Assembly: GCA_041640595.1 (NCBI GenBank)
Contig: JBEPZY010000005.1
Location: 64,001-128,000, forward strand
From: Gemmatales bacterium
GTDB lineage: Bacteria > Planctomycetota > Planctomycetia > Gemmatales > HRBIN36
Length of the DNA: 64,000 bases
Direction of reading: 5' to 3'
In this document: positions 1 to 64,000 of the stretch, piece after piece
How the letters are laid out: every line of letters starts with the position of its first letter
Numbering within the stretch: the first letter of the stretch is position 1
The notes under the pieces: generated by a model
The model's input: the letters and a program-made list of their open reading frames with translations, nothing else
What the model was told of the DNA's origin: nothing
The model's database searches: none
Translations under genes and position numbers: made by a program

Positions 1-71
1 TGGGGCTGATCGGTTTGGCATACCACTGGGTATTGTTTTTGGTGAAAAGCTGGACGGCTCGCATGCCGTAG
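1..71 (+). CDS. C-terminal fragment of a probable membrane protein entering from the left edge
   Basis: Frame from nt 3 reads GLIGLAYHWVLFLVKSWTARMP*, hydrophobic, TAG at 69-71; too short to verify. Confidence 0.3.
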   Translation, partial: GLIGLAYHWVLFLVKSWTARMP

Positions 72-154
72 CGGTGAGCAGCTTCCAAGGCTTTATGGTA
101 CCCGCCGGCGATGGACAGATGGGCACCCAGATAGGGCATGTCCGGCTCCCGAAT

Positions 155-1180
155 TCAAACCGCGTTGACTTCCTGCCCACCGTGTCGCTGCCGGGATTGC
201 AAGAGGGGACATACGCGGGCGGAGTAGGGCTGGGGCGAGCGAGTCGGGGTGCCGTTGGAGGCAGGCGACAGAACTTCCGCGGAAAGGGTCGTCATCCGAT
301 GAAATTGCTCAAGGGCTTCCGCAAGCAGATAAGGATGCGACCAGTTGGGAAAATGTCCGCTCGCGGCGAGCCGGAAGCCGATCGCATGGGGCAAACGTTG
401 CAGCAGTTCGTGCTGGCAGGATTCGGGAACGAGGGGATCGGTCTGGGAATAAGCAACCAGGACGGGGACGCGGATTTCCGGCAAGCAGGGTCGCAAATCA
501 GTCTGAGCGAGTTTGCAGGCCCAAAAAGCCCAGGCACGGAAATAGACTCGCGGCCAGCTGCCCAGCGGTTGAGGCGGAGCGAGGCGTTCCACATCACGAT
601 CGATCGCTGCCCAATTAACCACTGGCCAGCCCGCCGGGTTAGAAACGTTCGCCAGGGCTTGACGTAGCGGCCAGTGATACGGCGTCAAACACGACCACCG
701 TCTGGGAAGCAGCCGGCCGAAACGAAGGAGTTTTTTCTGCCAGAATCGGAGCGGCCGATGAGCAAATCCGCAGATGGTGACGGCTCGCTGAACGATGTGC
801 GGATAGCGGTAAGCGGTCGTCAGGGCCAGAGCTGAACCGAAAGAATGACCGATCAGCGTGGCACGCGGTAAGCCCAGCTGCTTCAGCAAACGAAGCACAT
901 CGCGGGCCAATTCCGCCAACGAATATCGCTCCAACCGGGCACCATCGCGGTGACCGTCGGGCAGATTGTAAGCGATCACGCGAAAACGGTCTTTGAGCAA
1001 GGCGGCGAGCGGAAAGAAGGCGAGGTAACTGTCAGCCAGACCATGAATGCAAACCAGAGCCGGGCCGTTACCCCAGGCGAAGTATTCTGCCTGGTAGCCG
1101 CCGAGTTCAATTCGGCCCAATTCGGCTTCGTGAACGAAAGCACGCCACCAATCCTGCCAGGGGAGTTCGGTGATCGCCAT
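155..1180 (-). CDS. Alpha/beta fold hydrolase
   Basis: HG oxyanion motif (CIHGLAD), nucleophile elbow GHSFG, D-P-L-V-P acid and C-terminal SGH. Confidence 0.9.
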   Translation of the reverse strand: MAITELPWQDWWRAFVHEAELGRIELGGYQAEYFAWGNGPALVCIHGLADSYLAFFPLAALLKDRFRVIAYNLPDGHRDGARLERYSLAELARDVLRLLKQLGLPRATLIGHSFGSALALTTAYRYPHIVQRAVTICGFAHRPLRFWQKKLLRFGRLLPRRWSCLTPYHWPLRQALANVSNPAGWPVVNWAAIDRDVERLAPPQPLGSWPRVYFRAWAFWACKLAQTDLRPCLPEIRVPVLVAYSQTDPLVPESCQHELLQRLPHAIGFRLAASGHFPNWSHPYLLAEALEQFHRMTTLSAEVLSPASNGTPTRSPQPYSARVCPLLQSRQRHGGQEVNAV

Positions 1181-1200
1181 AGTTGCCGGTCGGGTTCATC

Positions 1201-1884
1201 TCAGGGTTTCTCGCCCGGGGAGCGGGTGGGCTTCTCCGGTTCAGCGGGGAAGAGCGATTTCGTGGGCGTCGGAGGTTGCGACAAAAGTTGCCGTTTTCGC
1301 AGCATGGCATTGAAGCGGACGCTGTCCAGGAAAGCGACATTGGGGCCGCTCCGTATGCCCGCACCGACTTCGCGGCGGACAAAGTCGCACACTTCCGGGT
1401 CCTGGACACGCAGCAGGAGACTGTTGAGCTTTTTAGCGATCATGGCGGGCGGACATTTCTGCGCCAGGGGTGCTGTCCGATTCAGCGCGCGAACCAGGGC
1501 CGGTATCGCCTCAACGCCCAGGGCTTGAAACTCCTGCACCGCTTTCGGATCGGGACGCACGCCCAGGTCGTGCTGGATAAAGCGATCGATGATCGCGTCA
1601 ATACGGTCTTCCTCTTCCGGTTCGAGTTCACCAGGACGGCCTGTAAAAACGCGGCGAGGCACAGGTGTGGCAGAGGACTGAGGCGACGGTTTGGACTCCT
1701 GGTTGCCTGGCGAGCCATTGGGTGGTGCGACAGACTGGCCTGGTTTCTCGCCAGCGGTTTTTTGGGATGGAGCTGGCTGGGGAGTTGCGGGCTTGCGAGC
1801 GTCCTGGCCGGTAGCATTCACCACAAACGTAGCAGTGAGTCCCGCGACCAGGAGCAGGGTCAGTCGGCGAATCAGCGACGACAT
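1201..1884 (-). CDS. Secreted hypothetical protein (Pro-rich linker plus HEAT-like helical domain)
   Basis: N-terminal signal peptide, low-complexity linker, ALGVEAIPALVRALN HEAT-like segment; co-oriented with the hydrolase. Confidence 0.7.
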   Translation of the reverse strand: MSSLIRRLTLLLVAGLTATFVVNATGQDARKPATPQPAPSQKTAGEKPGQSVAPPNGSPGNQESKPSPQSSATPVPRRVFTGRPGELEPEEEDRIDAIIDRFIQHDLGVRPDPKAVQEFQALGVEAIPALVRALNRTAPLAQKCPPAMIAKKLNSLLLRVQDPEVCDFVRREVGAGIRSGPNVAFLDSVRFNAMLRKRQLLSQPPTPTKSLFPAEPEKPTRSPGEKP

Positions 1885-2304
1885 GGCTTTTCCCTCGACG
1901 CAAGCTGGTCGGAATTACGGTAAGCCGGTCTTCGTCACTCGCGGAGCCGGTTGCGGTTGCCATCACCGCAGCCGTCCCTAAGACCACTTTACGCAAAGAT
2001 ACCGCCGGCCGCAATACACCGGCAGGGATTATCTCGTATCGGAGACGCCAGCTTCAGGCGATCCCCTTTCGGCTTTACCGATTACGAAGACTGGGAAACC
2101 TCAGCTGAAAAAAAGCGGTCGCCGTGCTTGGCGTTCGGAAAATTCGCAGTGCCGGTGATTGCTCCTGCAGTCGGCAGGCTATAAACTAGCCAGCGGGGCA
2201 AGTACGGGGCTTGCCCTTGGCGCGAAGTACTCGGCTGGGCAACAGGCTGGCCTGCGGCGCGAGGGTCGCGGACTCGTGCCCGCTAACAAAAAGGAGATGC
2301 CACC

Positions 2305-3693
2305 ATGCGTAAGGGGACGACCCGTCGCGATTTCCTGAAACAATCGGCAATGCTGGGCGTGAGTGTCGGCTTCTGGGTCGGCACGGAGAGCGATTTGCTG
2401 GCGCAAGCGCAACCGAAATCCGCTCTCGACAAGCTGAATTTCGCCTGCATTGGTGTCGGCGGCAAAGGAACGAGCGATACCGAACAGGCAGCCCGCTTCG
2501 GCAACATCGTGGCCATTTGCGACATTGACGACCGGCCACTGGAGAAAATGGCGGCCAGGTTCCCGGAAGCCAGGAAGTATCACGATTTCCGCAAGATGCT
2601 GGACGAGCTGGCCAACAAAATTGACGCCGTCGTCATCAGCACCCCCGATCATACCCACGCGGTCGCCGCGGTGATGGCGATGCGGTTGGGTAAACACGTC
2701 TATTGCCAGAAGCCGCTCACGCATAACGTCTATGAAGCCCGGTTGCTCCGCGAAACCGCACGCAAAAACAAAGTCTGCACGCAAATGGGCAACCAGGGTA
2801 CTGCTTCGGCAACTTTGCGGCGTGGCGTCGAGATCATCCGCGCCGGCGTGATTGGACCGGTGCGCGAAGTGCACGTCTGGACGAATCGCCCCATCTGGCC
2901 GCAGGCTCCTCAGGTAACGGCGCGGCCCAAACCGGAACCGGTACCTGCGCATGTCCAGTGGGACCTTTTCCTCGGCCCGGCTCCGGAACGTCCCTACAGC
3001 TCTGCTTATCATCCGTTCAGGTGGCGTGGCTGGTGGGATTTCGGTACCGGTGCGCTCGGCGATATGGGCTGCCACACCGCCAACCTGCCGTTCATGGCTC
3101 TGAAACTCAAATATCCCATCTCCGTCGAAGCTCAGGCCGGCGATGTCAATCCGGAAACCTACCCCAGCTGGGCTCATGTCGTCTGGGAATTCCCGGCTCG
3201 TGAAGGTATGCCGCCAGTCATCTTCCACTGGTACGAAGGCAGACGCGAAGGCAAAGTGCTCCGTCCACCGCAGGAGCTGCTGCAGCGAGTTCTAGCCAGC
3301 GGCGTCAAGGATATTTCTACCAGCGGTTGCATCATGGTGGGCGACAAGGGATTGCTTTACTCGCCGAGTGATTACGGTGGCGACTGGCGACTCATTCCGC
3401 AGGAATTGCAGGCTGAAGCCAACAAAGTGCCGCAGAGTCTGCCACGCAATCAGGACGGCGGCGACACCGGGATGAAAGCCGAACTGGTCATGGCCATCCG
3501 TGACAACAAGCCGGAAATCGCCATGTCCAACTTCGATTATGCCGGGCCTCTGACCGAGTTCATCCTGCTGGGCAATGTGGCTATCAAAGCCGGCACCAAG
3601 TTGCAATGGGATGGCGAGAACTTCAAGGTCACCAACAACAGCGAAGCCAACAAGTACCTCCGCCGCGAGTACCGTAAGGGCTGGGAAATCTAA
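2305..3693 (+). CDS. Gfo/Idh/MocA family oxidoreductase with Tat signal
   Basis: TRRDFLK twin-arginine motif, IGVGGKG Rossmann motif, STPDHTH, HVYCQKPL, GDMGCH; AAGGAG RBS. Confidence 0.95.
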   Translation: MRKGTTRRDFLKQSAMLGVSVGFWVGTESDLLAQAQPKSALDKLNFACIGVGGKGTSDTEQAARFGNIVAICDIDDRPLEKMAARFPEARKYHDFRKMLDELANKIDAVVISTPDHTHAVAAVMAMRLGKHVYCQKPLTHNVYEARLLRETARKNKVCTQMGNQGTASATLRRGVEIIRAGVIGPVREVHVWTNRPIWPQAPQVTARPKPEPVPAHVQWDLFLGPAPERPYSSAYHPFRWRGWWDFGTGALGDMGCHTANLPFMALKLKYPISVEAQAGDVNPETYPSWAHVVWEFPAREGMPPVIFHWYEGRREGKVLRPPQELLQRVLASGVKDISTSGCIMVGDKGLLYSPSDYGGDWRLIPQELQAEANKVPQSLPRNQDGGDTGMKAELVMAIRDNKPEIAMSNFDYAGPLTEFILLGNVAIKAGTKLQWDGENFKVTNNSEANKYLRREYRKGWEI

Positions 3694-3701
3694 CCCGCTG
3701 G

Positions 3702-4423
3702 CACAAGAGCGGCGGGCGTCAGCCCGCCGTGGTTCGGTGAACCGAACATCGTGCAGCGAGAATCGAACATTGTGCGGCGGCTGGCGAGTGCGCAACCAAG
3801 AGCGGTGGGCGTCAGCCCGCCGTGGGTGTTGCTGGGGGAATGTTGTCCGTAATGTGCTGGAAACGCACTTGCAAGCGCGTTTGCGAAACCACCGGGGCTT
3901 ACGCCCCCCGCTCTTAGCCGTGTTACAACGACCGTCCGCCGGAATAACGACGATTTTTGCGGTGCACAAACGCATATATACAAGAGCGGCGGGTGTCAGC
4001 CCGCCGTGCCAAACGTCAGGCGGCGAGTTCCCAAACGCTGGTCGTCGCCCATCAGCGCGCCGGAATTCGGTAACGCACTTGCAATAGTGAGCGTTTTTCA
4101 CGGGACCAGTTCGTTCGCGCACTACGGCTGGCTTACGCCAGCCGCTCTTGATGGTGGGGACGGCTCTTGCTGCCGAAGTGCGTTTCCTGCTGGTGAACCG
4201 GTACGTTCGCGTTCCACGGCTGGCTTACGTCAGCCGCTCTTGATGGTGGGGACGGCTCTCGCTGCCGAAGTGCGTTTCCTGCTGGTGAACCGGTACGTTC
4301 GCACACCGCGGCTGGCTTACGCCAGCCGCTCTTGATGGTGGGGACAGCTCTTGCTGCCGAAGTGCGTTTCCTGCTGGTGAACCGGTACGTTCGCACACCG
4401 CGGCTGGCTTACGCCAGCCGCCA
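3702..4423. repeat. REP-like mosaic array 1 (hairpins GAGCGGCGGGCGTCAGCCCGCCGTGG and GAGCGGCTGGCGTAAGCCAGCCGTGG families)
   Basis: About 8 hairpin copies in both orientations; ~92-bp unit repeated about three times at 4125-4420. Confidence 0.9.
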
Positions 4424-4639
4424 CTGGGAGCGCGGGAGGTGGGGCGAAAATTTTTTCGGGTTGTGCAAGGCGCGTTGCGCCGGTAGATTAGTTGCGTCTG
4501 AGAAGGTTAGCGGTGCATCTTCGGACCTGGCCCACGGGTGAAGCGAAAAAGATGACCCAGTGCTTGAGTGCCAGGCCCGACAAGATTGGCCGGAAGTGGG
4601 AACCGGTCGAACTTTCATCACGTCAGGAGGAGACGTGCC

Positions 4640-7600
4640 ATGCGTCGCAAAACCATGTTCGCGTATGCACTGGCTCTGGCGATGGCGTGCTGGGTGAGCT
4701 ACGGCTGGTTCGACTCAGGTGGGGCGGTCGGTCAAGAGCAACCTTCTCCACCGAGAGTGCAGGAAGTTTTGCTGCAAAGCGTGGGCAATACGACGTACTT
4801 CAGCGTGCGACTCGCGGATGTTCCTGGCTGGCCGCCGGAACGTTGGGCAGAATTGAGCCGGAATCAGGTGCTGGATGTCGGCGAAAATCGGCCCCTGGTA
4901 CCGGTGAGTCTCCTGGCTGGTGCGCCGCGATTGGTGCCTCAGGATGATGTCGTGGAATCAGTTTACCTGTTGTGGCCGACCGAAGATTTGAATCGCGCCA
5001 TTCGGGAGATTGAAGGGACACAGGCACTGCCGGCGAAACCTCTGCCGAACCAGCCGGCACCAGCACCAGCGCCAGCACGCGGGCTTACTTTCGTTGGTCG
5101 GCTGCGCAAAACGGCTCCGGCGAAATTCCTGCTGGTGTACACGGCATTGCAGGAACAGAATCTGCCCCATCCGTTCCGCGACAAAGAGTCGCTGAAACTT
5201 CCCTGGCCCACGCGCCGCGAAATTCCGCTGACCGTTGACTTTAGCCAGGCAACCCGTGTAGCCCCGCCCAAAGAACCGGCCCGCCACGCTCAGGTAGAGC
5301 CGAACGATCTGGAAGGTTTGTTTGCCCTGGGTCGTGGCCAATTTTTCGCTTTGCAAGCATGGCTCACACACGAGCAGGGCACGGGATTTTACGAATTCGC
5401 CCGCATCATGAACAACCGCCGTTACGGTACGACTGTCGGTTCGCTCAACGGATTCGGACAGATACCGGGACGCGACCAGGAGCTATTGCGTCGGCAGTTC
5501 GAACTGGTCACCGGAGCGGCGGCGATTGCGGAAACTCTGCAAATTCAGAGGTTACAGGCGGCAGGCGACCCAATCAGCAAAGGGCCGCGCACGGTGGATG
5601 TGCGCAGTTTGCCCACTATAGATATCCCTGAAGTAGTCTGGGAACAGTTGCTGCGTGGTAAGGAGCCGGAAATCGAACCGCTGGCTCATCTGGTGCCCCG
5701 TGACCATTATTACGTGCACTTCAGTAATTTCGGCCGATTCCTGGAAGCGGGAGATCTGCTGGAACAATGGGGCGGCCCTATTCTGCAGGCCCTGCGGCTG
5801 GCAGGTCAGGATTACCGACTGCGTCAGAAGTACGAGCGGCAGTTGTGCCTCAAGAGCACGGCTCTGGCAAAAATCTTCGGTCCGGCAGTGGTGGAACACG
5901 TGGCCATTACCGGCAGCGACCTTTATTTCCGCGAAGGTACCGATGTGACCGTGCTGTTTCAGGTGAAGAATTTGCCGCTCTTTCTGGCGGCGGTCAACAC
6001 GCAGATCGCGGAGGCTCGCAAAGTTTACGGCGACCGGCTCCAGGAAAGCAAAGCCGAATACCAGGGCGTAGCCATCGAAAGTTTCGTCGCTCCCCGCCGC
6101 GAGGTAAGTGCCTATCGGTGTGTGCTGGATGATAAGGTGGTCGTTTACAGCAATTCGCCGGTGGCCATTCGCCGCATCATTGACACCGCGAAGAAGAAGT
6201 TACCGGCCCTGGCGGATGCTAAGGATTTCCGCTACATGCGCACCGTGTTCCGCTGGAAAGACCCGCAAGAGGATACTTTCCTGTTCTTCTCTGACACATT
6301 CCTGCGGGAACTGCTTGGGCCGGTCAAGCGCATTCAGGAAAGCCGCCGCACCGAAGCTTTGGCATCGCTGTACATGCTCCATCATGCCGCGATATACGCC
6401 GCTTGGGAAACCGGTCAATTGCCGCGCACCCATGAAGCTCTGCTTGCCCAGAGCGGACTGAAAGCCAGCGAGCTTTATCAGCCCGAGGGAAAAGAGCTGC
6501 GCTGGGATGGCGAAGCGCAAGTGGCGGTCTCCGATGTGTATAACACCATCCATTTCGCCACGCCGCTTATTGAGCTGCCTTTAGACCGCGTTACCGAGCG
6601 GGAGGCCGAGGCTTACAGGATGTTCCGCTTCAACTACATTCGCCTCTGGACAGCCGCCTTCGATCCAGTCGCTTTCCGGTTGCAGATTCGCCCGGAACGA
6701 ATCGTTGCCGAAACCTATATCCTGCCGCTTATCAACTCGCTTGATTACAGGCGATGGCGGCAGAATTTCGGCGGCAAAGTAGCCAAGTTCGACCTGAACC
6801 TGATTCCACCCGAAGGCATCCTGTACTGGCTGGTTCATTTTTCGGAAACCTCCTGGCTGCGCCAGGCTTTGCAGGACCTTGTCCGTCCTAATTTAGGCCC
6901 GAAGATACGGCTGCCTCAAGCCATCGGCGAAATTGCTTTGCTCGGCGTTCACGACGACGCTACCCTCGCCGAAATCGCTCAGGATTCCGCGTTGCGATAC
7001 CTGCTGGGCAAGTTGGATGAGGTACCCGAACACGTCTGGATCCGCCGAACTTTCAGCTTGCCGATCGTGGCGGGGTTGGAAGTGAAAAATCCCTTGATGT
7101 TCGCGGGTGTGCTGGCAGCTCTCAAAGCTCTGGTTGACCAGGCCGCCCCGCAACTGGTGACCTGGCAAATGCTGGAGCAGGATCAGCACGGCTACAAAAT
7201 CGTCGCCATTCGCCCCGTTGCGGGTTCCTGGCTGGATCAGACCATCAACCCGCCCGGTACGCCAGAAAAAGACCGTTTCACTCCCGGCATCTATTACACC
7301 ACGGTCGGCAACATGTTTTACGTCAGCCTGCGGGAAGATGTGATACGCCAGCTGATTGACCGCCATGTCGCCAAAAAGAAAGAACAAAACGGTAAACCGG
7401 AGAAACCGAACACCACCGAGGGCCACATGGTGCTCTACCTGAGCCCGGCCAACGCAAAACGACTCTGGCCGGTGGCATTGTGGGCACTGGAAACACAAAT
7501 CGCCAGCTCCGCCGTAACCAGCTCGGCTCTGCTTTATCCGCTTTGGCGAGCCCGCATTGTCCCGGCAGATGCTCGCCATCCGCAGCTGGGCGATGTTGCT

Positions 7601-7852
7601 TACCGTTTGTACGGATTTGCACCGGTGAGTCCGGACGGCACTAACTTCGTGTACAACGCCAGCACCGACCAGGTCACCAGCGAACGCCACGGAGCGATAA
7701 CCGAGCCGTGGTTCCCACGCCAGCCGGCGACAGATTGCCCGGCCGGGCAGTTGCTGCAATCGTTACGGAGCTTGCGAGCTGAACTCCAGTTCCGCGAAGA
7801 CGGTGCCTTCACCGTGCTCACTATCGAGCGGCAGGCACCAGCCGGACGATAA
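4640..7852 (+). CDS. Large exported hypothetical protein (~1070 aa)
   Basis: AGGAGG RBS before ATG 4640, signal peptide MRRKTMFAYALALAMACW, long uninterrupted ORF. Confidence 0.85.
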   Translation: MRRKTMFAYALALAMACWVSYGWFDSGGAVGQEQPSPPRVQEVLLQSVGNTTYFSVRLADVPGWPPERWAELSRNQVLDVGENRPLVPVSLLAGAPRLVPQDDVVESVYLLWPTEDLNRAIREIEGTQALPAKPLPNQPAPAPAPARGLTFVGRLRKTAPAKFLLVYTALQEQNLPHPFRDKESLKLPWPTRREIPLTVDFSQATRVAPPKEPARHAQVEPNDLEGLFALGRGQFFALQAWLTHEQGTGFYEFARIMNNRRYGTTVGSLNGFGQIPGRDQELLRRQFELVTGAAAIAETLQIQRLQAAGDPISKGPRTVDVRSLPTIDIPEVVWEQLLRGKEPEIEPLAHLVPRDHYYVHFSNFGRFLEAGDLLEQWGGPILQALRLAGQDYRLRQKYERQLCLKSTALAKIFGPAVVEHVAITGSDLYFREGTDVTVLFQVKNLPLFLAAVNTQIAEARKVYGDRLQESKAEYQGVAIESFVAPRREVSAYRCVLDDKVVVYSNSPVAIRRIIDTAKKKLPALADAKDFRYMRTVFRWKDPQEDTFLFFSDTFLRELLGPVKRIQESRRTEALASLYMLHHAAIYAAWETGQLPRTHEALLAQSGLKASELYQPEGKELRWDGEAQVAVSDVYNTIHFATPLIELPLDRVTEREAEAYRMFRFNYIRLWTAAFDPVAFRLQIRPERIVAETYILPLINSLDYRRWRQNFGGKVAKFDLNLIPPEGILYWLVHFSETSWLRQALQDLVRPNLGPKIRLPQAIGEIALLGVHDDATLAEIAQDSALRYLLGKLDEVPEHVWIRRTFSLPIVAGLEVKNPLMFAGVLAALKALVDQAAPQLVTWQMLEQDQHGYKIVAIRPVAGSWLDQTINPPGTPEKDRFTPGIYYTTVGNMFYVSLREDVIRQLIDRHVAKKKEQNGKPEKPNTTEGHMVLYLSPANAKRLWPVALWALETQIASSAVTSSALLYPLWRARIVPADARHPQLGDVAYRLYGFAPVSPDGTNFVYNASTDQVTSERHGAITEPWFPRQPATDCPAGQLLQSLRSLRAELQFREDGAFTVLTIERQAPAGR

Positions 7853-8099
7853 TCTGCTCTGGCAATTTCCAGCCGGTCTGCTAGGATACCGCCAGCAGCA
7901 AGCGACGGCCGACACGCTCACGGTCGCCATACTCGGCGGGGCGGATGACTTCCCGCCGGGCGACCGGCAACGGTCATCGGCAGTAACAACCATCCGCGAA
8001 AACCAGCCGGAGCACCCGCTCTGTGTGCCCGTACCGGAAACTGACCGGTGGAGCCAATCGAACTTCCGGACTATTTTCCGCGATTTACTGGAGACAACC

Positions 8100-8474
8100 A
8101 TGGAAGAAAAAAGCCCAGCCCAGCCCGCGGCCAGCGCAGCCTCGACAGGAAGCCAGCAGCCCTTGCGCGAATTTCCCGTGGATGCCAGCCAGCTTACCAC
8201 GGTGTATGCGAATTTCGCTCGCGTTACCGGAACGCCCGAGGAACTGGTACTGGATTTCGGCCTCAACACGCAGGCGAGTCCTACTCCGAACGAACCGGTG
8301 AAACTGACCCATCGCGTGGTGATGAGTTTTTACACCGCCAAACGTCTTCTTTTCGCCCTGCAGATGGCAGTTACCCAGCACGAACAGGTGTACGGCTACG
8401 TGGAAACGGATGTGCAGAAGCGCATGCGCATCCAGCCCCGTCCACCGGCCACTTCACCGTCCGGCGACCGCTGA
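8100..8474 (+). CDS. DUF3467 family protein
   Basis: VYANFARVTGTPEELVLDFG and RVVMSFYTAKRL motifs; GGAG RBS before ATG 8100. Confidence 0.85.
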   Translation: MEEKSPAQPAASAASTGSQQPLREFPVDASQLTTVYANFARVTGTPEELVLDFGLNTQASPTPNEPVKLTHRVVMSFYTAKRLLFALQMAVTQHEQVYGYVETDVQKRMRIQPRPPATSPSGDR

Positions 8475-8790
8475 GGCAAGTTACTTGCCCATCTACGCAT
8501 CCATAAAAACCGTCCGCCGACCGCTTCACCGTCCTGCGACCGCTATCGCTTCGCCGTTACGGAACTGCCTGCCGGCTTGCTCTCCGCTGCTGTCAATACG
8601 CCTGCAAGAGCTGCAACCAACTCCGTAGTTATGAACTCCCTGCAACCTCGCTTTCCGCTCCTGCGGCTTGGTAGATCGTTCTCCCACCATTGACTTGTCC
8701 CGTTACGAACCCGCTGCGCTCGTTGCGTCGCTTCCGATAGAGCTTCGCTGCCGCACTAACGTGCCACCGTTACGAACCCGCTGCGGGTTT
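8438..8790. repeat. Degenerate ~70-bp-period tandem array starting inside the 3' end of the DUF3467 gene
   Basis: 35-bp duplication 8438-8472 / 8510-8544 (31/35 identical); GTTAYG(G)AAC..CTGC core at 8556, 8628, 8702, 8769. Confidence 0.6.
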
Positions 8791-8869
8791 GCTGTACCCG
8801 TAACCCAGCGCATTGGACTCACCCCAATGCGTTGAGTAACGCTAAGAGTTGTCGCGAAATTCCGTCCAA

Positions 8870-9885
8870 CGCCGAACAACAGCGCACATCCGTCGCGAAA
8901 CCAGGAGCGGCTGGCGTAAGCCGGCCGTGGGAAACACTGGCATGCTCGCCGGTGAGAAACGCATATCTGCAACAACACTCGCACATGCAGCTAAGAGCGG
9001 CTGGCGTGAGCCAGCCGTGGTGCGGGAAGCGAAAGTGCGGTGCGAAACGTAATCACTCCGCAAAAAACGATCGCCGTTGCAAGCGCGAATCGGAACCACG
9101 GCGGGCTAACGCCCGCCGCTCCTGATTTTGTGTTCGCTAGCCGCTGGAAAATGTTCGATTCTCGCAGCACAGCGTCCGGCTCACCGACCCACGGCGGGCT
9201 AACGCCCGCCGCTTTTGTGCATGTGCGTTTCTGCATCGCGAAAATCGTTTTTTCACCGGCAAACGTTCGCTCTGCACCAAGAGCGGGGGGCGTAAGCCCC
9301 CCGTGGTTTCGCAAACGCGCTTGCAAGTGCGTTTCCAGCACATTACGGACTACGTTCCCCCAGGCACCCCCGGCGGGCTGACGCCCGCCGCTCCTGGTTG
9401 TGCATTCGCCAGCCGCCGGACAATGTTCGATTCTCGCGGCACGGCGTGCGGTTCACCGAACCACGGCGGGCTGACCCCCGCCGCTCTTGCGAACGTGCGT
9501 TTGTGCATCGCAAATGGAGCTTTATGCAGCGAACGAACGTCGTGCACCAGGAGCGGCTGGCGTAAGCCAGCCGTGGGAAACACTGGCATGCTCGGCGGTG
9601 AGAAACGAATATCTGCAACAACACTCGCACATGCAGCTAAGAGCGGCTGGCGTAAGCCAGCCGTGGTTAGCGAACCGCGTTTGCAAAAGCGAAATCGCGA
9701 CTCGCGGGTTACGACGACCGGTCGCTTCAACGAAACGCCGTTGCAAGTGTGTTACCGAACCACGGCGGGCTGACACCCGCCGCTCTTGGTTGTGCATTCG
9801 CCAGCCGCCGGACAATGTTCGATTGTCGCGGCACAGCGGTCGGTTTACCGAACCACGGCGGGCTGACACTCGTCGCTCTTGCGAA
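8870..9885. repeat. REP-like mosaic array 2
   Basis: About 11 copies of the two hairpin types in alternating orientation with reused spacers. Confidence 0.9.
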
Positions 9886-10189
9886 GAAGGGCAGAAGCGT
9901 TGCCTCGGCCGCCTCCGTTGCATGAAGGCCAACCATTCTGACCGGAGTTCCAGGCACTTTCGGGTCTTGAATCTGTACCAGGTCTATCGCAAGCCGCGAC
10001 GGTTGCACTGGTACAACTCGCCTGGAGAATTTTTGCTGTCACATTTTCCCGCTCATTCCGCGTTTATTACTAGGAAGGCCAGTCAGGCCTCGAAGGTAAA
10101 CAAAGGAGATACTCATGTCCAGAACTGCTTTAGAAGGTATCACGAAGAGGGCCAGGAATTCGACTGCCACTAACAATAAGGAGCTTAAC

Positions 10190-11416
10190 ATGCAAAACAA
10201 CGCTTTCGAGAAACGATGTGAAGACCTCAGCCGTGAAATCCGTAGTTTAGAGCAAAAGTCGCAGGAGCTTCAACAAATTTTGCAATGGTATCGGAGCACC
10301 AGTGAGCCGCAACTCATCATTGATTTACACACCAGCCAGCGGCAAGCGGAAGATGTGCGAACGCTTCTCTGGCAATGCGAACGCGAAATTGCCGAACTCA
10401 GCAAACAATTGCGTGATGTCGAATCGCAGCTCGGCAGCTGGCTCAATCCGTTCAACTGGTTTTGTCCGAAGCAACAACTGCTCCGTGAAAACTGTGCCAA
10501 CTTGCGAAGCGCTCTGTCGAAGAAGCAAAAGCAGTATGGCCAGGCGAAAACGCAATTGAACGCACTCGAAGCCAAAATCGAGCAATTGAAGAACCAGTTG
10601 CAACAATATCGGACCTTCGATCTCGCCCATCACGAAAGCCAGTTGGCGGAAGTGCAACAGCAGATTGCCCTCAAGAAAGAAGAACTTGGCCGACTCAGGG
10701 AGCTGAAACGACAGTTGGATCAAAAGTTGCGGCCACTCTACGACGAGGTGGAGGCCCTCGAAGAGGAAAAACGGCAATTGAAATCCCGAATTCAGGTGGC
10801 CGAGGATTTTCAACGCCGACTTGACGAGGCCCCGAATGGCCGCGCCCGTTATGTGCTCCATCAGGAGTGCAAAGACCAATTAGGTGATGAGAAGCCTTTG
10901 TTCATTATCCGGGAAAGCCGTTGTCGTCTGCGAGCCATCGAACGTGACCTCGAGAAGCTATACCAGCGGATTCACCAGGAAATTTCGGCCTTTCTCCGAA
11001 ACTCTGCAATCGAGGAAATCATCATTGACGGCAGCAACCTCTGTTACGAGGACGGTTGTTTCATCGGCCTGGCAGCGTTGAAGGTGCTGGTGCCGGAACT
11101 GGTGAATAAGAATTACCGTGTAGTCGTGGTTTTCGACGCCTCGATTCGGTATAAGCTCAAGACCGGAGACGAAAAGATAACCAGGGCCCTGAGTCCCGCC
11201 AAAGTGCATATCGTCAATACAAGGCAAGCAGCCGACACCTACGTCTTGGATTTGGCTTCTCGGGACGAACATGCCTATGTGCTCAGCAATGACCGATTTG
11301 CCGAGTATCCGGACAGCTCCGTGGTACAGGCCGGACGTATTCTCCGGCACGAAATTGTCAACGGCCAAATCTACATCCCCGACCTGCAAATACGGCTGAC
11401 CTACGGTTCCGCGTAG
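10190..11416 (+). CDS. Coiled-coil protein with C-terminal NYN/PIN (Zc3h12a-like) ribonuclease domain
   Basis: Long heptad-rich N-terminus; acidic active-site motifs IIIDGSN, VVVFDAS, ADTYVL, VLSNDRF; AAGGAG RBS before ATG 10190 (alternative start 10115). Confidence 0.85.
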   Translation: MQNNAFEKRCEDLSREIRSLEQKSQELQQILQWYRSTSEPQLIIDLHTSQRQAEDVRTLLWQCEREIAELSKQLRDVESQLGSWLNPFNWFCPKQQLLRENCANLRSALSKKQKQYGQAKTQLNALEAKIEQLKNQLQQYRTFDLAHHESQLAEVQQQIALKKEELGRLRELKRQLDQKLRPLYDEVEALEEEKRQLKSRIQVAEDFQRRLDEAPNGRARYVLHQECKDQLGDEKPLFIIRESRCRLRAIERDLEKLYQRIHQEISAFLRNSAIEEIIIDGSNLCYEDGCFIGLAALKVLVPELVNKNYRVVVVFDASIRYKLKTGDEKITRALSPAKVHIVNTRQAADTYVLDLASRDEHAYVLSNDRFAEYPDSSVVQAGRILRHEIVNGQIYIPDLQIRLTYGSA

Positions 11417-11490
11417 GGCTATGACAATTTCGGCCTTTTCGTATCTCGTTGCGGAAATCGTCGAAACGATGCGAGCTTGCTGGCGAAACT

Positions 11491-11850
11491 GAACCACGGC
11501 GGGCTGACCCCCGCCGCTCTTATGAACGTGCGTTTGTGCATCGCAGAGGGCGCTTTATGCAGCGAACGAACGTCGTGCACCAGGAGCGGCTGGCGTAAGC
11601 CAGCCGTGGTACGAGAAACGACTGTGCGGGGCGAAACATAATCAGTCCGCAACAACCGATCGCCGTTGCAAGCGCGAATCGGAACCACGGCGGGCTGACG
11701 CCCGCCGCTCCTGATTCTGTGTTCGCCAGCCGCCGGACAATGTTCGATTCTCGCTGCACGATGTTCGGCTCACCGAACCACGGCGGGCTGACGCCCACCG
11801 CTCCTGGTTGTGCGTTCGTCAGCCGCTGGAAAATGTTCGATTATCGCAAC
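11491..11850. repeat. REP-like mosaic array 3
   Basis: Four hairpins; spacers nearly identical to those at 9060-9170, 9400-9460 and 9460-9575. Confidence 0.9.
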
Positions 11851-12315
11851 ACATCAAGCGACCAGGTGCTACGAAATAGCCCGCTGCACCAAAACTGGGG
11901 TACGTGTGAGCTACTCATCGAGATTACAAAACTTGTTACACCCTCTGTCCTGATTGCTTTTTGCCAGGTACGTCACCTGCTGGTCGAGTTTACAAAACTG
12001 GTGATGGCGATATAATAATTGCCAGGCACAGCCCAGGCCCGACCGATACTGGAGCAGGTCAAGCTTGGCCTGCAATTGGGCTGCGGCTTTCGGATGGGGC
12101 TGACCTGTCCAGAAAGGGAAAAGCGATTCTCGGTCTGGGCATCCAGGGCCGGCAAGACGAAGTCGGCGTGCTAGGCCCAACGGTTCACGGTGACCCGTGG
12201 GCCACCTGTGTGCTCTACGCCGACCGCATTGGCATCGGGTCGGCTCTGAACAAGGCTCTGGTTCGGACGCCTAACTCGCCGACCGAATCAGGGCGGATAA
12301 GTGCGAAACAGATTC

Positions 12316-12389
12316 GGGCGCTTAGCTCAGCTGGCTAGAGCGCATGGATCACACCCATGAGGTCGGGGGTTCGAGTCCCTCAGCGCCCA
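12316..12389 (+). tRNA. tRNA-Val (anticodon CAC)
   Basis: Acceptor stem GGGCGCT/AGCGCCC, D arm TAGCTCAGCTGGCTAGAGC, anticodon stem CATGG/CCATG with loop ATCACAC, T loop GGTTCGAGTCC; CCA not encoded. Confidence 0.95.
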
Positions 12390-12569
12390 CTGGACAGTTG
12401 TACGCTGAGTTACACGGAGTACTAAGTAGTGATACGGACGTAACTTGCGGTTGACTGTTAGTTTGGCAGTAACGCTCTATATCGCTAGAAAACGCGGTTT
12501 GGTGCTGCGCTTTTTGCTGCGCCTGGATATTCCCGCTCTGAATTGTCGGAATTTCGTTGCCTTGCCAGC

Positions 12570-12865
12570 TTGGGACATGCTGGCTCCGGGCAGCTGACGA
12601 TACCGCCGACGATTGCGGGTCGGATGCGTTCTCTTGGTAACCAAAGTGCGTGCGGCAATCCCGGGCAGCCAACGGTGTTGCGGACGGTTGCAGCTCGGAC
12701 GTATTTCCTTACTAACTAAAGCGTTGAAGGCAACGCTGCCAGCCGACGGTGTTACGCCTGCCATCTTGCCGCACGTCGGGGAAGCAACCGCAAAGCGTTG
12801 AAGGCAATCCTGCCAGCTGACGGTGTTGCGGACGATTGCCGATCGGACGTATTGATTTCGCTGGC
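12570..12865. repeat. Degenerate ~75-bp tandem repeat, about four copies
   Basis: AAAG...GGCAA...CAGCYRACGGTGTT at 12643, 12718, 12792 plus a more diverged copy near 12586. Confidence 0.7.
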
Positions 12866-12881
12866 AGTCTCACGGGTGCCC

Positions 12882-13090
12882 GTTCCAGTGATGTTCATCC
12901 GCGATGTGTTGCGGCAGCAATCGTTCGAGTGATGTTCATCCGCGATTCGAGGCGCCCAGTGGCCGTTCCAGTGATGTTCGTCCGCGATGTGTTGCGGCAG
13001 CAATCGTTCCAGGGATGTTCATCCGCGATTCGAGGCACCCAGTGGCCGTGCCAGTGATGTTCATCCGCGATGTGTTGCGGCAGTAATCGT
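12882..13090. repeat. Nested tandem repeat: 24-bp core with alternating 17/18-bp linkers (41/42-bp and 83-bp periods)
   Basis: GTTCCAGTGATGTTCATCCGCGAT-like core at 12882, 12923, 12965, 13006, 13048. Confidence 0.85.
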
Positions 13091-13544
13091 CCGGGAGCAG
13101 GCAGTCTGGTCTTCATTTTGAAGAAAGTCGTAAATCCGAAGCGGGGCGCTGTGCGTCATAAATGTGGGAATGGATTGGGTGCCCCAGCGATAGCGGATGT
13201 GTAACGTGTGAAGGGCTGTCGCGCGTCACAAATATGGGAATGGATGCGGGGCAAAGCCGAATCGCAACCGCCCAGGCACCCAGAACCGTCGCTCCCTGAA
13301 TAGGCATGGACAAGCGCAGCTAGCCGACATCTGCAACTCGGCTTTCGGGAGCGGGCACCATACCGTAAACTAAACGGCAGGGAACGGACATGCACTTCGG
13401 GGCACAGTCTGTTCCGGCGGGTCGAAGTGCCTGGGGTTGCTTCTGGCAAGGGATACATCCAGACGGGGTGCAGCATCTCACGGTGTCGAAATGCGTGGCC
13501 GTATCGAACCACACGGCCAAAAACCCATCATAAGGAGGCTGGGC

Positions 13545-14945
13545 ATGTCGTGGACAAACAGCATTGCGTGGCTGATGGCGGCTGGATGTGTGGCCTGCAC
13601 GTGGGCCTGCATCATGGGGCAAGAAGTCGGCAAGCCTGGAGGCGCAAAGCCAGCGACCGGTACGCCGGGCCAGACCGAAAAACTGGTGCGTGTTACCGGC
13701 GACGTGGCCAAAACCGTGTTTGCTGCGGAACCCAAGCCGTTGAGCGATTCGGTCAAGCGCGGCTTGCGGTACCTGGTGCAGCAGCAGCGGACGGATGGCG
13801 GTTGGAATCAGGGGGGCGGTTGGCGGACGGATGTGTCGCGTGGTGGACGTATCGAAGGCCCTAACGTGGCTGACCCTTCCGACGTGGGGAACACTGCGTT
13901 CGCATTGCTGGCCCTCATCCGCGCCGGAAATACTCCGAAAGAGGGAGAATACAAGGAAGCGGTGAGCAAGGGTTTGGAGTTCATTTTGAAAAACGTTGAG
14001 AAAGCGGACTGGGATTCGCTGCGTCTCGGCGATGTCCAGGGAACGCAATTGCAGTCGAAGATTGGCCGGTATGTGGATTTGTTCGCAGCTAACTGGGTGC
14101 TGGCAGAATTGCACGGTCGTTGTGGCGATGCTCAGTTGGAAGAGCGGGTCGCTAACGCCCTGGAGAAAACCATGACCAAAATAGTTCGCAACCAACGGCC
14201 GGATGGCACATTCGCCGGCAACGAAGGCTGGGCTTCCACGCTCTCGGTTGGAGTGGCGAACAAAAGCGTGGCGCGAGCGAAAGAGCGCGGCGTGGTCGTG
14301 GACGAAGCTGTGGTGAAGCGAATCGTGGCTCAGGCGGAGAATGCCTTCACTCGCAAACCGGCGGAGGGGGGCTTAGTCGGAGGAGGTGGCTTTGGACGAC
14401 TGGCTGCCGTACCTGGCGCCAGCGATGCCGGAGTTCGCCTCTACAGCGTCGCTCAGGGTGCAAGCAATTTCCAGGATGCCGTCAACAGCTTGCGACGCGA
14501 GGAAATGCGGGCCAGACAAATTCTCCAGGATAAAAATGCGTCTCCCGAAATGCGCCAGAGAGCCCAGGAGATTGTGGAAACCGTCGAAAAGCTGGAGCGG
14601 CAAAATGCTCTGTTGCAGGCGGAGCTACGCAAGAACGTCCGCGATGCCCGTTTCCTGCAGGGCTTCGGAAGCAATGGTGGCGAGGAATTCCTCAGCTTTC
14701 TCAATATCGGCGAGACCCTGGTGTTGACCGGCGGTAAGGAATGGGAGGAGTGGGATGCGCGGATGAGGAAAGGTCTGGAGGCCGCACAGAATCCGGACGG
14801 TTCCTGGTACGGGCAACATTGCATCACCGGCCGAACCTTCTGCACTGCTGCTGCGCTCCTGGTGCTCATGACCGACCGCACCCCGTTCACTCCCGAAACC
14901 ATTTCTGCAGCACGCCAGAAGCAGCAAAGCCAGAAAAACCCCTAA
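13545..14945 (+). CDS. Prenyltransferase/squalene-oxidase-repeat (alpha/alpha barrel) exported protein
   Basis: QW-like motifs QQRTDGGW, QRPDGTF, QNPDGSW; AAGGAGG RBS before ATG 13545; signal-like N-terminus. Confidence 0.85.
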   Translation: MSWTNSIAWLMAAGCVACTWACIMGQEVGKPGGAKPATGTPGQTEKLVRVTGDVAKTVFAAEPKPLSDSVKRGLRYLVQQQRTDGGWNQGGGWRTDVSRGGRIEGPNVADPSDVGNTAFALLALIRAGNTPKEGEYKEAVSKGLEFILKNVEKADWDSLRLGDVQGTQLQSKIGRYVDLFAANWVLAELHGRCGDAQLEERVANALEKTMTKIVRNQRPDGTFAGNEGWASTLSVGVANKSVARAKERGVVVDEAVVKRIVAQAENAFTRKPAEGGLVGGGGFGRLAAVPGASDAGVRLYSVAQGASNFQDAVNSLRREEMRARQILQDKNASPEMRQRAQEIVETVEKLERQNALLQAELRKNVRDARFLQGFGSNGGEEFLSFLNIGETLVLTGGKEWEEWDARMRKGLEAAQNPDGSWYGQHCITGRTFCTAAALLVLMTDRTPFTPETISAARQKQQSQKNP

Positions 14946-15028
14946 TCCACGAGCTGCGGCAGAAACAAACGAACCTGGGGCGTGCGCTCGCTGCGCCGCC
15001 CCTTTTCGGAATAGAAGGGGAAGACCGC

Positions 15029-16558
15029 ATGGCTCAGCTGACTCGACGGTCGCTGGCCCTGGGCAGCTTCGGCGTGCTTACCGTAGCGGGGATGGCAATG
15101 GCGTTGTTCGCGCTGACACCAAAACCGCCGGACTCCGACCGGGACAACCAGACCCAGGGCGAACCGCATGCAGTTTTCAAACGCCCGTTTCCGAAAAGTC
15201 CGCCTCCACGAGCCGACCTGAACAAGCTGGTGGAGAAAGCTCTGGTTCGCGGTGCCCAATATCTGATTCAGCAACAGCGTAAGGATGGCTCGTGGCGTTC
15301 AGATCGTTATGAGCCATTCCAGGACGGCACGGCCCTGACTCCGCTGGCGGTTTACGCCCTGGAATGCGTTTACGACTCCGACCCCCTTGATAACCACCTG
15401 CGAAATGCAACTATCCGGGCGAGTGTGCATCGCGGACTGGATTTCCTCGCCAGGTACCACCGCCCGGACGGTTCGCTCAACCTGAAGGAAGACGAGTTGC
15501 CCTATCCGGTTTACACGGCGAGCCTGACGATCCTGGCTCTCGCATGGAACCCAGCACATCCTCTGTTTAGTGATCACTGGGGACGAAAGGCCCCCGAACT
15601 TCGGAAAGCCTGGGTGCAATATTTGAAAGAGCGGCAACTGACCGCCCGGCTGGGCTGGCATCCGGAAGATGCGTTCTACGGCGGATGGGGCTATTGTCGG
15701 CTCATTCCCCGAGCGCCCAAGTCCGGCGAGTTTGCACCGCCTCTGCTGGAATCGAATTTGTCTGCCACCGTGTTCGCTCTCGAAGCCTTGCAAGCCGCCG
15801 GCGAGCTGGATGATGAAACCCGACTGGCAGCGCGACACTTTGTGCTTCGCTGTCAGAACTGGTCGCAACCACTCGGCCCCGGCGACGACGGCGGATTTTT
15901 CTTCATTCCCAACGGCGATCCAGTTCGCAACAAAGCCGGCCGATTGGTGGATTTCCTGCGTGCAGCCGACCGGCCAGCGAAAGGCGACGTACCTGCCGAG
16001 AAAATGCTTTCCTACGGCAGTGCCACTGCGGACGGCCTGCTGGCCATGCTTACCTATACCCGCCCGACCCGCGACATCCGGGATAAGGCCCGAATTTCCG
16101 TGGCTGAGCAACTGGAAAAAAAGGACCGCGAGCGCATCCAGGCGGCGATTCGCTGGCTCCAGAAAAACGGGAGCGTGTCTTACAATCCACCGGGACCTGG
16201 TCTCAACGATGCGGTCAATCGCTGCCGGACTCGTCTCGACGGCGCATACTTCTACTACCTGGCCCGACTGGCTCGACTTTATCCGGACAATCTGGGTCTC
16301 CAATTGGCCGACGGCAACCCCGTGCCTGACCCGAACGGCGGTCCGGCGCCCTGGAAATTCTCGGAGGCGTTAGCCTGGCAGTTGTGTCAATTGCAACGCC
16401 CCGATGGTTCCTGGGCAAATCCCCACGATTTTATGCGGGAGGACGAGCCGATCGTCGCCACCTCTTTTGCTTTACTCGCCCTGTGCCGATTCGACCGCCG
16501 CTCCGCCGGCGACATCTTCCGAAAAATCGGCGACAAAATCGCCCCCATCGCTCCGTAG
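15029..16558 (+). CDS. Prenyltransferase/squalene-oxidase-repeat membrane-anchored protein
   Basis: QQRKDGSW, GGWGY, DDGGFFF, QRPDGSW motifs; N-terminal RR plus hydrophobic helix. Confidence 0.85.
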   Translation: MAQLTRRSLALGSFGVLTVAGMAMALFALTPKPPDSDRDNQTQGEPHAVFKRPFPKSPPPRADLNKLVEKALVRGAQYLIQQQRKDGSWRSDRYEPFQDGTALTPLAVYALECVYDSDPLDNHLRNATIRASVHRGLDFLARYHRPDGSLNLKEDELPYPVYTASLTILALAWNPAHPLFSDHWGRKAPELRKAWVQYLKERQLTARLGWHPEDAFYGGWGYCRLIPRAPKSGEFAPPLLESNLSATVFALEALQAAGELDDETRLAARHFVLRCQNWSQPLGPGDDGGFFFIPNGDPVRNKAGRLVDFLRAADRPAKGDVPAEKMLSYGSATADGLLAMLTYTRPTRDIRDKARISVAEQLEKKDRERIQAAIRWLQKNGSVSYNPPGPGLNDAVNRCRTRLDGAYFYYLARLARLYPDNLGLQLADGNPVPDPNGGPAPWKFSEALAWQLCQLQRPDGSWANPHDFMREDEPIVATSFALLALCRFDRRSAGDIFRKIGDKIAPIAP

Positions 16559-16850
16559 TGCCAGCCATAGGCCGATCGTGTAGTCCGAAATATCGCCTTA
16601 GTTGCGTGCAAGGAACCACCGCAATCGATCCGGCGGATCGCGGCAGGCCATCTGGCGTATCGCTAATCCGCTTTCCTCACATCCGTAGTTACCTGGTGAA
16701 AGGGGTGCCGTGCTTGGCGTCGGTTTCAGCTCTGGGCCACTCCAAGCCTGAAAAATCATCATAATGACCACGAGAGGTCGCCACAGTTCGTCAGCGGACG
16801 CGGCAATCCGACCCGTCCCATCGCCAACCCGCTCCCCTCGCCGCACTAGC

Positions 16851-17063
16851 TCATCTGATGTCAGGGGGTGCCGTGCTTGGCGTCGGTTTCGTGTCTTGGC
16901 CAGGCCCGACGTTTGTATTACCAACACCTTGCTTTTTCACAGTTCCGCCATCACCAACCTTAGGAGGAGGAGGCTTCGTCGGCTCTTCCCGGCCGCATCC
17001 GGCAGTCATTAGAGCAATCGCCCACGTGAGCACAACCGCCAGCACTACTCGCAATGGTCTCAT
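16851..17063 (-). CDS. Small Pro-rich lipoprotein
   Basis: Lipobox MTAGC after a hydrophobic signal; start overlaps the upstream stop (ATGA). Confidence 0.7.
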   Translation of the reverse strand: MRPLRVVLAVVLTWAIALMTAGCGREEPTKPPPPKVGDGGTVKKQGVGNTNVGPGQDTKPTPSTAPPDIR

Positions 17064-17776
17064 TGTCCTTCTCCTTGTTTTGCTGGTTCCTGAGGTTTAT
17101 CCGCCGCAAAACGCTTCGCACACTGTTCTAGGAACTCGCACAGTTTTAGCCAGTCTTCCGTGGCCTTTTGCACCAGGCAGTCCTTTATGGTCGTCTCGCC
17201 GTCTTTAGTACTATATTTGAACGCCATTACGAGTATGTTAGCTTCCGCCTTATTTACCTGAGCACGGTTAACCGCCTCTCGAAGATTTCGAGTTAGGTCC
17301 TGGATGGTGCTTTGCGCTTGTTGGTAACTTTTTCGCAAGAGGGCGTCGTCCTGGGGTTTGTTAGGCTTGGTCACCAGATTAGGTTGGGGAGCGGGCCTTG
17401 TGGCTTCTAGCGACAGTCCTAGCGCCGATACGACCAGGGCCAAAATAGCGAGTCCCAAACAAGTTAGCCATACCCAGCCGAGTCTGGGCCACTTATAAAC
17501 GGTTACGTGAAAACTATAAATTCTCCCCGCCTCGTTAGTCTTTTCTTGCTCAAACCGTCTGCGTATGTCCAGCAACACTCCATCAGCTCGGGCGAGACAA
17601 CGCCCGTCCTGCTGGTAATCTTGCTCGGCGAGCTGACTCAACCAGGTGAGCACTTTATTTCTGTACGGATCAGTTCGGCCCTGGAAGCTGGACTGAGAAA
17701 CCTGGTAGCCACCGGCATTCCAGGTTACCAGATAAGATGCTATCGGCCTGAGCGCGGAGCATGAGTTGCGCGCCAT
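17060..17776 (-). CDS. Single-TM protein; N-terminal domain resembling GAP1-N2, C-terminal coiled coil
   Basis: YLVTWNAGGYQVSQSS and EAGRIYSFH recall GAP1-N2 motifs (weak); TM LGWVWLTCLGLAILALVVSALGL; 13 bp downstream of the GTPase gene. Confidence 0.6.
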   Translation of the reverse strand: MARNSCSALRPIASYLVTWNAGGYQVSQSSFQGRTDPYRNKVLTWLSQLAEQDYQQDGRCLARADGVLLDIRRRFEQEKTNEAGRIYSFHVTVYKWPRLGWVWLTCLGLAILALVVSALGLSLEATRPAPQPNLVTKPNKPQDDALLRKSYQQAQSTIQDLTRNLREAVNRAQVNKAEANILVMAFKYSTKDGETTIKDCLVQKATEDWLKLCEFLEQCAKRFAADKPQEPAKQGEGQ

Positions 17777-17789
17777 GGCGACACCCCTG

Positions 17790-19655
17790 TTACTTCGCCG
17801 GTCGTTTCAAAATATCGGGAATTACCCCAGCGAATTTTGTTTCTTTCACTAGGAGGGTCAATTTGTAGTACTCTGACTTCAGGATAATCGCTTGGCCCTC
17901 ACAGCCTAGAAAAGGTGCTCCTATGTGGTATAACGAACTCGGCGGCAACTTATTGTTCGACTGGCTTAAATCCCATGTTACGTTCGTGTACTCCCATTTC
18001 TCGTTCACGAAATTGTAAACGTAGATCGAGACCGTTATCTCTTGCTCCCATTGGAAGGTCTCCGTCACTGGCCCCTTTTTGGGCGGTCGCTGATACTTGC
18101 CTTTTTTGTCCGGCTCTAGCCACCAAGGATTCTGATCCCACTTGCCGAAGACGAGGCCATGACCGAAACGTCTAGTGTTTTCGTCGGGACCTGAATACTC
18201 CAGTGTCGGCTCGAAAACGACCTGATAGGGCTCTTTTGGCGATTCTAAGAACGTTATGGCCTGGTTTAATTCGCTTGCGGGCCTTTCTTTGCCTGGCACG
18301 TGATAGCGCTCGAGTTTGTCCCTTTCCTCTCTTAGGAGCTTAATCGCATCCTTGCGGCTGTCGACTTTTTTCGGGTCACTCAAATCGGCAACGATAGTGT
18401 CGCGTAATTTGTCCCAGAAGTGCCGCTGCGCTTGCCGTAATTCCTCCACACTGGCAGAAGGTCTCGCTTGAGCAAGTATGCGGTTCAGGCCCTCTAACTT
18501 GCGGTTCCGGCCCTCTAAATCATGTAAATTTATCGTCCTAAGATCATTTTGCAAGCGCCTCCCAATTTCGTTGAGCTGCTGGCGTAATTGCTCTGCCCGC
18601 TTGTTGGGCCTCACGGCCAGCACGCAACCGTTCCGCAGAAGCTCACCGAGACGTGTTTGCTCCTTTTGCTCTCTCGGAAACTCGCGCCCTTCCGCCCAGG
18701 GTTGCAGCTCGTTTAGCACTCTTTCGATGTCCGGATCCGGGGGTATTAGGATTGAAATAAGGAGCCAGAACAAAGAGATAATCAAAGCAACCGCGAGAAG
18801 CACTTCCAACGGTTTGAGACGCAACTTACGAGCGAAGTCGTCCAGCTCGAAGAGGGTGCGCACCGTTGCCGTCAGTTGCCGGCCCTGTTCCGACGGAATG
18901 TGTTGCCGGCAGGGAGGATTGGCCACTTCTCGGACCGTCCTTCTCGGGTCAACGAGTCTGTCCGGTGCCTGGGGCCACTTGTCTTTTATCAAATCCGCAA
19001 TTTTTTCCCGAAACAGACGTGATAGGTCTCTTTGTTCCGGGTTGGTTTGCCAAAGGTCTTTGGCGGTGATGACGAAGATGACAGGTCGCATGCCTGGGCC
19101 GTTGCGCAGCGCTGGGCCCCGCCCTTCCAGCAAAGCCTCCAGCAAGCTTTCGGCACGCTCCAACTCCAATGTCAAATGGTCTTCATTAGAGTAGCGGTCC
19201 TGCTTCTGGGTCGGGTTGAAGAAAAACAAAAACGCGTCACATTGGCGTACCATGCTGGCCAGTTGACCCGATGAAGGATAACCCTCGCTTGCTTCCTTGT
19301 CCAGCTCCTCGCCAAACAGATCGTGAACCTCGATGCGGTACTGCCTTGTTTCTTTAGGACTATAGGAAAATTTCCAGACGAAACTGATTCCTTCCCAGGA
19401 TTCGGAAGTGCGCCCGGGGCGACCGTGCTGTTCGATCTCTTTGCCAACCACGTCGAGAAACCGCCGGCACTTTTCGTTGGGTTCGGCCAGCTGGTTTTGC
19501 TCATCCAAGTAGCGCAGGAAGTTGTAAAGGAACAACGTTTTGCCGGCGTGCGTGTAACCGTAAATGCCGATGTTGAGCGAGCGCGTCCGGCGAGAGGCTC
19601 GCTCCAGCCAGTTGGCGAGCGACCGAAGTACCTTGCTGGGGTATGCCGAGCTCAT
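17790..19655 (-). CDS. Membrane-anchored TRAFAC-class GTPase (double-GTPase/GAP1-associated-like)
   Basis: G1 GYTHAGKT, G2 PGRT, G3 DLFGE, G4 variant ITAKD, one TM (VLLAVALIISLFWLLISILI), large C-terminal domain; GGAGGT RBS. Confidence 0.85.
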   Translation of the reverse strand: MSSAYPSKVLRSLANWLERASRRTRSLNIGIYGYTHAGKTLFLYNFLRYLDEQNQLAEPNEKCRRFLDVVGKEIEQHGRPGRTSESWEGISFVWKFSYSPKETRQYRIEVHDLFGEELDKEASEGYPSSGQLASMVRQCDAFLFFFNPTQKQDRYSNEDHLTLELERAESLLEALLEGRGPALRNGPGMRPVIFVITAKDLWQTNPEQRDLSRLFREKIADLIKDKWPQAPDRLVDPRRTVREVANPPCRQHIPSEQGRQLTATVRTLFELDDFARKLRLKPLEVLLAVALIISLFWLLISILIPPDPDIERVLNELQPWAEGREFPREQKEQTRLGELLRNGCVLAVRPNKRAEQLRQQLNEIGRRLQNDLRTINLHDLEGRNRKLEGLNRILAQARPSASVEELRQAQRHFWDKLRDTIVADLSDPKKVDSRKDAIKLLREERDKLERYHVPGKERPASELNQAITFLESPKEPYQVVFEPTLEYSGPDENTRRFGHGLVFGKWDQNPWWLEPDKKGKYQRPPKKGPVTETFQWEQEITVSIYVYNFVNEKWEYTNVTWDLSQSNNKLPPSSLYHIGAPFLGCEGQAIILKSEYYKLTLLVKETKFAGVIPDILKRPAK

Positions 19656-19685
19656 TGCAAACACCTCCGGAATGGTACACCGCTT

Positions 19686-20612
19686 TTAGTTCGGATTCTG
19701 TGCTTGCGGTTTGCCTTGTTCTGGTGGGCCCTCCTCAATAACGACCCACCCTCCGAAGACTTGACGGATGAGGTTCCGGACAGTGCTGAGCGCAGCCTCA
19801 CCTGGGTCGGGCAGCGTGTCCAACTTTACCCGGTTTTTCATTACATCATCCGGAGACAGATCACCTTTGATCGCGCTGAGCTGCTCTTTTAGTTTGCTCT
19901 CCCATTCTTGCGTATCTCGGCCCTCCACTTTTAGTGTTTTCGTTTGGTCACGGTTGCTCTTGGAGCGCCAATCCAGATGTACCGTCAAGTGTTTGGCTTG
20001 GTTACGGGGTTTTGGGCCTGCTTGGGGGCCGGAATCGGGAGAAGCCTGACCCTGTGCTTTAGGTTTTGCGTGGTCAGTCTTTGAGAGCTCCAGCTCCCAG
20101 CGAATCCGCAGGAAGACGTTTTCTGGCAGTTTTTGGGGGATTGTTGGGAATGTAGGGCCCGGGATGAGAGGGGTTGGCGGTTTTGGGGCCTCATCATTCT
20201 TTGAACGGCCTAGAAGATAATACGTAATGAACCCAGCGACGATCCCAGCGACCAGAGCGAGCGTTACGGCTGCCCAGGCAGGGACTATGATCATCCCCAC
20301 GACCAATACGGCGGTTCCCACTATGACGCCGACCATCGTTGCAATCAACAGGCGTTGAGCCTCGGCAATTGATTCCAGAAGATTGGATTTGCCAAGCCAG
20401 GCTCCGATGTTCCAGTTCGCGCTGACGATGCCCTGGATCGATGGCGATGCACGAGGCGGTTCCAGTTGCTGTAGTCCGGCAAAATCACTTAATCCGGTTA
20501 CGGATGAAGCAGGTGCCAGGCTATTTGCCGGGGTGCTGGAATATGCCACGGCGCCTGCGATAAGTCCAGTCAAAAGTGCCGCAGTGCACAGGGGCCAAGT
20601 AGGCCGTCGCAT
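19686..20612 (-). CDS. Membrane protein (signal helix, TM hairpin, Pro linker, C-terminal soluble domain)
   Basis: Hydrophobic N-terminus, two adjacent TM helices, AAGGAG RBS, operonic position. Confidence 0.75.
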   Translation of the reverse strand: MRRPTWPLCTAALLTGLIAGAVAYSSTPANSLAPASSVTGLSDFAGLQQLEPPRASPSIQGIVSANWNIGAWLGKSNLLESIAEAQRLLIATMVGVIVGTAVLVVGMIIVPAWAAVTLALVAGIVAGFITYYLLGRSKNDEAPKPPTPLIPGPTFPTIPQKLPENVFLRIRWELELSKTDHAKPKAQGQASPDSGPQAGPKPRNQAKHLTVHLDWRSKSNRDQTKTLKVEGRDTQEWESKLKEQLSAIKGDLSPDDVMKNRVKLDTLPDPGEAALSTVRNLIRQVFGGWVVIEEGPPEQGKPQAQNPN

Positions 20613-20648
20613 GATGTGTCTCCTTTGTGCCGCGCCGGTCTGGTTTCA

Positions 20649-21083
20649 CTATTCGAAAGCGAAGCGGACGCGGCGGACGAAGTAAACAGGTCGCTCCCAT
20701 TCTTTCTCTAATTTGCCCCTTCTTTCTTCCGGCCAGGCGCGATCGAAGCCGCGATCACTGAGCAAAATCATGACTCGCACTTCTTGCGGGTTAGTGCTGA
20801 TGTTCTGGGCCAGATGGTCAACCTCACCTTTGCTCTTGAGTTCTTTATTGCTTCGCCTCCAGCTTCCTCGGGCATCTTTTTCGAGAAGAAAGATACGGCC
20901 CTCCAGGTCGCCATAGGTGCCGCCGTAAAGGAGCAGAAACTGTGTGGGAGTCCCTTCCAAACTTACTGGGCGACGGCCAACGCGATACTGAGCCGTCACC
21001 AGTATGACCATCAACACTGCCAGCAGGCAGAGCGTAACATCCAGCAGCGACAAAAAGCGCACAATGACGCCAGTTGCTCGCAT
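20649..21083 (-). CDS. ExbD/TolR-like protein
   Basis: N-terminal TM with conserved-type Asp (SLLDVTLCLLAVLMVIL); directly follows the ExbB-like gene. Confidence 0.75.
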   Translation of the reverse strand: MRATGVIVRFLSLLDVTLCLLAVLMVILVTAQYRVGRRPVSLEGTPTQFLLLYGGTYGDLEGRIFLLEKDARGSWRRSNKELKSKGEVDHLAQNISTNPQEVRVMILLSDRGFDRAWPEERRGKLEKEWERPVYFVRRVRFAFE

Positions 21084-21093
21084 ATTCGCGTGC

Positions 21094-21501
21094 CTATCTC
21101 TTAGTTTGGAACCACTGCAGCAGGTAAAGCGCTGCGTTCAGGAAGATATTGACGACCGCCCAGATCAGTCCGGAAATAGTGGTGGTCAAAGCCGGGGCCA
21201 GATTCATGACCATCTGGCCCACATCGGGGACATCTGCCCCTTCCAGGCCATAAGAGGTCAGTCCGTAAAAAGTATTGAGCAGCGCAATGACAGTGCCCAA
21301 AAGACCCAGCAGCGGCAATACTTCGGTGAAACTGAGCAGCGTGGCACGGAAAGTGTCGAAGTTCTCAATAGGGTGGAGCCTCCACCAGTATCGGTACAGG
21401 TACCAGACTAAACTTCCAAAATGGAGCAGGAAAAGGATACCTCCAAAAACCCAGATAACCGTATCGAGTGGCCCAAATGCTTGCCAGTAGTATTCGAGCA
21501 T
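21094..21501 (-). CDS. Minimal MotA/TolQ/ExbB proton-channel protein
   Basis: PLLGLLGTV and ALTTTISGL signature helices; three TMs; GGAGGT RBS favours start 21501 (135 aa). Confidence 0.85.
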   Translation of the reverse strand: MLEYYWQAFGPLDTVIWVFGGILFLLHFGSLVWYLYRYWWRLHPIENFDTFRATLLSFTEVLPLLGLLGTVIALLNTFYGLTSYGLEGADVPDVGQMVMNLAPALTTTISGLIWAVVNIFLNAALYLLQWFQTKR

Positions 21502-21819
21502 AGACATACCTCCACACCTACCGGCCAACGCTTTGGTCTTATGATAGTGCGCCCAGACCAGAGTGGGCAAGAAAAAAATTGGAAAGTGCTGCGACTTTTT
21601 CCTCTCAGCTGGGCAGGATGAGCTGCACAGGACCCCGGGCTTGAAAACCAGACCGCGACACGCTGGAACTAAACGTTCACCGCTTGCCCATGCGCTTCCG
21701 TTACGAGGCACCGGTCGGACGTCAGCGGAAAGGAACGACTGACCGCCGGCGGGTGCATACTGCCCACCGGCCAGTGGGAACCGCCCACCTCGTCGCTGAA
21801 AATCGCCTACTCGCCCCGA

Positions 21820-21882
21820 TACCAGCTACTGGCCGCTGATTACCGGCCGCTGGTCACTGGCCACTGGTCACTGGCCACTGAT
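21820..21882. repeat. Heptamer tandem repeat (CCACTGG/TCACTGG)
   Basis: Direct reading of 7-bp periodic units. Confidence 0.8.
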
Positions 21883-21891
21883 TTGGTTCGG

Positions 21892-22752
21892 TTAGGTGAT
21901 GCGGGTTTCGTGGGAGATGGTTTCGGGGCGGAAGTGGGCGGGGAGGTGCTGGTGCAGGAGATGGAGAATCTGGTCGTGGACTTTGCCGTTGCTGGCGAGA
22001 ACGTCGGGGCGGTGGATGGTGCGCTGGCCCGACCAGTCGGTGAATTTTCCTCCCGCTTCTTCGATGATCGGAACCAGGGCAGCCACATCCCAGGCATGGA
22101 CGCCGTAATCGAGCATCGCCTCGCCGGCCCCTTGCGCCACCAGCACAAAGCCGTAGCAATCGCCGAAACCCCGTTGCCTCTGCGTTCGCAGACACAACTC
22201 AATGAACGCCTGGCGGCAATCGCTGCCTAAGAACCAGCTGGCTCCGGAATAAAAAATTTGCCCCTGTTCGAGAGTGGAAATGGCGGAGACATGAAGGCGG
22301 TGGTCGTCGCGAAATGCTCCGTCGCCACGCAGAGCACGGTAAATGAAGCCGAGAGCCGGAAACGCCACCACCCCGGCAACCATTTCGCCGCGATATTCCA
22401 GGCCGACCAGCGTGCCCCACAACGGGATGCCCCGCAGAAAATTCCGCGTGCCGTCTATAGGATCAATAATCCACCGATAGCCACTGTCGCCGCTGTGTTC
22501 ACCGAACTCCTCGCCCCAGAAACCATCGCGAGGGAAGCGGCTCAGGAGCGATTCTCGGAGAGCACGTTCGGCTTCGCGGTCGGCAATCGTGACCGGACTC
22601 AGATTGGCTTTCCACTCTACCTGCACGGCAGTCGCCGAGGCCGGATCAGGGGCGGGAAATTCGAGTTGCCGGAAGTAACGAAGTGCCAGCTGTCCGGCCA
22701 GCCTGGCCGCTTCGATCGCCGTCTCGTAGCGATTTCGCCAGTCGGCATTCAT
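21892..22752 (-). CDS. hisN: Inositol-monophosphatase-family histidinol-phosphatase
   Basis: SPVTIADREAE, GEEFG, WIIDPIDGTRNF, GDCYG, WDVAA motifs. Confidence 0.8.
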   Translation of the reverse strand: MNADWRNRYETAIEAARLAGQLALRYFRQLEFPAPDPASATAVQVEWKANLSPVTIADREAERALRESLLSRFPRDGFWGEEFGEHSGDSGYRWIIDPIDGTRNFLRGIPLWGTLVGLEYRGEMVAGVVAFPALGFIYRALRGDGAFRDDHRLHVSAISTLEQGQIFYSGASWFLGSDCRQAFIELCLRTQRQRGFGDCYGFVLVAQGAGEAMLDYGVHAWDVAALVPIIEEAGGKFTDWSGQRTIHRPDVLASNGKVHDQILHLLHQHLPAHFRPETISHETRIT

Positions 22753-22819
22753 GAGGTAAGCCCCTAGTAGCGGCGGCTGAGCAAGCCGCGACGGTCCCTC
22801 ACAAATGACCTGTGAGCAG

Positions 22820-23280
22820 GGACCAGTGGTCAGTGATCGGTGACCAGTGGCCAGTGGCTGGTGGCTGCTCATCGGCGACAAGTCATTAGTGCGCATTGTC
22901 CGCTGACCGGTGCTCAGTGACCCGTGATCGATGACAGATGGTCACTGACAGCCCGCCACTCATCACCAAGCACCAGTCGCCAGCCCCTGGCCACTAATTA
23001 CTGACCACTGGTCACCGGCGGCTAATCACTGGCCACTGTTCACGGGTCACTAAATTACTGGCCACTGGTCACTTACCACCGGCCACTGGGCACGGGCCAC
23101 TAATTGCTGGCCACTGGTCACTTACCACTGGCCACTTGCTCTTGATGTCGGATCACTTGTTTCCAGTCACCGATCGCTGGCCACTGGTCACCTACCACTG
23201 ACCACTGATTACTGGCCGCTGCTCACTGGCCACTGGCCACTGATCGCCGGCCACTGGTCACTGACCACCGGCCACTGATT
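22820..23280. repeat. Heptamer tandem repeat tract with two opposed orientations
   Basis: CCAGTGG/TCAGTGA units (22820-22940) followed by CCACTGG/TCACTGA units (22990-23280). Confidence 0.85.
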
Positions 23281-23317
23281 TAGTGTAAGATGGTAGCAAG
23301 CAATTGTCCCACGCGAG

Positions 23318-23998
23318 ATGCGCATGAAAGAGAAGATTCTTATCGGCTGGAGTGGAGGCAAGGATAGCAGTTTGGCCGTCTGGCAGCTTCAGCAGGAGGC
23401 CAGATGGGAGCTGGTTGCTCTGGTGAGCACCATCACGGAGGGATACGAACGGTTGAGCATGCACGGCGTGCGTGTCGAGTTGATTCGGCAGCAGGCGGAG
23501 AGCCTGGGGCTGACGCTGGTCGAATCACGCATCCCGCTAAATGCCAGCAATGTTAGCTATGAAGCGGCCCTGACACGGACGTTAGAACCGTTCATCGAAC
23601 AAGGCGTGCGCAAGATGGCGTTTGGCGACCTGTTCCTGGCCGACATTCGCCGCTACCGTGAGGAATTGCTGGCGCGGTTGGGGATGGAGGCGGTGTTTCC
23701 GCTCTGGCGACGCGACACGGCAGCGTTGAGCCGTCAGTTTCTGCGGGCCGGTTTTCGTGCGGTTGTGGTGTGTGTGGACCCGCGGCAAATAGCAGCGGAG
23801 TTTTGCGGTCGCGAATATGACGAACGCTTCCTGGAGGAGTTACCGGCCAGTGCCGATCCGTGTGGCGAACGCGGCGAATTTCACACCTTCGTCTATGCTG
23901 GCCCGATCTTTCGCCGGCCGATTCCCGTTCGCCGTGGCGCTATAGTCCAGCGGGATGGGTTTTGCTTCTGCGATTTGCTGCCCGCACGGCGTGACTAG
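23318..23998 (+). CDS. MJ0570/diphthamide-synthase-like PP-loop ATPase
   Basis: WSGGKDS PP-loop, FGDLFL, FPLW, DPCGERGEFHT. Confidence 0.9.
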   Translation: MRMKEKILIGWSGGKDSSLAVWQLQQEARWELVALVSTITEGYERLSMHGVRVELIRQQAESLGLTLVESRIPLNASNVSYEAALTRTLEPFIEQGVRKMAFGDLFLADIRRYREELLARLGMEAVFPLWRRDTAALSRQFLRAGFRAVVVCVDPRQIAAEFCGREYDERFLEELPASADPCGERGEFHTFVYAGPIFRRPIPVRRGAIVQRDGFCFCDLLPARRD

Positions 23999-24530
23999 TG
24001 GTCAGTGGCCGGTGGTCAGAAAACAGGGATTAGGAATCCGCGACTAAGCGTTAGCAATTAGCAATTGGGGTTTACCGATGACGCATTAGCAAATACGGAT
24101 TCGGAATCAAGTAATCGGATAAGAGGAATTAGCGATAGGCGCTCGGCACTTGGATATCCATAAGCCTGGGTTGACTGTTTAATGGCGACTAATCACCCGC
24201 GACGAGTCGCTATTAACCACTAAACACCACCCATTAATATCCGGCAACTAATCACTGACCACTGAACACTGACCACTAATTACCGGGCACGAGTTACTAA
24301 CCACTAAACACTGGCGACTGACTCCGGCTACCAATCACTAAGCACTGATCACTAAGCATTAGCTTCTGGCGACTAATCAAAGGCCTAGAATTGCTAAGCA
24401 CTAATCATCGCTCACTGAGCACTGGCAACCAGTCGCCGGCTTCTAATCACTAACCACTTGTCACTAACCACTAATCACTGGCCACTAATTACTGGCCACT
24501 AAGCGCCGGCCGCCGAGCACTGACCAATAC
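23996..24530. repeat. AT-richer degenerate heptamer tract (CCACTAA/TCACTAA/TTAGCAA)
   Basis: 7-bp periodicity, no ORF, between convergent genes. Confidence 0.75.
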
Positions 24531-24544
24531 GGCCGCCGCAGGAG

Positions 24545-24883
24545 TTAGTTGCTATCCGAACCAGTGGGCTGCACCAGTTCCCGAATGCGCACGGCAAAGC
24601 GATCCTGCACCACGACGACTTCGCCGCGGGCTACCAGCACACCGTTGATCCGTAAATCCACCGGCTGGCTAATGTCGCGGTCGAGTTCGAGCACCGAGCC
24701 TGGGCCGAGCCGTAAGACCTCGCGTAACGGCAACTGGGCTCGCCCCAGTTCAGCCGTGATGGTAACGGTGACTTTGTGCAGGTGATCCAGCGGTGCCGGC
24801 GATTCTGATGTGGTTTTGGGAGTCAGTTCCGTAAATTCAGCGGTATGGGCGATGATTTCGCTCATTTCGGCGGAAGTGGACAT
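24545..24883 (-). CDS. fliN: Flagellar motor switch protein FliN
   Basis: SpoA domain VTITAELGR...GSVLELD...ARGEVVVVQDRFAVRI. Confidence 0.92.
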   Translation of the reverse strand: MSTSAEMSEIIAHTAEFTELTPKTTSESPAPLDHLHKVTVTITAELGRAQLPLREVLRLGPGSVLELDRDISQPVDLRINGVLVARGEVVVVQDRFAVRIRELVQPTGSDSN

Positions 24884-24949
24884 GGTCTTGCTCCAGACTG
24901 GCGGCAGGTATTGGCCAGAAAGCAGCCGTAAGCTCTGCCGACTACTCGG

Positions 24950-25810
24950 TCACTGGCCAGTGGGCACCGGGTCAAGGGTAGCCGCGATTTGCACGGCCTG
25001 TTTGCTGCCCACCCGACCTGGCCAGGCGGTGTAGCGGGCACTTCCCTCCACGAGGACCAGTAATGGTTCCTCGAGCCGCTGTTCCAGGAGCAGCACATCG
25101 CCTGCTCGCAGTCGTTGCAGATGCGCCAGCGGCAAGCGAACCTGACCGAGCTGCACCTGCACTTTCAAAGGCACTTGCTGAAGGGCCTCTTCGATACGTC
25201 CCGGCGATTTCGGAGCCGTTGTTTCCAGTGCAAAAAATTGCTGCATCACCGCTTCGCTCAGCAACCACCAGACCAACCCGTCTGCGAAAGGTGGTTCGCC
25301 TCGCAGTTCGGCAACAGCCAGGGCGAATTGCTGGCGAAAAATTGGGGTAAATTGCGGAGCCGCCTCTCGAGCCTGGCGTTGCCATTGCGGTACTGGTTCC
25401 CGGCCCCAGCTTTCCCGCGCCAGGGCAAGAAAAACCTGGTCGAGGAACTGCTCCCACAGACTCGTTTCAATCACGGTCAACGGTCGGTCAGCGGGCAGAC
25501 TTTCACATCGTTCGCCCAGTTGCGCCAGTGTCCAGGCCAGCACCAGCGGACGGGAAACCACCAGCAGCGATGACGCCGAGTTCGACCAGGCGATGATGTA
25601 GGCCAGGACGTTTTCGGGCAGCTGGCTCAGGGCAGATTCGGTATAAGCGCGGCGAAGCGACTCCAGCCGTAAACTGAGCGGCAGGTGCAATTCACGCCGG
25701 CAATAGTCGTTGCATTGGGTCAGAAACACCGTCAGCCAAGCCCGCAATTGTCGAGAAACTTCGGGCGGATATGGTTGCGGCTGGCGAAAATCGTAAGGCG
25801 TGGCATTCAT
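24950..25810 (-). CDS. fliM: Flagellar motor switch protein FliM
   Basis: PYDFRQP N-terminal motif, RPLTVIE, C-terminal SpoA domain; between fliL and fliN. Confidence 0.85.
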   Translation of the reverse strand: MNATPYDFRQPQPYPPEVSRQLRAWLTVFLTQCNDYCRRELHLPLSLRLESLRRAYTESALSQLPENVLAYIIAWSNSASSLLVVSRPLVLAWTLAQLGERCESLPADRPLTVIETSLWEQFLDQVFLALARESWGREPVPQWQRQAREAAPQFTPIFRQQFALAVAELRGEPPFADGLVWWLLSEAVMQQFFALETTAPKSPGRIEEALQQVPLKVQVQLGQVRLPLAHLQRLRAGDVLLLEQRLEEPLLVLVEGSARYTAWPGRVGSKQAVQIAATLDPVPTGQ

Positions 25811-26316
25811 TGCACGGTAAACTCTTCAAAATGCACCTGGCGGATCACCTCCCGGCCATCTGGATAAAGCATCTCGTTGAAATGATCGCGAATTTCCCGG
25901 CGGATGCGATTGATCCCGACGGTGCCTCGCACCTCCTCGAGTGTACGGTCAGCCAGGTAACTGATCAGCCAGCTTTTGAGCGGTGCCTTGCGCTTGTTGA
26001 GCAATTCGTTGAGCTTCTTTTCTTCGCTCTCTTCGACTTCCAGCACAATTTTGAGCCGCAGATAGCGGGTGAGCCGTTCTTCGTGCAAATTGACCACGAC
26101 ATCCCCGAAAGTGACGAACGCCGTCTTTTCTTCTTTTTTACTGCTGTGGCTCCTGGGGGAAGTATCCGCGTGACCTGCCGAGCCAGCGCCGGAAATGAAC
26201 CAGGGAACAGCAAAGCCGGCGGCAATGGACACCAGGGCAATTCCGCCCAGCGCTATCCAGCCGAGCAGCCCACTCTTTTTCGGTGTCTCGGTGGTTTGCT
26301 GTGCCGTTTCTGCCAT
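25807..26316 (-). CDS. fliL: Flagellar basal body-associated protein FliL
   Basis: Single TM, VVNL...RYLRLKI, C-terminal VHFEEFTVQ. Confidence 0.9.
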   Translation of the reverse strand: MAETAQQTTETPKKSGLLGWIALGGIALVSIAAGFAVPWFISGAGSAGHADTSPRSHSSKKEEKTAFVTFGDVVVNLHEERLTRYLRLKIVLEVEESEEKKLNELLNKRKAPLKSWLISYLADRTLEEVRGTVGINRIRREIRDHFNEMLYPDGREVIRQVHFEEFTVQ

Positions 26317-26455
26317 GCGATTCGCATCCCGAAGAAGAAAAGCCCAGGTGGTAGGCGGCTAAAGTGGCCTTCGGCACAGTGCCGGCACCGGCTTGATTCA
26401 GATTGAGCCGGCACACCGCGGACAGCTTGCTAAGAGCCGGTCTATCCAGCAAAGT

Positions 26456-27241
26456 CTAGCTTTTTGTGGCTGGCCGTGGGGGTGTCCGCTTCAGGTTTTT
26501 GACGCGCTCAATAATCTGGGTGGCCAGGTCGGGAGGCATTTGTTCGAGGATTTTGGCGGCCTTGCTTTCGCGGACCAGGCTGAAGAGCTTGACGGCGGTG
26601 TCGAGATTGCCCGTGTTGGCCATGTGCTCGAACAGTTTGGCGGCGCTTTCCGGAGCCATATTGCTGACCCGCTCGGCCAGGGTTTCCAGATTTTTGCGTT
26701 CGTTGTCTTCAAAAAGCCGCAGTGAACCTTCGAAGTCTTTGACCCGTTCGGCCACTTCTTCTTTCTGGCGAAGTAACTCCTGGCGCTTTTCGTCCAGTTT
26801 GCCGAGCTGTTCTTCGAGCAGGCGCATTTCGTCGGCGATTTGCTTGCGGAGCGCGTCGAGAGCAGCCCGCTCGGCGCGGATGTCGTTGTAGAGCAGTTCG
26901 AGGTTTTTCTGGCGGGCGTTGAGGACTTCTTCCTGCCGGCGCAGTTCTTCGCGGCGTTTTTCCAGGGTGGCCAGAAGCTGGACCGCCGCTTCGACCTGCT
27001 GGGATTGTGGTAAACGGACGGCCACGCGGTCGCCGCTGGCGCTGCTTTCTCCGCCGGATTCACTGGTAACTTCGCCACTCTGGGAAACGGCACCACTCTG
27101 CCCCGAACCGGATGCGTTCTCCGCAGATGCCTGCGAACGTTGATTCTTCTGCCACCACCATGACACACCGGCAGAGACTCCAAACAAGACCGCACCAACC
27201 AGCACGTACATGAGGATACGTTTCATGGTCAAAGCTCCCAT
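26456..27241 (-). CDS. MotE/FlbB-like flagellar protein (TM, coiled coil, MgtE-N-like repeats)
   Basis: MAPESAAKLF and KAAKILEQMPP repeats after a long coiled coil. Confidence 0.75.
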   Translation of the reverse strand: MGALTMKRILMYVLVGAVLFGVSAGVSWWWQKNQRSQASAENASGSGQSGAVSQSGEVTSESGGESSASGDRVAVRLPQSQQVEAAVQLLATLEKRREELRRQEEVLNARQKNLELLYNDIRAERAALDALRKQIADEMRLLEEQLGKLDEKRQELLRQKEEVAERVKDFEGSLRLFEDNERKNLETLAERVSNMAPESAAKLFEHMANTGNLDTAVKLFSLVRESKAAKILEQMPPDLATQIIERVKNLKRTPPRPATKS

Positions 27242-27292
27242 GCGAGACTCATTAATGCCCGGATATTAGCGGTCGGGAATGTATGGCCGTGG

Positions 27293-27883
27293 TCATCGGG
27301 CGGATTCTTCGCTGGTCGGAATTTGACCGCCGGCGGCCAGTGGTGAATCCACCGGCCGACGCGAGGCATTCACCGTCTCAGGCAATTCCAGTGAGCCGAC
27401 GGTCAGGTGCACGCTCCTGGCTTCTGCCTGGCGCGACCACGCGCGCAGCACCAGTTCATCCATCTCGTGTTGCTCGAAAATACGCTGCTCGCGGCGAAAT
27501 GCTTGCCAGGCTTGCTCACGAAGCCAGTTCAATGCCTCGACCTTTCGCGTGATCTCCAGCCGCCGCTGATCGCTCTGCTGCCAGGCCTGGCGGTGAAGCT
27601 CCTCCTGCTGGCGTGCCAGTTTGAGGATTTGATCCAGGACGACCAGGTGCTCGGCCAGCAGGAACCAGTACTGTTCCGCAGCGATGGCGTCGGCAGATGG
27701 TGCGGAGGTCAGGCGCGAACTGGCCGAATGGCTGATTTCCTGGGCGTGCGCTTGCAGAGCCTGCAATTGCTCGCGCATCGCTGACCAACGCCGGTAGGCT
27801 TGTGCCTGTTCCTGTTCGGCCAGACGCTGACGCAGCCGCTGAAGACGCAGCAAGGTTTCCAGACGAAAGCGAAAGCGTTTCAT
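27293..27883 (-). CDS. fliJ: Flagellar export protein FliJ
   Basis: MKRFRFRLETLLRL start, EQHEMDE motif, follows fliI. Confidence 0.85.
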   Translation of the reverse strand: MKRFRFRLETLLRLQRLRQRLAEQEQAQAYRRWSAMREQLQALQAHAQEISHSASSRLTSAPSADAIAAEQYWFLLAEHLVVLDQILKLARQQEELHRQAWQQSDQRRLEITRKVEALNWLREQAWQAFRREQRIFEQHEMDELVLRAWSRQAEARSVHLTVGSLELPETVNASRRPVDSPLAAGGQIPTSEESAR

Positions 27884-27959
27884 CCCGGCTCCGGTTGTGT
27901 CCGAGCAGTTTTCCAGATGCGGAGGGTTTCTGGTCGCTCAGCGGAGAGCGGCCGTTATT

Positions 27960-28110
27960 ATCAGTGGCCAGTGACCAGTGGTCGGTGATCGGTGGCCAGT
28001 GGTCGGTGTCGGGTGGCCAGTGGTTGGTGACCAGTGACCAGTGGTCGGTGGCCGGTGATCAGCATCCCGTGATCGGTGGTGAGTAATCAGGGGCCGGTCG
28101 TCGGTCAGCG
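27960..28110. repeat. Heptamer tandem repeat (CCAGTGG/TCGGTGA) between fliI and fliJ
   Basis: Direct reading. Confidence 0.8.
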
Positions 28111-28291
28111 GCACGGCAAATCGGTTGGGCGGCAGGTCAAGCTGAGCACCGGATGGCGACCGTTGCTGGAGCTCCAGGAAGCGCTGGCGAAGCGACCGGT
28201 GCACATTGGCTCAAGCGAGACATCAAGCGCTGCCCCACCGGCTCGGGGAAGCGGTGCACCTCCCTTGGCGAAGCGACCGGCGCAGAGGCGT

Positions 28292-29650
28292 TCAAGCGGT
28301 GACCGTTGCGGTTTGGCCAGGATTTGCACTCCAGGCAGCCGCGAGCCTTTGTAAAGCGGTTCGAGTTTCGGTGAAACTGGAGCGTTCGCCGAGGTTTTGC
28401 CGCAAAAATTGCCACAAAGCCGGTTGCAATTCCAGAGCCCGATCCACCTGGGGATTGCTCCCCCGCACGTAAGCACCGATGCGCACCAGGTCTTCCACCT
28501 CAGCGAGCGTGGCGATCATCGCCCGCACTTGCTGAGCGGCTTGCGCGTGACTGGGTTCCATGACTTCACGAGCAACACGGCTAATGCTGCGGCTGATGTC
28601 AATGGCGGGATAATGCCCTTTTTCGGCCAGCCGGCGATCGAGCACAATGTGCCCGTCGAGAATCGCCCGGCAGGCATCGGCAATCGGTTCCTCCATTTCG
28701 TCGCCTTCGACGAGGACGGTCAACAGAGCGGTGATACTTCCCCGCTCGGCTGGGCCCAATCGTTCCAGCGTCGCTGCCAGTAGCTGAAACACCGATGGTG
28801 TGTAACCGCGACTGCTGGGTGGTTCGCCGAGGGCCAGTCCCAGTTCGCGCTGCGCCATGGCCAGGCGAGTCAGACTGTCCAGCAGAAGCAGCACCTGCTG
28901 ACCCTGCTGGCGAAACTCCTCGGCCACACTGACAGCTGCGAGAGCGGCATGGACTCGCATCAGCGGAGTCTGATCACTGGTAGCCACGAAAACCACACTG
29001 CGTTGCAATCCGGCAGCCAGATTGTCTTCGAGGAAGGCCCGCACCTCGCGGCCACGCTCACCGATGAGCGCCACGACCACCACATCGGCTTCTGCACCAC
29101 GGGCAATTTCGCCCAGCAGCGTGCTTTTGCCCACACCGCTACCAGCAAAAATGCCCACGCGCTGCCCCTGACCGAGCGTGAGCAGTCCATCAATAGCCCG
29201 CTGGCCCGTAACAAACGGACGGCGAATGCGAGAGCGCGCCAGTGGTGATGGAGCGGTACCGTTTCCTACGGGGATTAACTTGCCAGCGGGGGGTGGTTGG
29301 CCATCGAGCGGACGGCCCAGTCCGTCCAGCACCCGCCCTAATAAAGCTGGCCCAAAAGCAATCCGCAAACTGCCGCCGCCATGCCTCACCTCTGTTCCGG
29401 GAGCCAGGGCGGTCACGGCTTCAAAAGGTGCCAGGATGGCCGTCGTCTCCCGAAAACCAATCACCTGGGCCGGAACCAGGCGATGTTCGTCGGCGACAAT
29501 CACGCAGTAATCGCCGACCGCTGCCGGTAGCCGACAGGTAAGCACGCTCCCCTGGACGCTTTGTAAGCGTCCCACCAGGGTCGGCGTCCAGGCTTGCCGT
29601 AACGCCTGCCGCCATTCAGCCAGTCGTGCCGGGTTCCACCGCATCGGCAT
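28292..29650 (-). CDS. fliI: Flagellar export ATPase FliI
   Basis: GQRVGIFAGSGVGKSTLL Walker A, LIGERGREV, DSLTR, ILDGHIVL. Confidence 0.95.
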   Translation of the reverse strand: MPMRWNPARLAEWRQALRQAWTPTLVGRLQSVQGSVLTCRLPAAVGDYCVIVADEHRLVPAQVIGFRETTAILAPFEAVTALAPGTEVRHGGGSLRIAFGPALLGRVLDGLGRPLDGQPPPAGKLIPVGNGTAPSPLARSRIRRPFVTGQRAIDGLLTLGQGQRVGIFAGSGVGKSTLLGEIARGAEADVVVVALIGERGREVRAFLEDNLAAGLQRSVVFVATSDQTPLMRVHAALAAVSVAEEFRQQGQQVLLLLDSLTRLAMAQRELGLALGEPPSSRGYTPSVFQLLAATLERLGPAERGSITALLTVLVEGDEMEEPIADACRAILDGHIVLDRRLAEKGHYPAIDISRSISRVAREVMEPSHAQAAQQVRAMIATLAEVEDLVRIGAYVRGSNPQVDRALELQPALWQFLRQNLGERSSFTETRTALQRLAAAWSANPGQTATVTA

Positions 29651-30248
29651 CTATGCGCTGTTGTAAAGCCTGCCGCAGTGCAGCCAGGCGTTCCTGCCAT
29701 TGCCACCAGACGGCCAGCTCTTGCCATTGGGCTCGATATTCACCGCGTCGCAATCGGCTATCGGGGACGAGATGCCAGCCGGCCACCATCTGCCGCAATG
29801 CTTCGGGTGCCTGTTTCTGCCACCATTCGTGATCTGCCGGATGCAATGCCAGCGTGATTCCTTCCTTTTGACTCAGTAAAGCGGTGAGTTCCTGGATTCG
29901 GCGTTGCCAGACCTCGACGGGGATGGGCACCGCCGGGCCCAGGGTCTCCTCCCACACCAGGCAGGCCAGTTCCAGTGCCAGTCGCGGCAAGGCCTGACGC
30001 AACTCCTGCAGTTGCTCCTGCCATTGCTGCCAGGTCTTCTGCAGGGCCGATTGCCAGCGGACGATCTGATCGAGCCTGTCGTCTGATGGTGCGTTCGATG
30101 GTGCTGCCGGTGCTGGTGTGGGAGTCGGTTCGGGCAGCGGTGTTGCCTCCGATTTTTCCGAAGCTAATTCCACCCGCAGCAGACGACGAGGCAAGCGGAG
30201 GAGATATTCACGCGCCATGCTTTCCATCCGGTGTCCTGCGGCGGTCAC
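29616..30248 (-). CDS. fliH: Flagellar assembly protein FliH (divergent)
   Basis: Position between fliG and fliI; LHPAD and LVPDSRLRRGE motifs; start may be the internal MESM/MARE. Confidence 0.7.
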   Translation of the reverse strand: MTAAGHRMESMAREYLLRLPRRLLRVELASEKSEATPLPEPTPTPAPAAPSNAPSDDRLDQIVRWQSALQKTWQQWQEQLQELRQALPRLALELACLVWEETLGPAVPIPVEVWQRRIQELTALLSQKEGITLALHPADHEWWQKQAPEALRQMVAGWHLVPDSRLRRGEYRAQWQELAVWWQWQERLAALRQALQQRIDADAVEPGTTG

Positions 30249-31237
30249 TCCGTTTCAAAGGTCAATTCCCCGGCAAGATCGAGCCGTTGTATGGCATCCG
30301 TCAATTGTTTCTGGGCCTCTTGCAATTGTGCCTGGGTGGCGTCGGTGAGGAATTCCATTTCTTCGTCCAGCGCTTCCCTGGCACGGCGGGAAAGGTTTTT
30401 GCGTACCTTCTCGCGTATTGCTTCGGAAGCCGCTTTCATAGCCAGTGCCAGGGTGCGTGAATCAATTTCGGTGAGCACGCGCTGCACCGAACGGTCTTGC
30501 AGGCGCAGCAAGTCTTCAATGCGATAGAGCATCTCTTTGACTCGCGCTGCCAGTGCCGGATCGGACTGTTCGAGTGCAGCCAGGACTTCCTTGCGGTCGC
30601 TGCGATCGAGTTGCCGCAACAGAGCCGCGGTGCGTTCCGCCTGGCGCTCGCTCAGGGCCAGGTCGGGATTTTCTGCGATGATCGCTACTTTGCGCAGAAG
30701 TGCCTGGACAATGCTGTGCAGGACTGCCGGCGGAGGGGGTTGCAGTTGGGCCAGGCGCAGGGAAGCCTCCCGACGCAATTCGGTCGGCAGTCGCCGCAAG
30801 ACTTCCGCCGCCTGCGTCTGTTGGAGATGGTGGAGAACAATGGCCACGATGCGCGGTTGTTCTTCGCGGAGAGCCGCCGCCAGAAACGCCGGTGAAACCT
30901 CGTTCAGCACCCGCCAGGCATCTGTCTGACCCTGTTCGGCTTGTTGCAAACGCTGCCGCAACTGAGCCAGGTTTTCGGCGGGCGCTGGCTTCTGGTCAAC
31001 TTCGTCGGTATGGGACGGACGGCTCACCTCGGCAGGCGGTTCGGCTTCGGCACGCAGCAGATTCTGAATTTCCTGCAGGGCTTGCTGGCGTAAAGCGGGC
31101 AAATCGCGTGAACCCGCAAGTTGCTGCATCGCCTGCCGCAACTGCGTTGCCTGCTCTGGACGCAGACGCTGAAGCACGTTTTCAGCGTCCGGTCCCAGGC
31201 TGGTCAGCAGTGCAGCAGCTTTGCTGAGCTGGCTCAT
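30245..31237 (-). CDS. fliG: Flagellar motor switch protein FliG
   Basis: KAAALL, EQPRIVAIVL, LALAMK, NLSRRA, EAQ C-terminal FliG motifs. Confidence 0.9.
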   Translation of the reverse strand: MSQLSKAAALLTSLGPDAENVLQRLRPEQATQLRQAMQQLAGSRDLPALRQQALQEIQNLLRAEAEPPAEVSRPSHTDEVDQKPAPAENLAQLRQRLQQAEQGQTDAWRVLNEVSPAFLAAALREEQPRIVAIVLHHLQQTQAAEVLRRLPTELRREASLRLAQLQPPPPAVLHSIVQALLRKVAIIAENPDLALSERQAERTAALLRQLDRSDRKEVLAALEQSDPALAARVKEMLYRIEDLLRLQDRSVQRVLTEIDSRTLALAMKAASEAIREKVRKNLSRRAREALDEEMEFLTDATQAQLQEAQKQLTDAIQRLDLAGELTFETE

Positions 31238-31551
31238 AAAGCGTTCCTGTTCGCGCGATCAGTTCCCCGCAAGCAGTGACCAGTGGCCGGTGGTCAGTGA
31301 TCGGTGACCAGTAATGGGTGCCGGTTGGTATAGTGGGTCGCTGGTTGTTACTGATCGGAGCTCGGTGATTAGCGGGCGGACGGTGTTGTTGAGCGTGAAG
31401 CAATGGACACTGGTCGGCGTCTGTGTTTGTTGGTGCAGCGTGCAAGAAGATTGGCGGCTGAAAGTTTGCGCTGCCAGGATTCTGGTCGGCGTGTGTCTAT
31501 GGTGGCGAATCGTGCAAGGGTCAGGCTCGCTCAAATTTAGCATGAAAGGAA

Positions 31552-33099
31552 TCAAGCCGCAGCACGCATGGGTTGTTCAGCGGTGGTAGAACGAGTTGCC
31601 GCAGCTGCGGGCGGCTGAGTTGCCGGGCTCGCTGCCGCCGACTCCAACCAGCGGGCAATGATCCGGGCAAGCAGGTCGGGATTTTGCCGCGCCAGTTCGG
31701 CAAGCCCTTCGGTCTGGGTCTGCGGTTGTGGCAGGATTTGAGCGGTGCGGAAACTGCGCAGCAGCAGCCAGGCGAAAGCCAGACCGGTCAGGGCAGCGAT
31801 AGCGAGTGCTGCCTGCCTGGCCAGTGCCAGATAGCGCTCCCATCTGGTGGCCTCCAACAGTTCCGTGTCCAGGGCGGAAGTATCGGGCGGCTGCAAACGC
31901 ACCTCGCTCACCTTGATTTCGTCGCGTCCGGATTTGAAGCCCACCGCCTGCTTGACAATTTCCTGCACATCGGCCAGCTGAATGGGCGGTTTGCCGCTCG
32001 CCTGCCCGGAAAGGTCCACCATGACGGCTACCGTCTGGCGTTCGATCTGCCCAGGTGCCTGAACGCGGGTGATTTCCGTCTTGGGCGGAGGATAGTACTC
32101 GGTCGTTTCGGTTTCCCGTTGCTCCGAGGAGGACTGTGTACCGCCTGTGCCAGCCCGACCGAGATTGCTGGTCGTTCCGGCCGGACCCCGACCTACACCG
32201 CTCGACCCACTGCTTTTCTCGTTGACCGTTTCCGACCTGCGAACCGGTTTCTGGTCGAGATTGTACGTTTCGGTTTTCTCGGTCACGGATTGAGTGTTGA
32301 AATCCACGGTAACCCGAACGATAGCCTTGCCGGGACCCAGAACAGCGGCGAGCATGCGCTCCGCTTCACTGGCCAGGTAAGCCTCGTATTCCCGCTTATG
32401 TTCCAGCACACTGGCGGTGAGCCCTGCGGTTCCGCCGGGTTCCGAAAGCAGTCGGCCCTGGCTATCTACGAGGGCGACGTTTTCCGGAGCCAACCCTTCC
32501 ACACTGCGGGAAACCAGTGCGGTAATAGCTGCGGCTGTGCTTCGCGGGAGCGTGTGTCCGGGCTTGAGTCGCAGCACGACACTGGCAGTCACCGGTTTGC
32601 GTTCCCGGACGAACGGAGTTGGTTCGGGCCGGCTGATATGCACTCGCGCGTAGGCCACCGGTTCCAGTTGCATGATGGTTCGCGCCAACTCCGTCTGCAA
32701 GGCTCGCGTGTAGTTGACCTGTTGCAGGAACGGTGTCAGGCCGAATGGAGTGCCATTGTCGAACAGATCGTCGAACGTTTTTCCACCCCGTGCCGGTAAG
32801 CCAGCTCGGGCCAGGTCCACCAGAGCCTGCTGGTGATAATTTACCGGCACCAGCACGGTCGTGCCCTGGTTCTCCAGACGATAGGGGATGTTCTGCGCCT
32901 GCAAACGTGCCGTGATCGCGCCGCTGTCTTCCAGGGACAGGCCACTATACAGAATGCGATACTCCGGTTGCATGGCCCAGTAAACGAGCGCAACCACGGC
33001 TAAAACGAACACACCGGCCAGCACGGCCAGCACAATGCGTCGGGCCACGCTCATGCCTTGCCACAACTGCACCAGATTGTCGCGGAGTTGAGCCCACAT
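31552..33099 (-). CDS. fliF: Flagellar M-ring protein FliF
   Basis: LYSGLS, YTRALQTELARTI, ARVHI, TASVVL, SVEGLAPENV, two TMs. Confidence 0.95.
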   Translation of the reverse strand: MWAQLRDNLVQLWQGMSVARRIVLAVLAGVFVLAVVALVYWAMQPEYRILYSGLSLEDSGAITARLQAQNIPYRLENQGTTVLVPVNYHQQALVDLARAGLPARGGKTFDDLFDNGTPFGLTPFLQQVNYTRALQTELARTIMQLEPVAYARVHISRPEPTPFVRERKPVTASVVLRLKPGHTLPRSTAAAITALVSRSVEGLAPENVALVDSQGRLLSEPGGTAGLTASVLEHKREYEAYLASEAERMLAAVLGPGKAIVRVTVDFNTQSVTEKTETYNLDQKPVRRSETVNEKSSGSSGVGRGPAGTTSNLGRAGTGGTQSSSEQRETETTEYYPPPKTEITRVQAPGQIERQTVAVMVDLSGQASGKPPIQLADVQEIVKQAVGFKSGRDEIKVSEVRLQPPDTSALDTELLEATRWERYLALARQAALAIAALTGLAFAWLLLRSFRTAQILPQPQTQTEGLAELARQNPDLLARIIARWLESAAASPATQPPAAAATRSTTAEQPMRAAA

Positions 33100-33188
33100 G
33101 GTGGACCGTTTCTGTGCAGGTACGCCCTGGTTCGCCCGGCGGCTTTCTCCCACCGATCAGGAACCTGCAATCTTACATGGCTGGCGGT

Positions 33189-33491
33189 TCAGACCTGCAT
33201 GCGCATGATTTCCTGATAGGCTTCGGTCAGACGGTTGCGGATTTCCAAAAGGAAGCGGAAAGTCAAATCAGCCTGGGCCAGCCGAAGCAGGACTTCGTGC
33301 AGATTGTCGGTTTGGCCGAGGGCGAGTGCCTCCACCGCCTGGTTGGCTTGGGCATGCGTTTGTCCCACCTGGTGGAGTAAATCCTGCACCAGCTGGGCAA
33401 ACGGCAACGGTGCCTGGCTTCTGGTGGGCGGTGCCGAGTCGGCTATCGGGATTGGCGTATAGCCGATTCCGCCAATGCCGCTGACCTGCAT
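33189..33491 (-). CDS. fliE: Flagellar hook-basal body protein FliE
   Basis: C-terminal EIRNRLTEAYQEIMRMQV. Confidence 0.95.
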   Translation of the reverse strand: MQVSGIGGIGYTPIPIADSAPPTRSQAPLPFAQLVQDLLHQVGQTHAQANQAVEALALGQTDNLHEVLLRLAQADLTFRFLLEIRNRLTEAYQEIMRMQV

Positions 33492-33639
33492 GCTTGTCTA
33501 TTTCCCTGGTTCGGCTCGACCGGTTTCGACCGCATCAGCCAGAGCCCGTCGGGCAGATGTCCCCGACAGTGCCAAGCAGCGCTGGCTTGTTCTCGGCGAT
33601 GGTGAATGCTGGTTGTGGGATGGCTCGTCACGGTCTGGC

Positions 33640-34065
33640 TTAGCCACGCAGCAACACAAACGCCTGCTCCATCATCTGCCGGAAGGTTTGCAGCACTTTC
33701 AAATTCGCTTCGTAAGCGCGGCTGGCCGTCAACAAGTTCACCATTTCCAGGGGCAAATTCACGTTGGGATACAGTACGTACCCGTCGGCATCCGCATCGG
33801 GATGGCCGGGTTGATAGACGCGAATGAAGTCGGAAGGATCGTCTTCGATGCCTGCCACCCGCACACCGTTCAGTTCGGGTTTGCCCAATCGGTTGCGGAG
33901 CACCGCTTCAAAAACGACGTCTTTCCGCCGATACGGTTGGCCGGTTACAGAACGGGTCGAAAAGGCATTGGCCAGGTTGTTGGCGATAACCTCCATGCGC
34001 AGCCGCTCGGCACTCAAGCCGCTGGCACTGATGCGGGTGATGGCGAAAATGTCCTCGAAACCCAT
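33640..34065 (-). CDS. flgC: Flagellar basal-body rod protein FlgC
   Basis: SASGLSAERLRMEVIANNLAN, PYRRK, PGHPDAD, PNVN, ASRAYEAN. Confidence 0.97.
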   Translation of the reverse strand: MGFEDIFAITRISASGLSAERLRMEVIANNLANAFSTRSVTGQPYRRKDVVFEAVLRNRLGKPELNGVRVAGIEDDPSDFIRVYQPGHPDADADGYVLYPNVNLPLEMVNLLTASRAYEANLKVLQTFRQMMEQAFVLLRG

Positions 34066-34292
34066 GGATTTTGCCCCGTGCTATGCTTGCCGCAGGTAAT
34101 ATGTTTCCGCGGAGCAGGCATCACCCAGGTTTGGTCGTTGTTTTGCCAAACCTATTATGCTCTCGGCGAGGATTGCTTTTCAGCGTGCCGGGCGACGGGT
34201 GCCGCTGCGAAAAGGCAAAATTTAGCTGGGCGTTCCCGAGGCCGACTCAGTTCCCATCGCAGCCGAGCCAGGCACTCGGAGTTGGGGCCGCG

Positions 34293-34643
34293 TTATCGGC
34301 CAGCGATAGCACTTCGCATTTCGCCGATCCGCAGCGCCAGAATCTGCACGTAAGTGTGATAAAGCAGGCTGTTTTTCGTCAGCAAGGAAAGTTCCTGGGA
34401 AAGGTCCACGTTGTTGCCATCGGCCCTGGCCGGGCTTTGCGGATCGGTTGTGATAATTGGCCGGGCATGGACGGCTGCTGTTCCCGACTTCAGTTGCCGT
34501 GCCAGTTCTTCCTCAAATCGCACAACCAGACGCTGGTAGCCAGGCGTGTTGACGTTGGCCACGTTCTGTGCAATGGCCCGATGACGCACGGCACAGGCGT
34601 CCAGCAATCGGTTCAGCAGGTCGAGTTGAGGAATATTGCTCAT
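34293..34643 (-). CDS. flgB: Flagellar basal-body rod protein FlgB
   Basis: IAQNVANVNTPGY and RADGNNVD motifs. Confidence 0.95.
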   Translation of the reverse strand: MSNIPQLDLLNRLLDACAVRHRAIAQNVANVNTPGYQRLVVRFEEELARQLKSGTAAVHARPIITTDPQSPARADGNNVDLSQELSLLTKNSLLYHTYVQILALRIGEMRSAIAGR

Positions 34644-34679
34644 CCTGTCGTCCGTGATTGACGCGATATAGGCAAGCTG

Positions 34680-34920
34680 TCCGGTGGTCATTGGCCAGTG
34701 ACCAGTGGCTGGCAAACGTTGACCGGTGGTCGGCGATCGGTGACCAGTAGCTCGCCGGCCCCCGACACCTGCTCACTGACCACCAGTCACGGGCCGCTGA
34801 CTACTTGCCGCTGGCCACCTGCTCCCCGGCCACCGATCACGGGTCGCTGGCCGCGAGTTACCAACCAGCGGTCACCGACCACCGACCGCTGGCCACTAGT
34901 CACCGGGCATTGTCGACCGA
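34680..34920. repeat. Heptamer tandem repeats in opposed orientations upstream of flgB
   Basis: CCAGTGA/CCAGTGG run followed by CCACT/CCGCTGG run. Confidence 0.75.
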
Positions 34921-35229
34921 TAAGGGCGTTGGCGCCACCGTGAGTCCCACCAATTCCGCCAGAATCTTCCGGCGTCAATGCCCTGGTCGGCGGAGATGCT
35001 CGATCCGGTGGCTGTCCAGACATCCCCAGGAATCCTGCCGCAAGTATCGGAAAGGCGACGGTGCGGCCTTTAGGGAATACGCCGGCTGTAACGACTGTGC
35101 CAACTCTGTCAGCAACCGACACCCCCCGCGATGAGTCCCATATTGTGGGCTCCGGTAGCAGAAGCTATGAGGTGCCGACTCTGTCAGCGACCGATACCTC
35201 CGCGATGAGTGCCCGTCAACTTGTTCGTC

Positions 35230-35900
35230 GCAAACAAGAGCGGGGAACGTCATCCCCCGTGGTCATGGTAACGTGACCGTCGGGGAGAAACGCATATCTG
35301 CAACAGCATGCGCACATGCAGCCAGGAGCGGCTGGCGTAAGCCAGCCGTGGTGCGTGAACGTACCCGTTTCACCAGCAGGAAACGCGCTTCGGCAGTGAG
35401 AGCCGTCCACACTATCAAGAGCGGCTGGCGTAAGCCAGCCGTGGGACGCGGGCGTGCTCAGTTGAGGAAAAACGCTTGCATCTGCAATTGCGTTACCGAA
35501 CCACGGCGGGCTGATGTCCGCCGCTCTTGGTCGGATGTGCGGACGTCGCCGAACAGTGCGCGATGTTTACCGCACGACGTTCGCACCACATACCACGGCG
35601 GGCTAACACTTGTCGCTCGTGATTCGGCGGTCGTGGTTCGCCGGACGTTATTCGCTGTGCACTGCCCGCGCGGCCGAATCGAACCACGGCGGGCTAACGC
35701 CCGCCGCTCTTGGTCGGATGTGCGGACGTCGCCGAACAGTGCGCGATGTTTACCGCACGACGTTCGCGCCACATACCACGGCGGGCCGACGCCCGCCGCT
35801 CTTGGTCGGATGTGCGGACGTGGCCGAACAGTGCGCGATGTTTACCGCACGACGTTCGCGCCACACACCACGGCGGGCTAACGCCCGCCGCTCTTGGCCT
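35230..35900. repeat. REP-like mosaic array 4
   Basis: About 7 hairpins; one spacer (GTCGGATGTGCGGACG...CCGCACGACGTTCGC) occurs three times; 35350-35420 is the reverse complement of the array-1 unit. Confidence 0.9.
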
Positions 35901-35996
35901 CGTTTGTTTCCTGGGGGAATCGCTTGGCCGCCTGTTCGCCGATGGCTCGTGCGTGAGCGGAGATGCTCGATGCAGCCCACAGCGAGGGCGCGGTGC

Positions 35997-37019
35997 CTAC
36001 TGCGAACCGCTACCTTCCGGACGGAAGAACGGGAAGATCCGTCGCGGTGGTGAAGAAGGTTGCGGTTGCGGCTGTGGTGCGGGTGGGTTGGGCGTCAAAG
36101 GAGCGATTACCGGGGATTCGTTTCCGCCAAGGCTTTGCGCCAGCGGCAGGAAGTTAATGCGTTGCGTCTGCCCTGCCTGGACAGTGATCTCATGTTCCGT
36201 GGTAATCGGCTGTCCGTTGGGTCCCGGCCAGGAAAGACGGATTTTGTACAGGTAAGTCTTGCCCGGCTGCAAAGGTGGCGACTGGAAACTTCGCACCGAA
36301 CCGGTTTGGCTCATGCGCTGATCTTCGATCCAGAGCGTGGCCTGCGGGGGAACTTCGATAATCAGGATCGCGGGAGCCGGTTTCTGCGGTACCACCGGAG
36401 TAACCTTGCTTCCAGCAGTGCCGGGCGGCGTGGTGCCAGCCGATGCCGAAGGCGGCGTTGCAGGTGGCTGAGGAGGTGAGTCAGCAGTTTGCACGGCAGG
36501 ACTGAGCGGACGTGGTGGCTGGCTGTTCGACGGTACTGGCGGAGTTGGTGTTGGGGCTACCGGCGGATTTACCGTTGTGTTCGGTGCTGGCTGGACGGGC
36601 ACGGGGATCGCTGGTTTGCTGGGTTCAATGGGCGTGGTGCCCGGGGAAGGGTTCGGGATGGTCGGTGGGGTAAGGGGCGGTGGAAACTCGATGGGTGAAT
36701 TGCCTGAACCTGCTGGCTTGTCCACGGTGGGTTTCGCCGGCGGGGTCGGGTCAGAATCCGTCGCTTCGGGTTTCTGTTTTTCGATTGGGCGGACGGTGAG
36801 TTGCTCGATGGCGGGAGTGGTCGGCTTGGCCGTCTCGGTCGGGACCGGTGCAGGAGTCGGCGGTTTGGTTGCCGATGGCGGAACTAGTTCCGGACCTGGT
36901 GGCGGTGGGGGTAACGGTGCCTGGCTCCAGCTCGCCAGCGCTGGGGTCAGGACGACCAGCATTGCCGCCGACCAGTTCCGCAAGCAGGTGAAAACTCGCC
37001 TGTGCGATTCCTTCCGCAT
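35997..37019 (-). CDS. Pro-rich exported protein with TIGR03000 (planctomycete) domain
   Basis: IEVPPQATLWIEDQ...TGSVRSFQSPPLQPGKTYLYKI signature after a long Pro-rich region. Confidence 0.88.
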   Translation of the reverse strand: MRKESHRRVFTCLRNWSAAMLVVLTPALASWSQAPLPPPPPGPELVPPSATKPPTPAPVPTETAKPTTPAIEQLTVRPIEKQKPEATDSDPTPPAKPTVDKPAGSGNSPIEFPPPLTPPTIPNPSPGTTPIEPSKPAIPVPVQPAPNTTVNPPVAPTPTPPVPSNSQPPRPLSPAVQTADSPPQPPATPPSASAGTTPPGTAGSKVTPVVPQKPAPAILIIEVPPQATLWIEDQRMSQTGSVRSFQSPPLQPGKTYLYKIRLSWPGPNGQPITTEHEITVQAGQTQRINFLPLAQSLGGNESPVIAPLTPNPPAPQPQPQPSSPPRRIFPFFRPEGSGSQ

Positions 37020-37544
37020 GATCAGCCTCCTTATCCGTGATATGTGGAGCGTCCATTCACCGGTTTACCGACAGGTGGTTTCCCTTCGGGCGACAAACGC
37101 CGCAGTTTCCGCAAGCCGGTCATTTGACTTCCCAAAGGGACAGACCGATTTTGCAGCGCCCGTTGGACGGGAAGCTTGCCTGGATATGCCGGGCATTGTC
37201 CAGAAAAACGCAGTTTTGCCAAGCCCAGTTTCTAGACGCATTGCCCGGACCGCGCGTGCCAGCGTCGGCGCGTCAGCGGCGTTCAGGCAGTCGTCAAAGC
37301 TCCAGGAGAAATTTCGCATCCGGCACAAGCCATTCGGCTGCGATGAGCAGAAAGCGCATCGAGAGTTGTCACGTTTGGCGCCCACCGCGCGTTTAAACAG
37401 TGCAGGTGACTGGACAATTTCTCCCGGGCAACCGAAACAGGAGCATACCAGCTTGTACCGCGCTAACGCCCTGACGAACCATCACGGCGGGACGAAGAGA
37501 GGTATTTCAGATACAATCACCATCAACAGCAGGGTGGTGCCAGC

Positions 37545-38915
37545 ATGGCCAAACGAAAACGCACAGAGTTCTACCGACCGCACCTGACTGCCACAGTTCG
37601 TCGGCAGGCGAAACCGTATGCTCCGGTTCGCTCATGGCTGAAGCGGTTGCAGCAGCTGAACTGTTTGTGGCAAAGCGGTTGGCCGGGACAGGAATTGTCA
37701 TCGGACATGGCTTTCGCGGTATCGGCTGGAAATCTTGCACCGCGCGAGTGTTACCGGTTTCTTGCCTGCCTGGGGGCACTGCGACGCACACGGTTGATGG
37801 AGTTTCTGCCGGCACAAAGGCGCGCGGAAATGCGAACACCCTTTTCCGAGTCGGCGTGCGACATTGCAACGGCAGCTGCTCCCAGAAGCGTCGTGCCGAT
37901 TCTGGAAGAGCCGGCGCCGTTTGTTCCTCAACGTTCCAGCTGGTTCGGGCTGGCCTGCCAATATGCGCAGCTGTTGGGCTGGGCAGAACGCTTTTACCGC
38001 CAGTTCGGACTGATTTTGGTCAGCAAAGGTCTCGGAATGTTTGATGCGGGAAAATGGTGGCAGCAGGCCGAAAAACTGGTGGCCGCAACCGAGTTTGTGG
38101 ACTTGCCAGAATGCTCCGACCGAACAATGCAACAACTGACCAGACGCGTTCGCCGGCTTTGGGACGAACTGGATAGAGCCGATTTGTTTGTTGCTCTGGC
38201 AAACCTGACGACCTTTTTCAGCGAACCAGCCGACTGGGAAAGGGTCCGCGTCGTAGCAGGAGTATCGCTCTCGGCTGACGAAGTGTCGCAACAATTGGAC
38301 GCATTGCAATCACGGCTGGCCGAAGTTCACAGCTGGCTCCGCGAACATCCGGAACCGTTTCTGCTTATTGACGCCTATATTCAAGCGGTGGCGGCAGGCT
38401 TTCGCAAGGATTTGCGCCGCTACGGGGATTTGTATTTGACCGCCACGAAATACGCGGCCATGCTCGATGCACTCGAAATAGCCGAAGGCGTTGCCCCGAT
38501 GTTCCGCAAAGCCGCGCGAGATCTGCAAGCCGAACTCGCATGCCTGCGGCAGGACGACGTGAGCCAGTGGTATTATCCGCGCTCGGAAATTCTGCCACCG
38601 CTTCTGGCCGCGGCGAGCGGCACGGCAGCTCCGGCGCGGATTCTGCGCTGGGAGGCTCCGGATAAACGCTATCGGGCAGCGATGCTGATTCGCGGCAACG
38701 GTGTGGTGCTGCGGTTTTTCACGCGCCGGGGCACCACGGCAAACTTCCTGGAAGGCGAACAGGTTTACCTGGCTGGTGTACCTGCCACGATTGATGAAGA
38801 CGGTTGGGCGATCATCCCTCTGGAAGAATTGCTCCAGTCGGAAGAAGACCTGTATCTGGAAGTTGGCAAGCAGCGTGTTCGCTGGCGCCCTTTGCAGCAA
38901 CGCACGCCCAACTGA
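37545..38915 (+). CDS. Hypothetical protein (helical core, LAAAS linker, C-terminal beta domain); partner of the Lon-CARF gene
   Basis: 456-aa ORF co-oriented 79 bp upstream of the Lon-CARF gene; start uncertain. Confidence 0.7.
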   Translation: MAKRKRTEFYRPHLTATVRRQAKPYAPVRSWLKRLQQLNCLWQSGWPGQELSSDMAFAVSAGNLAPRECYRFLACLGALRRTRLMEFLPAQRRAEMRTPFSESACDIATAAAPRSVVPILEEPAPFVPQRSSWFGLACQYAQLLGWAERFYRQFGLILVSKGLGMFDAGKWWQQAEKLVAATEFVDLPECSDRTMQQLTRRVRRLWDELDRADLFVALANLTTFFSEPADWERVRVVAGVSLSADEVSQQLDALQSRLAEVHSWLREHPEPFLLIDAYIQAVAAGFRKDLRRYGDLYLTATKYAAMLDALEIAEGVAPMFRKAARDLQAELACLRQDDVSQWYYPRSEILPPLLAAASGTAAPARILRWEAPDKRYRAAMLIRGNGVVLRFFTRRGTTANFLEGEQVYLAGVPATIDEDGWAIIPLEELLQSEEDLYLEVGKQRVRWRPLQQRTPN

Positions 38916-38994
38916 CCGACCCGGCCGCTGGCATTCGCTCCGCTGCTCCGGCAGACTGCTACCGCAGCACGGCAAGCGTCGGGAGAGCACGGCC

Positions 38995-40323
38995 ATGCCT
39001 TTAGACCCCCAGCGCTTGTTGGAGCTATTCCAGAAAACGCACGAAGAGCTGTTGCCCCTGGAATGTTGGGACCTGTACGAATATCTCGGCAATTTCATAC
39101 CGCTGTGGTTTCGTCCGGAGGTAGTGCAGCGCGTGGAAGAGGAGACAACGGTTCGTTTCGAGAAACCGCAATTGCCGCAGGATCGGGGATCGTGCTGGAT
39201 CATTTTTGCGCTGGGCTTAGCTTCGCAGTATCCGATGCTGAAGCCGGCTTTCGTCTTGCCGCTGCAATGGCAATGCCAGCCGGAACATGACCGCCGTCTG
39301 CCCGCCAGGTTGAAAGAGTTGGCGGATCGGGTTCGCCGGGCACTCAACCAGGCTTACCGCGACGAAGAATACCTGCGCTGGCGACTTTACATGCATCCCA
39401 ATTTCGCTATTTCCGAGACAACGCCGGATTTCAGCGGGCTCGATGAACAGCTCCGATTCGAATCCGGCTGGTTAGCTCTGGCAGGAGGCCTGTATTTAGC
39501 CCGGCATAACGGCCAGCCGAGCGAATACGTTTGGGCATCGGCTCGCTGGGATGAAGAAAAAGGTATCCTTCGCGTCGGGCATTTAGTTGAGAAACTGGAG
39601 CTGGCCCAGGAATACGGTGTCCGACAGTTTTACATTCCGGATGAACAAATCAACGAGGTGCCGGAACTGTTCCAGGGTATGGTCAAGCCGATTCGGCAAG
39701 GGACGAACCGGTTGCAAGAGGTGCTGGATAACTATGTCTGTGCCCTGGACGTAAGGCCCGCCTGTCCTCCCAGTAACGAAGAGAGCTTTCAGCGTTGCCG
39801 CGATTGGTATCTGCGCCAGCCAAGCCCGGACCTCCGCTATTACTGCACCTGTCTGCTCCCCTACCTGTTGCCGCGACTTCAGCACCAGCGGCGATCCGAT
39901 TGCCAACCGGAAGTGCTGGTGACTGTCTTGAGCCATAGCTGGAACCTGATCCCGCTGATCGCCCACACCTTCGAGGTCAAGCGGTGCGTTGTCCTGGTCA
40001 CCGCTGGTGATGAAAGAACGCACCATTACAGCGAACCAGTACGGCAGTTTCTGAATGCGTTCGGGCGGCGCGTCGAACTGATAGAATGTGAGTTTTACGA
40101 GGAGCGGATGGAAGAAAACTTTGGCGCTCTCGAAATCTGGGAACACTACCGTCAGCGACCCGAGAAAATCCTGGTGGACATGACGCCGGGTAAGAAGCTG
40201 ATGACTCTGCACTTGTACAGGTCGGCCCCTCGAGGTTGCTGGCTGGTGTACGTCAACACCGAGCAACGCCAGAACCGTCCGGTTCCTGGCTCGGAAAAAC
40301 TGGTTTGCTGGCAGCGCGACTAG
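38995..40323 (+). CDS. Lon-type (S16) protease domain fused to C-terminal CARF domain
   Basis: Ser (FESGWLALA, nt 39463) and Lys (VGHLVEKLELA, nt 39592) 43 residues apart; CARF-type motifs VLVTVLSHS, VVLVT, VDMTPGKKLM, LVYV; GGGAGAG RBS. Confidence 0.8.
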   Translation: MPLDPQRLLELFQKTHEELLPLECWDLYEYLGNFIPLWFRPEVVQRVEEETTVRFEKPQLPQDRGSCWIIFALGLASQYPMLKPAFVLPLQWQCQPEHDRRLPARLKELADRVRRALNQAYRDEEYLRWRLYMHPNFAISETTPDFSGLDEQLRFESGWLALAGGLYLARHNGQPSEYVWASARWDEEKGILRVGHLVEKLELAQEYGVRQFYIPDEQINEVPELFQGMVKPIRQGTNRLQEVLDNYVCALDVRPACPPSNEESFQRCRDWYLRQPSPDLRYYCTCLLPYLLPRLQHQRRSDCQPEVLVTVLSHSWNLIPLIAHTFEVKRCVVLVTAGDERTHHYSEPVRQFLNAFGRRVELIECEFYEERMEENFGALEIWEHYRQRPEKILVDMTPGKKLMTLHLYRSAPRGCWLVYVNTEQRQNRPVPGSEKLVCWQRD

Positions 40324-40709
40324 CCGGGGCGAGAAAGACGCAGGGCTTTCAGGCGACTTATGTCGGCTTCCGTCGTAGCTGTAGCAATGCCTGACCGCCA
40401 CTACCAGCGGGCTTTCAGGCAACATAGGTTGGCTTTCGTCTCTGGTGGCAGGTTTCGCCGCGCTGTGGTTTTCCAGGGGTGTGCGGATCGTCGAGAGGAT
40501 TTTCTCATCTCCCGCCGGGAACGCTGACGAGGCACAGTTTGCTGCAATGTCGCAAGAGCGGCAGAGTTCGGGGAAAACTGCGGTTGCGATAAACCGGTGC
40601 GTAGCTATAATCCGTGCCCATGGCCCTGGGTCTGCTATAGCACACATGGACGGCCAGCGTTGGGCCAGAGGTCTTCTGGAAGGCAGGGCAGACATCTGGA
40701 CGGCTCAAT

Positions 40710-42116
40710 ATGGATAAGGCACGGGCAGGCGGATTCTGCGGCGCCTTAGCGACCGCGGCATGTTTACTCCTGGCGGCTGAATGGAAAGTCAGCCTGCAGT
40801 GGTCGAGCGGGCAGGAGTTGCTCTATCGCGGCGAGATACACGAACTGGCCAGCGGTCGCGGGGTGCAATTCCGCAAGGAGTACGCCCTGGAAATTCGCGC
40901 TTTGGCAATAGAAGAGCGAGGCGATGAAGTAGCCGTTGCTTTCTTGACCACCATCCGGCCGAAAAACGCCCCTGCCACCAGCGGCACTGGAACGGTGCGG
41001 TTAGAATTGGCCTGGGTGAATCGTCGCGGCGAAATTTTTGCACCGAATCGCACGCCCCCCGTGCTTTCCCTGGATGCTCCCACGACCTGGGAATGTGGGT
41101 TTGTCGTGCGCTTACCCGGAAACGTTTTGCAAGACGGACAGAGCTGGCGTCACCAGGAACCGGGCCAGCCTGCCGAGGAATGGCGGGTCGTGGGGAGTGA
41201 AACGATTGCCGGCACCGCATGCCCGAAACTGTTGCGCGTGCAGAAGAGCGAAGATTGGGAACGGCCACGCGCGGATCGTCGAGCCTGGTATCGCCGCGAA
41301 GTTTTATGGCTGGAACCGCGCCTGGGAGTAGCTCAACGAGTGGAGCGGGAAATTGCCCGCCGTGAACCTGCCCAGACGCAAGCCACCGGCAGCATCCTGA
41401 CGCGGTACGAACTGGTCAGCAATTTTCGTTACGAGCCACGCTTGCTGGAAGATTGCCGCCGAGAGATTCGCCTGGCGGTGCAGCTACAGGATCAGCTCCG
41501 CGACTTACTTACCCCAGGGCGCAAAACCACGCCGGAAGATTTCCTTCAACTGGCTCGCCGGGTCGAGCAAATTCCAGCTACACCGACCACGCCTTATCGA
41601 GTCGCTCTGGAGCGTCTGGCATTAACCGCACAGGCAGCGGCTCGGGGCGAAGTGACACCGGTATCCGTTCAGGAAAACACCCCGGCTCTGGAAGTAGGCA
41701 AGCCTGCCCCCGACTTCCTGGTGCCCGATTGGCGCAAAGGGCAGCAAGTATCATTGCGGCAATTTCGCGGACGACCGGCGGTGCTGTTGTTTCTGCATCC
41801 CCGCTCCCCACTGAGTGGCGAAATTTTGCTGCACCTGCAACGCCTGGTCCAGCAAAATGCCGATTGGGAAGTTCAACCGGTGGCTCTGTTCATTCACGAA
41901 GACCGCGAGGCCGTGGGTGAGTTACTTGCCCGTCGGGATTGGAAATATCCTGTTCTGATTGGCTCGGCCTTACGAGCGAGTTACCAGATTGATGCCACCC
42001 CGCGGCTCGTTGTTCTCGATGGCCAGGGAGTGGTGCAGGGTATCTACACCGGCTGGGGTCCGGAAATTCCGCAGCAGCTGCTGCGCGATCTTCGCCGCGT
42101 CGCAGAGCCAAAGTAG
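40710..42116 (+). CDS. Exported protein with C-terminal redoxin/TlpA-like domain lacking CxxC
   Basis: VGKPAPDF...VSLRQFRGRPAVLLF, YQIDATPRLVVLDGQGVV; the active-site position reads HPRSPLS. Confidence 0.8.
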   Translation: MDKARAGGFCGALATAACLLLAAEWKVSLQWSSGQELLYRGEIHELASGRGVQFRKEYALEIRALAIEERGDEVAVAFLTTIRPKNAPATSGTGTVRLELAWVNRRGEIFAPNRTPPVLSLDAPTTWECGFVVRLPGNVLQDGQSWRHQEPGQPAEEWRVVGSETIAGTACPKLLRVQKSEDWERPRADRRAWYRREVLWLEPRLGVAQRVEREIARREPAQTQATGSILTRYELVSNFRYEPRLLEDCRREIRLAVQLQDQLRDLLTPGRKTTPEDFLQLARRVEQIPATPTTPYRVALERLALTAQAAARGEVTPVSVQENTPALEVGKPAPDFLVPDWRKGQQVSLRQFRGRPAVLLFLHPRSPLSGEILLHLQRLVQQNADWEVQPVALFIHEDREAVGELLARRDWKYPVLIGSALRASYQIDATPRLVVLDGQGVVQGIYTGWGPEIPQQLLRDLRRVAEPK

Positions 42117-42312
42117 CCTGCCCTCGCCCACGGACGCCTCGGTGCTCACCGAATAATCGGCAAAAGCGTTCGATTTTCGCTTGCTGTCCTGGCTACCCCA
42201 GCGGGGTTGGGCGTGAATGCCCTTGCAATTTCCGGGAACCACCCGATAGTATCGAACAGAAGGACTATGGCAGCCCAACCTGCTGGCCACGAATAAGAGG
42301 ACAGGAATCCTT

Positions 42313-42804
42313 ATGCTGGCGATGCCTTACCGGATTCAGGAGAGCACCCGTCGCTGTGCCCGAACCGGTCGTGAATTGCAGCCGGGAGAAATCTGTTATA
42401 GCGTTCTTTATGAACGGGACGGTGATTTTGTCCGCGAAGATTATTCGCCGGAGGCGTGGCAAGGTCCGCCGAACGGAGCGTTTTGTTTCTGGCGTGGCCG
42501 GGTGCCTCCCCGTGACGGACCGCGTCGGATTCGCTATCAGGACGATGCCTTGTGGGATTGCTTCCTGCAATTGCAGCACCGCACCGAGCCGAACGCTTTG
42601 CAAATGCGTTATGTGCTGGCCTTGCTTCTGCTGCGACGGCGAAGATTCCGCCTGGAAGCGGTGGATTGGCGCGACGGCGTCGAGATACTCCGCCTGCGAT
42701 GTTCCCGCTCCGGCCACGATTTCGAGGTGATCAACCCTGGCATCTCCGAAGCTGACCTGCAACAATTACAGCAGCAAATCCAGTCTCTCCTGGAGCTAGC
42801 CTGA
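42313..42804 (+). CDS. Conserved hypothetical protein
   Basis: Compact ORF with CARTG, REDYS, RYVLALLLLRRR; 6 bp from the next ORF's earliest start. Confidence 0.7.
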   Translation: MLAMPYRIQESTRRCARTGRELQPGEICYSVLYERDGDFVREDYSPEAWQGPPNGAFCFWRGRVPPRDGPRRIRYQDDALWDCFLQLQHRTEPNALQMRYVLALLLLRRRRFRLEAVDWRDGVEILRLRCSRSGHDFEVINPGISEADLQQLQQQIQSLLELA

Positions 42805-42873
42805 TCTTCCATGCTGACGCCAACACGGTGGAATTGCCGACGCCCGTCACTGCCCAGGGCCTGGCCTGGCCGT

Positions 42874-43743
42874 ATGCCGACCGGGTTCGGGTTGATGCTC
42901 GCACTGGTACTGTTGGCCGGTTGCAGTTCCTGGAGCGGACACCGTGAACCGCCACCTCCCTGGGGCAATGTCCGTCCCGGTGCTGAACAGATTGTCGCTT
43001 ACCTGGACGGCAATGCCCGCCGCATTCAGTCCTTGCGAGTGGAAGACCTGGACGTTACCGTGCAGTACGGCAACCAGCGATTCGGGGCCAGCGGCATGCT
43101 CGCGTACCAGAAACCGCGTAATTTCCGGCTCATTGCTTATGCCGGTTTGCAGGATCAGGCCGACATCGGTTCCAACGACCGCGAATTCTGGTTCTGGTTC
43201 CGCCAGGATAAGAACAACGCCCTGTATCGTTGCAGTTACGAGGACCTGCCCCAGGTGCGGAGCTTGCGCATCCCCGTTCATCCCGATTGGCTCGCCCAGG
43301 CACTGTGCGTACAGGAAATCGGCCCGGCCAATCAGTACCGCATCCAGGAAAATGGCGACTACGTGTATCTGACCACCCAGATTACCTCGCCGCAAGGCCA
43401 GCCGCTCGTCAAGACCCTCAAAGTGGCAATTCGCGGCGCCCAATCCGGTCGCATTGTCAGCATGAGTTTGCGAACTTTACAGGGGGCGGAAGTCTGGTCG
43501 GCGGACATCACCGAATATCATCACCAGCTCCAAGGCTACGTCGTGCCTCGCAAAATTCAGCTTCGTTGTCCGTCAGAAAAGTTGGAGGTCGCCCTGAAAC
43601 TGGATCGTGTTCAGGTGAACGTACTCCAGCCCGGCAATACTGGCGACATGTTTGTTCGCCCACCTAAGCCCGGCGTGCAGGAGATCGATCTGGCACGCGG
43701 GCCAGCCGCCACCCCAACCGGACTGCGCCCTGGTGGTGGATGA
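42874..43743 (+). CDS. Lipoprotein, LolA/DUF4292-like beta fold
   Basis: Lipobox LLAGC; YQKPRNFRL, DIGSNDREFWFW; alternative start 42811. Confidence 0.7.
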   Translation: MPTGFGLMLALVLLAGCSSWSGHREPPPPWGNVRPGAEQIVAYLDGNARRIQSLRVEDLDVTVQYGNQRFGASGMLAYQKPRNFRLIAYAGLQDQADIGSNDREFWFWFRQDKNNALYRCSYEDLPQVRSLRIPVHPDWLAQALCVQEIGPANQYRIQENGDYVYLTTQITSPQGQPLVKTLKVAIRGAQSGRIVSMSLRTLQGAEVWSADITEYHHQLQGYVVPRKIQLRCPSEKLEVALKLDRVQVNVLQPGNTGDMFVRPPKPGVQEIDLARGPAATPTGLRPGGG

Positions 43744-43782
43744 ACTTAGCTCGTGTTTGAAACGAAGCGGATGTTTAGATGC

Positions 43783-44778
43783 TTAGCGGCTAATGCGCAG
43801 TTGGGGCGAGCGCAGTAAGCTTTCCACCTCCGCAGGGGTTACCCATGCAAAGTCCCCTGGAATACTGTGCTTGAGTGCGCTGATCGCCACACCCCAATCC
43901 AGACCCTTCTGCACATCGCCATCTAATAATCCGTGGATCAAGCCCGCCGCAAAAGCATCTCCCGCACCTAAACGATCTACAATCTCGACTTCATAAGTGC
44001 GGGTTTGATAGAGCTTACCACCGGCATAAGCAATGGCCGTCCAGCTATTGCGCCACACCAGGGGATTTTCACGCAAGGTGATCGCTACCACCTGCAGATT
44101 GGGATACGTCTCGGCAATGCGTCGCGCTACCGTAGCGTAATCGGTGCCCTCGATCCGCAGAACTTTATTCGCGTCTTCTTCGGTGGTGACCAGCACCTGG
44201 GCCTGTTGTACAAAGCCGTGCATCCAGCGATGGGCTTCTTCCGCGCTCCAGAGTTTAGCGCGATAATTGAGGTCTATACTCACCGGAACGTTGGCCTGTC
44301 GAGCGGCGGTGATGGCTTCGCGAGTGGTTTCGGCAGCAGTGGGGCTTAGTGCCGGGGTGATGCCGGTCACATGGAACCAGCTTGCCTCACGGAAGATTTT
44401 TTCCCACGGCACCATGCCCGGACGAATGTTAGCAATCGCCGAGCCTTTGCGATCATAAACGACGCTGGAAGCTCGCGGCGCCGCTCCGAATTCCAGAAAG
44501 TAGAGACCCACCCGGTCTTCGTTCGTCCACAATATATAGTCCGTGCCGACGCCAGTTTCCTGAACGTGATGCACTAATAATCGGCCCAGGGGATTATCAG
44601 TAAGGCGGGAAACCCAGTAGGCCAATCGCCCCAGGCGTACTAAGGCGACCGCTGTGTTGAGTTCAGCCCCGCCTACCTTGATCTCGAAAGTTCGCGCCTG
44701 CTCCAGACGATGAAAAGCTGGCGGACTAAGTCGCAACATCGCCTCGCCAAAGGTGATCACCGATTTAGTCATAGGCAA
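43783..44778 (-). CDS. kdgK: PfkB-family sugar kinase, 2-keto-3-deoxygluconate kinase-like
   Basis: FGEAMLRL, GGAELN, DLNYRAKLW, VDRLGAGDAF; adjacent to eda. Confidence 0.85.
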   Translation of the reverse strand: MPMTKSVITFGEAMLRLSPPAFHRLEQARTFEIKVGGAELNTAVALVRLGRLAYWVSRLTDNPLGRLLVHHVQETGVGTDYILWTNEDRVGLYFLEFGAAPRASSVVYDRKGSAIANIRPGMVPWEKIFREASWFHVTGITPALSPTAAETTREAITAARQANVPVSIDLNYRAKLWSAEEAHRWMHGFVQQAQVLVTTEEDANKVLRIEGTDYATVARRIAETYPNLQVVAITLRENPLVWRNSWTAIAYAGGKLYQTRTYEVEIVDRLGAGDAFAAGLIHGLLDGDVQKGLDWGVAISALKHSIPGDFAWVTPAEVESLLRSPQLRISR

Positions 44779-44903
44779 TTTCCTTTATCGCCTTGCGCGG
44801 CCCACAGAGAGAATTATTGCCGGACGCTCAGACCTTATTGCCACTAAGACTCCGGCTATATATCAAGGTGCCTGAATTGAGCGGTGTTCCCGGCGGATAG
44901 CGT

Positions 44904-45563
44904 TCAAGACGAAGGGGAGCCAGCAGCGTGCTGGCGAACCAGTCCGACATACTGACGGGCCAGTTCACTGATGCGGCTGTAATTGCGTTCCGCTACGGCG
45001 CGCGGCTCCACCAGCTGAGCACCGATACCGAGACAGGATGCGCCAGCTTTCAGAAAATCCCCGACGGTTTGCAGGTTGACGCCTCCTGTCGGCATCAGGC
45101 GAATGTGCGGGAGTGGCGCTTTTAGTGCTCGAATATAAGCCGGCCCGCCAACCTCGGCAGGAAATATCTTGACTATATCCGCACCGAGTTCCCAGGCGTA
45201 AACCACTTCCGTGGGTGTGAATGCTCCTGGAATAACTACTTTCGAGTAACGCTTGCACATTTGGATAACCTCGGCATTGGTGTTAGGCGCCACGATAAAC
45301 TCTGCTCCGGCCAGTATCGCTAACCGGGCCGTCTCCGCGTCTAATACCGTGCCAGCTCCCAGCACTATATCCTGTCCCAGTTCGGCGGCGATTTGCTCTA
45401 ATACTCGAATAGCGTTGGGAACCGTAAAGGTGACCTCGATAGCGCGGATACCACCATCGAACAGAGCGCGGGCAACCTGCACCAGTTCGGCACTGCTCGG
45501 CGAACGAACGATAGCCACAATCTTCGTTTCCAGGAGCGTCTGTAATGTTTGCTGCGACGACAT
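44904..45563 (-). CDS. eda: KDPG/KHG aldolase
   Basis: IEVT, GAGTVL, PGAFTPTE, VKIFPA, MPTGGV. Confidence 0.92.
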   Translation of the reverse strand: MSSQQTLQTLLETKIVAIVRSPSSAELVQVARALFDGGIRAIEVTFTVPNAIRVLEQIAAELGQDIVLGAGTVLDAETARLAILAGAEFIVAPNTNAEVIQMCKRYSKVVIPGAFTPTEVVYAWELGADIVKIFPAEVGGPAYIRALKAPLPHIRLMPTGGVNLQTVGDFLKAGASCLGIGAQLVEPRAVAERNYSRISELARQYVGLVRQHAAGSPSS

Positions 45564-45670
45564 CCGCGAGGCTCCACAGTTCGGATTAATGCTTAGAGTC
45601 CGGCAACGTCGGGCGGTTGATAAGTGTACTTGATAGTCACAGACGTCGCTGCCATGACTAAGTATCGGCA

Positions 45671-46489
45671 CTAAGTCGGGCTGGGCGACCCGGAGGCACT
45701 AAGCGTGGGTAAAGCGATTTTTTTATTTTTGCGCAGGCCGAGCAGATCGCCGAGCTTTCGCCCCAACCACATTAAGGGATCGTAATAAGCATCCACCACT
45801 CGCTCTTTGAGCGGAATTATGCCGTTATCGGTAATGTGGATTTCTTCCGGGCAAACTTCCGTACAGCACTTGGTGATGTTGCATAGACCTATATTCAGCA
45901 CGTCCTTAAGCAGGGGCAGACGATCCACGGTATCAAGGGGATGCATTTCCAGACTGGCCACGCGGATCATAAAGCGTGGGCCACCGAAAATTTCCGGTGC
46001 TTCTTTCATCTGGTGATCGCGGAGGACGTGGCAAACATTCTGGCACAGGAAACACTCGATGCACTTGCGAAACTCCTGCACGCGGTCCACTTCTTCCTGA
46101 GCCATGCGCCAGGTGCCATCGGGAAAGTCCGGCGGTCGTGGACGAAACGGCGGAATCATCTTGTTGATGCGGTAGTTCCAGGAAACATCGGTAACCAGGT
46201 CTTTGATGATCGGGAAAGCCCGCATGGGTTCGATAGTTACTGGACCGGGCGGGAGGGTGTCCATACGGGTCATGCACATCAGTCGCGGTTTGCCATTGAC
46301 TTCGGCGGAACAAGAACCGCATTTACCGGCTTTGCAATTCCAGCGACAGGCCAGGTCGGGAGCTTGCGTGGCCTGGATTTGATGCACCACATCCAGCACG
46401 ACCATGCCTTCGCTGACCTCGGCCTGATATTCGCGGAACTCTCCACCGCTTTTGTCACCACGCCAGATACGAAAAATTGTCGTTCCCAT
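45671..46489 (-). CDS. sdhB: Succinate dehydrogenase/fumarate reductase Fe-S subunit
   Basis: CKAGKCGSC, CIECFLCQNVC, CNITKCCTEVCP. Confidence 0.93.
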   Translation of the reverse strand: MGTTIFRIWRGDKSGGEFREYQAEVSEGMVVLDVVHQIQATQAPDLACRWNCKAGKCGSCSAEVNGKPRLMCMTRMDTLPPGPVTIEPMRAFPIIKDLVTDVSWNYRINKMIPPFRPRPPDFPDGTWRMAQEEVDRVQEFRKCIECFLCQNVCHVLRDHQMKEAPEIFGGPRFMIRVASLEMHPLDTVDRLPLLKDVLNIGLCNITKCCTEVCPEEIHITDNGIIPLKERVVDAYYDPLMWLGRKLGDLLGLRKNKKIALPTLSASGSPSPT

Positions 46490-46609
46490 GTCAATAATTC
46501 CTTGAGCGACCGCTAGCTCGCGTTAAGATGCTGCCAAATCACGAATTGCCCAGGCGGGCGAAGGTTATTCCTCGTTGCTAAGATGGCCGGATTGACCGAA
46601 AATGTCGGT

Positions 46610-48451
46610 TCAGCGGTTCGCTTCGATAATGCGTTTGAGGTAATCGGGCATGTCGGGGATCGGTTCGCGGCGAACCTGCATGGAGCCATCCGGTCCTTTG
46701 CGAACCACGATGTTCACTTTTCCGAATTCCTCGCGTTTGCTCGGATAATCTTCGCGGAATTGGGCGCCGCGACTTTCCTTGCGTTCGATGGCCGAGCGGG
46801 TAATGGCTTCGGCGACGATCAGGAGGTTGTGCAAATCCATAGCGGTATGCCAGCCGGGGTTGTATTCGCGGTTGCCGACGACACGGATGCGGCGATGGCG
46901 GTCGCGGAGTCGGGCAATTTCGTCCAGGGCCCGCAGCATTTCCTCCTCGCGGCGGACGATGCCGACCAGGTTCTGCATGGTTTCCTGGAGGTCCTGCTGC
47001 ACCTGGAAGGGATTTTCGTTGCCCTGAGGTTCGTCTATGAAGCTGAGAGCCCAGCGTGCAGCCGCTTCGATCTGGTCGTGTGGCAGTTGCCCGGCGGAAT
47101 GGTCTTTGGCATAGCGAGCGGCAAATTCACCGGCGCGTTTGCCGAAGACAAGCAGATCGGACAGCGAATTGCCACCCAGGCGATTGGCACCATGCAAACC
47201 GCCTGCCACTTCCCCGGCGGCGAACAATCCCGGCACGGTGGACATCTGCGTCTCGCCATCCACCCGCACTCCGCCCATGATGTAATGAACAGTCGGCCCG
47301 ACCTCCATGGGCTGCTCGGTGATGTCAATCCCGCCGAGTTGTTTGAACTGGTGATACATGCTGGGCAACTTTTTCTTGATATATTCCGCTTTGTTGAGGC
47401 CGGGCCGACGTTTCGCCAGCCAGTCGCAGAACGTCTGCAATTCCAGATAGACGCCACCGTGAGGACTGCCGCGACCTTCACGGATTTCCCGCACAATACA
47501 GCGGGCGACGTGATCGCGGGTGAGCAGTTCCGGCGGTCGGCGGGCATCACGCCCCTGGTATTTTTCGCCGATGACGTAGAGGAACCCTTCTTCCTCGTTG
47601 TCGGCGGTGCTGTTGCGGTAGGCTTCGGGAATATCCTCGAACATGAAGCGTTTGCCCAGGGCATTGCGGAGCACGCCACCTTCGCCGCGCACCCCTTCGG
47701 TCACCAGAATTCCCCGCACACTGGGCGGCCAGACCATACCGGTGGGATGAAACTGCACAAACTCCATGTCCACCAGTTCGGCTCCGGCTTCGTAGGCAAG
47801 AGCATGTCCGTCGCCGGTGTACTCCCAGCTATTGCTGGTAATTTTGTACGCCTTACCGATGCCGCCGGTCGCCAGCACCACCGCTTTCGCGTGAAACACC
47901 ACAAACTGGCCCCGCTCGCGGTAATAGCCGAACGCCCCGACCACGCGCTCGCCATCTTTGAGCAGGCGGATGATGGTGCATTCCATGTGCACATCAATGC
48001 CCTGATGGATGCCGTGATCCTGAAGGGTACGGATCATTTCCAGGCCGGTGCGGTCGCCGACGTGAGCCAGGCGGGGATATTTGTGTCCGCCGAAATGGCG
48101 TTGCAGAATCCGGCCGTCGCGTGTGCGATCGAAAACAGCGCCCCAGGCTTCCAGTTCGCGCACCCGATCGGGAGCCTCTTTGGCGTGGAGTTCCGCCATC
48201 TTCCAGTTGTTGATGTACTGACCGCCGCGCATGGTATCGGCGAAGTGGACTTCCCAGTTATCGCGGCTATCCACATTGGCCAGTGCGGCGGCAATTCCGC
48301 CTTCGGCCATGACCGTGTGGGCTTTGCCCAACAGCGATTTGCAAACCAGACCGACCCGGCAACCGGCGGCGGATGCCTCAATAGCAGCACGTAAACCAGC
48401 TCCTCCGGCTCCGATCACCAGCACGTCGTGTTCATAAATGGGATAATCCAT
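46610..48451 (-). CDS. sdhA: Succinate dehydrogenase/fumarate reductase flavoprotein
   Basis: GAGGAG, AHTVMAEGG covalent-FAD His, QFHPTG, TEGVRGEGG, HYIMGG, HGANRLGGNSL, ESRG. Confidence 0.95.
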   Translation of the reverse strand: MDYPIYEHDVLVIGAGGAGLRAAIEASAAGCRVGLVCKSLLGKAHTVMAEGGIAAALANVDSRDNWEVHFADTMRGGQYINNWKMAELHAKEAPDRVRELEAWGAVFDRTRDGRILQRHFGGHKYPRLAHVGDRTGLEMIRTLQDHGIHQGIDVHMECTIIRLLKDGERVVGAFGYYRERGQFVVFHAKAVVLATGGIGKAYKITSNSWEYTGDGHALAYEAGAELVDMEFVQFHPTGMVWPPSVRGILVTEGVRGEGGVLRNALGKRFMFEDIPEAYRNSTADNEEEGFLYVIGEKYQGRDARRPPELLTRDHVARCIVREIREGRGSPHGGVYLELQTFCDWLAKRRPGLNKAEYIKKKLPSMYHQFKQLGGIDITEQPMEVGPTVHYIMGGVRVDGETQMSTVPGLFAAGEVAGGLHGANRLGGNSLSDLLVFGKRAGEFAARYAKDHSAGQLPHDQIEAAARWALSFIDEPQGNENPFQVQQDLQETMQNLVGIVRREEEMLRALDEIARLRDRHRRIRVVGNREYNPGWHTAMDLHNLLIVAEAITRSAIERKESRGAQFREDYPSKREEFGKVNIVVRKGPDGSMQVRREPIPDMPDYLKRIIEANR

Positions 48452-48595
48452 GGTCGCTCTTCCATTGGGTTGCAAGTTGGCTATCGGCGATTGTAGCAAG
48501 ACTCACGCACCTGGCAGACCAAAGCCGTTCTGCCTGTATCTGCGGATCAGCCTACGCTCGCCTCTGGCGGCGTCGTAAGCTGACCGGATTGAGAA

Positions 48596-49495
48596 TCACA
48601 AGATGCGGAGGTCTTTCCAGATGCCGGCAGCGCACAGGCGAATGTACAGGTCGGTGAAGCCGACGCTGAAAAGCGATAGCCAGGCCCAGAGTTGGTGCCG
48701 TTCGTTCAAAATCGTACTCAACCGCCATAAGCGGTAGCTGGTGGTCGGTCGCAGTTGGCCATTTACAGGGCAGGAAAAACAATTCTTTCGGCCACCGATG
48801 AGGTGCCGGAAGGAATGGCAGCCCAGCGTATAGCCTGTCAGCAAATAAACGTTCACCAGCATGATCACGGAACCCAGACCGATACCGAAGGTGTGCTGGC
48901 CAGTTGGCGAACCATGGGCATCAAGCACCGGCCACCAGAAGGCCAAAATGGCGTCGTGCCACAGAAATACCAGAAACAGCACCGCGAAATACATGAAGTA
49001 GCGGTGGATATTCTGAATGAGCAACGGCCAGTGATTTTCGCCCCAGTAACTGCTCCGGGGTTCGCCCACCGCACAGGCGGGCGGGTCCAGCCAGAACGAC
49101 CGGTAGTAGGCTTTGCGATAATAGTAGCAGGTGAAGCGGAAACCGGCGGGGAAGATAAGGATCAGCAGGGCGGCGTTGAACGGCAGCCAGGCCGGCCACC
49201 AGTTCGGTCGCGCCTGGCGGAACCAGGCGTGCGGACTCTGCTCATCAAAAAGCAGCGGCGAATGGAACGGTGCCAGGTAAGGAGCGACCGCAGGATTATT
49301 CGGAGCGAAAAAGTCCTCGACATTTTGGCGAATCTCGAAATAGCCGGGCACGGCAAACACAATCGTGGTGGCGTACACGACGAAAGCGGTCAGGCCCAGC
49401 ACCGTCGCCAGCGGGCCCAGCCACCAGGCATCGCGGCGCATGGTTTCACCGAAACGCCGATGGATAACACCTGCGGGAGTTGTAGCGGTAGCCAT
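48596..49495 (-). CDS. Succinate dehydrogenase membrane subunit, mycobacterial Sdh1 (Rv0249c-like) type
   Basis: GFRFTCYYYRKAYYRSFW..PPACAV, QNIHRYF, GCHSFRH motifs; multiple TMs; upstream of sdhA. Confidence 0.85.
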   Translation of the reverse strand: MATATTPAGVIHRRFGETMRRDAWWLGPLATVLGLTAFVVYATTIVFAVPGYFEIRQNVEDFFAPNNPAVAPYLAPFHSPLLFDEQSPHAWFRQARPNWWPAWLPFNAALLILIFPAGFRFTCYYYRKAYYRSFWLDPPACAVGEPRSSYWGENHWPLLIQNIHRYFMYFAVLFLVFLWHDAILAFWWPVLDAHGSPTGQHTFGIGLGSVIMLVNVYLLTGYTLGCHSFRHLIGGRKNCFSCPVNGQLRPTTSYRLWRLSTILNERHQLWAWLSLFSVGFTDLYIRLCAAGIWKDLRIL

Positions 49496-49685
49496 CGTTT
49501 TCCTCGATTCCGTAATCGCGTTGGTTCAGGCGGATTGTCGAGAATGGTTCAGGCCGAAGGATGTTTCACTGCCAAAGAGCCGATCGTGCATTTTAGCAAG
49601 TATGGAATACGCCCAGGCACTGCGAAGAACCGGTTAGCCGATCGTGAGGCAAACATTGTCGGTGCGTGTTGGCTGAGCCTCTCGG

Positions 49686-50813
49686 CTAATAGACATCTTC
49701 GGGGGACACGCTTGCCCGTGCGGGAGGGGGCTGGGAGACCGTCTCGCCGTAGCGGAAATGCCAGCCTTCCAAACAACGGAAGGAAGCGATTTGTTCCGGA
49801 GTCAAACCGTATCGCCGGAACCAGGGCGTGGCCTGGCTCTGGATCAATTCGCTGATTTCGCGGACACGCTGCACTGCCTCATTTCGCAACCAGGTCTGCC
49901 GATCCTCGGGCCGGGCGAAGCTGAAGTATTCCTTCCAGAACGCGCGACCGCCGAGGCAACCGCTGGCCCCTGCGCGAACAGCCATCTCCATTTGTCGCTT
50001 GAAATCGGCATAATCCACCCCGGCGCTGAGCAACACCCAGGGACGTTTGCAAACTTCGTTGAGCCGATGCAGATTTTCCATCAATTCGCTCTCGGATTCC
50101 CGGCCTAGTGTACCGGGGAATTCGGCCTTATAAACGTCGCACAGGTGGCTGACCAGCCGGGCTGTTTCGATCACGGTCCGCGGCTTGCGATTCAGGTAAC
50201 TGGCACTTTTCTTGTCTTCCATCTGGCCATTTTGCCGGTACGGAAAACTTACCGTTTCCAGGACAAGCAGAATATCGTGGCGGCGGCATTCGTGATAAAC
50301 TCGCTCGATGGTGAGGAACTGTTTTTCCGCACTTTCGGGTTCATCCGGCTCAAAGTAGGCCAAAAGCTTGACGGCATCGGCACCCATGCGTTTGATTTTG
50401 GCCACACTCCAGCCCGGCTCGATTTCCGTGAGGGTGGCGCCAGAGGGTGTTTTCGTCCCGCCGCTTTTTTCCAGCCGTACCAGCAAGCCCGTGTTGCGAG
50501 GCAAACTGAAACTGGCCAGGGCATTCCAGACCCCGTAATAAGCGTCAATCAACAGGCCGCTGCAGACCGGCCCCAGCGTCCGAGCCAGGTCAATTTTGCT
50601 TTCGACCATTTCTTCGTAAGTCGGCTCACGCTCCTGCCCCTGCTTTTTGAACAACTCCTTGAACATGTTGATCATGGAGTTGTTCTGGTCGGTGGCGACC
50701 ATGGTGAGCGTGCCGTTGGGATTGCTGATGCGTTGCAGGCCACGGAGTTTGCCTGGCGTCAGTCCCAGACTCAGCCATTTCACGACGCCGGCGGCATTGG
50801 TAGTCAGGCTCAT
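49686..50813 (-). CDS. Class I aldolase, tagatose-1,6-bisphosphate (LacD)/YihT-like family
   Basis: ATDQ, GADAVKLL, DVYKAEFP, WVLLSAGV, GASGCLGGRAFW. Confidence 0.85.
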   Translation of the reverse strand: MSLTTNAAGVVKWLSLGLTPGKLRGLQRISNPNGTLTMVATDQNNSMINMFKELFKKQGQEREPTYEEMVESKIDLARTLGPVCSGLLIDAYYGVWNALASFSLPRNTGLLVRLEKSGGTKTPSGATLTEIEPGWSVAKIKRMGADAVKLLAYFEPDEPESAEKQFLTIERVYHECRRHDILLVLETVSFPYRQNGQMEDKKSASYLNRKPRTVIETARLVSHLCDVYKAEFPGTLGRESESELMENLHRLNEVCKRPWVLLSAGVDYADFKRQMEMAVRAGASGCLGGRAFWKEYFSFARPEDRQTWLRNEAVQRVREISELIQSQATPWFRRYGLTPEQIASFRCLEGWHFRYGETVSQPPPARASVSPEDVY

Positions 50814-50989
50814 AAGGAAAATTCTCCTCCTCTGCTGACGGTAGGCCCAGCCTACACTTGTCCGGAACAATTATCATACCACCTGGCCCTCGATCGGCCA
50901 GGAACAGCGCAGTCGTGAAACGCAGCGGTTTTTGTGATCCATCGGACAGCTTTGCGACCGTTGCCGGAATTACCGGGACGAGCCACCGT

Positions 50990-51255
50990 CCGGGTGGTCG
51001 CTTCTCCGCTTGCGTTCGAGCGACTCCGCGACTCCCGAACTCACCCGGAGCCGTGAACCTCGTAGGTGGGATTGCTTCTCCGAATACGTTCGAGCAGCCC
51101 CGCGAATTCGCCACGTTTTTTCGCCCGCTCATAGCGGGATTGCTTCTCCGAACACGTTCGAGCAGCCCCGCGACCGGTGGGGTAAAGCGTCGTGGTTTTG
51201 ATACGATTAGGGTGGAAAAACGGTTCGGGTAGTTTTGTGACCGGTGGGGTAAGCC
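50990..51255. repeat. Degenerate ~67-74-bp-period array
   Basis: CTTCTCCG..Y.CGTTCGAGC...CCGCGA at 51001, 51075, 51143 and a transition-rich copy ending 51240. Confidence 0.7.
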
Positions 51256-51279
51256 CGGCAATCGAACCGCTGAATGTCG

Positions 51280-52415
51280 CGCAACCAGGAGCGGCTGGCG
51301 TAAGCCAGCCGTGATGTGGGTAGCGTACTTGCGGATACGAAACGCACATCAGCAACACCATCCGCGCTGACAACCGGGAGCGGCTGGTGTAAGCCAGCCG
51401 TGGGATGGAAACCGACCGTGCCGGGGCGAACATGCTGGGTTCGGAAAAGTCGGTCGCCGTTGCAGACGCGTTTTCCGGTACCACGGCGGGCTGACGCCCG
51501 CCGCTCTTGTGCACGTGCGTTTGTGCATCGCAAATGTCGCATTCCGCACGGAACACACGTCGTGCAACCAGGAGCGGCTGGCGTAAGCCAGCCGTGGGAA
51601 TGGGTAGCGGACTTGCGGATACGAAACGCACATCCGCAACAGCATCCGCGCTCGCAACCAAGAGCGGCTGGTGTAAGCCAGCCGTGGGAATGGGTAGCGG
51701 ACTTGCGGATACGAAACGCACATCAGCAACAGCATCCGCGCTGGCAACCAGGAGCGGCTGGTGTAAGCCAGCCGTGGGACGGTGACCGACCGTGCTGGGG
51801 CGAACGCGCTGGGTCCGGAAAAGTCGGTCGCCGTTGCAGATGCGTTTTCCGGTACCACGGCGGGCTGACGCCCGCCGCTCTTGTTCGTGCGTCGCATCGT
51901 GGTCGAATGGTGGGCGATTTTCGCCGCACTGCGTCCGGTTTACCGACCACGGCGGGCTGACGCCCGCCGCTCTTGTGTGCACGTGCGTTTGTGCATCGCA
52001 AATGTCGCATTCCGCACGGAACACACGTCGCGCGACCTGGAGCGGCTGGCGTAAGCCAGCCGTGGTGTGGGTAGCGGACTTGCGGATACGAAACGCACAT
52101 CAGCAACAGCATCCGCGCTGGCAACCAGGAGCGGCTGGCGTAAGCCAGCCGTGGGATGGAAAGCGATCGTGCTGGGGGGAACGCGCTGGGCTCGGAAAAG
52201 TCGGTCGCCGTTGCAGATGCGGTTTCCGGTACCACGGCGGGCTGACGCCCGCCGCTCTTGTTCGTGCGTCGCATCGTGGTCGAATGGTGGGCGATTTTCG
52301 CCGCACTGCGTCCGGTTTACCGACCACGGCGGGCTGACGTCCGCCGCTCTTGTGTGCACGTGCGTTTGTGCATCGCAAATGTCGCATTCCGCACGGAACG
52401 GGCGTGGTGCAACAG
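51280..52415. repeat. REP-like mosaic array 5 with higher-order duplication
   Basis: About 12 hairpins; block ~51690-52020 repeated at ~52070-52400. Confidence 0.9.
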
Positions 52416-52417
52416 GA

Positions 52418-53770
52418 TTACTGGGCCGCTGGAGCGACGGGCAGACGAACAATGAACCGGCTACCGATTCCAGGTTCGCTTTCGACGGCGATGGTTCCTT
52501 CCATCGCCTGAACCAGGTGTTTGACGATGGCCAGCCCTAAACCGCTGCCTCCGGATTGACGCGGTCTGGACTTATCCACGCGATAAAAGCGTTCGAAAAT
52601 ACGGGGCAGATGTTCCGCGGCGATGCCTTCACCCGTGTCTTGAACTTCCAGCCTTACGGTACCGTTCTCTTGAGACCAACGTACCGTAACACTCCCCTGG
52701 TGGGTGTATTTGATGGCGTTATCGAGCAGATTTTCGAGGATGCGGGTCAAAGCCTCGGCGTCAACCCAGGCGGCCACCATTTGCCGAGGCGGTTCGGTGC
52801 TCAGTCGCAATCCCTTCTTTTCAGCGCGGAAGCGATGACGCTCGACCACATCCTGCACCACCTCGGCCAAATCTACCGCTTCGCGGTGCCAGCGCTGCTG
52901 GCCTGCTTCAATCCGTGCCAGATGGAGCATGTCCTGGAACAGCTGATTAAGTCTGTGGGCGTTGTCGAGAATGTGTTGCAGGAAGGTGCGAGCGGCATCC
53001 GGATCGCTGAGGGCATCGGCTTGGAGAGTTTCTGCGGCTGCCTGAATCGCTGCCAGAGGCGTTTTCAACTCATGCGAAACATTGGCAAGAAACTCCCGAC
53101 GATACTCTTGCAGCCGGCGCAGTTCGGTCACCTCCTGCACCGCCACAATCAGGAAATCGGTCTGTGACGGCGATCGGCTGGCAGGAGCGGACGCGGACAG
53201 TACAAGCTCGGCTGATTCGCTGACGCCTGCCGGGGCTGGCGGCGATTCTCTGCTGGTGGCCCGCCAGGCTCGCACCTGGAAACGCAGGATACGTTCCCGC
53301 GGATGATGCAGGGTGACTTCCGCGGTAACCGTGGCTCCCAGGGCCACGTGCTCCAGAGCGTCCAAAAACGGCCGATGCTGCACCAGTTCCCACAGCTTTC
53401 GCCCTAACAGATCTCCGAAAGAAGTCCCCAGCAGCCGGCTGGCACTGCTGTTGGCTGCCAGTACCGTCTGCTGGCCGTCGAGAACGAGCAATCCCTGACC
53501 AACCGTATCGAAAATGTCGAGGAAAATTTCCGGCTCCAGTTCGTGCCAGAAAGAAGTCCTGGAGTAAGACAACCGAGGAGAAACCGGACGCGAAACTAGG
53601 GTGGCATCGGCGGAATATGGCTTTTCGGTTTTGCGGAAAAGCGTGCGACGCGGTCGGCTGCGCCAGTACGCGACCAGCCAACCGACCAGGCTGCCCAGGA
53701 CCACTGCCAGCACTATTTCGACAATCCACGCCACCATGACGATGCTGCCTGGTGCAGGGCTTTCATTCAC
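52418..53770 (-). CDS. PhoR-like PAS sensor histidine kinase
   Basis: TM, PAS, FLANVSHELKTPL H-box, NLLDNAIKY, DTGEGI, FERFYRVDKSR, GSGLGL. Confidence 0.9.
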   Translation of the reverse strand: MNESPAPGSIVMVAWIVEIVLAVVLGSLVGWLVAYWRSRPRRTLFRKTEKPYSADATLVSRPVSPRLSYSRTSFWHELEPEIFLDIFDTVGQGLLVLDGQQTVLAANSSASRLLGTSFGDLLGRKLWELVQHRPFLDALEHVALGATVTAEVTLHHPRERILRFQVRAWRATSRESPPAPAGVSESAELVLSASAPASRSPSQTDFLIVAVQEVTELRRLQEYRREFLANVSHELKTPLAAIQAAAETLQADALSDPDAARTFLQHILDNAHRLNQLFQDMLHLARIEAGQQRWHREAVDLAEVVQDVVERHRFRAEKKGLRLSTEPPRQMVAAWVDAEALTRILENLLDNAIKYTHQGSVTVRWSQENGTVRLEVQDTGEGIAAEHLPRIFERFYRVDKSRPRQSGGSGLGLAIVKHLVQAMEGTIAVESEPGIGSRFIVRLPVAPAAQ

Positions 53771-53841
53771 CGAAGCCCTGGGCTATCGGGGCGTTCCCCA
53801 CGGGCAAGATTACGCTCTCGTGGCAGACATTCCTCGCTGGT

Positions 53842-53857
53842 CAGCCATAGATTGGTG
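53842..53857 (+). promoter_or_regulatory. Possible NrdR box upstream of nrdJ
   Basis: CAGCCATAGATTGGTG matches 8/10 of the core CwAtATaTwG just before the RBS; only one box seen. Confidence 0.3.
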
Positions 53858-53875
53858 TATAGAGGAGGTGGAGCT

Positions 53876-55711
53876 ATGGAACTGACCGAAAATGCGTTGC
53901 AAGTGCTCCAGGCGCGTTATCTCCGCCGCGATGCGACCGGCCAAATCATCGAGTCGCCTGAGGAATTATTCGCCCGGGTCGCGCGAGCGGTGGCCCAGGC
54001 GGAACTTTATTACGGCTCGGCACGCCAGGCCCGGCAATACGAGGAGGCATTTCTCGAGGCGATGCTTCGCTTGGATTTTCTCCCCAATTCGCCGACGCTG
54101 ATGAATGCCGGTACCCCACTGGGTCAACTCAGCGCCTGTTTCGTGCTCCCGGTGGAAGACAGCATGGAGGCGATTTTCGATTCGCTGAAGCTGATGGCGT
54201 TGATTCAGCAATCGGGAGGCGGGACAGGATTTTCGTTCTCGCGGTTGCGGCCCGAAGGAGATCGGGTGGCTTCCACGGGAGGCTCGGCGTCGGGGCCGGT
54301 GTCGTTCATGCGCATCTTCGATGCCGCCACCGAAAACATCCGCCAGGGCGGCAAACGTCGCGGTGCCAATATGGGTATCCTCCGCGTGGATCATCCGGAC
54401 ATTGAGAAATTCATCGAGGCAAAGCGCGACGGCACGAGTTTCCGCAACTTCAATCTTTCCGTCGGAATTACTGACGCGTTTATGCAAGCGTGGCAGCGGG
54501 GCAGTGATTTTGAGCTGATTCATCCGCGGAGCGGCAGCGTGGTTCGCAAAGTGGCAGCGCGGGCGCTTTTCGAGCGCATTTGCGAAGCTGCCTGGCAAAC
54601 CGGCGATCCCGGACTGGTTTTTCTCGACACCATCAACCGCATGCAACCAACGCCCGCACTGGGTCAGATCGAAGCCACCAACCCCTGCGGCGAAGTACCG
54701 CTTTTACCGTATGAAGCCTGCAATCTGGCCAGCATCAATCTCAGCCACACGGTGCGGCAGTCGGCTGACGGGCGGTACAGTCTCGACTGGGACAGGCTGG
54801 GCGAGCTGGCACGGCTGGTCACGCGCTTCCTCGACGATGTCATTGACGTCAGCCGTTGGCCCGATGCACGCATTGCCGCGATGGTGCGGGGCAACCGCAA
54901 GATCGGTTTGGGAGTGATGGGCTTTGCCGAACTGTTGATTTTGCTGGAAATTCCTTACGGTTCCGATGAGGCCGTGCGGGTGGCAGAACAGATCGCTGCT
55001 TATTTGGACGAGGAATCGTTGCGGATGTCGCAACAACTGGCCCAGGAACGCGGTGTATTTCCCAACTGGCCCCGCAGTCGCCATGCGGAACACGGACTCC
55101 GCGTGCGCAATGCCACACGGACTTCCATTGCCCCGACCGGTACACTGAGCATCATTGCCGGTACGTCCGCCAGCATCGAGCCACTTTTCGCCCTGGCCTA
55201 TCGCCGGCAGGGTGTACTTGGCGGCAAAACCCTGGTCGAACTCAATCCGCTTTTCCTTCGCTATGTCAAGCAGAAAGGGTTTTATTCGCCGCAACTGGAG
55301 GAGCATCTGCTTCGCTCTGGTACGTTGCGTGGTTTTCCTTGCGGAGATACTGGAGCCCCACGCCGAGCCGAGACCGGTCAACCCGAATCGCTGGTACCGC
55401 TACCGGAGTCCATCTGCCGATTGTTCCGTACCGCTCTGGAATTGACTCCGGAAGAACATCTCCGCATCCAGATTGCCTTTCAAAAGCACGTGGACAATGC
55501 TGTCTCCAAAACCATCAACCTTCCGGAGTCGGCTACGCCGGAAGACATTGCGAACATTTATTGCCAGGCATACGAAGCCGGGTTGAAGGGGATAACCGTT
55601 TTCCGCTACGGCAGTAAAGGCGAACAGGTGCTGGTTCTGGGCACGGCCGAACAACCTCACGAACGCGAACATTACTCCCGCTGCGATCCGGAAGCCTGCC
55701 GCATCGCTTAA
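53876..55711 (+). CDS. nrdJ: Adenosylcobalamin-dependent (class II) ribonucleotide reductase
   Basis: FLPNSPTLMNAG, QLSACFV, GGGTG, RRGANM, ATNPCGE, CNLASINL, IAPTGT, SKTIN, C-terminal Cys pair. Confidence 0.93.
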   Translation: MELTENALQVLQARYLRRDATGQIIESPEELFARVARAVAQAELYYGSARQARQYEEAFLEAMLRLDFLPNSPTLMNAGTPLGQLSACFVLPVEDSMEAIFDSLKLMALIQQSGGGTGFSFSRLRPEGDRVASTGGSASGPVSFMRIFDAATENIRQGGKRRGANMGILRVDHPDIEKFIEAKRDGTSFRNFNLSVGITDAFMQAWQRGSDFELIHPRSGSVVRKVAARALFERICEAAWQTGDPGLVFLDTINRMQPTPALGQIEATNPCGEVPLLPYEACNLASINLSHTVRQSADGRYSLDWDRLGELARLVTRFLDDVIDVSRWPDARIAAMVRGNRKIGLGVMGFAELLILLEIPYGSDEAVRVAEQIAAYLDEESLRMSQQLAQERGVFPNWPRSRHAEHGLRVRNATRTSIAPTGTLSIIAGTSASIEPLFALAYRRQGVLGGKTLVELNPLFLRYVKQKGFYSPQLEEHLLRSGTLRGFPCGDTGAPRRAETGQPESLVPLPESICRLFRTALELTPEEHLRIQIAFQKHVDNAVSKTINLPESATPEDIANIYCQAYEAGLKGITVFRYGSKGEQVLVLGTAEQPHEREHYSRCDPEACRIA

Positions 55712-55889
55712 CGCGATCTGCGTGCACTTGTCGAGTTATTGGATGCGGTATGGAGGCCAATCTCATTTCCCGGCTCCGGCAATGCTGCCGTCAACCGTCA
55801 GTGAAAGCGGCAGCAGGGGCGACGCCCATCAGCGCGAGAACGGGAGCGGTGGACAAACGTCGCACGCATTTTTCGACAACTACCGCGCG

Positions 55890-56130
55890 GACAATCAAGA
55901 GCGGCGGGCGTCAGCCCGCCGTGGGTCGGTAAGCCGAACGCGCTGCGGCGAAAATCGCCCACCGTTCGACCACGATGCGACCGACCAGCAAGAGCGGCGG
56001 GCGTCAGCCCGCCGTGGTGCCGGAAACCGCATCTGCAACGGCGACCGACTTTTCCGAACCCAGCACGTTCCCCCCGCACGGTCGCCTTTCGTACCACGGC
56101 TGGCTTACGCCAGCCGCTCTTGGTTGCCAT
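55890..56130. repeat. REP-like mosaic array 6
   Basis: Three hairpins; close to the reverse complement of 52130-52350. Confidence 0.9.
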
Positions 56131-56142
56131 GACGAACGAAGT

Positions 56143-57267
56143 TCACGGGGAGCGGACGCAACGGAAACCGACGTGCTGATGGCTGCTACGGGGGTCGCCT
56201 TTGCCGCGACCGGCAGGCATGTAACGAATGCAGTACTGGTCGCTGCACATAAACGAACCGCCCCGCTGCACGCGCTTGGGGATGCCGGGTTCCCGCGGGT
56301 CGAAGCTATCCTCCGGGCCTTGCGGATTGCGACGCGGACAAATCTGGTAAGCGTCGGGGCGGTACCAGTCGTGGCACCATTCCCAGACGTTGCCGGCCAT
56401 GTCGTAAAGACCGAATCCGTTGGGCGGATATGAGGCTACCGGAGCCGTGGTTACGTAGCCGTCTTCGGCGGTGTTGTGCGTGGGGAACTCCCCTTGCCAG
56501 ATGTTAGCCAGCCAGCGGCCACCGGGTTTGAGTTCATCGCCCCAGACATACGGCTTCCGATCCAGTCCGCCACGAGCGGCAAACTCCCATTCCGCTTCGG
56601 TGGGTAATCGTTTGCCCGCCCACTTGGCGTAAGCGACGGCATCTTCCCAGGAGACATGCACCACCGGATGATTCTCCTTGCCGACAATGCTGGAGCCTGG
56701 CCCTTCCGGATGACGCCAGTTGGCGCCGGGAACATATTCCCACCACTGCAGCACGTTGTCCAAACCGTGTACCTGTTTGGGCTGCCGAAAACAGATCGAG
56801 CCGGGGACCAGTTTCTCCGGCGGAGCATTGGGAAACTCCTCACGGCTGGGCATGCGTTCGGCGGTGGTAACGTAACCGGTTTCTTCCACGAATTTCGCAA
56901 ATTGAGCGTTGGTTACTTCCGTTTTGTCCATCCAGAAGCCGTCCACGTAAACCAGCTTGGGCGGGTAAGCGTCGGGGAAAAGGTCTTCGCGATCCGTACC
57001 CATCCAGAACCAGCCTCCGGGAATCCAGACCATTCCCTCTGGTGCAGGACCCGGCGGTGGCGTGTTGTTGATTCGCGGGCCGTCGGGCACGCCGAAATAC
57101 TCCGTCGCGTAGAACGAAAGTGCCAGCATCACCAGTCCCGGCACCACGACGAAAGCCACCGCCAGCCACCAGAAACGCGACCATCCCCGTCGCTGGGTCG
57201 CTGCCGGGGACTGTTTGCCGGTTTCGCCTGTCCGTTCGGTCAAGTGCTCCCGTTTTCGTCGGGACAT
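56143..57267 (-). CDS. Formylglycine-generating enzyme family protein (membrane-anchored)
   Basis: HPVVHVSW, RLPTEAEWEFAARGG, NGFGLYDMAGNVWEW, RGGSFMCSDQYC retaining both catalytic-type Cys. Confidence 0.92.
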   Translation of the reverse strand: MSRRKREHLTERTGETGKQSPAATQRRGWSRFWWLAVAFVVVPGLVMLALSFYATEYFGVPDGPRINNTPPPGPAPEGMVWIPGGWFWMGTDREDLFPDAYPPKLVYVDGFWMDKTEVTNAQFAKFVEETGYVTTAERMPSREEFPNAPPEKLVPGSICFRQPKQVHGLDNVLQWWEYVPGANWRHPEGPGSSIVGKENHPVVHVSWEDAVAYAKWAGKRLPTEAEWEFAARGGLDRKPYVWGDELKPGGRWLANIWQGEFPTHNTAEDGYVTTAPVASYPPNGFGLYDMAGNVWEWCHDWYRPDAYQICPRRNPQGPEDSFDPREPGIPKRVQRGGSFMCSDQYCIRYMPAGRGKGDPRSSHQHVGFRCVRSP

Positions 57268-57355
57268 TTGGAGGAATCCGGATTGCCAGTGTCGGACAAG
57301 ATCACGGTTGGTTCGGCCTGCTCAGGTTTCCATCGGGCTGAGACGGGCGGGTGGT

Positions 57356-58699
57356 TCAAGCGGTGTCCACCAGTTTATGGCGTTGCCCGATGGATGTACC
57401 GCCATGTTCCTGCTTTTGCGAAGTTGCAGCATCCGGGGATTTCTCGAAAGGCTCCGGGTCATTTCCCGAGGTGACCGTCTGGGGCAAACCGTGCAGGGCA
57501 TGCCACGAGGGAAACCAGTGGGCAGCCAATCGCCTGATCCAGCCAGGCGTTCGCATTTCCATGCCCATCAGATTGCCCCAGGCCTCCCAGCCGGGCACAT
57601 GCAAACAAATGGCCCGCAGACCGGCCATCAACGGTACCGCCAGGAATAAGCCGACTTCTCCCCAGACCACCCACCAGAACATGCACGCCAGCAACACCGT
57701 GGTGGCATTGAGCTGAACGTTGCGGCCAATAACCAGCGGAAAGATCACGTACCCCTCCACGATCAGCACCACCAGATACACCACCACCACCAGGCTTGCC
57801 GAACCAAATCCCTGGGCAATGAACGCTTCCACAACCGGCGGGATGCCTGCCAGGATTGGCCCCAGGTAAGGAACGAAGGTCAGAATCCCGGCCAGCACTG
57901 CCCAGGTCCAGCCCTGCTTGAGTCCCAGTTGCGTGAAAAACACGCCCAGAAAGATCGCCATGCCGACGTTGATCAGGGTCCGCCAGACAATGTAGGAGCG
58001 GACTGCGAACGCCATCTGCTGCAGGGCTTCGATCGCCGCTCGCGCATGCGGGCCAGTCAACGGGCCGAATATCTCTCCGAACCGCCGAATCAACATGTCT
58101 CCTTCCACAGACAGGAACAACACCAGAAACAGCACCAGCACCACGTTTTCTCCGGTCGTCCACAGATAAATGGGCAGGTTGTCGGTTTGCGTTTTGACGA
58201 ACTGGTCGAAGTGCTTGAAGAAGACGGAATCCTCCACTTTGGGAGGCAGGATGTGGTCGGCGAACTCCGGACTGATCGCCTGCATATTTTTGCGGAGGAT
58301 TTGATACACGCGAACCTGCTGATCGTAGGTTTGTGGCAACTCCTGCACCAGTTGTTGAATGGCGGTCAACGCCCACAACGCGAAGCCCAGGACCAGGGTC
58401 ACGAAAGCGGTGAGGACCAGTGTTCCAGCCAGGACGCGAGGCAACTTCCAGCGCTGGTGCAGATGTTGCACCATCGGCCAGAAGACCGTGGCCAGCATCA
58501 ACGAAATTACCAGCGGCAGAAAAAGCGCCCGCCCGAAATAAAGCCCGGCTGCAATCCCCAACAGTGCCAGCGCTGCGATACCCGCACGGACGGTGAAGTT
58601 ATTTTCGTGCACGGCCTGTGATTCCAAATAACGGCCAGCGTCGGGCTGACCGTACTGGTTTTCAATTGGCCAGGGCTGCCCGCCCGTTGCAGGCGTCAT
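57356..58699 (-). CDS. AI-2E family transporter
   Basis: Multi-TM; LTFVPYLGP, EGYVIFPLV, WGEVGLFLAVP motifs. Confidence 0.9.
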   Translation of the reverse strand: MTPATGGQPWPIENQYGQPDAGRYLESQAVHENNFTVRAGIAALALLGIAAGLYFGRALFLPLVISLMLATVFWPMVQHLHQRWKLPRVLAGTLVLTAFVTLVLGFALWALTAIQQLVQELPQTYDQQVRVYQILRKNMQAISPEFADHILPPKVEDSVFFKHFDQFVKTQTDNLPIYLWTTGENVVLVLFLVLFLSVEGDMLIRRFGEIFGPLTGPHARAAIEALQQMAFAVRSYIVWRTLINVGMAIFLGVFFTQLGLKQGWTWAVLAGILTFVPYLGPILAGIPPVVEAFIAQGFGSASLVVVVYLVVLIVEGYVIFPLVIGRNVQLNATTVLLACMFWWVVWGEVGLFLAVPLMAGLRAICLHVPGWEAWGNLMGMEMRTPGWIRRLAAHWFPSWHALHGLPQTVTSGNDPEPFEKSPDAATSQKQEHGGTSIGQRHKLVDTA

Positions 58700-58938
58700 G
58701 GGCAGCCGATCGGTTTACCCTCCCCTTGGTGCGCACGTTTCCCCTTCTAAAATCTATTCTGGCATGGACTCGAATCCAAGGGGCCACTGTCGGGAAAGAA
58801 AGTGGTCTGGCTGAGCTGGGTGGTAGCGTTGCTGCTGGCCGGGATCATTATCGCAGTGGTAGTCTGGCCACCCCGGACTCCGCGCGACGGTACCCCTCCG
58901 TCATAACCCCAGCCACTGGCTAATCTCTGAGGAGAACT

Positions 58939-60018
58939 ATGCACGAACTCGATTTCCTTGCGCTGGCACGGCGGGTCATCCGCGGCGGGGAAGTGACCGC
59001 GGAGGAACTTGACCAGCTTTTCCGCGTCGAAGGCGAAGCAATTTACGATCTCATGTACGCTGCCCATAAGGTGCGGGTGCATTTTCACGGCAACCGCGTA
59101 ACCTTTTGCAGCATCATTCCCAGCAAATTCGGCAAATGCAGCGAGGATTGTAAGTTCTGCGCTCAGAGCATCTACTGGAACACGGGCATCACTCCGCATC
59201 CCATGATGGATGCTGAGACCGTGAAAAAGGCCTGTCTCGATGCCAAGAAAAACGGAGCGAGTGCTTTCGGACTGGTCAATTCCGGCCGGGGGCCAACCAA
59301 ACACGATTGGCCGAAAGTCGTCGAAGCCATCAAGGCTATCAAGGAGGTAGATGGCATTTGTCACTGTGCCACCCTCGGAGAGCTCACGCGGGAACAGGCC
59401 CGGGAACTCAAAGCTCTGGGCATTCGGCGTATCAACCACAACATCGAAACCTCGCGCGAGTTTTACCCCAACATCGTTACCACTCATACTTGGGAGGATC
59501 GCATTCGCACCTTGCAGATTGCCCGCGAGGAAGGACTGGAATTGTGTTGCGGTTGCATCTTCGGCATGGGCGAAAGCATCGAGGACCGCGTCAGTATCGT
59601 GCTGTCATTGCGCAAGATCAATCCCCAGGTGGTGCCGCTGAATTTCCTTTATCCCATTCCCGGCACACCCCTGGAGCACATGGAACCGCTCAAACCGCTG
59701 GAAATCCTCAAGATCATCGCCACCGTGCGTCTGGCCTTACCGCACCCGGACATCAAGATCGGTGGCGGACGGGAAAAGAATCTCCGCGACCTGCAAAGCT
59801 GGATTTTCTACGCCGGTGCGACCAGCGCTATCATCGGCAATTACCTGGCGACCTACGGCCGACCGCATGAGGTAGATTTGCAGATGGTCCGCGACCTAGA
59901 ACTGGAGTGGCATGCCGACCGCGTCGGCGATGCCGATCCTCTGCGGCCGATGCGCTTCTCCTTCGATCTGCCCGAAAACAATCGCCCGGGCCGGATGGCT
60001 CTGGAACTGGTCACCTGA
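58939..60018 (+). CDS. bioB: Biotin synthase (radical SAM)
   Basis: CSEDCKFCAQS, NHNIET, CCGCIFGMGE, VPLNFL. Confidence 0.95.
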   Translation: MHELDFLALARRVIRGGEVTAEELDQLFRVEGEAIYDLMYAAHKVRVHFHGNRVTFCSIIPSKFGKCSEDCKFCAQSIYWNTGITPHPMMDAETVKKACLDAKKNGASAFGLVNSGRGPTKHDWPKVVEAIKAIKEVDGICHCATLGELTREQARELKALGIRRINHNIETSREFYPNIVTTHTWEDRIRTLQIAREEGLELCCGCIFGMGESIEDRVSIVLSLRKINPQVVPLNFLYPIPGTPLEHMEPLKPLEILKIIATVRLALPHPDIKIGGGREKNLRDLQSWIFYAGATSAIIGNYLATYGRPHEVDLQMVRDLELEWHADRVGDADPLRPMRFSFDLPENNRPGRMALELVT

Positions 60019-60046
60019 CACGACGCCCTTCGCCGGGAGGTTTGCC

Positions 60047-60403
60047 GTGCCCACGACATTCTTGTGTCCGCATTGCGAGGCGAAATTGCAAAGCGCCAAT
60101 CCCCAGATCGAAGGCAAGCGGGTTCGCTGCGCCAAATGTAACTCCACGTTTAGGGTAACGGCGGGACTGATTGTCCGCGATACGCCGGCCCGTGCGGTTG
60201 CCGACGATTCTTCCGAAGGGTCGGATGAACCCGGTGCAAAACCCGCCAGCCCACGGGGCAAGAAATCGAAGAAGGGCACGAAGTCTTCATCCACGGCCAT
60301 CTACTGGGCTCGCAACATCATCGCTCTCGTTTTGCTCATCGGTATCGTTACCGCGACGGTGATCATTCTCATCAACAAGGGCTGGATCAACGTCGGTGAA
60401 TAA
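60047..60403 (+). CDS. Zinc-ribbon (MJ0042-type) protein with C-terminal TM
   Basis: CPHC...VRCAKC, low-complexity linker, TM; GGGAGG RBS before GTG 60047. Confidence 0.75.
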   Translation: MPTTFLCPHCEAKLQSANPQIEGKRVRCAKCNSTFRVTAGLIVRDTPARAVADDSSEGSDEPGAKPASPRGKKSKKGTKSSSTAIYWARNIIALVLLIGIVTATVIILINKGWINVGE

Positions 60404-60427
60404 GGCCAGCGGCGGGCTGGACAGCGT

Positions 60428-61657
60428 ATGCCCTCTTTCGAGTGGTTAGAGCAAAGTTTGCGGGAAGTGCAACAAGCCGGGCTGTACCGGCGCAGGAGAA
60501 AATTGCTCACCGCCCAGGGGGCGCGCGTGCGGATCGGCAGCCGCGAGCTGATCAACTTCGCCTCGAACGATTATCTCAACCTCGCTGCCGATCCGCGAGT
60601 GATTCGGGCAGCGGTCCATGCAGTGCGGCGTTACGGGTGTGGTGCCGGTGCTTCGCCCCTTATCGTGGGTTGGTCGGCACCGCTGCGGTCTCTGGAACGC
60701 GAACTGGCACGCTGGCAGGGAAGCGAGTCGGCTCTGGTTTTTGCCAGCGGATTCGCCGCCAATTTAGGCGTGCTCACTGCCCTTGCCGGGCCGGAAGACG
60801 TGCTCTTCAGCGATGAACTCAACCACGCCAGCTTGATAGACGGTTGCCGATTGGCCAGGTCCCGAGTGCACGTTTACCGTCACGGCGACCTGGATCATTT
60901 GCGGTCACTTCTGGAGGCACACAGCGGACGTCCTGCCTGCGCCAGTTGCGGCCTCACGGTGCGTCGGCGGTTTATCGTTACCGACAGCGTGTTCAGCATG
61001 GATGGCGACTGTGCGCCGCTGGCGGAACTGGTCGAACTGGCCGAACGGTACCAGGCTGTGCTCATTGTGGATGAAGCCCACGCTACAGGCGTTCTGGGAC
61101 CGCAAGGGCGTGGACTGGTTGCGACGCTGCATCGCTGGCCGGGTGCAGGGCTGGTCAAAATCGGTACGCTCAGCAAGGCACTGGGTTCGCAGGGGGGATT
61201 TGTCAGCGGCGAGCGGTCGCTCATCCGATTCCTGGTCAATCGGTCTCGCAGCTACATCTTTTCGACGGCCCTGAACATTGCAGCCGCGGCAGCAGCACGG
61301 CAGGCGTTGCGGATTGTGCAACACGAACCCGAGCGCCGCCAGCACCTGCAACGTCTGGCCTGGCAGTTAAGGCAACGCCTGGCCGAACGCGGACTGTTAG
61401 CCCAGGGCACCTCTCCGCCTGATCCGGAATGGTGCACTCCGATTGTGCCGATCATCATCGGCGAACCTCAGCGGGCTGTGGAAGTCTCTCGCGCTTTGAT
61501 GCAGCGTGGTTTTCTGGTGCCGGCGATTCGTCCGCCTTCCGTGCCGCCGGGCACATCCCGTTTGCGTATCAGTCTGACCGCTGGCCACACTGAGCAGCAG
61601 GTTGAAACTCTCGTCGAGAGTCTTGCGTCCTTGCTAAACAAGATGGGCGTCTGCTGA
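60428..61657 (+). CDS. bioF: 8-amino-7-oxononanoate synthase
   Basis: NFASNDYL, SDELNHASLIDG, SVFSMDGD, VDEAHA, GTLSKA. Confidence 0.95.
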   Translation: MPSFEWLEQSLREVQQAGLYRRRRKLLTAQGARVRIGSRELINFASNDYLNLAADPRVIRAAVHAVRRYGCGAGASPLIVGWSAPLRSLERELARWQGSESALVFASGFAANLGVLTALAGPEDVLFSDELNHASLIDGCRLARSRVHVYRHGDLDHLRSLLEAHSGRPACASCGLTVRRRFIVTDSVFSMDGDCAPLAELVELAERYQAVLIVDEAHATGVLGPQGRGLVATLHRWPGAGLVKIGTLSKALGSQGGFVSGERSLIRFLVNRSRSYIFSTALNIAAAAAARQALRIVQHEPERRQHLQRLAWQLRQRLAERGLLAQGTSPPDPEWCTPIVPIIIGEPQRAVEVSRALMQRGFLVPAIRPPSVPPGTSRLRISLTAGHTEQQVETLVESLASLLNKMGVC

Positions 61658-61747
61658 AGCGGGGCAGCAGTCAGGAGCTTTCGGCATCGAAAACGCAGAC
61701 GCCATCGCTACAATGATCGCGGCGCAAGCTAGAGGGAGGCCTGAGCA

Positions 61748-62242
61748 ATGACCAGAGCGCTGCAAATTGTGCCCAACCGCTGTACGGGTTGCATGCAATG
61801 CGAACTGGCCTGTTCGTTTGTGCAAACGGGAATGTTCGCCCCGGCCTACTCGATGATACGCGTGCACATTTTCGACGAGGAGGCCAGCTACGCACCATAT
61901 ACTTGCGTGCAATGCCAGGAAGCGTGGTGCATGTCGGCCTGTCCGGTAAATGCCATCGCTGTGGATGAGCAAACCGGGGCCAAGGTAGTGCTGGACGACG
62001 TTTGCGTTGGATGTCACCTGTGCAGTATTGCATGTCCGTTCGGCACGGTGTTCACTTTGCCGGCATCCGGCAAGGCAGCGAAATGCAACCTCTGTGGCGG
62101 TCAACCAGCCTGCGCAGTTGCCTGTCCCACCCGTGCTATCGAGTGGCGAGAAGGAGACGGTGTGGGCAGCTGGTTTGGGCCCTGGGCCGAGACTATCGCT
62201 TGCCGTCATCGCGAGGCCATGCTCCAGCACGCCGGCTCCTGA
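61748..62242 (+). CDS. 4Fe-4S dicluster electron-transfer subunit (AOR-associated)
   Basis: Four Cys clusters: CTGCMQCELAC, CVQC..AWCMSACP, CVGCHLCSIACP, CNLC...CAVACP. Confidence 0.92.
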   Translation: MTRALQIVPNRCTGCMQCELACSFVQTGMFAPAYSMIRVHIFDEEASYAPYTCVQCQEAWCMSACPVNAIAVDEQTGAKVVLDDVCVGCHLCSIACPFGTVFTLPASGKAAKCNLCGGQPACAVACPTRAIEWREGDGVGSWFGPWAETIACRHREAMLQHAGS

Positions 62243-62424
62243 AGCCCTTTGGTTTCTGGCTTGTGGCAGAGGGCCAGGAGTGCCGAGAGGAACGGGCTGG
62301 GACGAAACAAAACCGAAGCTCGGAATTTAGCCGCCGCGAAAATACAACTACTGCGAAGAAAACCGAAACCGGTGGGCGTTAGTCCACCGACTTGGAGCCA
62401 GGCGCTGATAACCGGAGGAATGCT

Positions 62425-64000
62425 ATGTACGGCTGGCATGGAAAACTGTTGCGTGTCCATCTGGGAACGCGACGCTGCCAGGTGGAGAACATTCCGGACC
62501 CGTGGTTGCGGCAGTACATCGGCGGTCGTGGTGTGGCCGACCGCTATTTGTGGGAGGAACTCGACCCAAAGATTGATCCAGTCAGTCCGCAAAACAAGTT
62601 GATTTTCGCCACCGGACCGCTGACCGGAACGCCAGCACCTTGCGGTGCCCGCTACATGGTCGTTACCAAAGGCTACCTCACCGGGGCGATTACCACGTCG
62701 AATTCCGGTGGGCACTGGGGCCCGGCATTGCGTTTCGCCGGCTACGATTTGCTGGTGATTGAAGGAAAGGCCAGTGAGCCGGTTTATCTGTTCATTGACG
62801 ATGACCGCGTCGAGATTCGCGACGCCCGCCATTTGTGGGGCAAAACGGTTTCCGAGACGGAAGATGGTATCCGCGACGAACTGGCTTTGCCGACGGTACG
62901 GGTGGCGTGCATCGGCCCGGCCGGGGAAAAGTTAGTGCGCTTCGCCTGCATCATGAATGACAAACACCGGGCGGCGGGGCGATCCGGCGTCGGTGCGGTG
63001 ATGGGCTCGAAAAATCTCAAAGCCATTGCTATTCGTGGCACTCGCGGTGTGCGTGTTGCCGATCCGGCTGGTTTTATGCGGGCGGTGTGGAAATTCCGTC
63101 AGCACCTGGCTGAATCGCCCGCGCGGCAAAGTATGACCGAACTCGGCACCGCCGCCACCATTGACCTCACCCAGGCTTTCGGGGGTCTGCCCACCCGCAA
63201 TTTCCAGCAGGGACAGTTTGAGTATTACGAAAACCTCAACGGCAACTCGATCAAAGAAAAGCGGATGGTGACCAACAAAGCCTGCTTCGCCTGCACCATC
63301 GCTTGCGGTCGCGTCACCCGTTTGCCGGGGGAGGCTGCCGACAAGTATCTCGTCAATACCCACCCGCGCAACTGGCGCATTGCCGGGGAAGGGCCGGAAT
63401 ATGAAGGTGCCTGGGCTTTAGGAGCCGACACCGGCGTCGGCGATCTCGATGCCGTGATCAAAGCCAACTGGCTTTGCAACGACCTCGGCATGGACCCCAT
63501 TTCCATGGGAGCGACCCTGGCAGCGGCAATGGAGCTGTACGAACGCGGTGTCCTGAACGATGCGGTAACAGGCATGCCGTTACGTTTTGGCTCAGCGGAG
63601 GCGTTGATTCGCATGGTGGAAGCCACCGCTTACCGTGAAGGTTTCGGGAACGAACTGGCCGAGGGTGCCAAACGCATGAGCGAAAAGTTCGGTCATCCCG
63701 AAGTGTTCATGGGCGTCAAAGGGCAGGAGTTCCCCGCTTATGATCCGCGAGGGTTTCAGGGAATGGGCGTGGCCTACGCGACCTGTAACCGGGGAGCCTG
63801 TCATCTGCGGGCCTGGACGCCAGGTTACGAAAGCCAGCCCGGAGTGGATCCGCATACGCCGGTTGGTAAGGCCGAATGGGTTGCCGAGGAGCAGAATCGC
63901 ACCACCGCTCACGATAACAGCGGCATCTGCTTGTTCACCATGGTCGGTGCGCCGCTGAGCGACATTGCCGATTGTGTCGCCGCTGCCACGGGCGTTGCAT
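62425..64000 (+). CDS. aor: Aldehyde:ferredoxin oxidoreductase (W-dependent AOR family), truncated by the window end
   Basis: Not in the ORF track (no stop). Translation MYGWHGKLLRVHL...YIGGRG...GPLTG...SNSGG...CIGPAGE...AAGRSGVGAVMGSKNLKAI...CFACTIACG...GPEYE...GMDPIS; GGAGG RBS. Confidence 0.93.
   Translation, partial: MYGWHGKLLRVHLGTRRCQVENIPDPWLRQYIGGRGVADRYLWEELDPKIDPVSPQNKLIFATGPLTGTPAPCGARYMVVTKGYLTGAITTSNSGGHWGPALRFAGYDLLVIEGKASEPVYLFIDDDRVEIRDARHLWGKTVSETEDGIRDELALPTVRVACIGPAGEKLVRFACIMNDKHRAAGRSGVGAVMGSKNLKAIAIRGTRGVRVADPAGFMRAVWKFRQHLAESPARQSMTELGTAATIDLTQAFGGLPTRNFQQGQFEYYENLNGNSIKEKRMVTNKACFACTIACGRVTRLPGEAADKYLVNTHPRNWRIAGEGPEYEGAWALGADTGVGDLDAVIKANWLCNDLGMDPISMGATLAAAMELYERGVLNDAVTGMPLRFGSAEALIRMVEATAYREGFGNELAEGAKRMSEKFGHPEVFMGVKGQEFPAYDPRGFQGMGVAYATCNRGACHLRAWTPGYESQPGVDPHTPVGKAEWVAEEQNRTTAHDNSGICLFTMVGAPLSDIADCVAAATGVA

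Follow-up and report, generated by a model that had tools for sequence, protein, structure and literature searches.

Ion-driven 5:2 motors power flagella, the Ton and Tol systems, gliding/T9SS machinery and Zorya defence, and for none of these settings is the question settled of what turns such a motor on or off. The ExbB/TolQ subunits have three transmembrane (TM) helices, of which TM2 and TM3 line the ion path with conserved polar residues (Thr). In Myxococcus xanthus it is experimentally established that MglA-GTP governs the TolQR-type Agl-Glt machinery via the membrane protein GltJ (available text of PMC11135422). For the motor-driven, vWA-type force transducers described in PVC bacteria, coupling was inferred from synteny by the authors, whose accessible text makes no mention of GTPase, NTPase or P-loop (PMC12204202). 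GTPase-centric DO-GTPase/GAP1 systems were predicted by Kaur, Burroughs, Iyer and Aravind in 2020; the main text and two supplementary files of that paper (PMC7159879) do not mention MotA, ExbB, ExbD, TolQ or TolR. A six-gene set that combines an ExbB/ExbD pair with a GTPase was not found described in the literature searched.

Such a set lies at 16851–21501 of the window (the whole stretch of 64,000 nucleotides analysed here), in a hot-spring planctomycete. All six ORFs listed in a preliminary description of this DNA are present, intact and closely packed on the minus strand, and the ribosome-binding sites that it had called clear are seen as RBS-like purine-rich motifs ahead of five of the six starts. 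From the ExbB-like gene to the lipoprotein gene the intergenic gaps are 10, 36, 30, 13 and −4 nt, the last being an overlap of the lipoprotein gene with the fifth gene. The features are as follows.

21094–21501, minus strand: minimal MotA/ExbB/TolQ-type channel subunit, 135 aa (Pfam MotA_ExbB, PDB profile matches, motifs)
20649–21083, minus strand: ExbD/TolR-like axle subunit, 144 aa (position, Asp15, AF2 model compared with TolR)
19686–20612, minus strand: polytopic membrane protein, 308 aa (ORF and a C-terminal domain common to the TMA/TMB proteins of relatives)
17790–19655, minus strand: bitopic GTPase, 621 aa (AF2 model, Foldseek, motifs, DO-GTPase matches)
17060–17776, minus strand: bitopic helical protein, 238 aa (conserved position, alignment, one hydrophobic span)
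16851–17063, minus strand: small lipoprotein, 70 aa (signal peptide, lipobox-like Cys, conserved position)
21827–21883, no strand: 14-nt tandem repeat array (Tandem Repeats Finder, period 14, 4.1 copies)

Three hydrophobic spans are found in the ExbB-like protein and one each in the ExbD-like protein, the GTPase, the helical protein and the lipoprotein. The ExbB-like protein scores 39.2 bits against Pfam MotA_ExbB (PF01618, cut-off 22.9) and its G017 orthologue 33.6 bits against the same MotA/ExbB/TolQ family, which bears out its earlier naming as a minimal ExbB/MotA. Its PDB profile matches are ExbB/TolQ chains (E 0.004–0.5), and among solved structures and NCBIfam models it is closest to ExbB. 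The stretches ‘LLPxLGLLGT’ and ‘TTISGL’ are invariant in nine relatives; ‘GLLGT’ and ‘TTISGL’ (9/9) align with TM2–TM3 of ExbB 7ajq. The subunit has three TM helices, lacks a cytoplasmic domain and is 135 aa long. The ATG at 21501, proposed earlier as the start, remains the best fit: GGAGG stands 7 nt upstream and the relatives begin at the aligned ‘MWEAYWQ’. Besides this operon, the genome holds two canonical ExbB-ExbD-ExbD clusters and a second mini-ExbB/ExbD locus, the latter beside a YbgC-like thioesterase and conserved in the genus.

The second gene follows the ExbB-like gene after 10 nt, an order kept in 14/14 loci, and encodes an N-terminal TM helix with Asp15 followed by a predicted periplasmic α/β domain. 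The predicted TM aspartate holds: D15 is invariant in 10/10 aligned relatives. The AF2 model (pLDDT 81) has as its top structural match among 48,161 chains E. coli TolR (5by4_A), the only one at Z ≥ 5, with a modest Z of 5.1 (rmsd 3.4 over 78 aligned residues, covering 46–139 of the ExbD-like protein); Foldseek returned no match at E ≤ 1e-3. There was no Pfam or NCBIfam match at E ≤ 1, ExbD/TolR (PF02472) included, and no PDB sequence match at E ≤ 10, and hhalign against the four ExbDs of the same genome (E 0.067) aligned the Asp/TM helix alone. We assign this protein to ExbD provisionally, from its position, the Asp and the modest Z of 5.1, its periplasmic domain being unlinked to ExbD by sequence profiles.

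MotA and ExbB form one family, and 3 kb upstream, on the operon's own strand, are fliN, fliM, fliL and other flagellar genes (24545–33153), an arrangement that might suggest an auxiliary flagellar stator. We regard this as highly improbable: two unrelated genes, one of them on the opposite strand, separate the clusters, no flagellar family occurs among the flanking proteins scanned at related loci, the 135-aa A subunit has no cytoplasmic torque-generating domain and the B subunit gave no OmpA-like or MotB_plug match. The MotAB stator was rejected as an identity for the pair on the last two counts.

The fourth protein has a cytoplasmic G domain (∼25–245), a TM helix (∼282–304) and, beyond the membrane, a helical bundle (308–471) and a β-rich domain (477–607). 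A Foldseek search with its AF2 model (pLDDT 90) returned 354 matches in the PDB at E ≤ 1e-3, with EF-Tu, BDLP, LeoA, mitofusin and Rab32 at the top, and VIA gave Z 16.7–13.4 to Rag, Arl, Rab and Ras chains over 19–279. In the Walker A, DxxGE and TxxD motifs G33, G38, K39, D112, G115 and D200 are invariant in 41 sequences, and T83, E116 and T197 nearly so; E116, in D112-x-x-G115-E116, is kept in at least 90% of the 41. With a Ras/Rag/Arf-like fold at Z 15–16.7 and its motifs intact, the protein is the TM-anchored TRAFAC GTPase that had been proposed. The window protein reaches 19.6 bits (E 6e-4) against Pfam DO-GTPase1, under the cut-off of 27, and the G017 orthologue 31.2 bits, over it. The suggestion of a DO-GTPase was a good one: DO-GTPase1 (PF19975) is matched by 24/41 family members and DO-GTPase2 (PF19993) likewise by 24/41 (E ≤ 0.01), with best E-values to the two families of 4e-8 and 3e-9. 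A Glu after DxxG, or in the Walker B region, is given as the DO-GTPase hallmark in the available text of Kaur et al. (PMC7159879), and E116 fits it. The protein is a TRAFAC GTPase, probably of the DO-GTPase kind.

The polytopic protein combines an N-terminal hydrophobic segment and a glycine-rich TM hairpin with a C-terminal domain of ∼110 aa that carries an invariant P-x-P-G-[ED] and is common to the TMA/TMB proteins at related loci (HMM E 3e-5); Pfam, PADLOC, PDB and Atlas gave no notable match. The fifth protein has a cytoplasmic domain of ∼95 aa with an invariant G-Y-x-V, one TM span (102–120) and a helical C-terminal part, and matched no family in the Pfam, PADLOC and NCBIfam scans. The lipoprotein has a signal peptide, a Cys after ‘..TAG’ and a low-complexity tail rich in Pro, Lys, Thr and Gly. 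A small signal-peptide ORF with a lipobox-like Cys follows the fifth gene in 14/14 related loci (ORFs read by eye). The system had been called entirely membrane-bound; this is right as to anchoring, but a sizeable part of the GTPase, and likewise of the fifth protein, is a domain in the cytoplasm.

Related loci come from records titled Isosphaeraceae, Thermoguttaceae and Planctomycetota, and also from Gemmatales. The ExbB and ExbD genes stand upstream of the GTPase gene, in the same order, in all 14 loci with enough upstream DNA, so that the pair and the GTPase do occur together in other genomes. Downstream, the fifth gene is present in 15 of the 16 loci that reach that far. The set also includes one or two polytopic proteins with a domain in common. 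The gene order persists down to ∼23–25% GTPase identity; judged by such synteny, the GTPase and the ExbB/ExbD pair have been kept together as a unit. The operon is also rare and accessory, and patchy across three planctomycete orders. Far from being core to the phylum, it was found in 1/40 relatives (0/3 of the same-genus genomes among those 40) and in 0/400 sampled phylum genomes, and the GTPase family has ∼108 cluster representatives among 1.84 billion proteins. Synteny with two relatives stops at the gene adjoining the operon, and in one DNA run contig depth is ∼20 over the flanks versus 0–11 over the operon. The A/T-richness noted by eye is real, if modest: the operon has a GC of 0.538, where the remaining ORFs of the window average 0.594 (sd 0.024); for GC3 the two values are 0.588 and 0.644 (sd 0.044). 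It is from these counts, the low GC, the synteny break and the depth drop that we conclude the accessory nature of the operon.

Like Ton and Tol-Pal, the locus pairs a MotA/ExbB/TolQ-family A subunit with conserved TM2/TM3 motifs with an adjoining B subunit that has a single TM helix with an essential-type Asp and a periplasmic domain whose top structural match is TolR (at the modest Z of 5.1). It adds a third protein, bitopic and extending far into the periplasm; like Tol-Pal, it includes a lipoprotein and a helical protein within the operon. Unlike either, it has an A subunit of 135 aa, a cytoplasmic GTPase on the bitopic partner and one or two extra polytopic proteins; it lacks the TonB/TolA C-terminal domain, TolB, an OmpA-like Pal and a receptor, and it is rare and accessory, not core. 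TonB, TolA/B, Pal/OmpA and receptor families gave no Pfam match in the six proteins at E ≤ 1, in agreement with the preliminary description, and no TonB-dependent receptor family occurs among the flanking proteins scanned at related loci and in the window. The similarity of the A subunit to ExbB and the TonB-like topology of the GTPase protein could be read as a Ton-like energiser of outer-membrane uptake in which the GTPase protein replaces TonB. We consider this very unlikely, since neither a TonB C-terminal domain nor a receptor is encoded in the operon, no receptor family was seen in the flanks and the genome already has its two canonical clusters. Ton itself was rejected on the first two of these grounds, and Tol-Pal for want of TolA, the TolB β-propeller and an OmpA-like Pal, the lipoprotein having merely 70 aa of low complexity.

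The DO-GTPase/GAP1 systems, as set out in the available text (PMC7159879), share with the locus a TRAFAC GTPase with Glu after DxxG (the Pfam DO-GTPase matches here being weak to moderate), association with the membrane, planctomycete occurrence and an accessory distribution. Here, unlike there, a single GTPase stands without GAP1 (N, M, C), FNIII-repeat protein or zinc ribbons, its TM helix comes after the G domain in the chain, with a large periplasmic portion behind it, and an ExbB/ExbD motor is linked. A GAP1 component, for which a GAP1-N2 check had been proposed, did not materialise: no GAP1, GASH or FNIII Pfam family is found in the six proteins (E ≤ 1) or in the G017 locus proteins (E ≤ 0.1). 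The vWA-type transducers (accessible text of PMC12204202) likewise place a bitopic protein that is neither TonB nor TolA beside a TolQ-like motor in Planctomycetes; in the present protein the head domain is not vWA and the conserved docking-helix His is not seen in the TM helix (by eye). Zorya ZorAB (PMC11946911, available text) is similar in that an accessory system puts a motor of the MotAB/ExbBD family to a use other than motility or uptake. It differs in its long ZorA tail, its peptidoglycan-binding ZorB domain and its ZorC/D-type soluble effectors, none of which is present here, and the ExbB-like protein, ExbD-like protein and GTPase matched no PADLOC family, the Zor models included, at E ≤ 1. 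The operon belongs to none of the Ton, Tol-Pal, flagellar-stator, Zorya and canonical GAP1 types, and by domain content it matches no known Tol, Ton or gliding operon.

The parallel with Agl-Glt (available text of PMC11135422) is that a TolQR-type proton motor complex, a Ras-like GTPase and a membrane protein come together, here with coupling suggested by synteny. In Myxococcus a soluble GTPase, whose gene lies elsewhere, binds GltJ in trans, while in the present operon the membrane protein has the G domain as part of its own chain, and domain scans found no Glt, AglZ, GYF or zinc-ribbon parts. A machine of the envelope or of surface structures (for tethering, remodelling, surface transport or gliding-like movement), in which the GTPase would control where and when the motor complex assembles, as MglA-GTP does with GltJ, is conceivable, if on the unlikely side. 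The part list (motor pair, bitopic protein with a long periplasmic part, helical protein, lipoprotein) parallels Tol-Pal and Agl-Glt in outline, control of a TolQR-type machine by a small GTPase is established in Myxococcus, and the genus-conserved second mini-ExbB/ExbD locus indicates that motors this small have vertically inherited functions too. Against such a machine, extreme rarity and patchiness suit a dispensable accessory trait better than envelope upkeep, none of the six proteins is an adhesin or a vWA, OmpA-like, TolB or secretin-type component, and the copy at L016–L018 has broken reading frames.

We tentatively favour a role in conflict or defence as the likeliest function, because the operon is rare, patchy and low in GC and its GTPase family has so far been tied to conflict systems. 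The gene context lends this some weak support. In the L010/L029 lineage a type III CRISPR-Cas system and a DruE-like protein lie within 5 kb, and a NucC-like PD-DExK nuclease and bpX4 are near L011. Clear defence genes are thus nearby in two of about seven independent contexts, with weaker candidates in two more, which is not clearly above chance; L013, L017 and L028 have none nearby. The conflict role first proposed for the locus has this weak context in its favour and gains nothing from PADLOC, whose models matched none of the six proteins at E ≤ 1e-2. No recognisable effector enzyme is encoded among the six.

We tentatively propose that the six proteins form one inner-membrane/periplasmic complex. 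At its core would be a minimal proton motor of the ExbB/ExbD type, presumably with the 5:2 ring-and-axle build of its relatives. The motor's accessory partner would be the membrane-spanning DO-GTPase-kind protein, a coupling to which synteny points. One TM helix, a helical bundle and a β-rich head on the periplasmic side give that protein the topology of TonB/TolA, to which, unlike them, it adds a complete cytoplasmic G domain. The nucleotide state of this domain could, via the TM helix, switch engagement of the motor with the periplasmic arm and other membrane partners; alternatively, motor engagement could set the nucleotide state. The other partners would be the one or two polytopic proteins with their shared periplasmic domain, the bitopic helical protein and the small lipoprotein. 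The likeliest job of the complex would be envelope surveillance or defence, for example by triggering membrane perturbation, and not housekeeping. This picture of a GTP-switched, proton-powered envelope complex, with the GTPase in the place of TonB/TolA and a surveillance or defence task, is one that we hold tentatively.

A narrower version, which we think improbable, makes the GTPase a nucleotide-gated force transducer on a minimal ExbB5-ExbD2 motor and the whole an abortive-infection-type switch. The GTPase would stand where TonB/TolA does, and GTP binding or hydrolysis in the cytoplasm would decide whether proton-driven rotation reaches the periplasmic head; in reverse, an envelope breach sensed by the head would set the GTPase state. 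The switch would then let the membrane potential be collapsed by the motor or by the glycine-rich hairpin proteins. Were this correct, it would be the first 5:2 motor under in-cis GTPase control. More generally, a putative transducer with its own GTPase makes a direct link between nucleotide switch and proton motor testable in six small genes, and the DO-GTPases, a predicted ‘conflict’ family, would be given a tangible output at the membrane. Should the operon act in defence, it would represent a second motor-based immune strategy besides Zorya. The general reach of the system is limited in any case, as it is rare and occurs in uncultured planctomycetes from hot springs.

RNA-library contigs cover the operon, DNA carry-over being a possible source. 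Contig depth shifts in two runs between ∼21816 and 22024, by the 14-nt repeat array, and the array forms the upstream border of the variable segment.

The six genes of the operon (window 16851-21501, minus strand) encode an ExbB-like and an ExbD-like protein, a TM protein, a GTPase, a bitopic protein and a lipoprotein. All six ORFs are intact, none being interrupted by a stop codon; they follow one another at intervals of 10, 36, 30, 13 and -4 nt, and five of the six genes have a purine-rich, RBS-like motif before the start. Neither promoter-like sites (3 found, 2.4 expected) nor terminator-like sites (8 found, 6.9 expected) around the operon exceed the expectation from shuffled sequence. Contigs from RNA-library sequencing runs lie on parts of the operon (run X4 over 18005-21734, X19 and X20 over short pieces); with DNA carry-over possible, such contigs cannot demonstrate that the operon is transcribed, and the lack of X4 cover over 16988-17555 carries no weight as evidence.

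Gene 1 encodes a minimal MotA/ExbB/TolQ subunit. Its start is best placed at 21501 because GGAGG lies 7 nt upstream and the orthologues begin at the aligned 'MWEAYWQ'; the product has 135 aa. It matches Pfam MotA_ExbB at 39.2 bits (cut-off 22.9) and, weakly, the NCBIfam models of small ExbB and TolQ. When compared with the PDB, a profile of nine orthologues recovers ExbB and TolQ chains only (E 0.004-0.5, over TM2-TM3). The protein has three hydrophobic spans, and 'LLPxLGLLGT' and 'TTISGL', which we take to be the channel-lining motifs of ExbB/TolQ, are invariant among the orthologues. The product of gene 2 has no match in Pfam, NCBIfam or PDB sequence searches. It has a single N-terminal TM helix with an Asp (Asp15) that is invariant in 10/10 orthologues, and hhalign, run with its family against the genome's four canonical ExbDs, aligns the TM helix only, Asp on Asp (E 0.067). 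The AF2 model (pLDDT 81) contains a β-β-β-α-β-α-β domain, for which Escherichia coli TolR (5by4_A; Z 5.1, rmsd 3.4, 78 residues over 46-139) is the best match and the sole chain at Z ≥ 5 among 48,161 representative chains. Foldseek gave no match to the model at E ≤ 1e-3; weak matches to RNase-H-like, YeaZ and NTPDase structures (E 2e-3 or worse, TM 0.22-0.28) were rejected as generic α/β similarity. On account of its position, the Asp and the modest TolR fold match, we accept gene 2 as a putative ExbD/TolR-type axle subunit. With gene 2 in this role, the motor pair is complete and has its ion-path residues.

The GTPase (gene 4, 621 aa) carries all catalytic motifs and has a TonB/TolA-like topology. 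G33, G38, K39, D112, G115 and D200 are invariant across 41 family members and T40, T83, E116 and T197 are conserved in at least 90% of them; these residues make up the Walker A motif, the switch-I Thr, DxxGE and a guanine-specificity-type TxxD. The AF2 model (pLDDT 90) consists of a G domain (∼ 25-245), a TM helix (∼ 282-304), a seven-helix bundle (308-471) and a β-rich domain (477-607). A periplasmic location is predicted for the C-terminal 310 residues, since the G domain must be cytoplasmic and there are basic residues before the TM helix. The lists of structural matches are taken up by the G domain: Foldseek gives 354 PDB matches at E ≤ 1e-3 with EF-Tu, BDLP, LeoA, mitofusin and Rab32 on top, and VIA-align aligns Rag-like, Arl2, RagD, Rab32, G-alpha and Ras chains over 19-279 (Z 16.7-13.4). 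Against PDB sequences the GTPase profile reaches YcjX at E 0.8 over the P-loop only; its matches on the helical half (designed helical proteins, apolipoproteins) were rejected as composition-driven. The top Pfam family of the window GTPase is DO-GTPase1, below the cut-off (E 6e-4, 19.6 versus 27 bits), and the orthologue in the related genome G017 scores above it (31.2 bits). DO-GTPase1 is matched by 24/41 family members and DO-GTPase2 likewise by 24/41 (E ≤ 0.01). A Glu right after DxxG is the defining DO-GTPase feature in Kaur et al., 2020 (PMC7159879).

The remaining three products are also envelope proteins. Gene 3 encodes 308 aa with a hydrophobic N-terminal segment, a glycine-rich TM hairpin and a C-terminal domain of ∼ 110 aa with an invariant P-x-P-G-[ED]. 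An alignment of this domain, which is common to the TM proteins of related loci, found no matches in a PDB profile search and no usable match in the ESM Atlas; with hhalign it scored non-significantly against canonical ExbDs (E 0.18) and against the operon's own ExbD-like family (E 0.37). The latter alignment places equivalent strands in the same order, a lead only. In the fifth protein (238 aa), a cytoplasmic domain of ∼ 95 aa with an invariant G-Y-x-V leads into a single TM helix, and the C-terminal part is expected to be helical. A complex prediction for GTPase 1-280 with residues 1-96 of the fifth protein scored 0.00; it was run without controls and has no bearing either way. The 70-aa product of gene 6 combines a signal peptide with a Cys that follows '..TAG' and a tail rich in Pro, Lys, Thr and Gly.

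Motor pair, GTPase and three or four further envelope proteins are strictly co-inherited. Near relatives of the window GTPase are few (five in a collection of 5.8 billion proteins), and its profile matches 108 of 1.84 billion cluster representatives at E ≤ 1e-3, 61 of them at E ≤ 1e-30. Genome and metagenome contigs were searched with GTPase alignments. This gave 20 loci besides the window's own record, and all their ORFs were scanned with HMMs built from the operon components. The order ExbB-like and ExbD-like genes, TM protein gene(s), GTPase was found in 14/14 loci with enough upstream DNA (L010, L011, L013, L015-L020, L024-L028); the other six (L012, L021-L023, L029, L030) begin too near the GTPase for the upstream genes to be judged. 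In 16 loci the DNA downstream of the GTPase extends far enough to show the fifth gene, and 15 of them have it there. L030, the one without it, is a distant relative with a GTPase of 697 aa and only 662 nt of upstream DNA; it has no fifth-gene match downstream and neither supports nor breaks the co-occurrence of ExbB/ExbD and GTPase. In 14/14 loci examined the ORF that follows is, by eye, small and encodes a signal peptide and a lipobox-like Cys. Near-duplicates (L016/17/18 and L010/26/27) reduce the related loci to about nine distinct lineages, with GTPase identities to the window down to 23-25%. Two subtypes can be distinguished: a single TM protein is encoded in the window, in L015 and in L016-18, and every other locus encodes a pair, TMA and TMB, with a common C-terminal domain. 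The type-I copy in L016, L017 and L018 (e.g. L017 6176-10727; about 52% GTPase identity) has its ExbB frame in two pieces and its GTPase frame in three. As the breaks are identical across three separate records, decay of this copy is more likely than faulty assembly. In L011 (6573-7980, an Isosphaeraceae MAG) the TMA and TMB genes each appear to be split into two ORFs, which could reflect frameshifts or assembly errors.

The related loci are labelled Isosphaeraceae, Thermoguttaceae or Planctomycetota, and NCBI places a close relative of the G017 copy in Gemmataceae. The GTPase was found in 1/40 related genomes: in 0/3 of the same genus (completeness 78-93%), 0/11 further genomes of the family and 1/26 of a neighbouring family. 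Its family profile matched 0/400 other genomes sampled evenly across the phylum at E ≤ 1e-10, with only three first-look candidates scored per genome. In two relatives, synteny with the window includes the two squalene-cyclase-like genes on the left side of the operon; to the right of these genes, nothing in the relatives matches the window. The preliminary description had judged the operon by eye to be more A/T-rich than its flanks, and this is borne out, modestly, because both its GC content (0.538) and its GC3 (0.588) are lower than those of the 55 other window ORFs of at least 100 aa (means 0.594, sd 0.024, and 0.644, sd 0.044). Contig depth in one DNA run is about 20 over both flanks versus 0-11 over the operon, and in X4 it is 72 versus about 10, with the deep X4 contigs ending at 16545 and 22024. 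Depths of this kind measure neither copy number nor the share of cells, and so give only a hint that a segment of about 16545-21830 is strain-variable. Runs with at least 30% of the window's words are mostly labelled as hot-spring or microbial-mat metagenomes; contigs from four of these runs were compared with the window.

Flanking genes vary between loci. In the L010/L029 lineage the surrounding 5 kb include clear defence genes, namely those for a type III CRISPR-Cas RAMP fusion, a CARF protein and a DruE-like MZB protein. Clear defence genes are also found near L011, where they encode a PD-DExK/NucC-like nuclease and a bpX4 domain of conflict systems. L025 has weaker candidates (a deaminase and an integrase), and the flanks of L013, L017 and L028 contain housekeeping or unknown genes only. 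The window operon has two squalene-cyclase-like proteins, an inositol monophosphatase and a diphthamide-synthase-like protein as neighbours. Two further features lie nearby:

10115-11416, plus strand: 433-aa protein; NYN (Zc3h12a-like) RNase domain at the C-terminus, faint LmuB-like match in PADLOC
24545-33153, minus strand: flagellar cluster fliN, fliM, fliL, fliJ-like, fliI, fliH, fliG, fliF (Pfam)

The NYN RNase gene, 5.4 kb from the operon, has the lowest GC content in the window (0.515) and is a possible, weaker candidate for a defence or mobile gene. The flagellar cluster lies 3 kb upstream of the operon, with the inositol monophosphatase and diphthamide-synthase-like genes between them; the flanking proteins scanned in related loci gave no match to a flagellar family.

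The operon has its motor in common with Ton and Tol-Pal but lacks TonB, TolA, TolB, Pal and a receptor. Its GTPase type is that of the GAP1 systems of Kaur et al. (PMC7159879), but GAP1 and FNIII are absent, and there is no PADLOC match to Zorya. The operon is not described in the non-subscription literature searched, in which motor and force-transducer surveys were covered by term look-up only; by this look-up, GTPase is not mentioned in PMC12505986 and PMC12204202, which deal with 5:2 motors and force transducers. No paper retrieved combined ExbB, GTPase and 'conflict systems'.

By analogy with solved relatives, the ExbB-like/ExbD-like pair would form a 5:2 motor with the GTPase protein as a putative transducer-type partner. 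The single TM helix could couple the nucleotide state of the GTPase to periplasmic events, and signalling may run either way. Besides the G domain, the N-terminal domain of the fifth protein is the only cytoplasmic domain of appreciable size, which makes it a candidate regulator. The rarity of the system, its patchy spread over three orders, its lower GC content and the DO-GTPase affinity lead us to favour, tentatively, a role in conflict or defence, where the motor or the glycine-rich hairpin proteins could perturb the membrane as the output. The main rival, which we hold to be somewhat less probable, is a regulated envelope or surface machine; its model would be the Agl-Glt machine with MglA and GltJ (PMC11135422).

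The same genome contains two other loci with related components:

contig C1, about 674400-679550 (8424-13545 of stretch L044), minus strand: second minimal ExbB/ExbD locus, in the order 4HBT (YbgC-like) thioesterase, ExbB/ExbD pair, Trp-rich two-TM protein and 681-aa bitopic protein
contig C9, about 105090-105680 (stretches L051/L053): DO-GTPase-like domain (DO-GTPase2 34 bits, DO-GTPase1 27 bits)

The layout of the C1 locus parallels, by eye, that of the window operon. Its MotA_ExbB protein has 170 aa (43 bits) and its ExbD-like protein 190 aa with a TM Asp. The 681-aa protein has no P-loop and no match in Pfam or the Atlas; a by-eye likeness to a P-loop-less copy of the GTPase was unsupported by hhalign (E 0.19 on an unrelated stretch). 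It occurs in 3/3 same-genus genomes and in 2/2 of one sister genus, and the locus may be the Tol-like system of the lineage. The C9 domain lies at the start of a 1006-aa open frame, the genome's only other DO-GTPase-like ORF; contig C9 has no MotA/ExbB match.

Several intergenic regions around the operon and its neighbours (21827-21883, 22821-22863, 22987-23280, 24243-24502) are filled by arrays of 7/14-nt units (about CACTGGCCACTGAT), one of which lies at the upstream border of the operon. A different tandem repeat, at 12876-13090, has a period of 83 nt (2.6 copies, 93% matches), is built of 41-nt units and lies in an apparently non-coding stretch.

Follow-up and report, generated by a model that had tools for sequence, protein, structure and literature searches.

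The gene P0001, in a 64,000-nucleotide stretch of a Gemmatales genome (the whole of which we call the window), encodes an AAA-less Lon-type protease domain followed by a C-terminal CARF domain; both folds and the identity of the protein are secure, as is its place as a new member of the already catalogued CARF_m2 CARF-Lon family. We consider it probable that P0001 is a site-specific protease gated by cyclic oligoadenylate (cOA), that its signal comes in trans from type III CRISPR systems, and that the product of the adjacent gene P0002 is its likeliest substrate, the two genes forming a reduced module. The gene and its parts are:

38995..40323, + strand: Lon-CARF gene P0001, 442 amino acids plus stop; match to PADLOC PDLC01981 over residues 4-441
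38995..39162, + strand: N-terminal helical segment, residues 1-56; DSSP on the AlphaFold2 model gives helices 5-12, 21-38 and 41-51
39163..39756, + strand: Lon-type proteolytic domain, residues 57-254 (approximate limits), from VIA-align, Foldseek and a profile against PDB chains
39463..39465, + strand: codon of Ser157, the putative nucleophile; 153/154 family sequences, opposite Ser in 1z0c_A
39592..39594, + strand: codon of Lys200, the putative general base; 154/154, opposite Lys of 'QKIEAA' in 1z0c_A
39778..40320, + strand: CARF domain, residues 262-442 (approximate limits), from the 8jh1_A fold match, PADLOC CARF models and TIGR02710
40177..40197, + strand: CARF motif D395-M-T-P-G-K-K401, from conservation among 154 sequences

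The P0001 ORF lies inside frame +1 of the window, which is open from 38701 to 40323, and its start is the ATG at 38995, a Met shared by the homologues in alignment A1; one homologue, P0003, is 98% identical to P0001. The AlphaFold2 model, built from an 11-sequence alignment, reached a pLDDT of 90.1 and a pTM of 0.79. With VIA-align, residues 57-254 of this model superimposed on the Lon proteolytic domain 6on2_D with Z 16.4 and an rmsd of 2.9 A over 167 aligned residues, and on many Lon P-domains with Z 14-16.4, those of human LONP1 and E. coli Lon giving Z 15-16. Foldseek likewise matched the model to Lon proteolytic domains (E 1e-7 to 1e-6), and the P0001 family profile found Lon chains among PDB sequences (8dvh_A at E 1.1e-4, A. 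fulgidus Lon at E ~5e-3). In the profile alignment to the A. fulgidus Lon chain 1z0c_A, Ser157 and Lys200 pair with one Ser and one Lys of that chain, which we take to be the catalytic residues of the enzyme. A preliminary description of the gene had proposed a Lon-type segment with Ser and Lys 43 residues apart and had quoted the strings VWASARW, GILRVG, KLELA.EYG and VDMTPGKKLM, all of which are present in P0001 (the third as KLELAQEYG); the conservation of both residues, given below, makes their spacing more than a coincidence.

The fold and the positions of the Ser-Lys dyad are those of LonA and LonB, but P0001 differs from both in having no AAA+ module and no Lon N-domain, in leaving Pfam Lon_C unmatched, and in the motif around its Ser, which is S-G-W; NCBIfam LonB reached only E 0.24. 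The absence of an AAA+ module, also part of the preliminary description, was borne out, as no Pfam AAA family matched at E<=10. One could argue that a Lon-like domain of this kind is a non-catalytic scaffold and that the protein only binds cOA or acts as a sponge for it. RadA and BrxL carry inactive Lon-like domains, and these match P0001 at Z 14-15, which, together with the lack of a Pfam Lon_C match, would fit such a reading. In an alignment of 154 sequences (P0001 as query, the ten first matches and the listed representatives), however, Ser157 is retained in 153, the remaining one having a gap, and Lys200 in all 154, and in archaeal Lon proteolytic domains a Ser and a Lys occupy the aligned positions. 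An invariant dyad argues against an inactive domain, and we regard the scaffold as very improbable. We expect, with reasonable rather than full confidence, that P0001 is a soluble protease.

The C-terminal part of the model, residues 262-442, superimposed on the CARF domain of T. thermophilus Csm6 with cA4 (8jh1_A) with Z 16.5 and an rmsd of 2.5 A over 168 aligned residues. In agreement with this, PADLOC CARF models matched P0001 at E 7.5e-11 to 1e-6, NCBIfam TIGR02710 (CRISPR-associated CARF) matched at E 1.3e-5, below its cut-off, and the family profile found Can2 (E 2.4e-3) and Csm6 (E 1.3e-2) among PDB sequences. The preliminary description was therefore right about a C-terminal CARF fold but not about its length, since the domain spans about 180 residues rather than ~140. 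It had also singled out a D-x-T-x-G-x-K motif, and this is well kept among the 154 sequences (D395 in 150, T397 in 135, G399 in 149 and K401 in 132). The 181 C-terminal residues align to one CARF domain, and no Pfam match to SAVED was seen in P0001 at E<=10. Pfam by itself would miss this protein, its near-sole signal being CARF_Card1 at E 0.052. Among the matches listed, the CARF domains of the Csm6/Csx1, Can2/Card1 and Cam1 effectors are the closest structural matches (TtCsm6 at Z 16.5, with Cam1 and Can2 also matching). Unlike these effectors, P0001 carries a protease rather than a HEPN or PD-D/ExK nuclease or a membrane domain, and its CARF domain is C-terminal.

The same preliminary description had presented the gene as an undescribed system, a claim that did not survive comparison with the catalogues. 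The PADLOC-DB 2.0 model PDLC01981, named 'CARF_m2--CARF_LON', matches P0001 at E 7.2e-115 and 382.7 bits and does so end to end (P0001 residues 4-441 on profile positions 2-408 of 408); since such a full-length model exists, the Lon-CARF architecture was already catalogued, and because defence-gene catalogues recognise the family, the annotation of P0001 is in itself unsurprising. P0001 has the Lon-then-CARF order and the size of this family, and nothing defining sets it apart: the window copy lies away from cas genes, has the partner gene and lacks a sigma-like one. The CARF_m2 CARF-Lon clade reportedly originates with work of Makarova and colleagues in 2020. A 2022 review (PMC9704534) has a section on 'CARF-Lon effectors' that treats them as predicted bioinformatically, with a function that is speculated only, and cites Makarova et al. 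2020 (its ref 39) for the prediction. CARF-Lon is thus a predicted class of type III CRISPR effectors, and the literature searched, whose scope does not extend to Makarova et al. 2020, yielded no experimental work on the family.

The family is large overall and sparse in its phylum. At E<=1e-3 an exhaustive HMM search returned 940 cluster representatives, and 399 remained at the stricter E<=1e-30; almost all are 440-480 aa long. Among sampled genomes of the phylum, Lon-CARF was found in 7 of 401, the source genome (G000) included, with four of the matches covering most of the profile; among 61 close relatives, 8 carry it, and the three same-genus genomes are all among these. A scan of genome contigs, one genome per species, returned no relative with P0001 alone as query and 17 loci with alignment A1, all of them in Planctomycetota MAGs. 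One of these, L023, is a near-copy of L020 and was left out, so that 16 loci are counted below.

As to the signal, the preliminary description had spoken of an unknown source, yet the source genome (95% complete, 42 contigs) offers three. A type III-B locus on contig C8 encodes Cmr1, a 971-aa Cas10b, Cmr3, Cmr4 and Cmr6 and adjoins I-B genes; a type III-D locus on C3 encodes an 816-aa Cas10, Csx10, Csm2 and Csm3; and a type III-A locus on the short contig C23 encodes a 781-aa Cas10a, Csm2 and Csm3. GGDD, which marks the cyclase site of Cas10, is found in all three proteins (at 730 in III-B, 568 in III-D and 594 in III-A). In the examined part of the window (ORFs at 34000-46000, with the four nearest neighbours scanned for families) we found no cas gene, as had been stated before, and every cas10 match in the genome sits on a contig other than that of P0001. 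For these two reasons P0001 must act in trans, again as previously proposed. Type III cas genes (Cas10/Cmr2, Cmr3, Cmr5 and RAMPs, by Pfam) do lie within about 6 kb of Lon-CARF at 8 of the 16 related loci (L017, L020, L022, L024, L026, L027, L028 and L030), and of the eight cas-less loci L014, L019 and L021 end at contig edges close to the gene. P0001 thus shares the type III association of its CARF_m2 relatives, its own link being in trans only. Among the 61 relatives, a match to the Cas10 palm was present in 7 of the 8 genomes with Lon-CARF, compared with 13 of the 53 without it, an indication only, because related genomes are not independent samples; the Lon-CARF genome lacking a Cas10 match is G402, which is 93% complete.

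A different reading of the locus would be that P0001 is uncoupled from CRISPR altogether, as a vertically inherited stand-alone sensor-protease that responds to a different nucleotide signal or takes part in routine regulated proteolysis. This would be in line with the lack of cas genes in the examined part of the window, with its presence in 3/3 same-genus genomes, with the missing Cas10 match in G402, and with the downstream flank, which is shared with L014-L016 at 67-92% identity and comprises genes for an AhpC/TSA-like protein, two family-less ORFs, a PfkB kinase, a KDPG aldolase and succinate dehydrogenase subunits; the synteny with L014 and L016 is that of housekeeping genes. Across the same synteny block, however, the Lon-CARF proteins are only about 51% identical, so Lon-CARF evolves much faster than its neighbours, a rate that suits a gene engaged in conflict. 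Furthermore, the ligand-side CARF residues of P0001 are conserved as in the cas-linked members, and a link to CRISPR is also favoured by the three GGDD-bearing type III loci of the same genome and by the Cas10 matches that 7 of 8 carrier genomes yielded. Taking both sides together, we hold an uncoupled P0001 to be quite unlikely, and favour activation by a type III signal supplied in trans.

Upstream of P0001, on the same strand, lies the gene P0002:

37545..38915, + strand: partner gene P0002, putative substrate or adaptor, 456 amino acids plus stop, 79 bp upstream of P0001
38601..38618, + strand: Ala-rich linker LLAAAS, residues 353-358, candidate cleavage site, within a stretch of pLDDT <50 (residues 350-365)
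38640..38894, + strand: C-terminal beta domain, residues 366-450, with modelled strands at 367-450

The model of P0002 (pLDDT 71) has helices up to about residue 315, followed by a linker with pLDDT <50 at 318-340 and 350-365 and then by the beta domain, in which W369, P372, G441 and W447 are invariant in alignment A2. No family in Pfam, NCBIfam or PADLOC covers the protein. Foldseek against the PDB gave nothing at E<=0.001, a wide VIA-align search reached at most Z 6.1 (under Z 8), with generic beta-sandwich and helical bundles, and the ESM Atlas had no usable match; P0002 thus has no assigned fold, which does not by itself make its fold new. By tblastn, 10 of the 16 loci have, immediately upstream of Lon-CARF, a relative either of P0002 or of P0014 (the corresponding protein of a paralogous locus in the same genome), as do the window and the paralogous locus, which upholds the earlier proposal of a two-gene unit; the upstream partner is missing at L014, L015, L016, L019 and L020, and at L030 the upstream side lies outside the view. 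The partner also sits directly upstream of Lon-CARF in G404, G449 and G442, and partner-family matches were present in 7 of the 8 Lon-CARF genomes as opposed to 0 of the 53 other relatives.

The partners fall into two subfamilies, whose helical N-terminal parts differ and whose sole common part is the C-terminal beta domain of ~90 residues (P0002 against P0014 by BLASTP: E 4e-9 over 105 residues). In both subfamilies an Ala/Gly-rich motif is found 10-15 residues before the invariant Trp of the beta domain, as LLAAAS in P0002 and as ELAAAE, ALAAAA, VAAAG or ARAGQ elsewhere. In a metagenomic protein of 853 aa, P0038, an N-terminal part like P0014 (E 5e-22) is continuous with an entire Lon-CARF; this could be a genuine fusion, or the product of faulty assembly or gene calling. 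An apparent 714-aa ORF at L028 was rejected as a fusion, since the partner frame stops at 7947 and the long ORF results from reading the Lon-CARF frame further upstream.

The linkage of the two genes is not obligatory, however, because L014-L016, the loci of the closest orthologues (about 50% identity, with the downstream flank in synteny), show no partner and carry different genes on the upstream side, because the same-genus genomes G401 and G402 carry P0002-like genes on contigs other than that of the Lon-CARF orthologue, and because the source genome has an orphan P0002 paralogue on C2. It could therefore be that P0001 is activated by cOA but acts on different proteins of host or phage, possibly a large number of them, with an outcome of the abortive-infection type, P0002 being an unrelated neighbour, a regulator or an inhibitor. 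The three partner-less orthologues and the unlinked P0002-like genes agree with this, and promiscuous proteolysis is raised as possible in PMC9704534. Set against it are the adjacency at 10 of 16 loci, which extends across distant members of the family, the co-occurrence of partner and Lon-CARF (7/8 against 0/53), the fused form P0038, and the site specificity of the characterised Lon-type CRISPR protease as described in the literature consulted. We thus think a different set of substrates rather unlikely, and prefer P0002 as the substrate. A complex prediction for P0001 and P0002 from alignments A1 and A2 scored 0.19 and 0.00, short of the 0.32 mark, which speaks neither way on binding.

The characterised protease just mentioned belongs to the CalpL/CalpT/CalpS system, which consists, according to the 2021 bioRxiv version of the publication (Rouillon et al. 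2023) and to reviews, of a Lon-SAVED protease, an anti-sigma factor and a sigma factor that is ECF-like. According to the preprint, CalpL was 'originally termed Lon-CARF' and its sensor was later recognised as SAVED, and the P1 pocket of the enzyme fits small side chains only (2021 bioRxiv preprint). By the same sources, CalpL and P0001 both have an N-terminal Lon-type protease and a C-terminal cyclic-nucleotide sensor without an AAA+ module; the effector-first order, once put forward as distinct, is accordingly not peculiar to P0001. Calp and Lon-CARF loci also both have an adjacent partner gene, with a sigma-like gene in many Lon-CARF loci, and the logic of Calp as described there, in which a single cut triggered by the signal frees a factor, would by analogy be the one that we propose for Lon-CARF. 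The systems differ in that the sensor of P0001 is one CARF domain of about 180 aa whereas that of CalpL is SAVED, i.e. two fused CARF-like domains, in that P0002 consists of a helical part and a beta domain without known fold and gave no match to CalpT in fold searches, and in that the window locus has no sigma gene. CalpL chains were absent from the 20 PDB sequence matches of P0001 at E<=10 and from the fold matches listed. As its sensor is CARF rather than SAVED and its partner resembled CalpT in none of the fold searches, we place P0001 outside the CalpL family.

The sequence of events that we favour would begin with the type III complexes of the same genome, encoded on other contigs, which would detect foreign RNA and produce cOA. 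The signal would be bound by the C-terminal CARF domain of P0001, probably across a CARF dimer, and would switch on the protease, whose Ser157/Lys200 site would then make a specific cut rather than degrade proteins in bulk. The most likely substrate would be P0002, which might dock by means of the conserved beta domain at its C-terminus and be cut in the disordered LLAAAS linker at 353-358, freeing its helical N-terminal part; we propose this candidate site because the motif, by analogy with the P1 pocket of CalpL, offers small side chains. In fuller modules, including the paralogous one, a divergent sigma-70-like protein is encoded alongside, and for that reason the output there would probably be transcriptional, as in CalpL/CalpT/CalpS, the window copy representing a reduced two-gene version without a sigma gene of its own. 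If cOA does trigger cleavage of the partner, the Calp-type logic of a protease that releases a regulator would extend from SAVED to CARF sensors, and a new partner family would be defined. The P0001/P0002 locus makes a compact two-gene test case for this, with a high-confidence model of P0001, clear Ser/Lys mutants and, in P0002, a candidate substrate whose linker may hold the cleavage site; the genome also has three loci that could supply the signal, and a paralogous module that is fuller and includes a sigma-like gene. In the DNA around the two genes, no Rfam family was found at window positions 33000-42000, and promoter and terminator scans of 36900-40800 gave nothing above shuffles.

The paralogous locus on C1 has the order P0016 (sigma-like), P0017, P0014, P0015 (Lon-CARF), P0018. 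P0016 matched Sigma70_r2 with 34.4 bits, over the cut-off, and by tblastn P0016-like genes are present upstream in 9 related loci; Sigma70_r2 passed its cut-off at L020 (24.9 bits) and gave sub-threshold matches at L022, L029, L019 and L024. For the window locus, neither tblastn of the genome with P0016 nor an HMM trained on four sigma-like proteins from loci with a P0002-type partner turned up a serving sigma-like gene, and the sole member of the P0016 sigma family in the genome is the one at the C1 locus. One wider reading of these data is that Lon-CARF, the partner and the divergent sigma-70-like protein constitute a second route from type III CRISPR through a protease to transcription, assembled independently and using CARF instead of SAVED, with an anti-sigma-like partner that has no relation to CalpT, and that one copy in the genus shed its cas linkage and its sigma gene. 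We consider this possible but on balance doubtful. If it were true, a single cOA signal would feed two protease branches, C5 and C1, and up to three partner proteins, namely P0002, the C2 orphan and P0014. The two Lon-CARF proteins concerned, P0001 and P0015, are 31% identical.

The Lon-CARF protein encoded in the window (38995-40323) shares about 51% identity with the syntenic orthologues at L014 and L016, two of the closest orthologue loci, and the flanking housekeeping genes share 67–92% identity with their counterparts in the same loci. Synteny with both stops exactly at the upstream edge of the Lon-CARF gene, the point that is occupied in this genome by the gene for the partner protein P0002. 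Downstream of Lon-CARF lies the following gene:

Window 40710-42116: 468-aa AhpC/TSA or redoxin-domain protein

The AhpC/TSA or redoxin domain of this protein is C-terminal (residues 329–448), and its long N-terminal part matched no family. Its gene adjoins Lon-CARF in L014 and L016 too, and was probably kept there through vertical synteny.

The same genome carries a paralogous module and, on another contig, an orphan paralogue of the partner:

C1:438020-442640 (L013 8018-12640), minus strand: paralogous five-gene module
C2:151633-153042 (L031 8619-10073), minus strand: orphan P0002 paralogue

The C1 module comprises P0016 (sigma-70-like), P0017, P0014 (partner), P0015 (Lon-CARF, 31% identical to that of the window, P0001) and P0018, with P0017 and P0018 falling into no known family, and its gene order is also present in the related Planctomycetota locus L029 (bacterium HR36). 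The C2 orphan is 29% identical to P0002 across 499 aa (E 4e-48), and no Lon-CARF was found near it; its surroundings include a cysteine desulfurase, sigma-54 and a weak S1/P1-nuclease-like ORF. In P0038, an 853-aa metagenome representative, a P0014-like partner and a full Lon-CARF form one polypeptide, which is either a natural fusion, supporting a functional link, or an artefact of gene calling or assembly.

This genome also has a Csx1/Csm6-like ORF and further candidate genes of the cyclic oligoadenylate pathway:

C8:30570-30746 (L032 4355-4747): 131-aa Csx1/Csm6-like ORF adjoining the III-B cas operon
C1:13619-13978: Card1-type CARF match within a 500-aa frame
C1:21603-22100: fourth Cas10-palm match, weak, within a 630-aa frame
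C6:78404-78760: SAVED-domain match within a 189-aa frame
C20:2809-3117: sub-threshold CARF match within a 421-aa frame

Of the Csx1/Csm6 CARF-HEPN models, the C8 ORF matches no more than the initial ~59 positions; it looks like a truncated Csx1.

Lastly, the window contains a tandem repeat:

Window 35500-35897: tandem repeat with a 92-bp period (4.3 copies, 75% matches)

Long ORFs cross this repeat on either strand and appear to be spurious.
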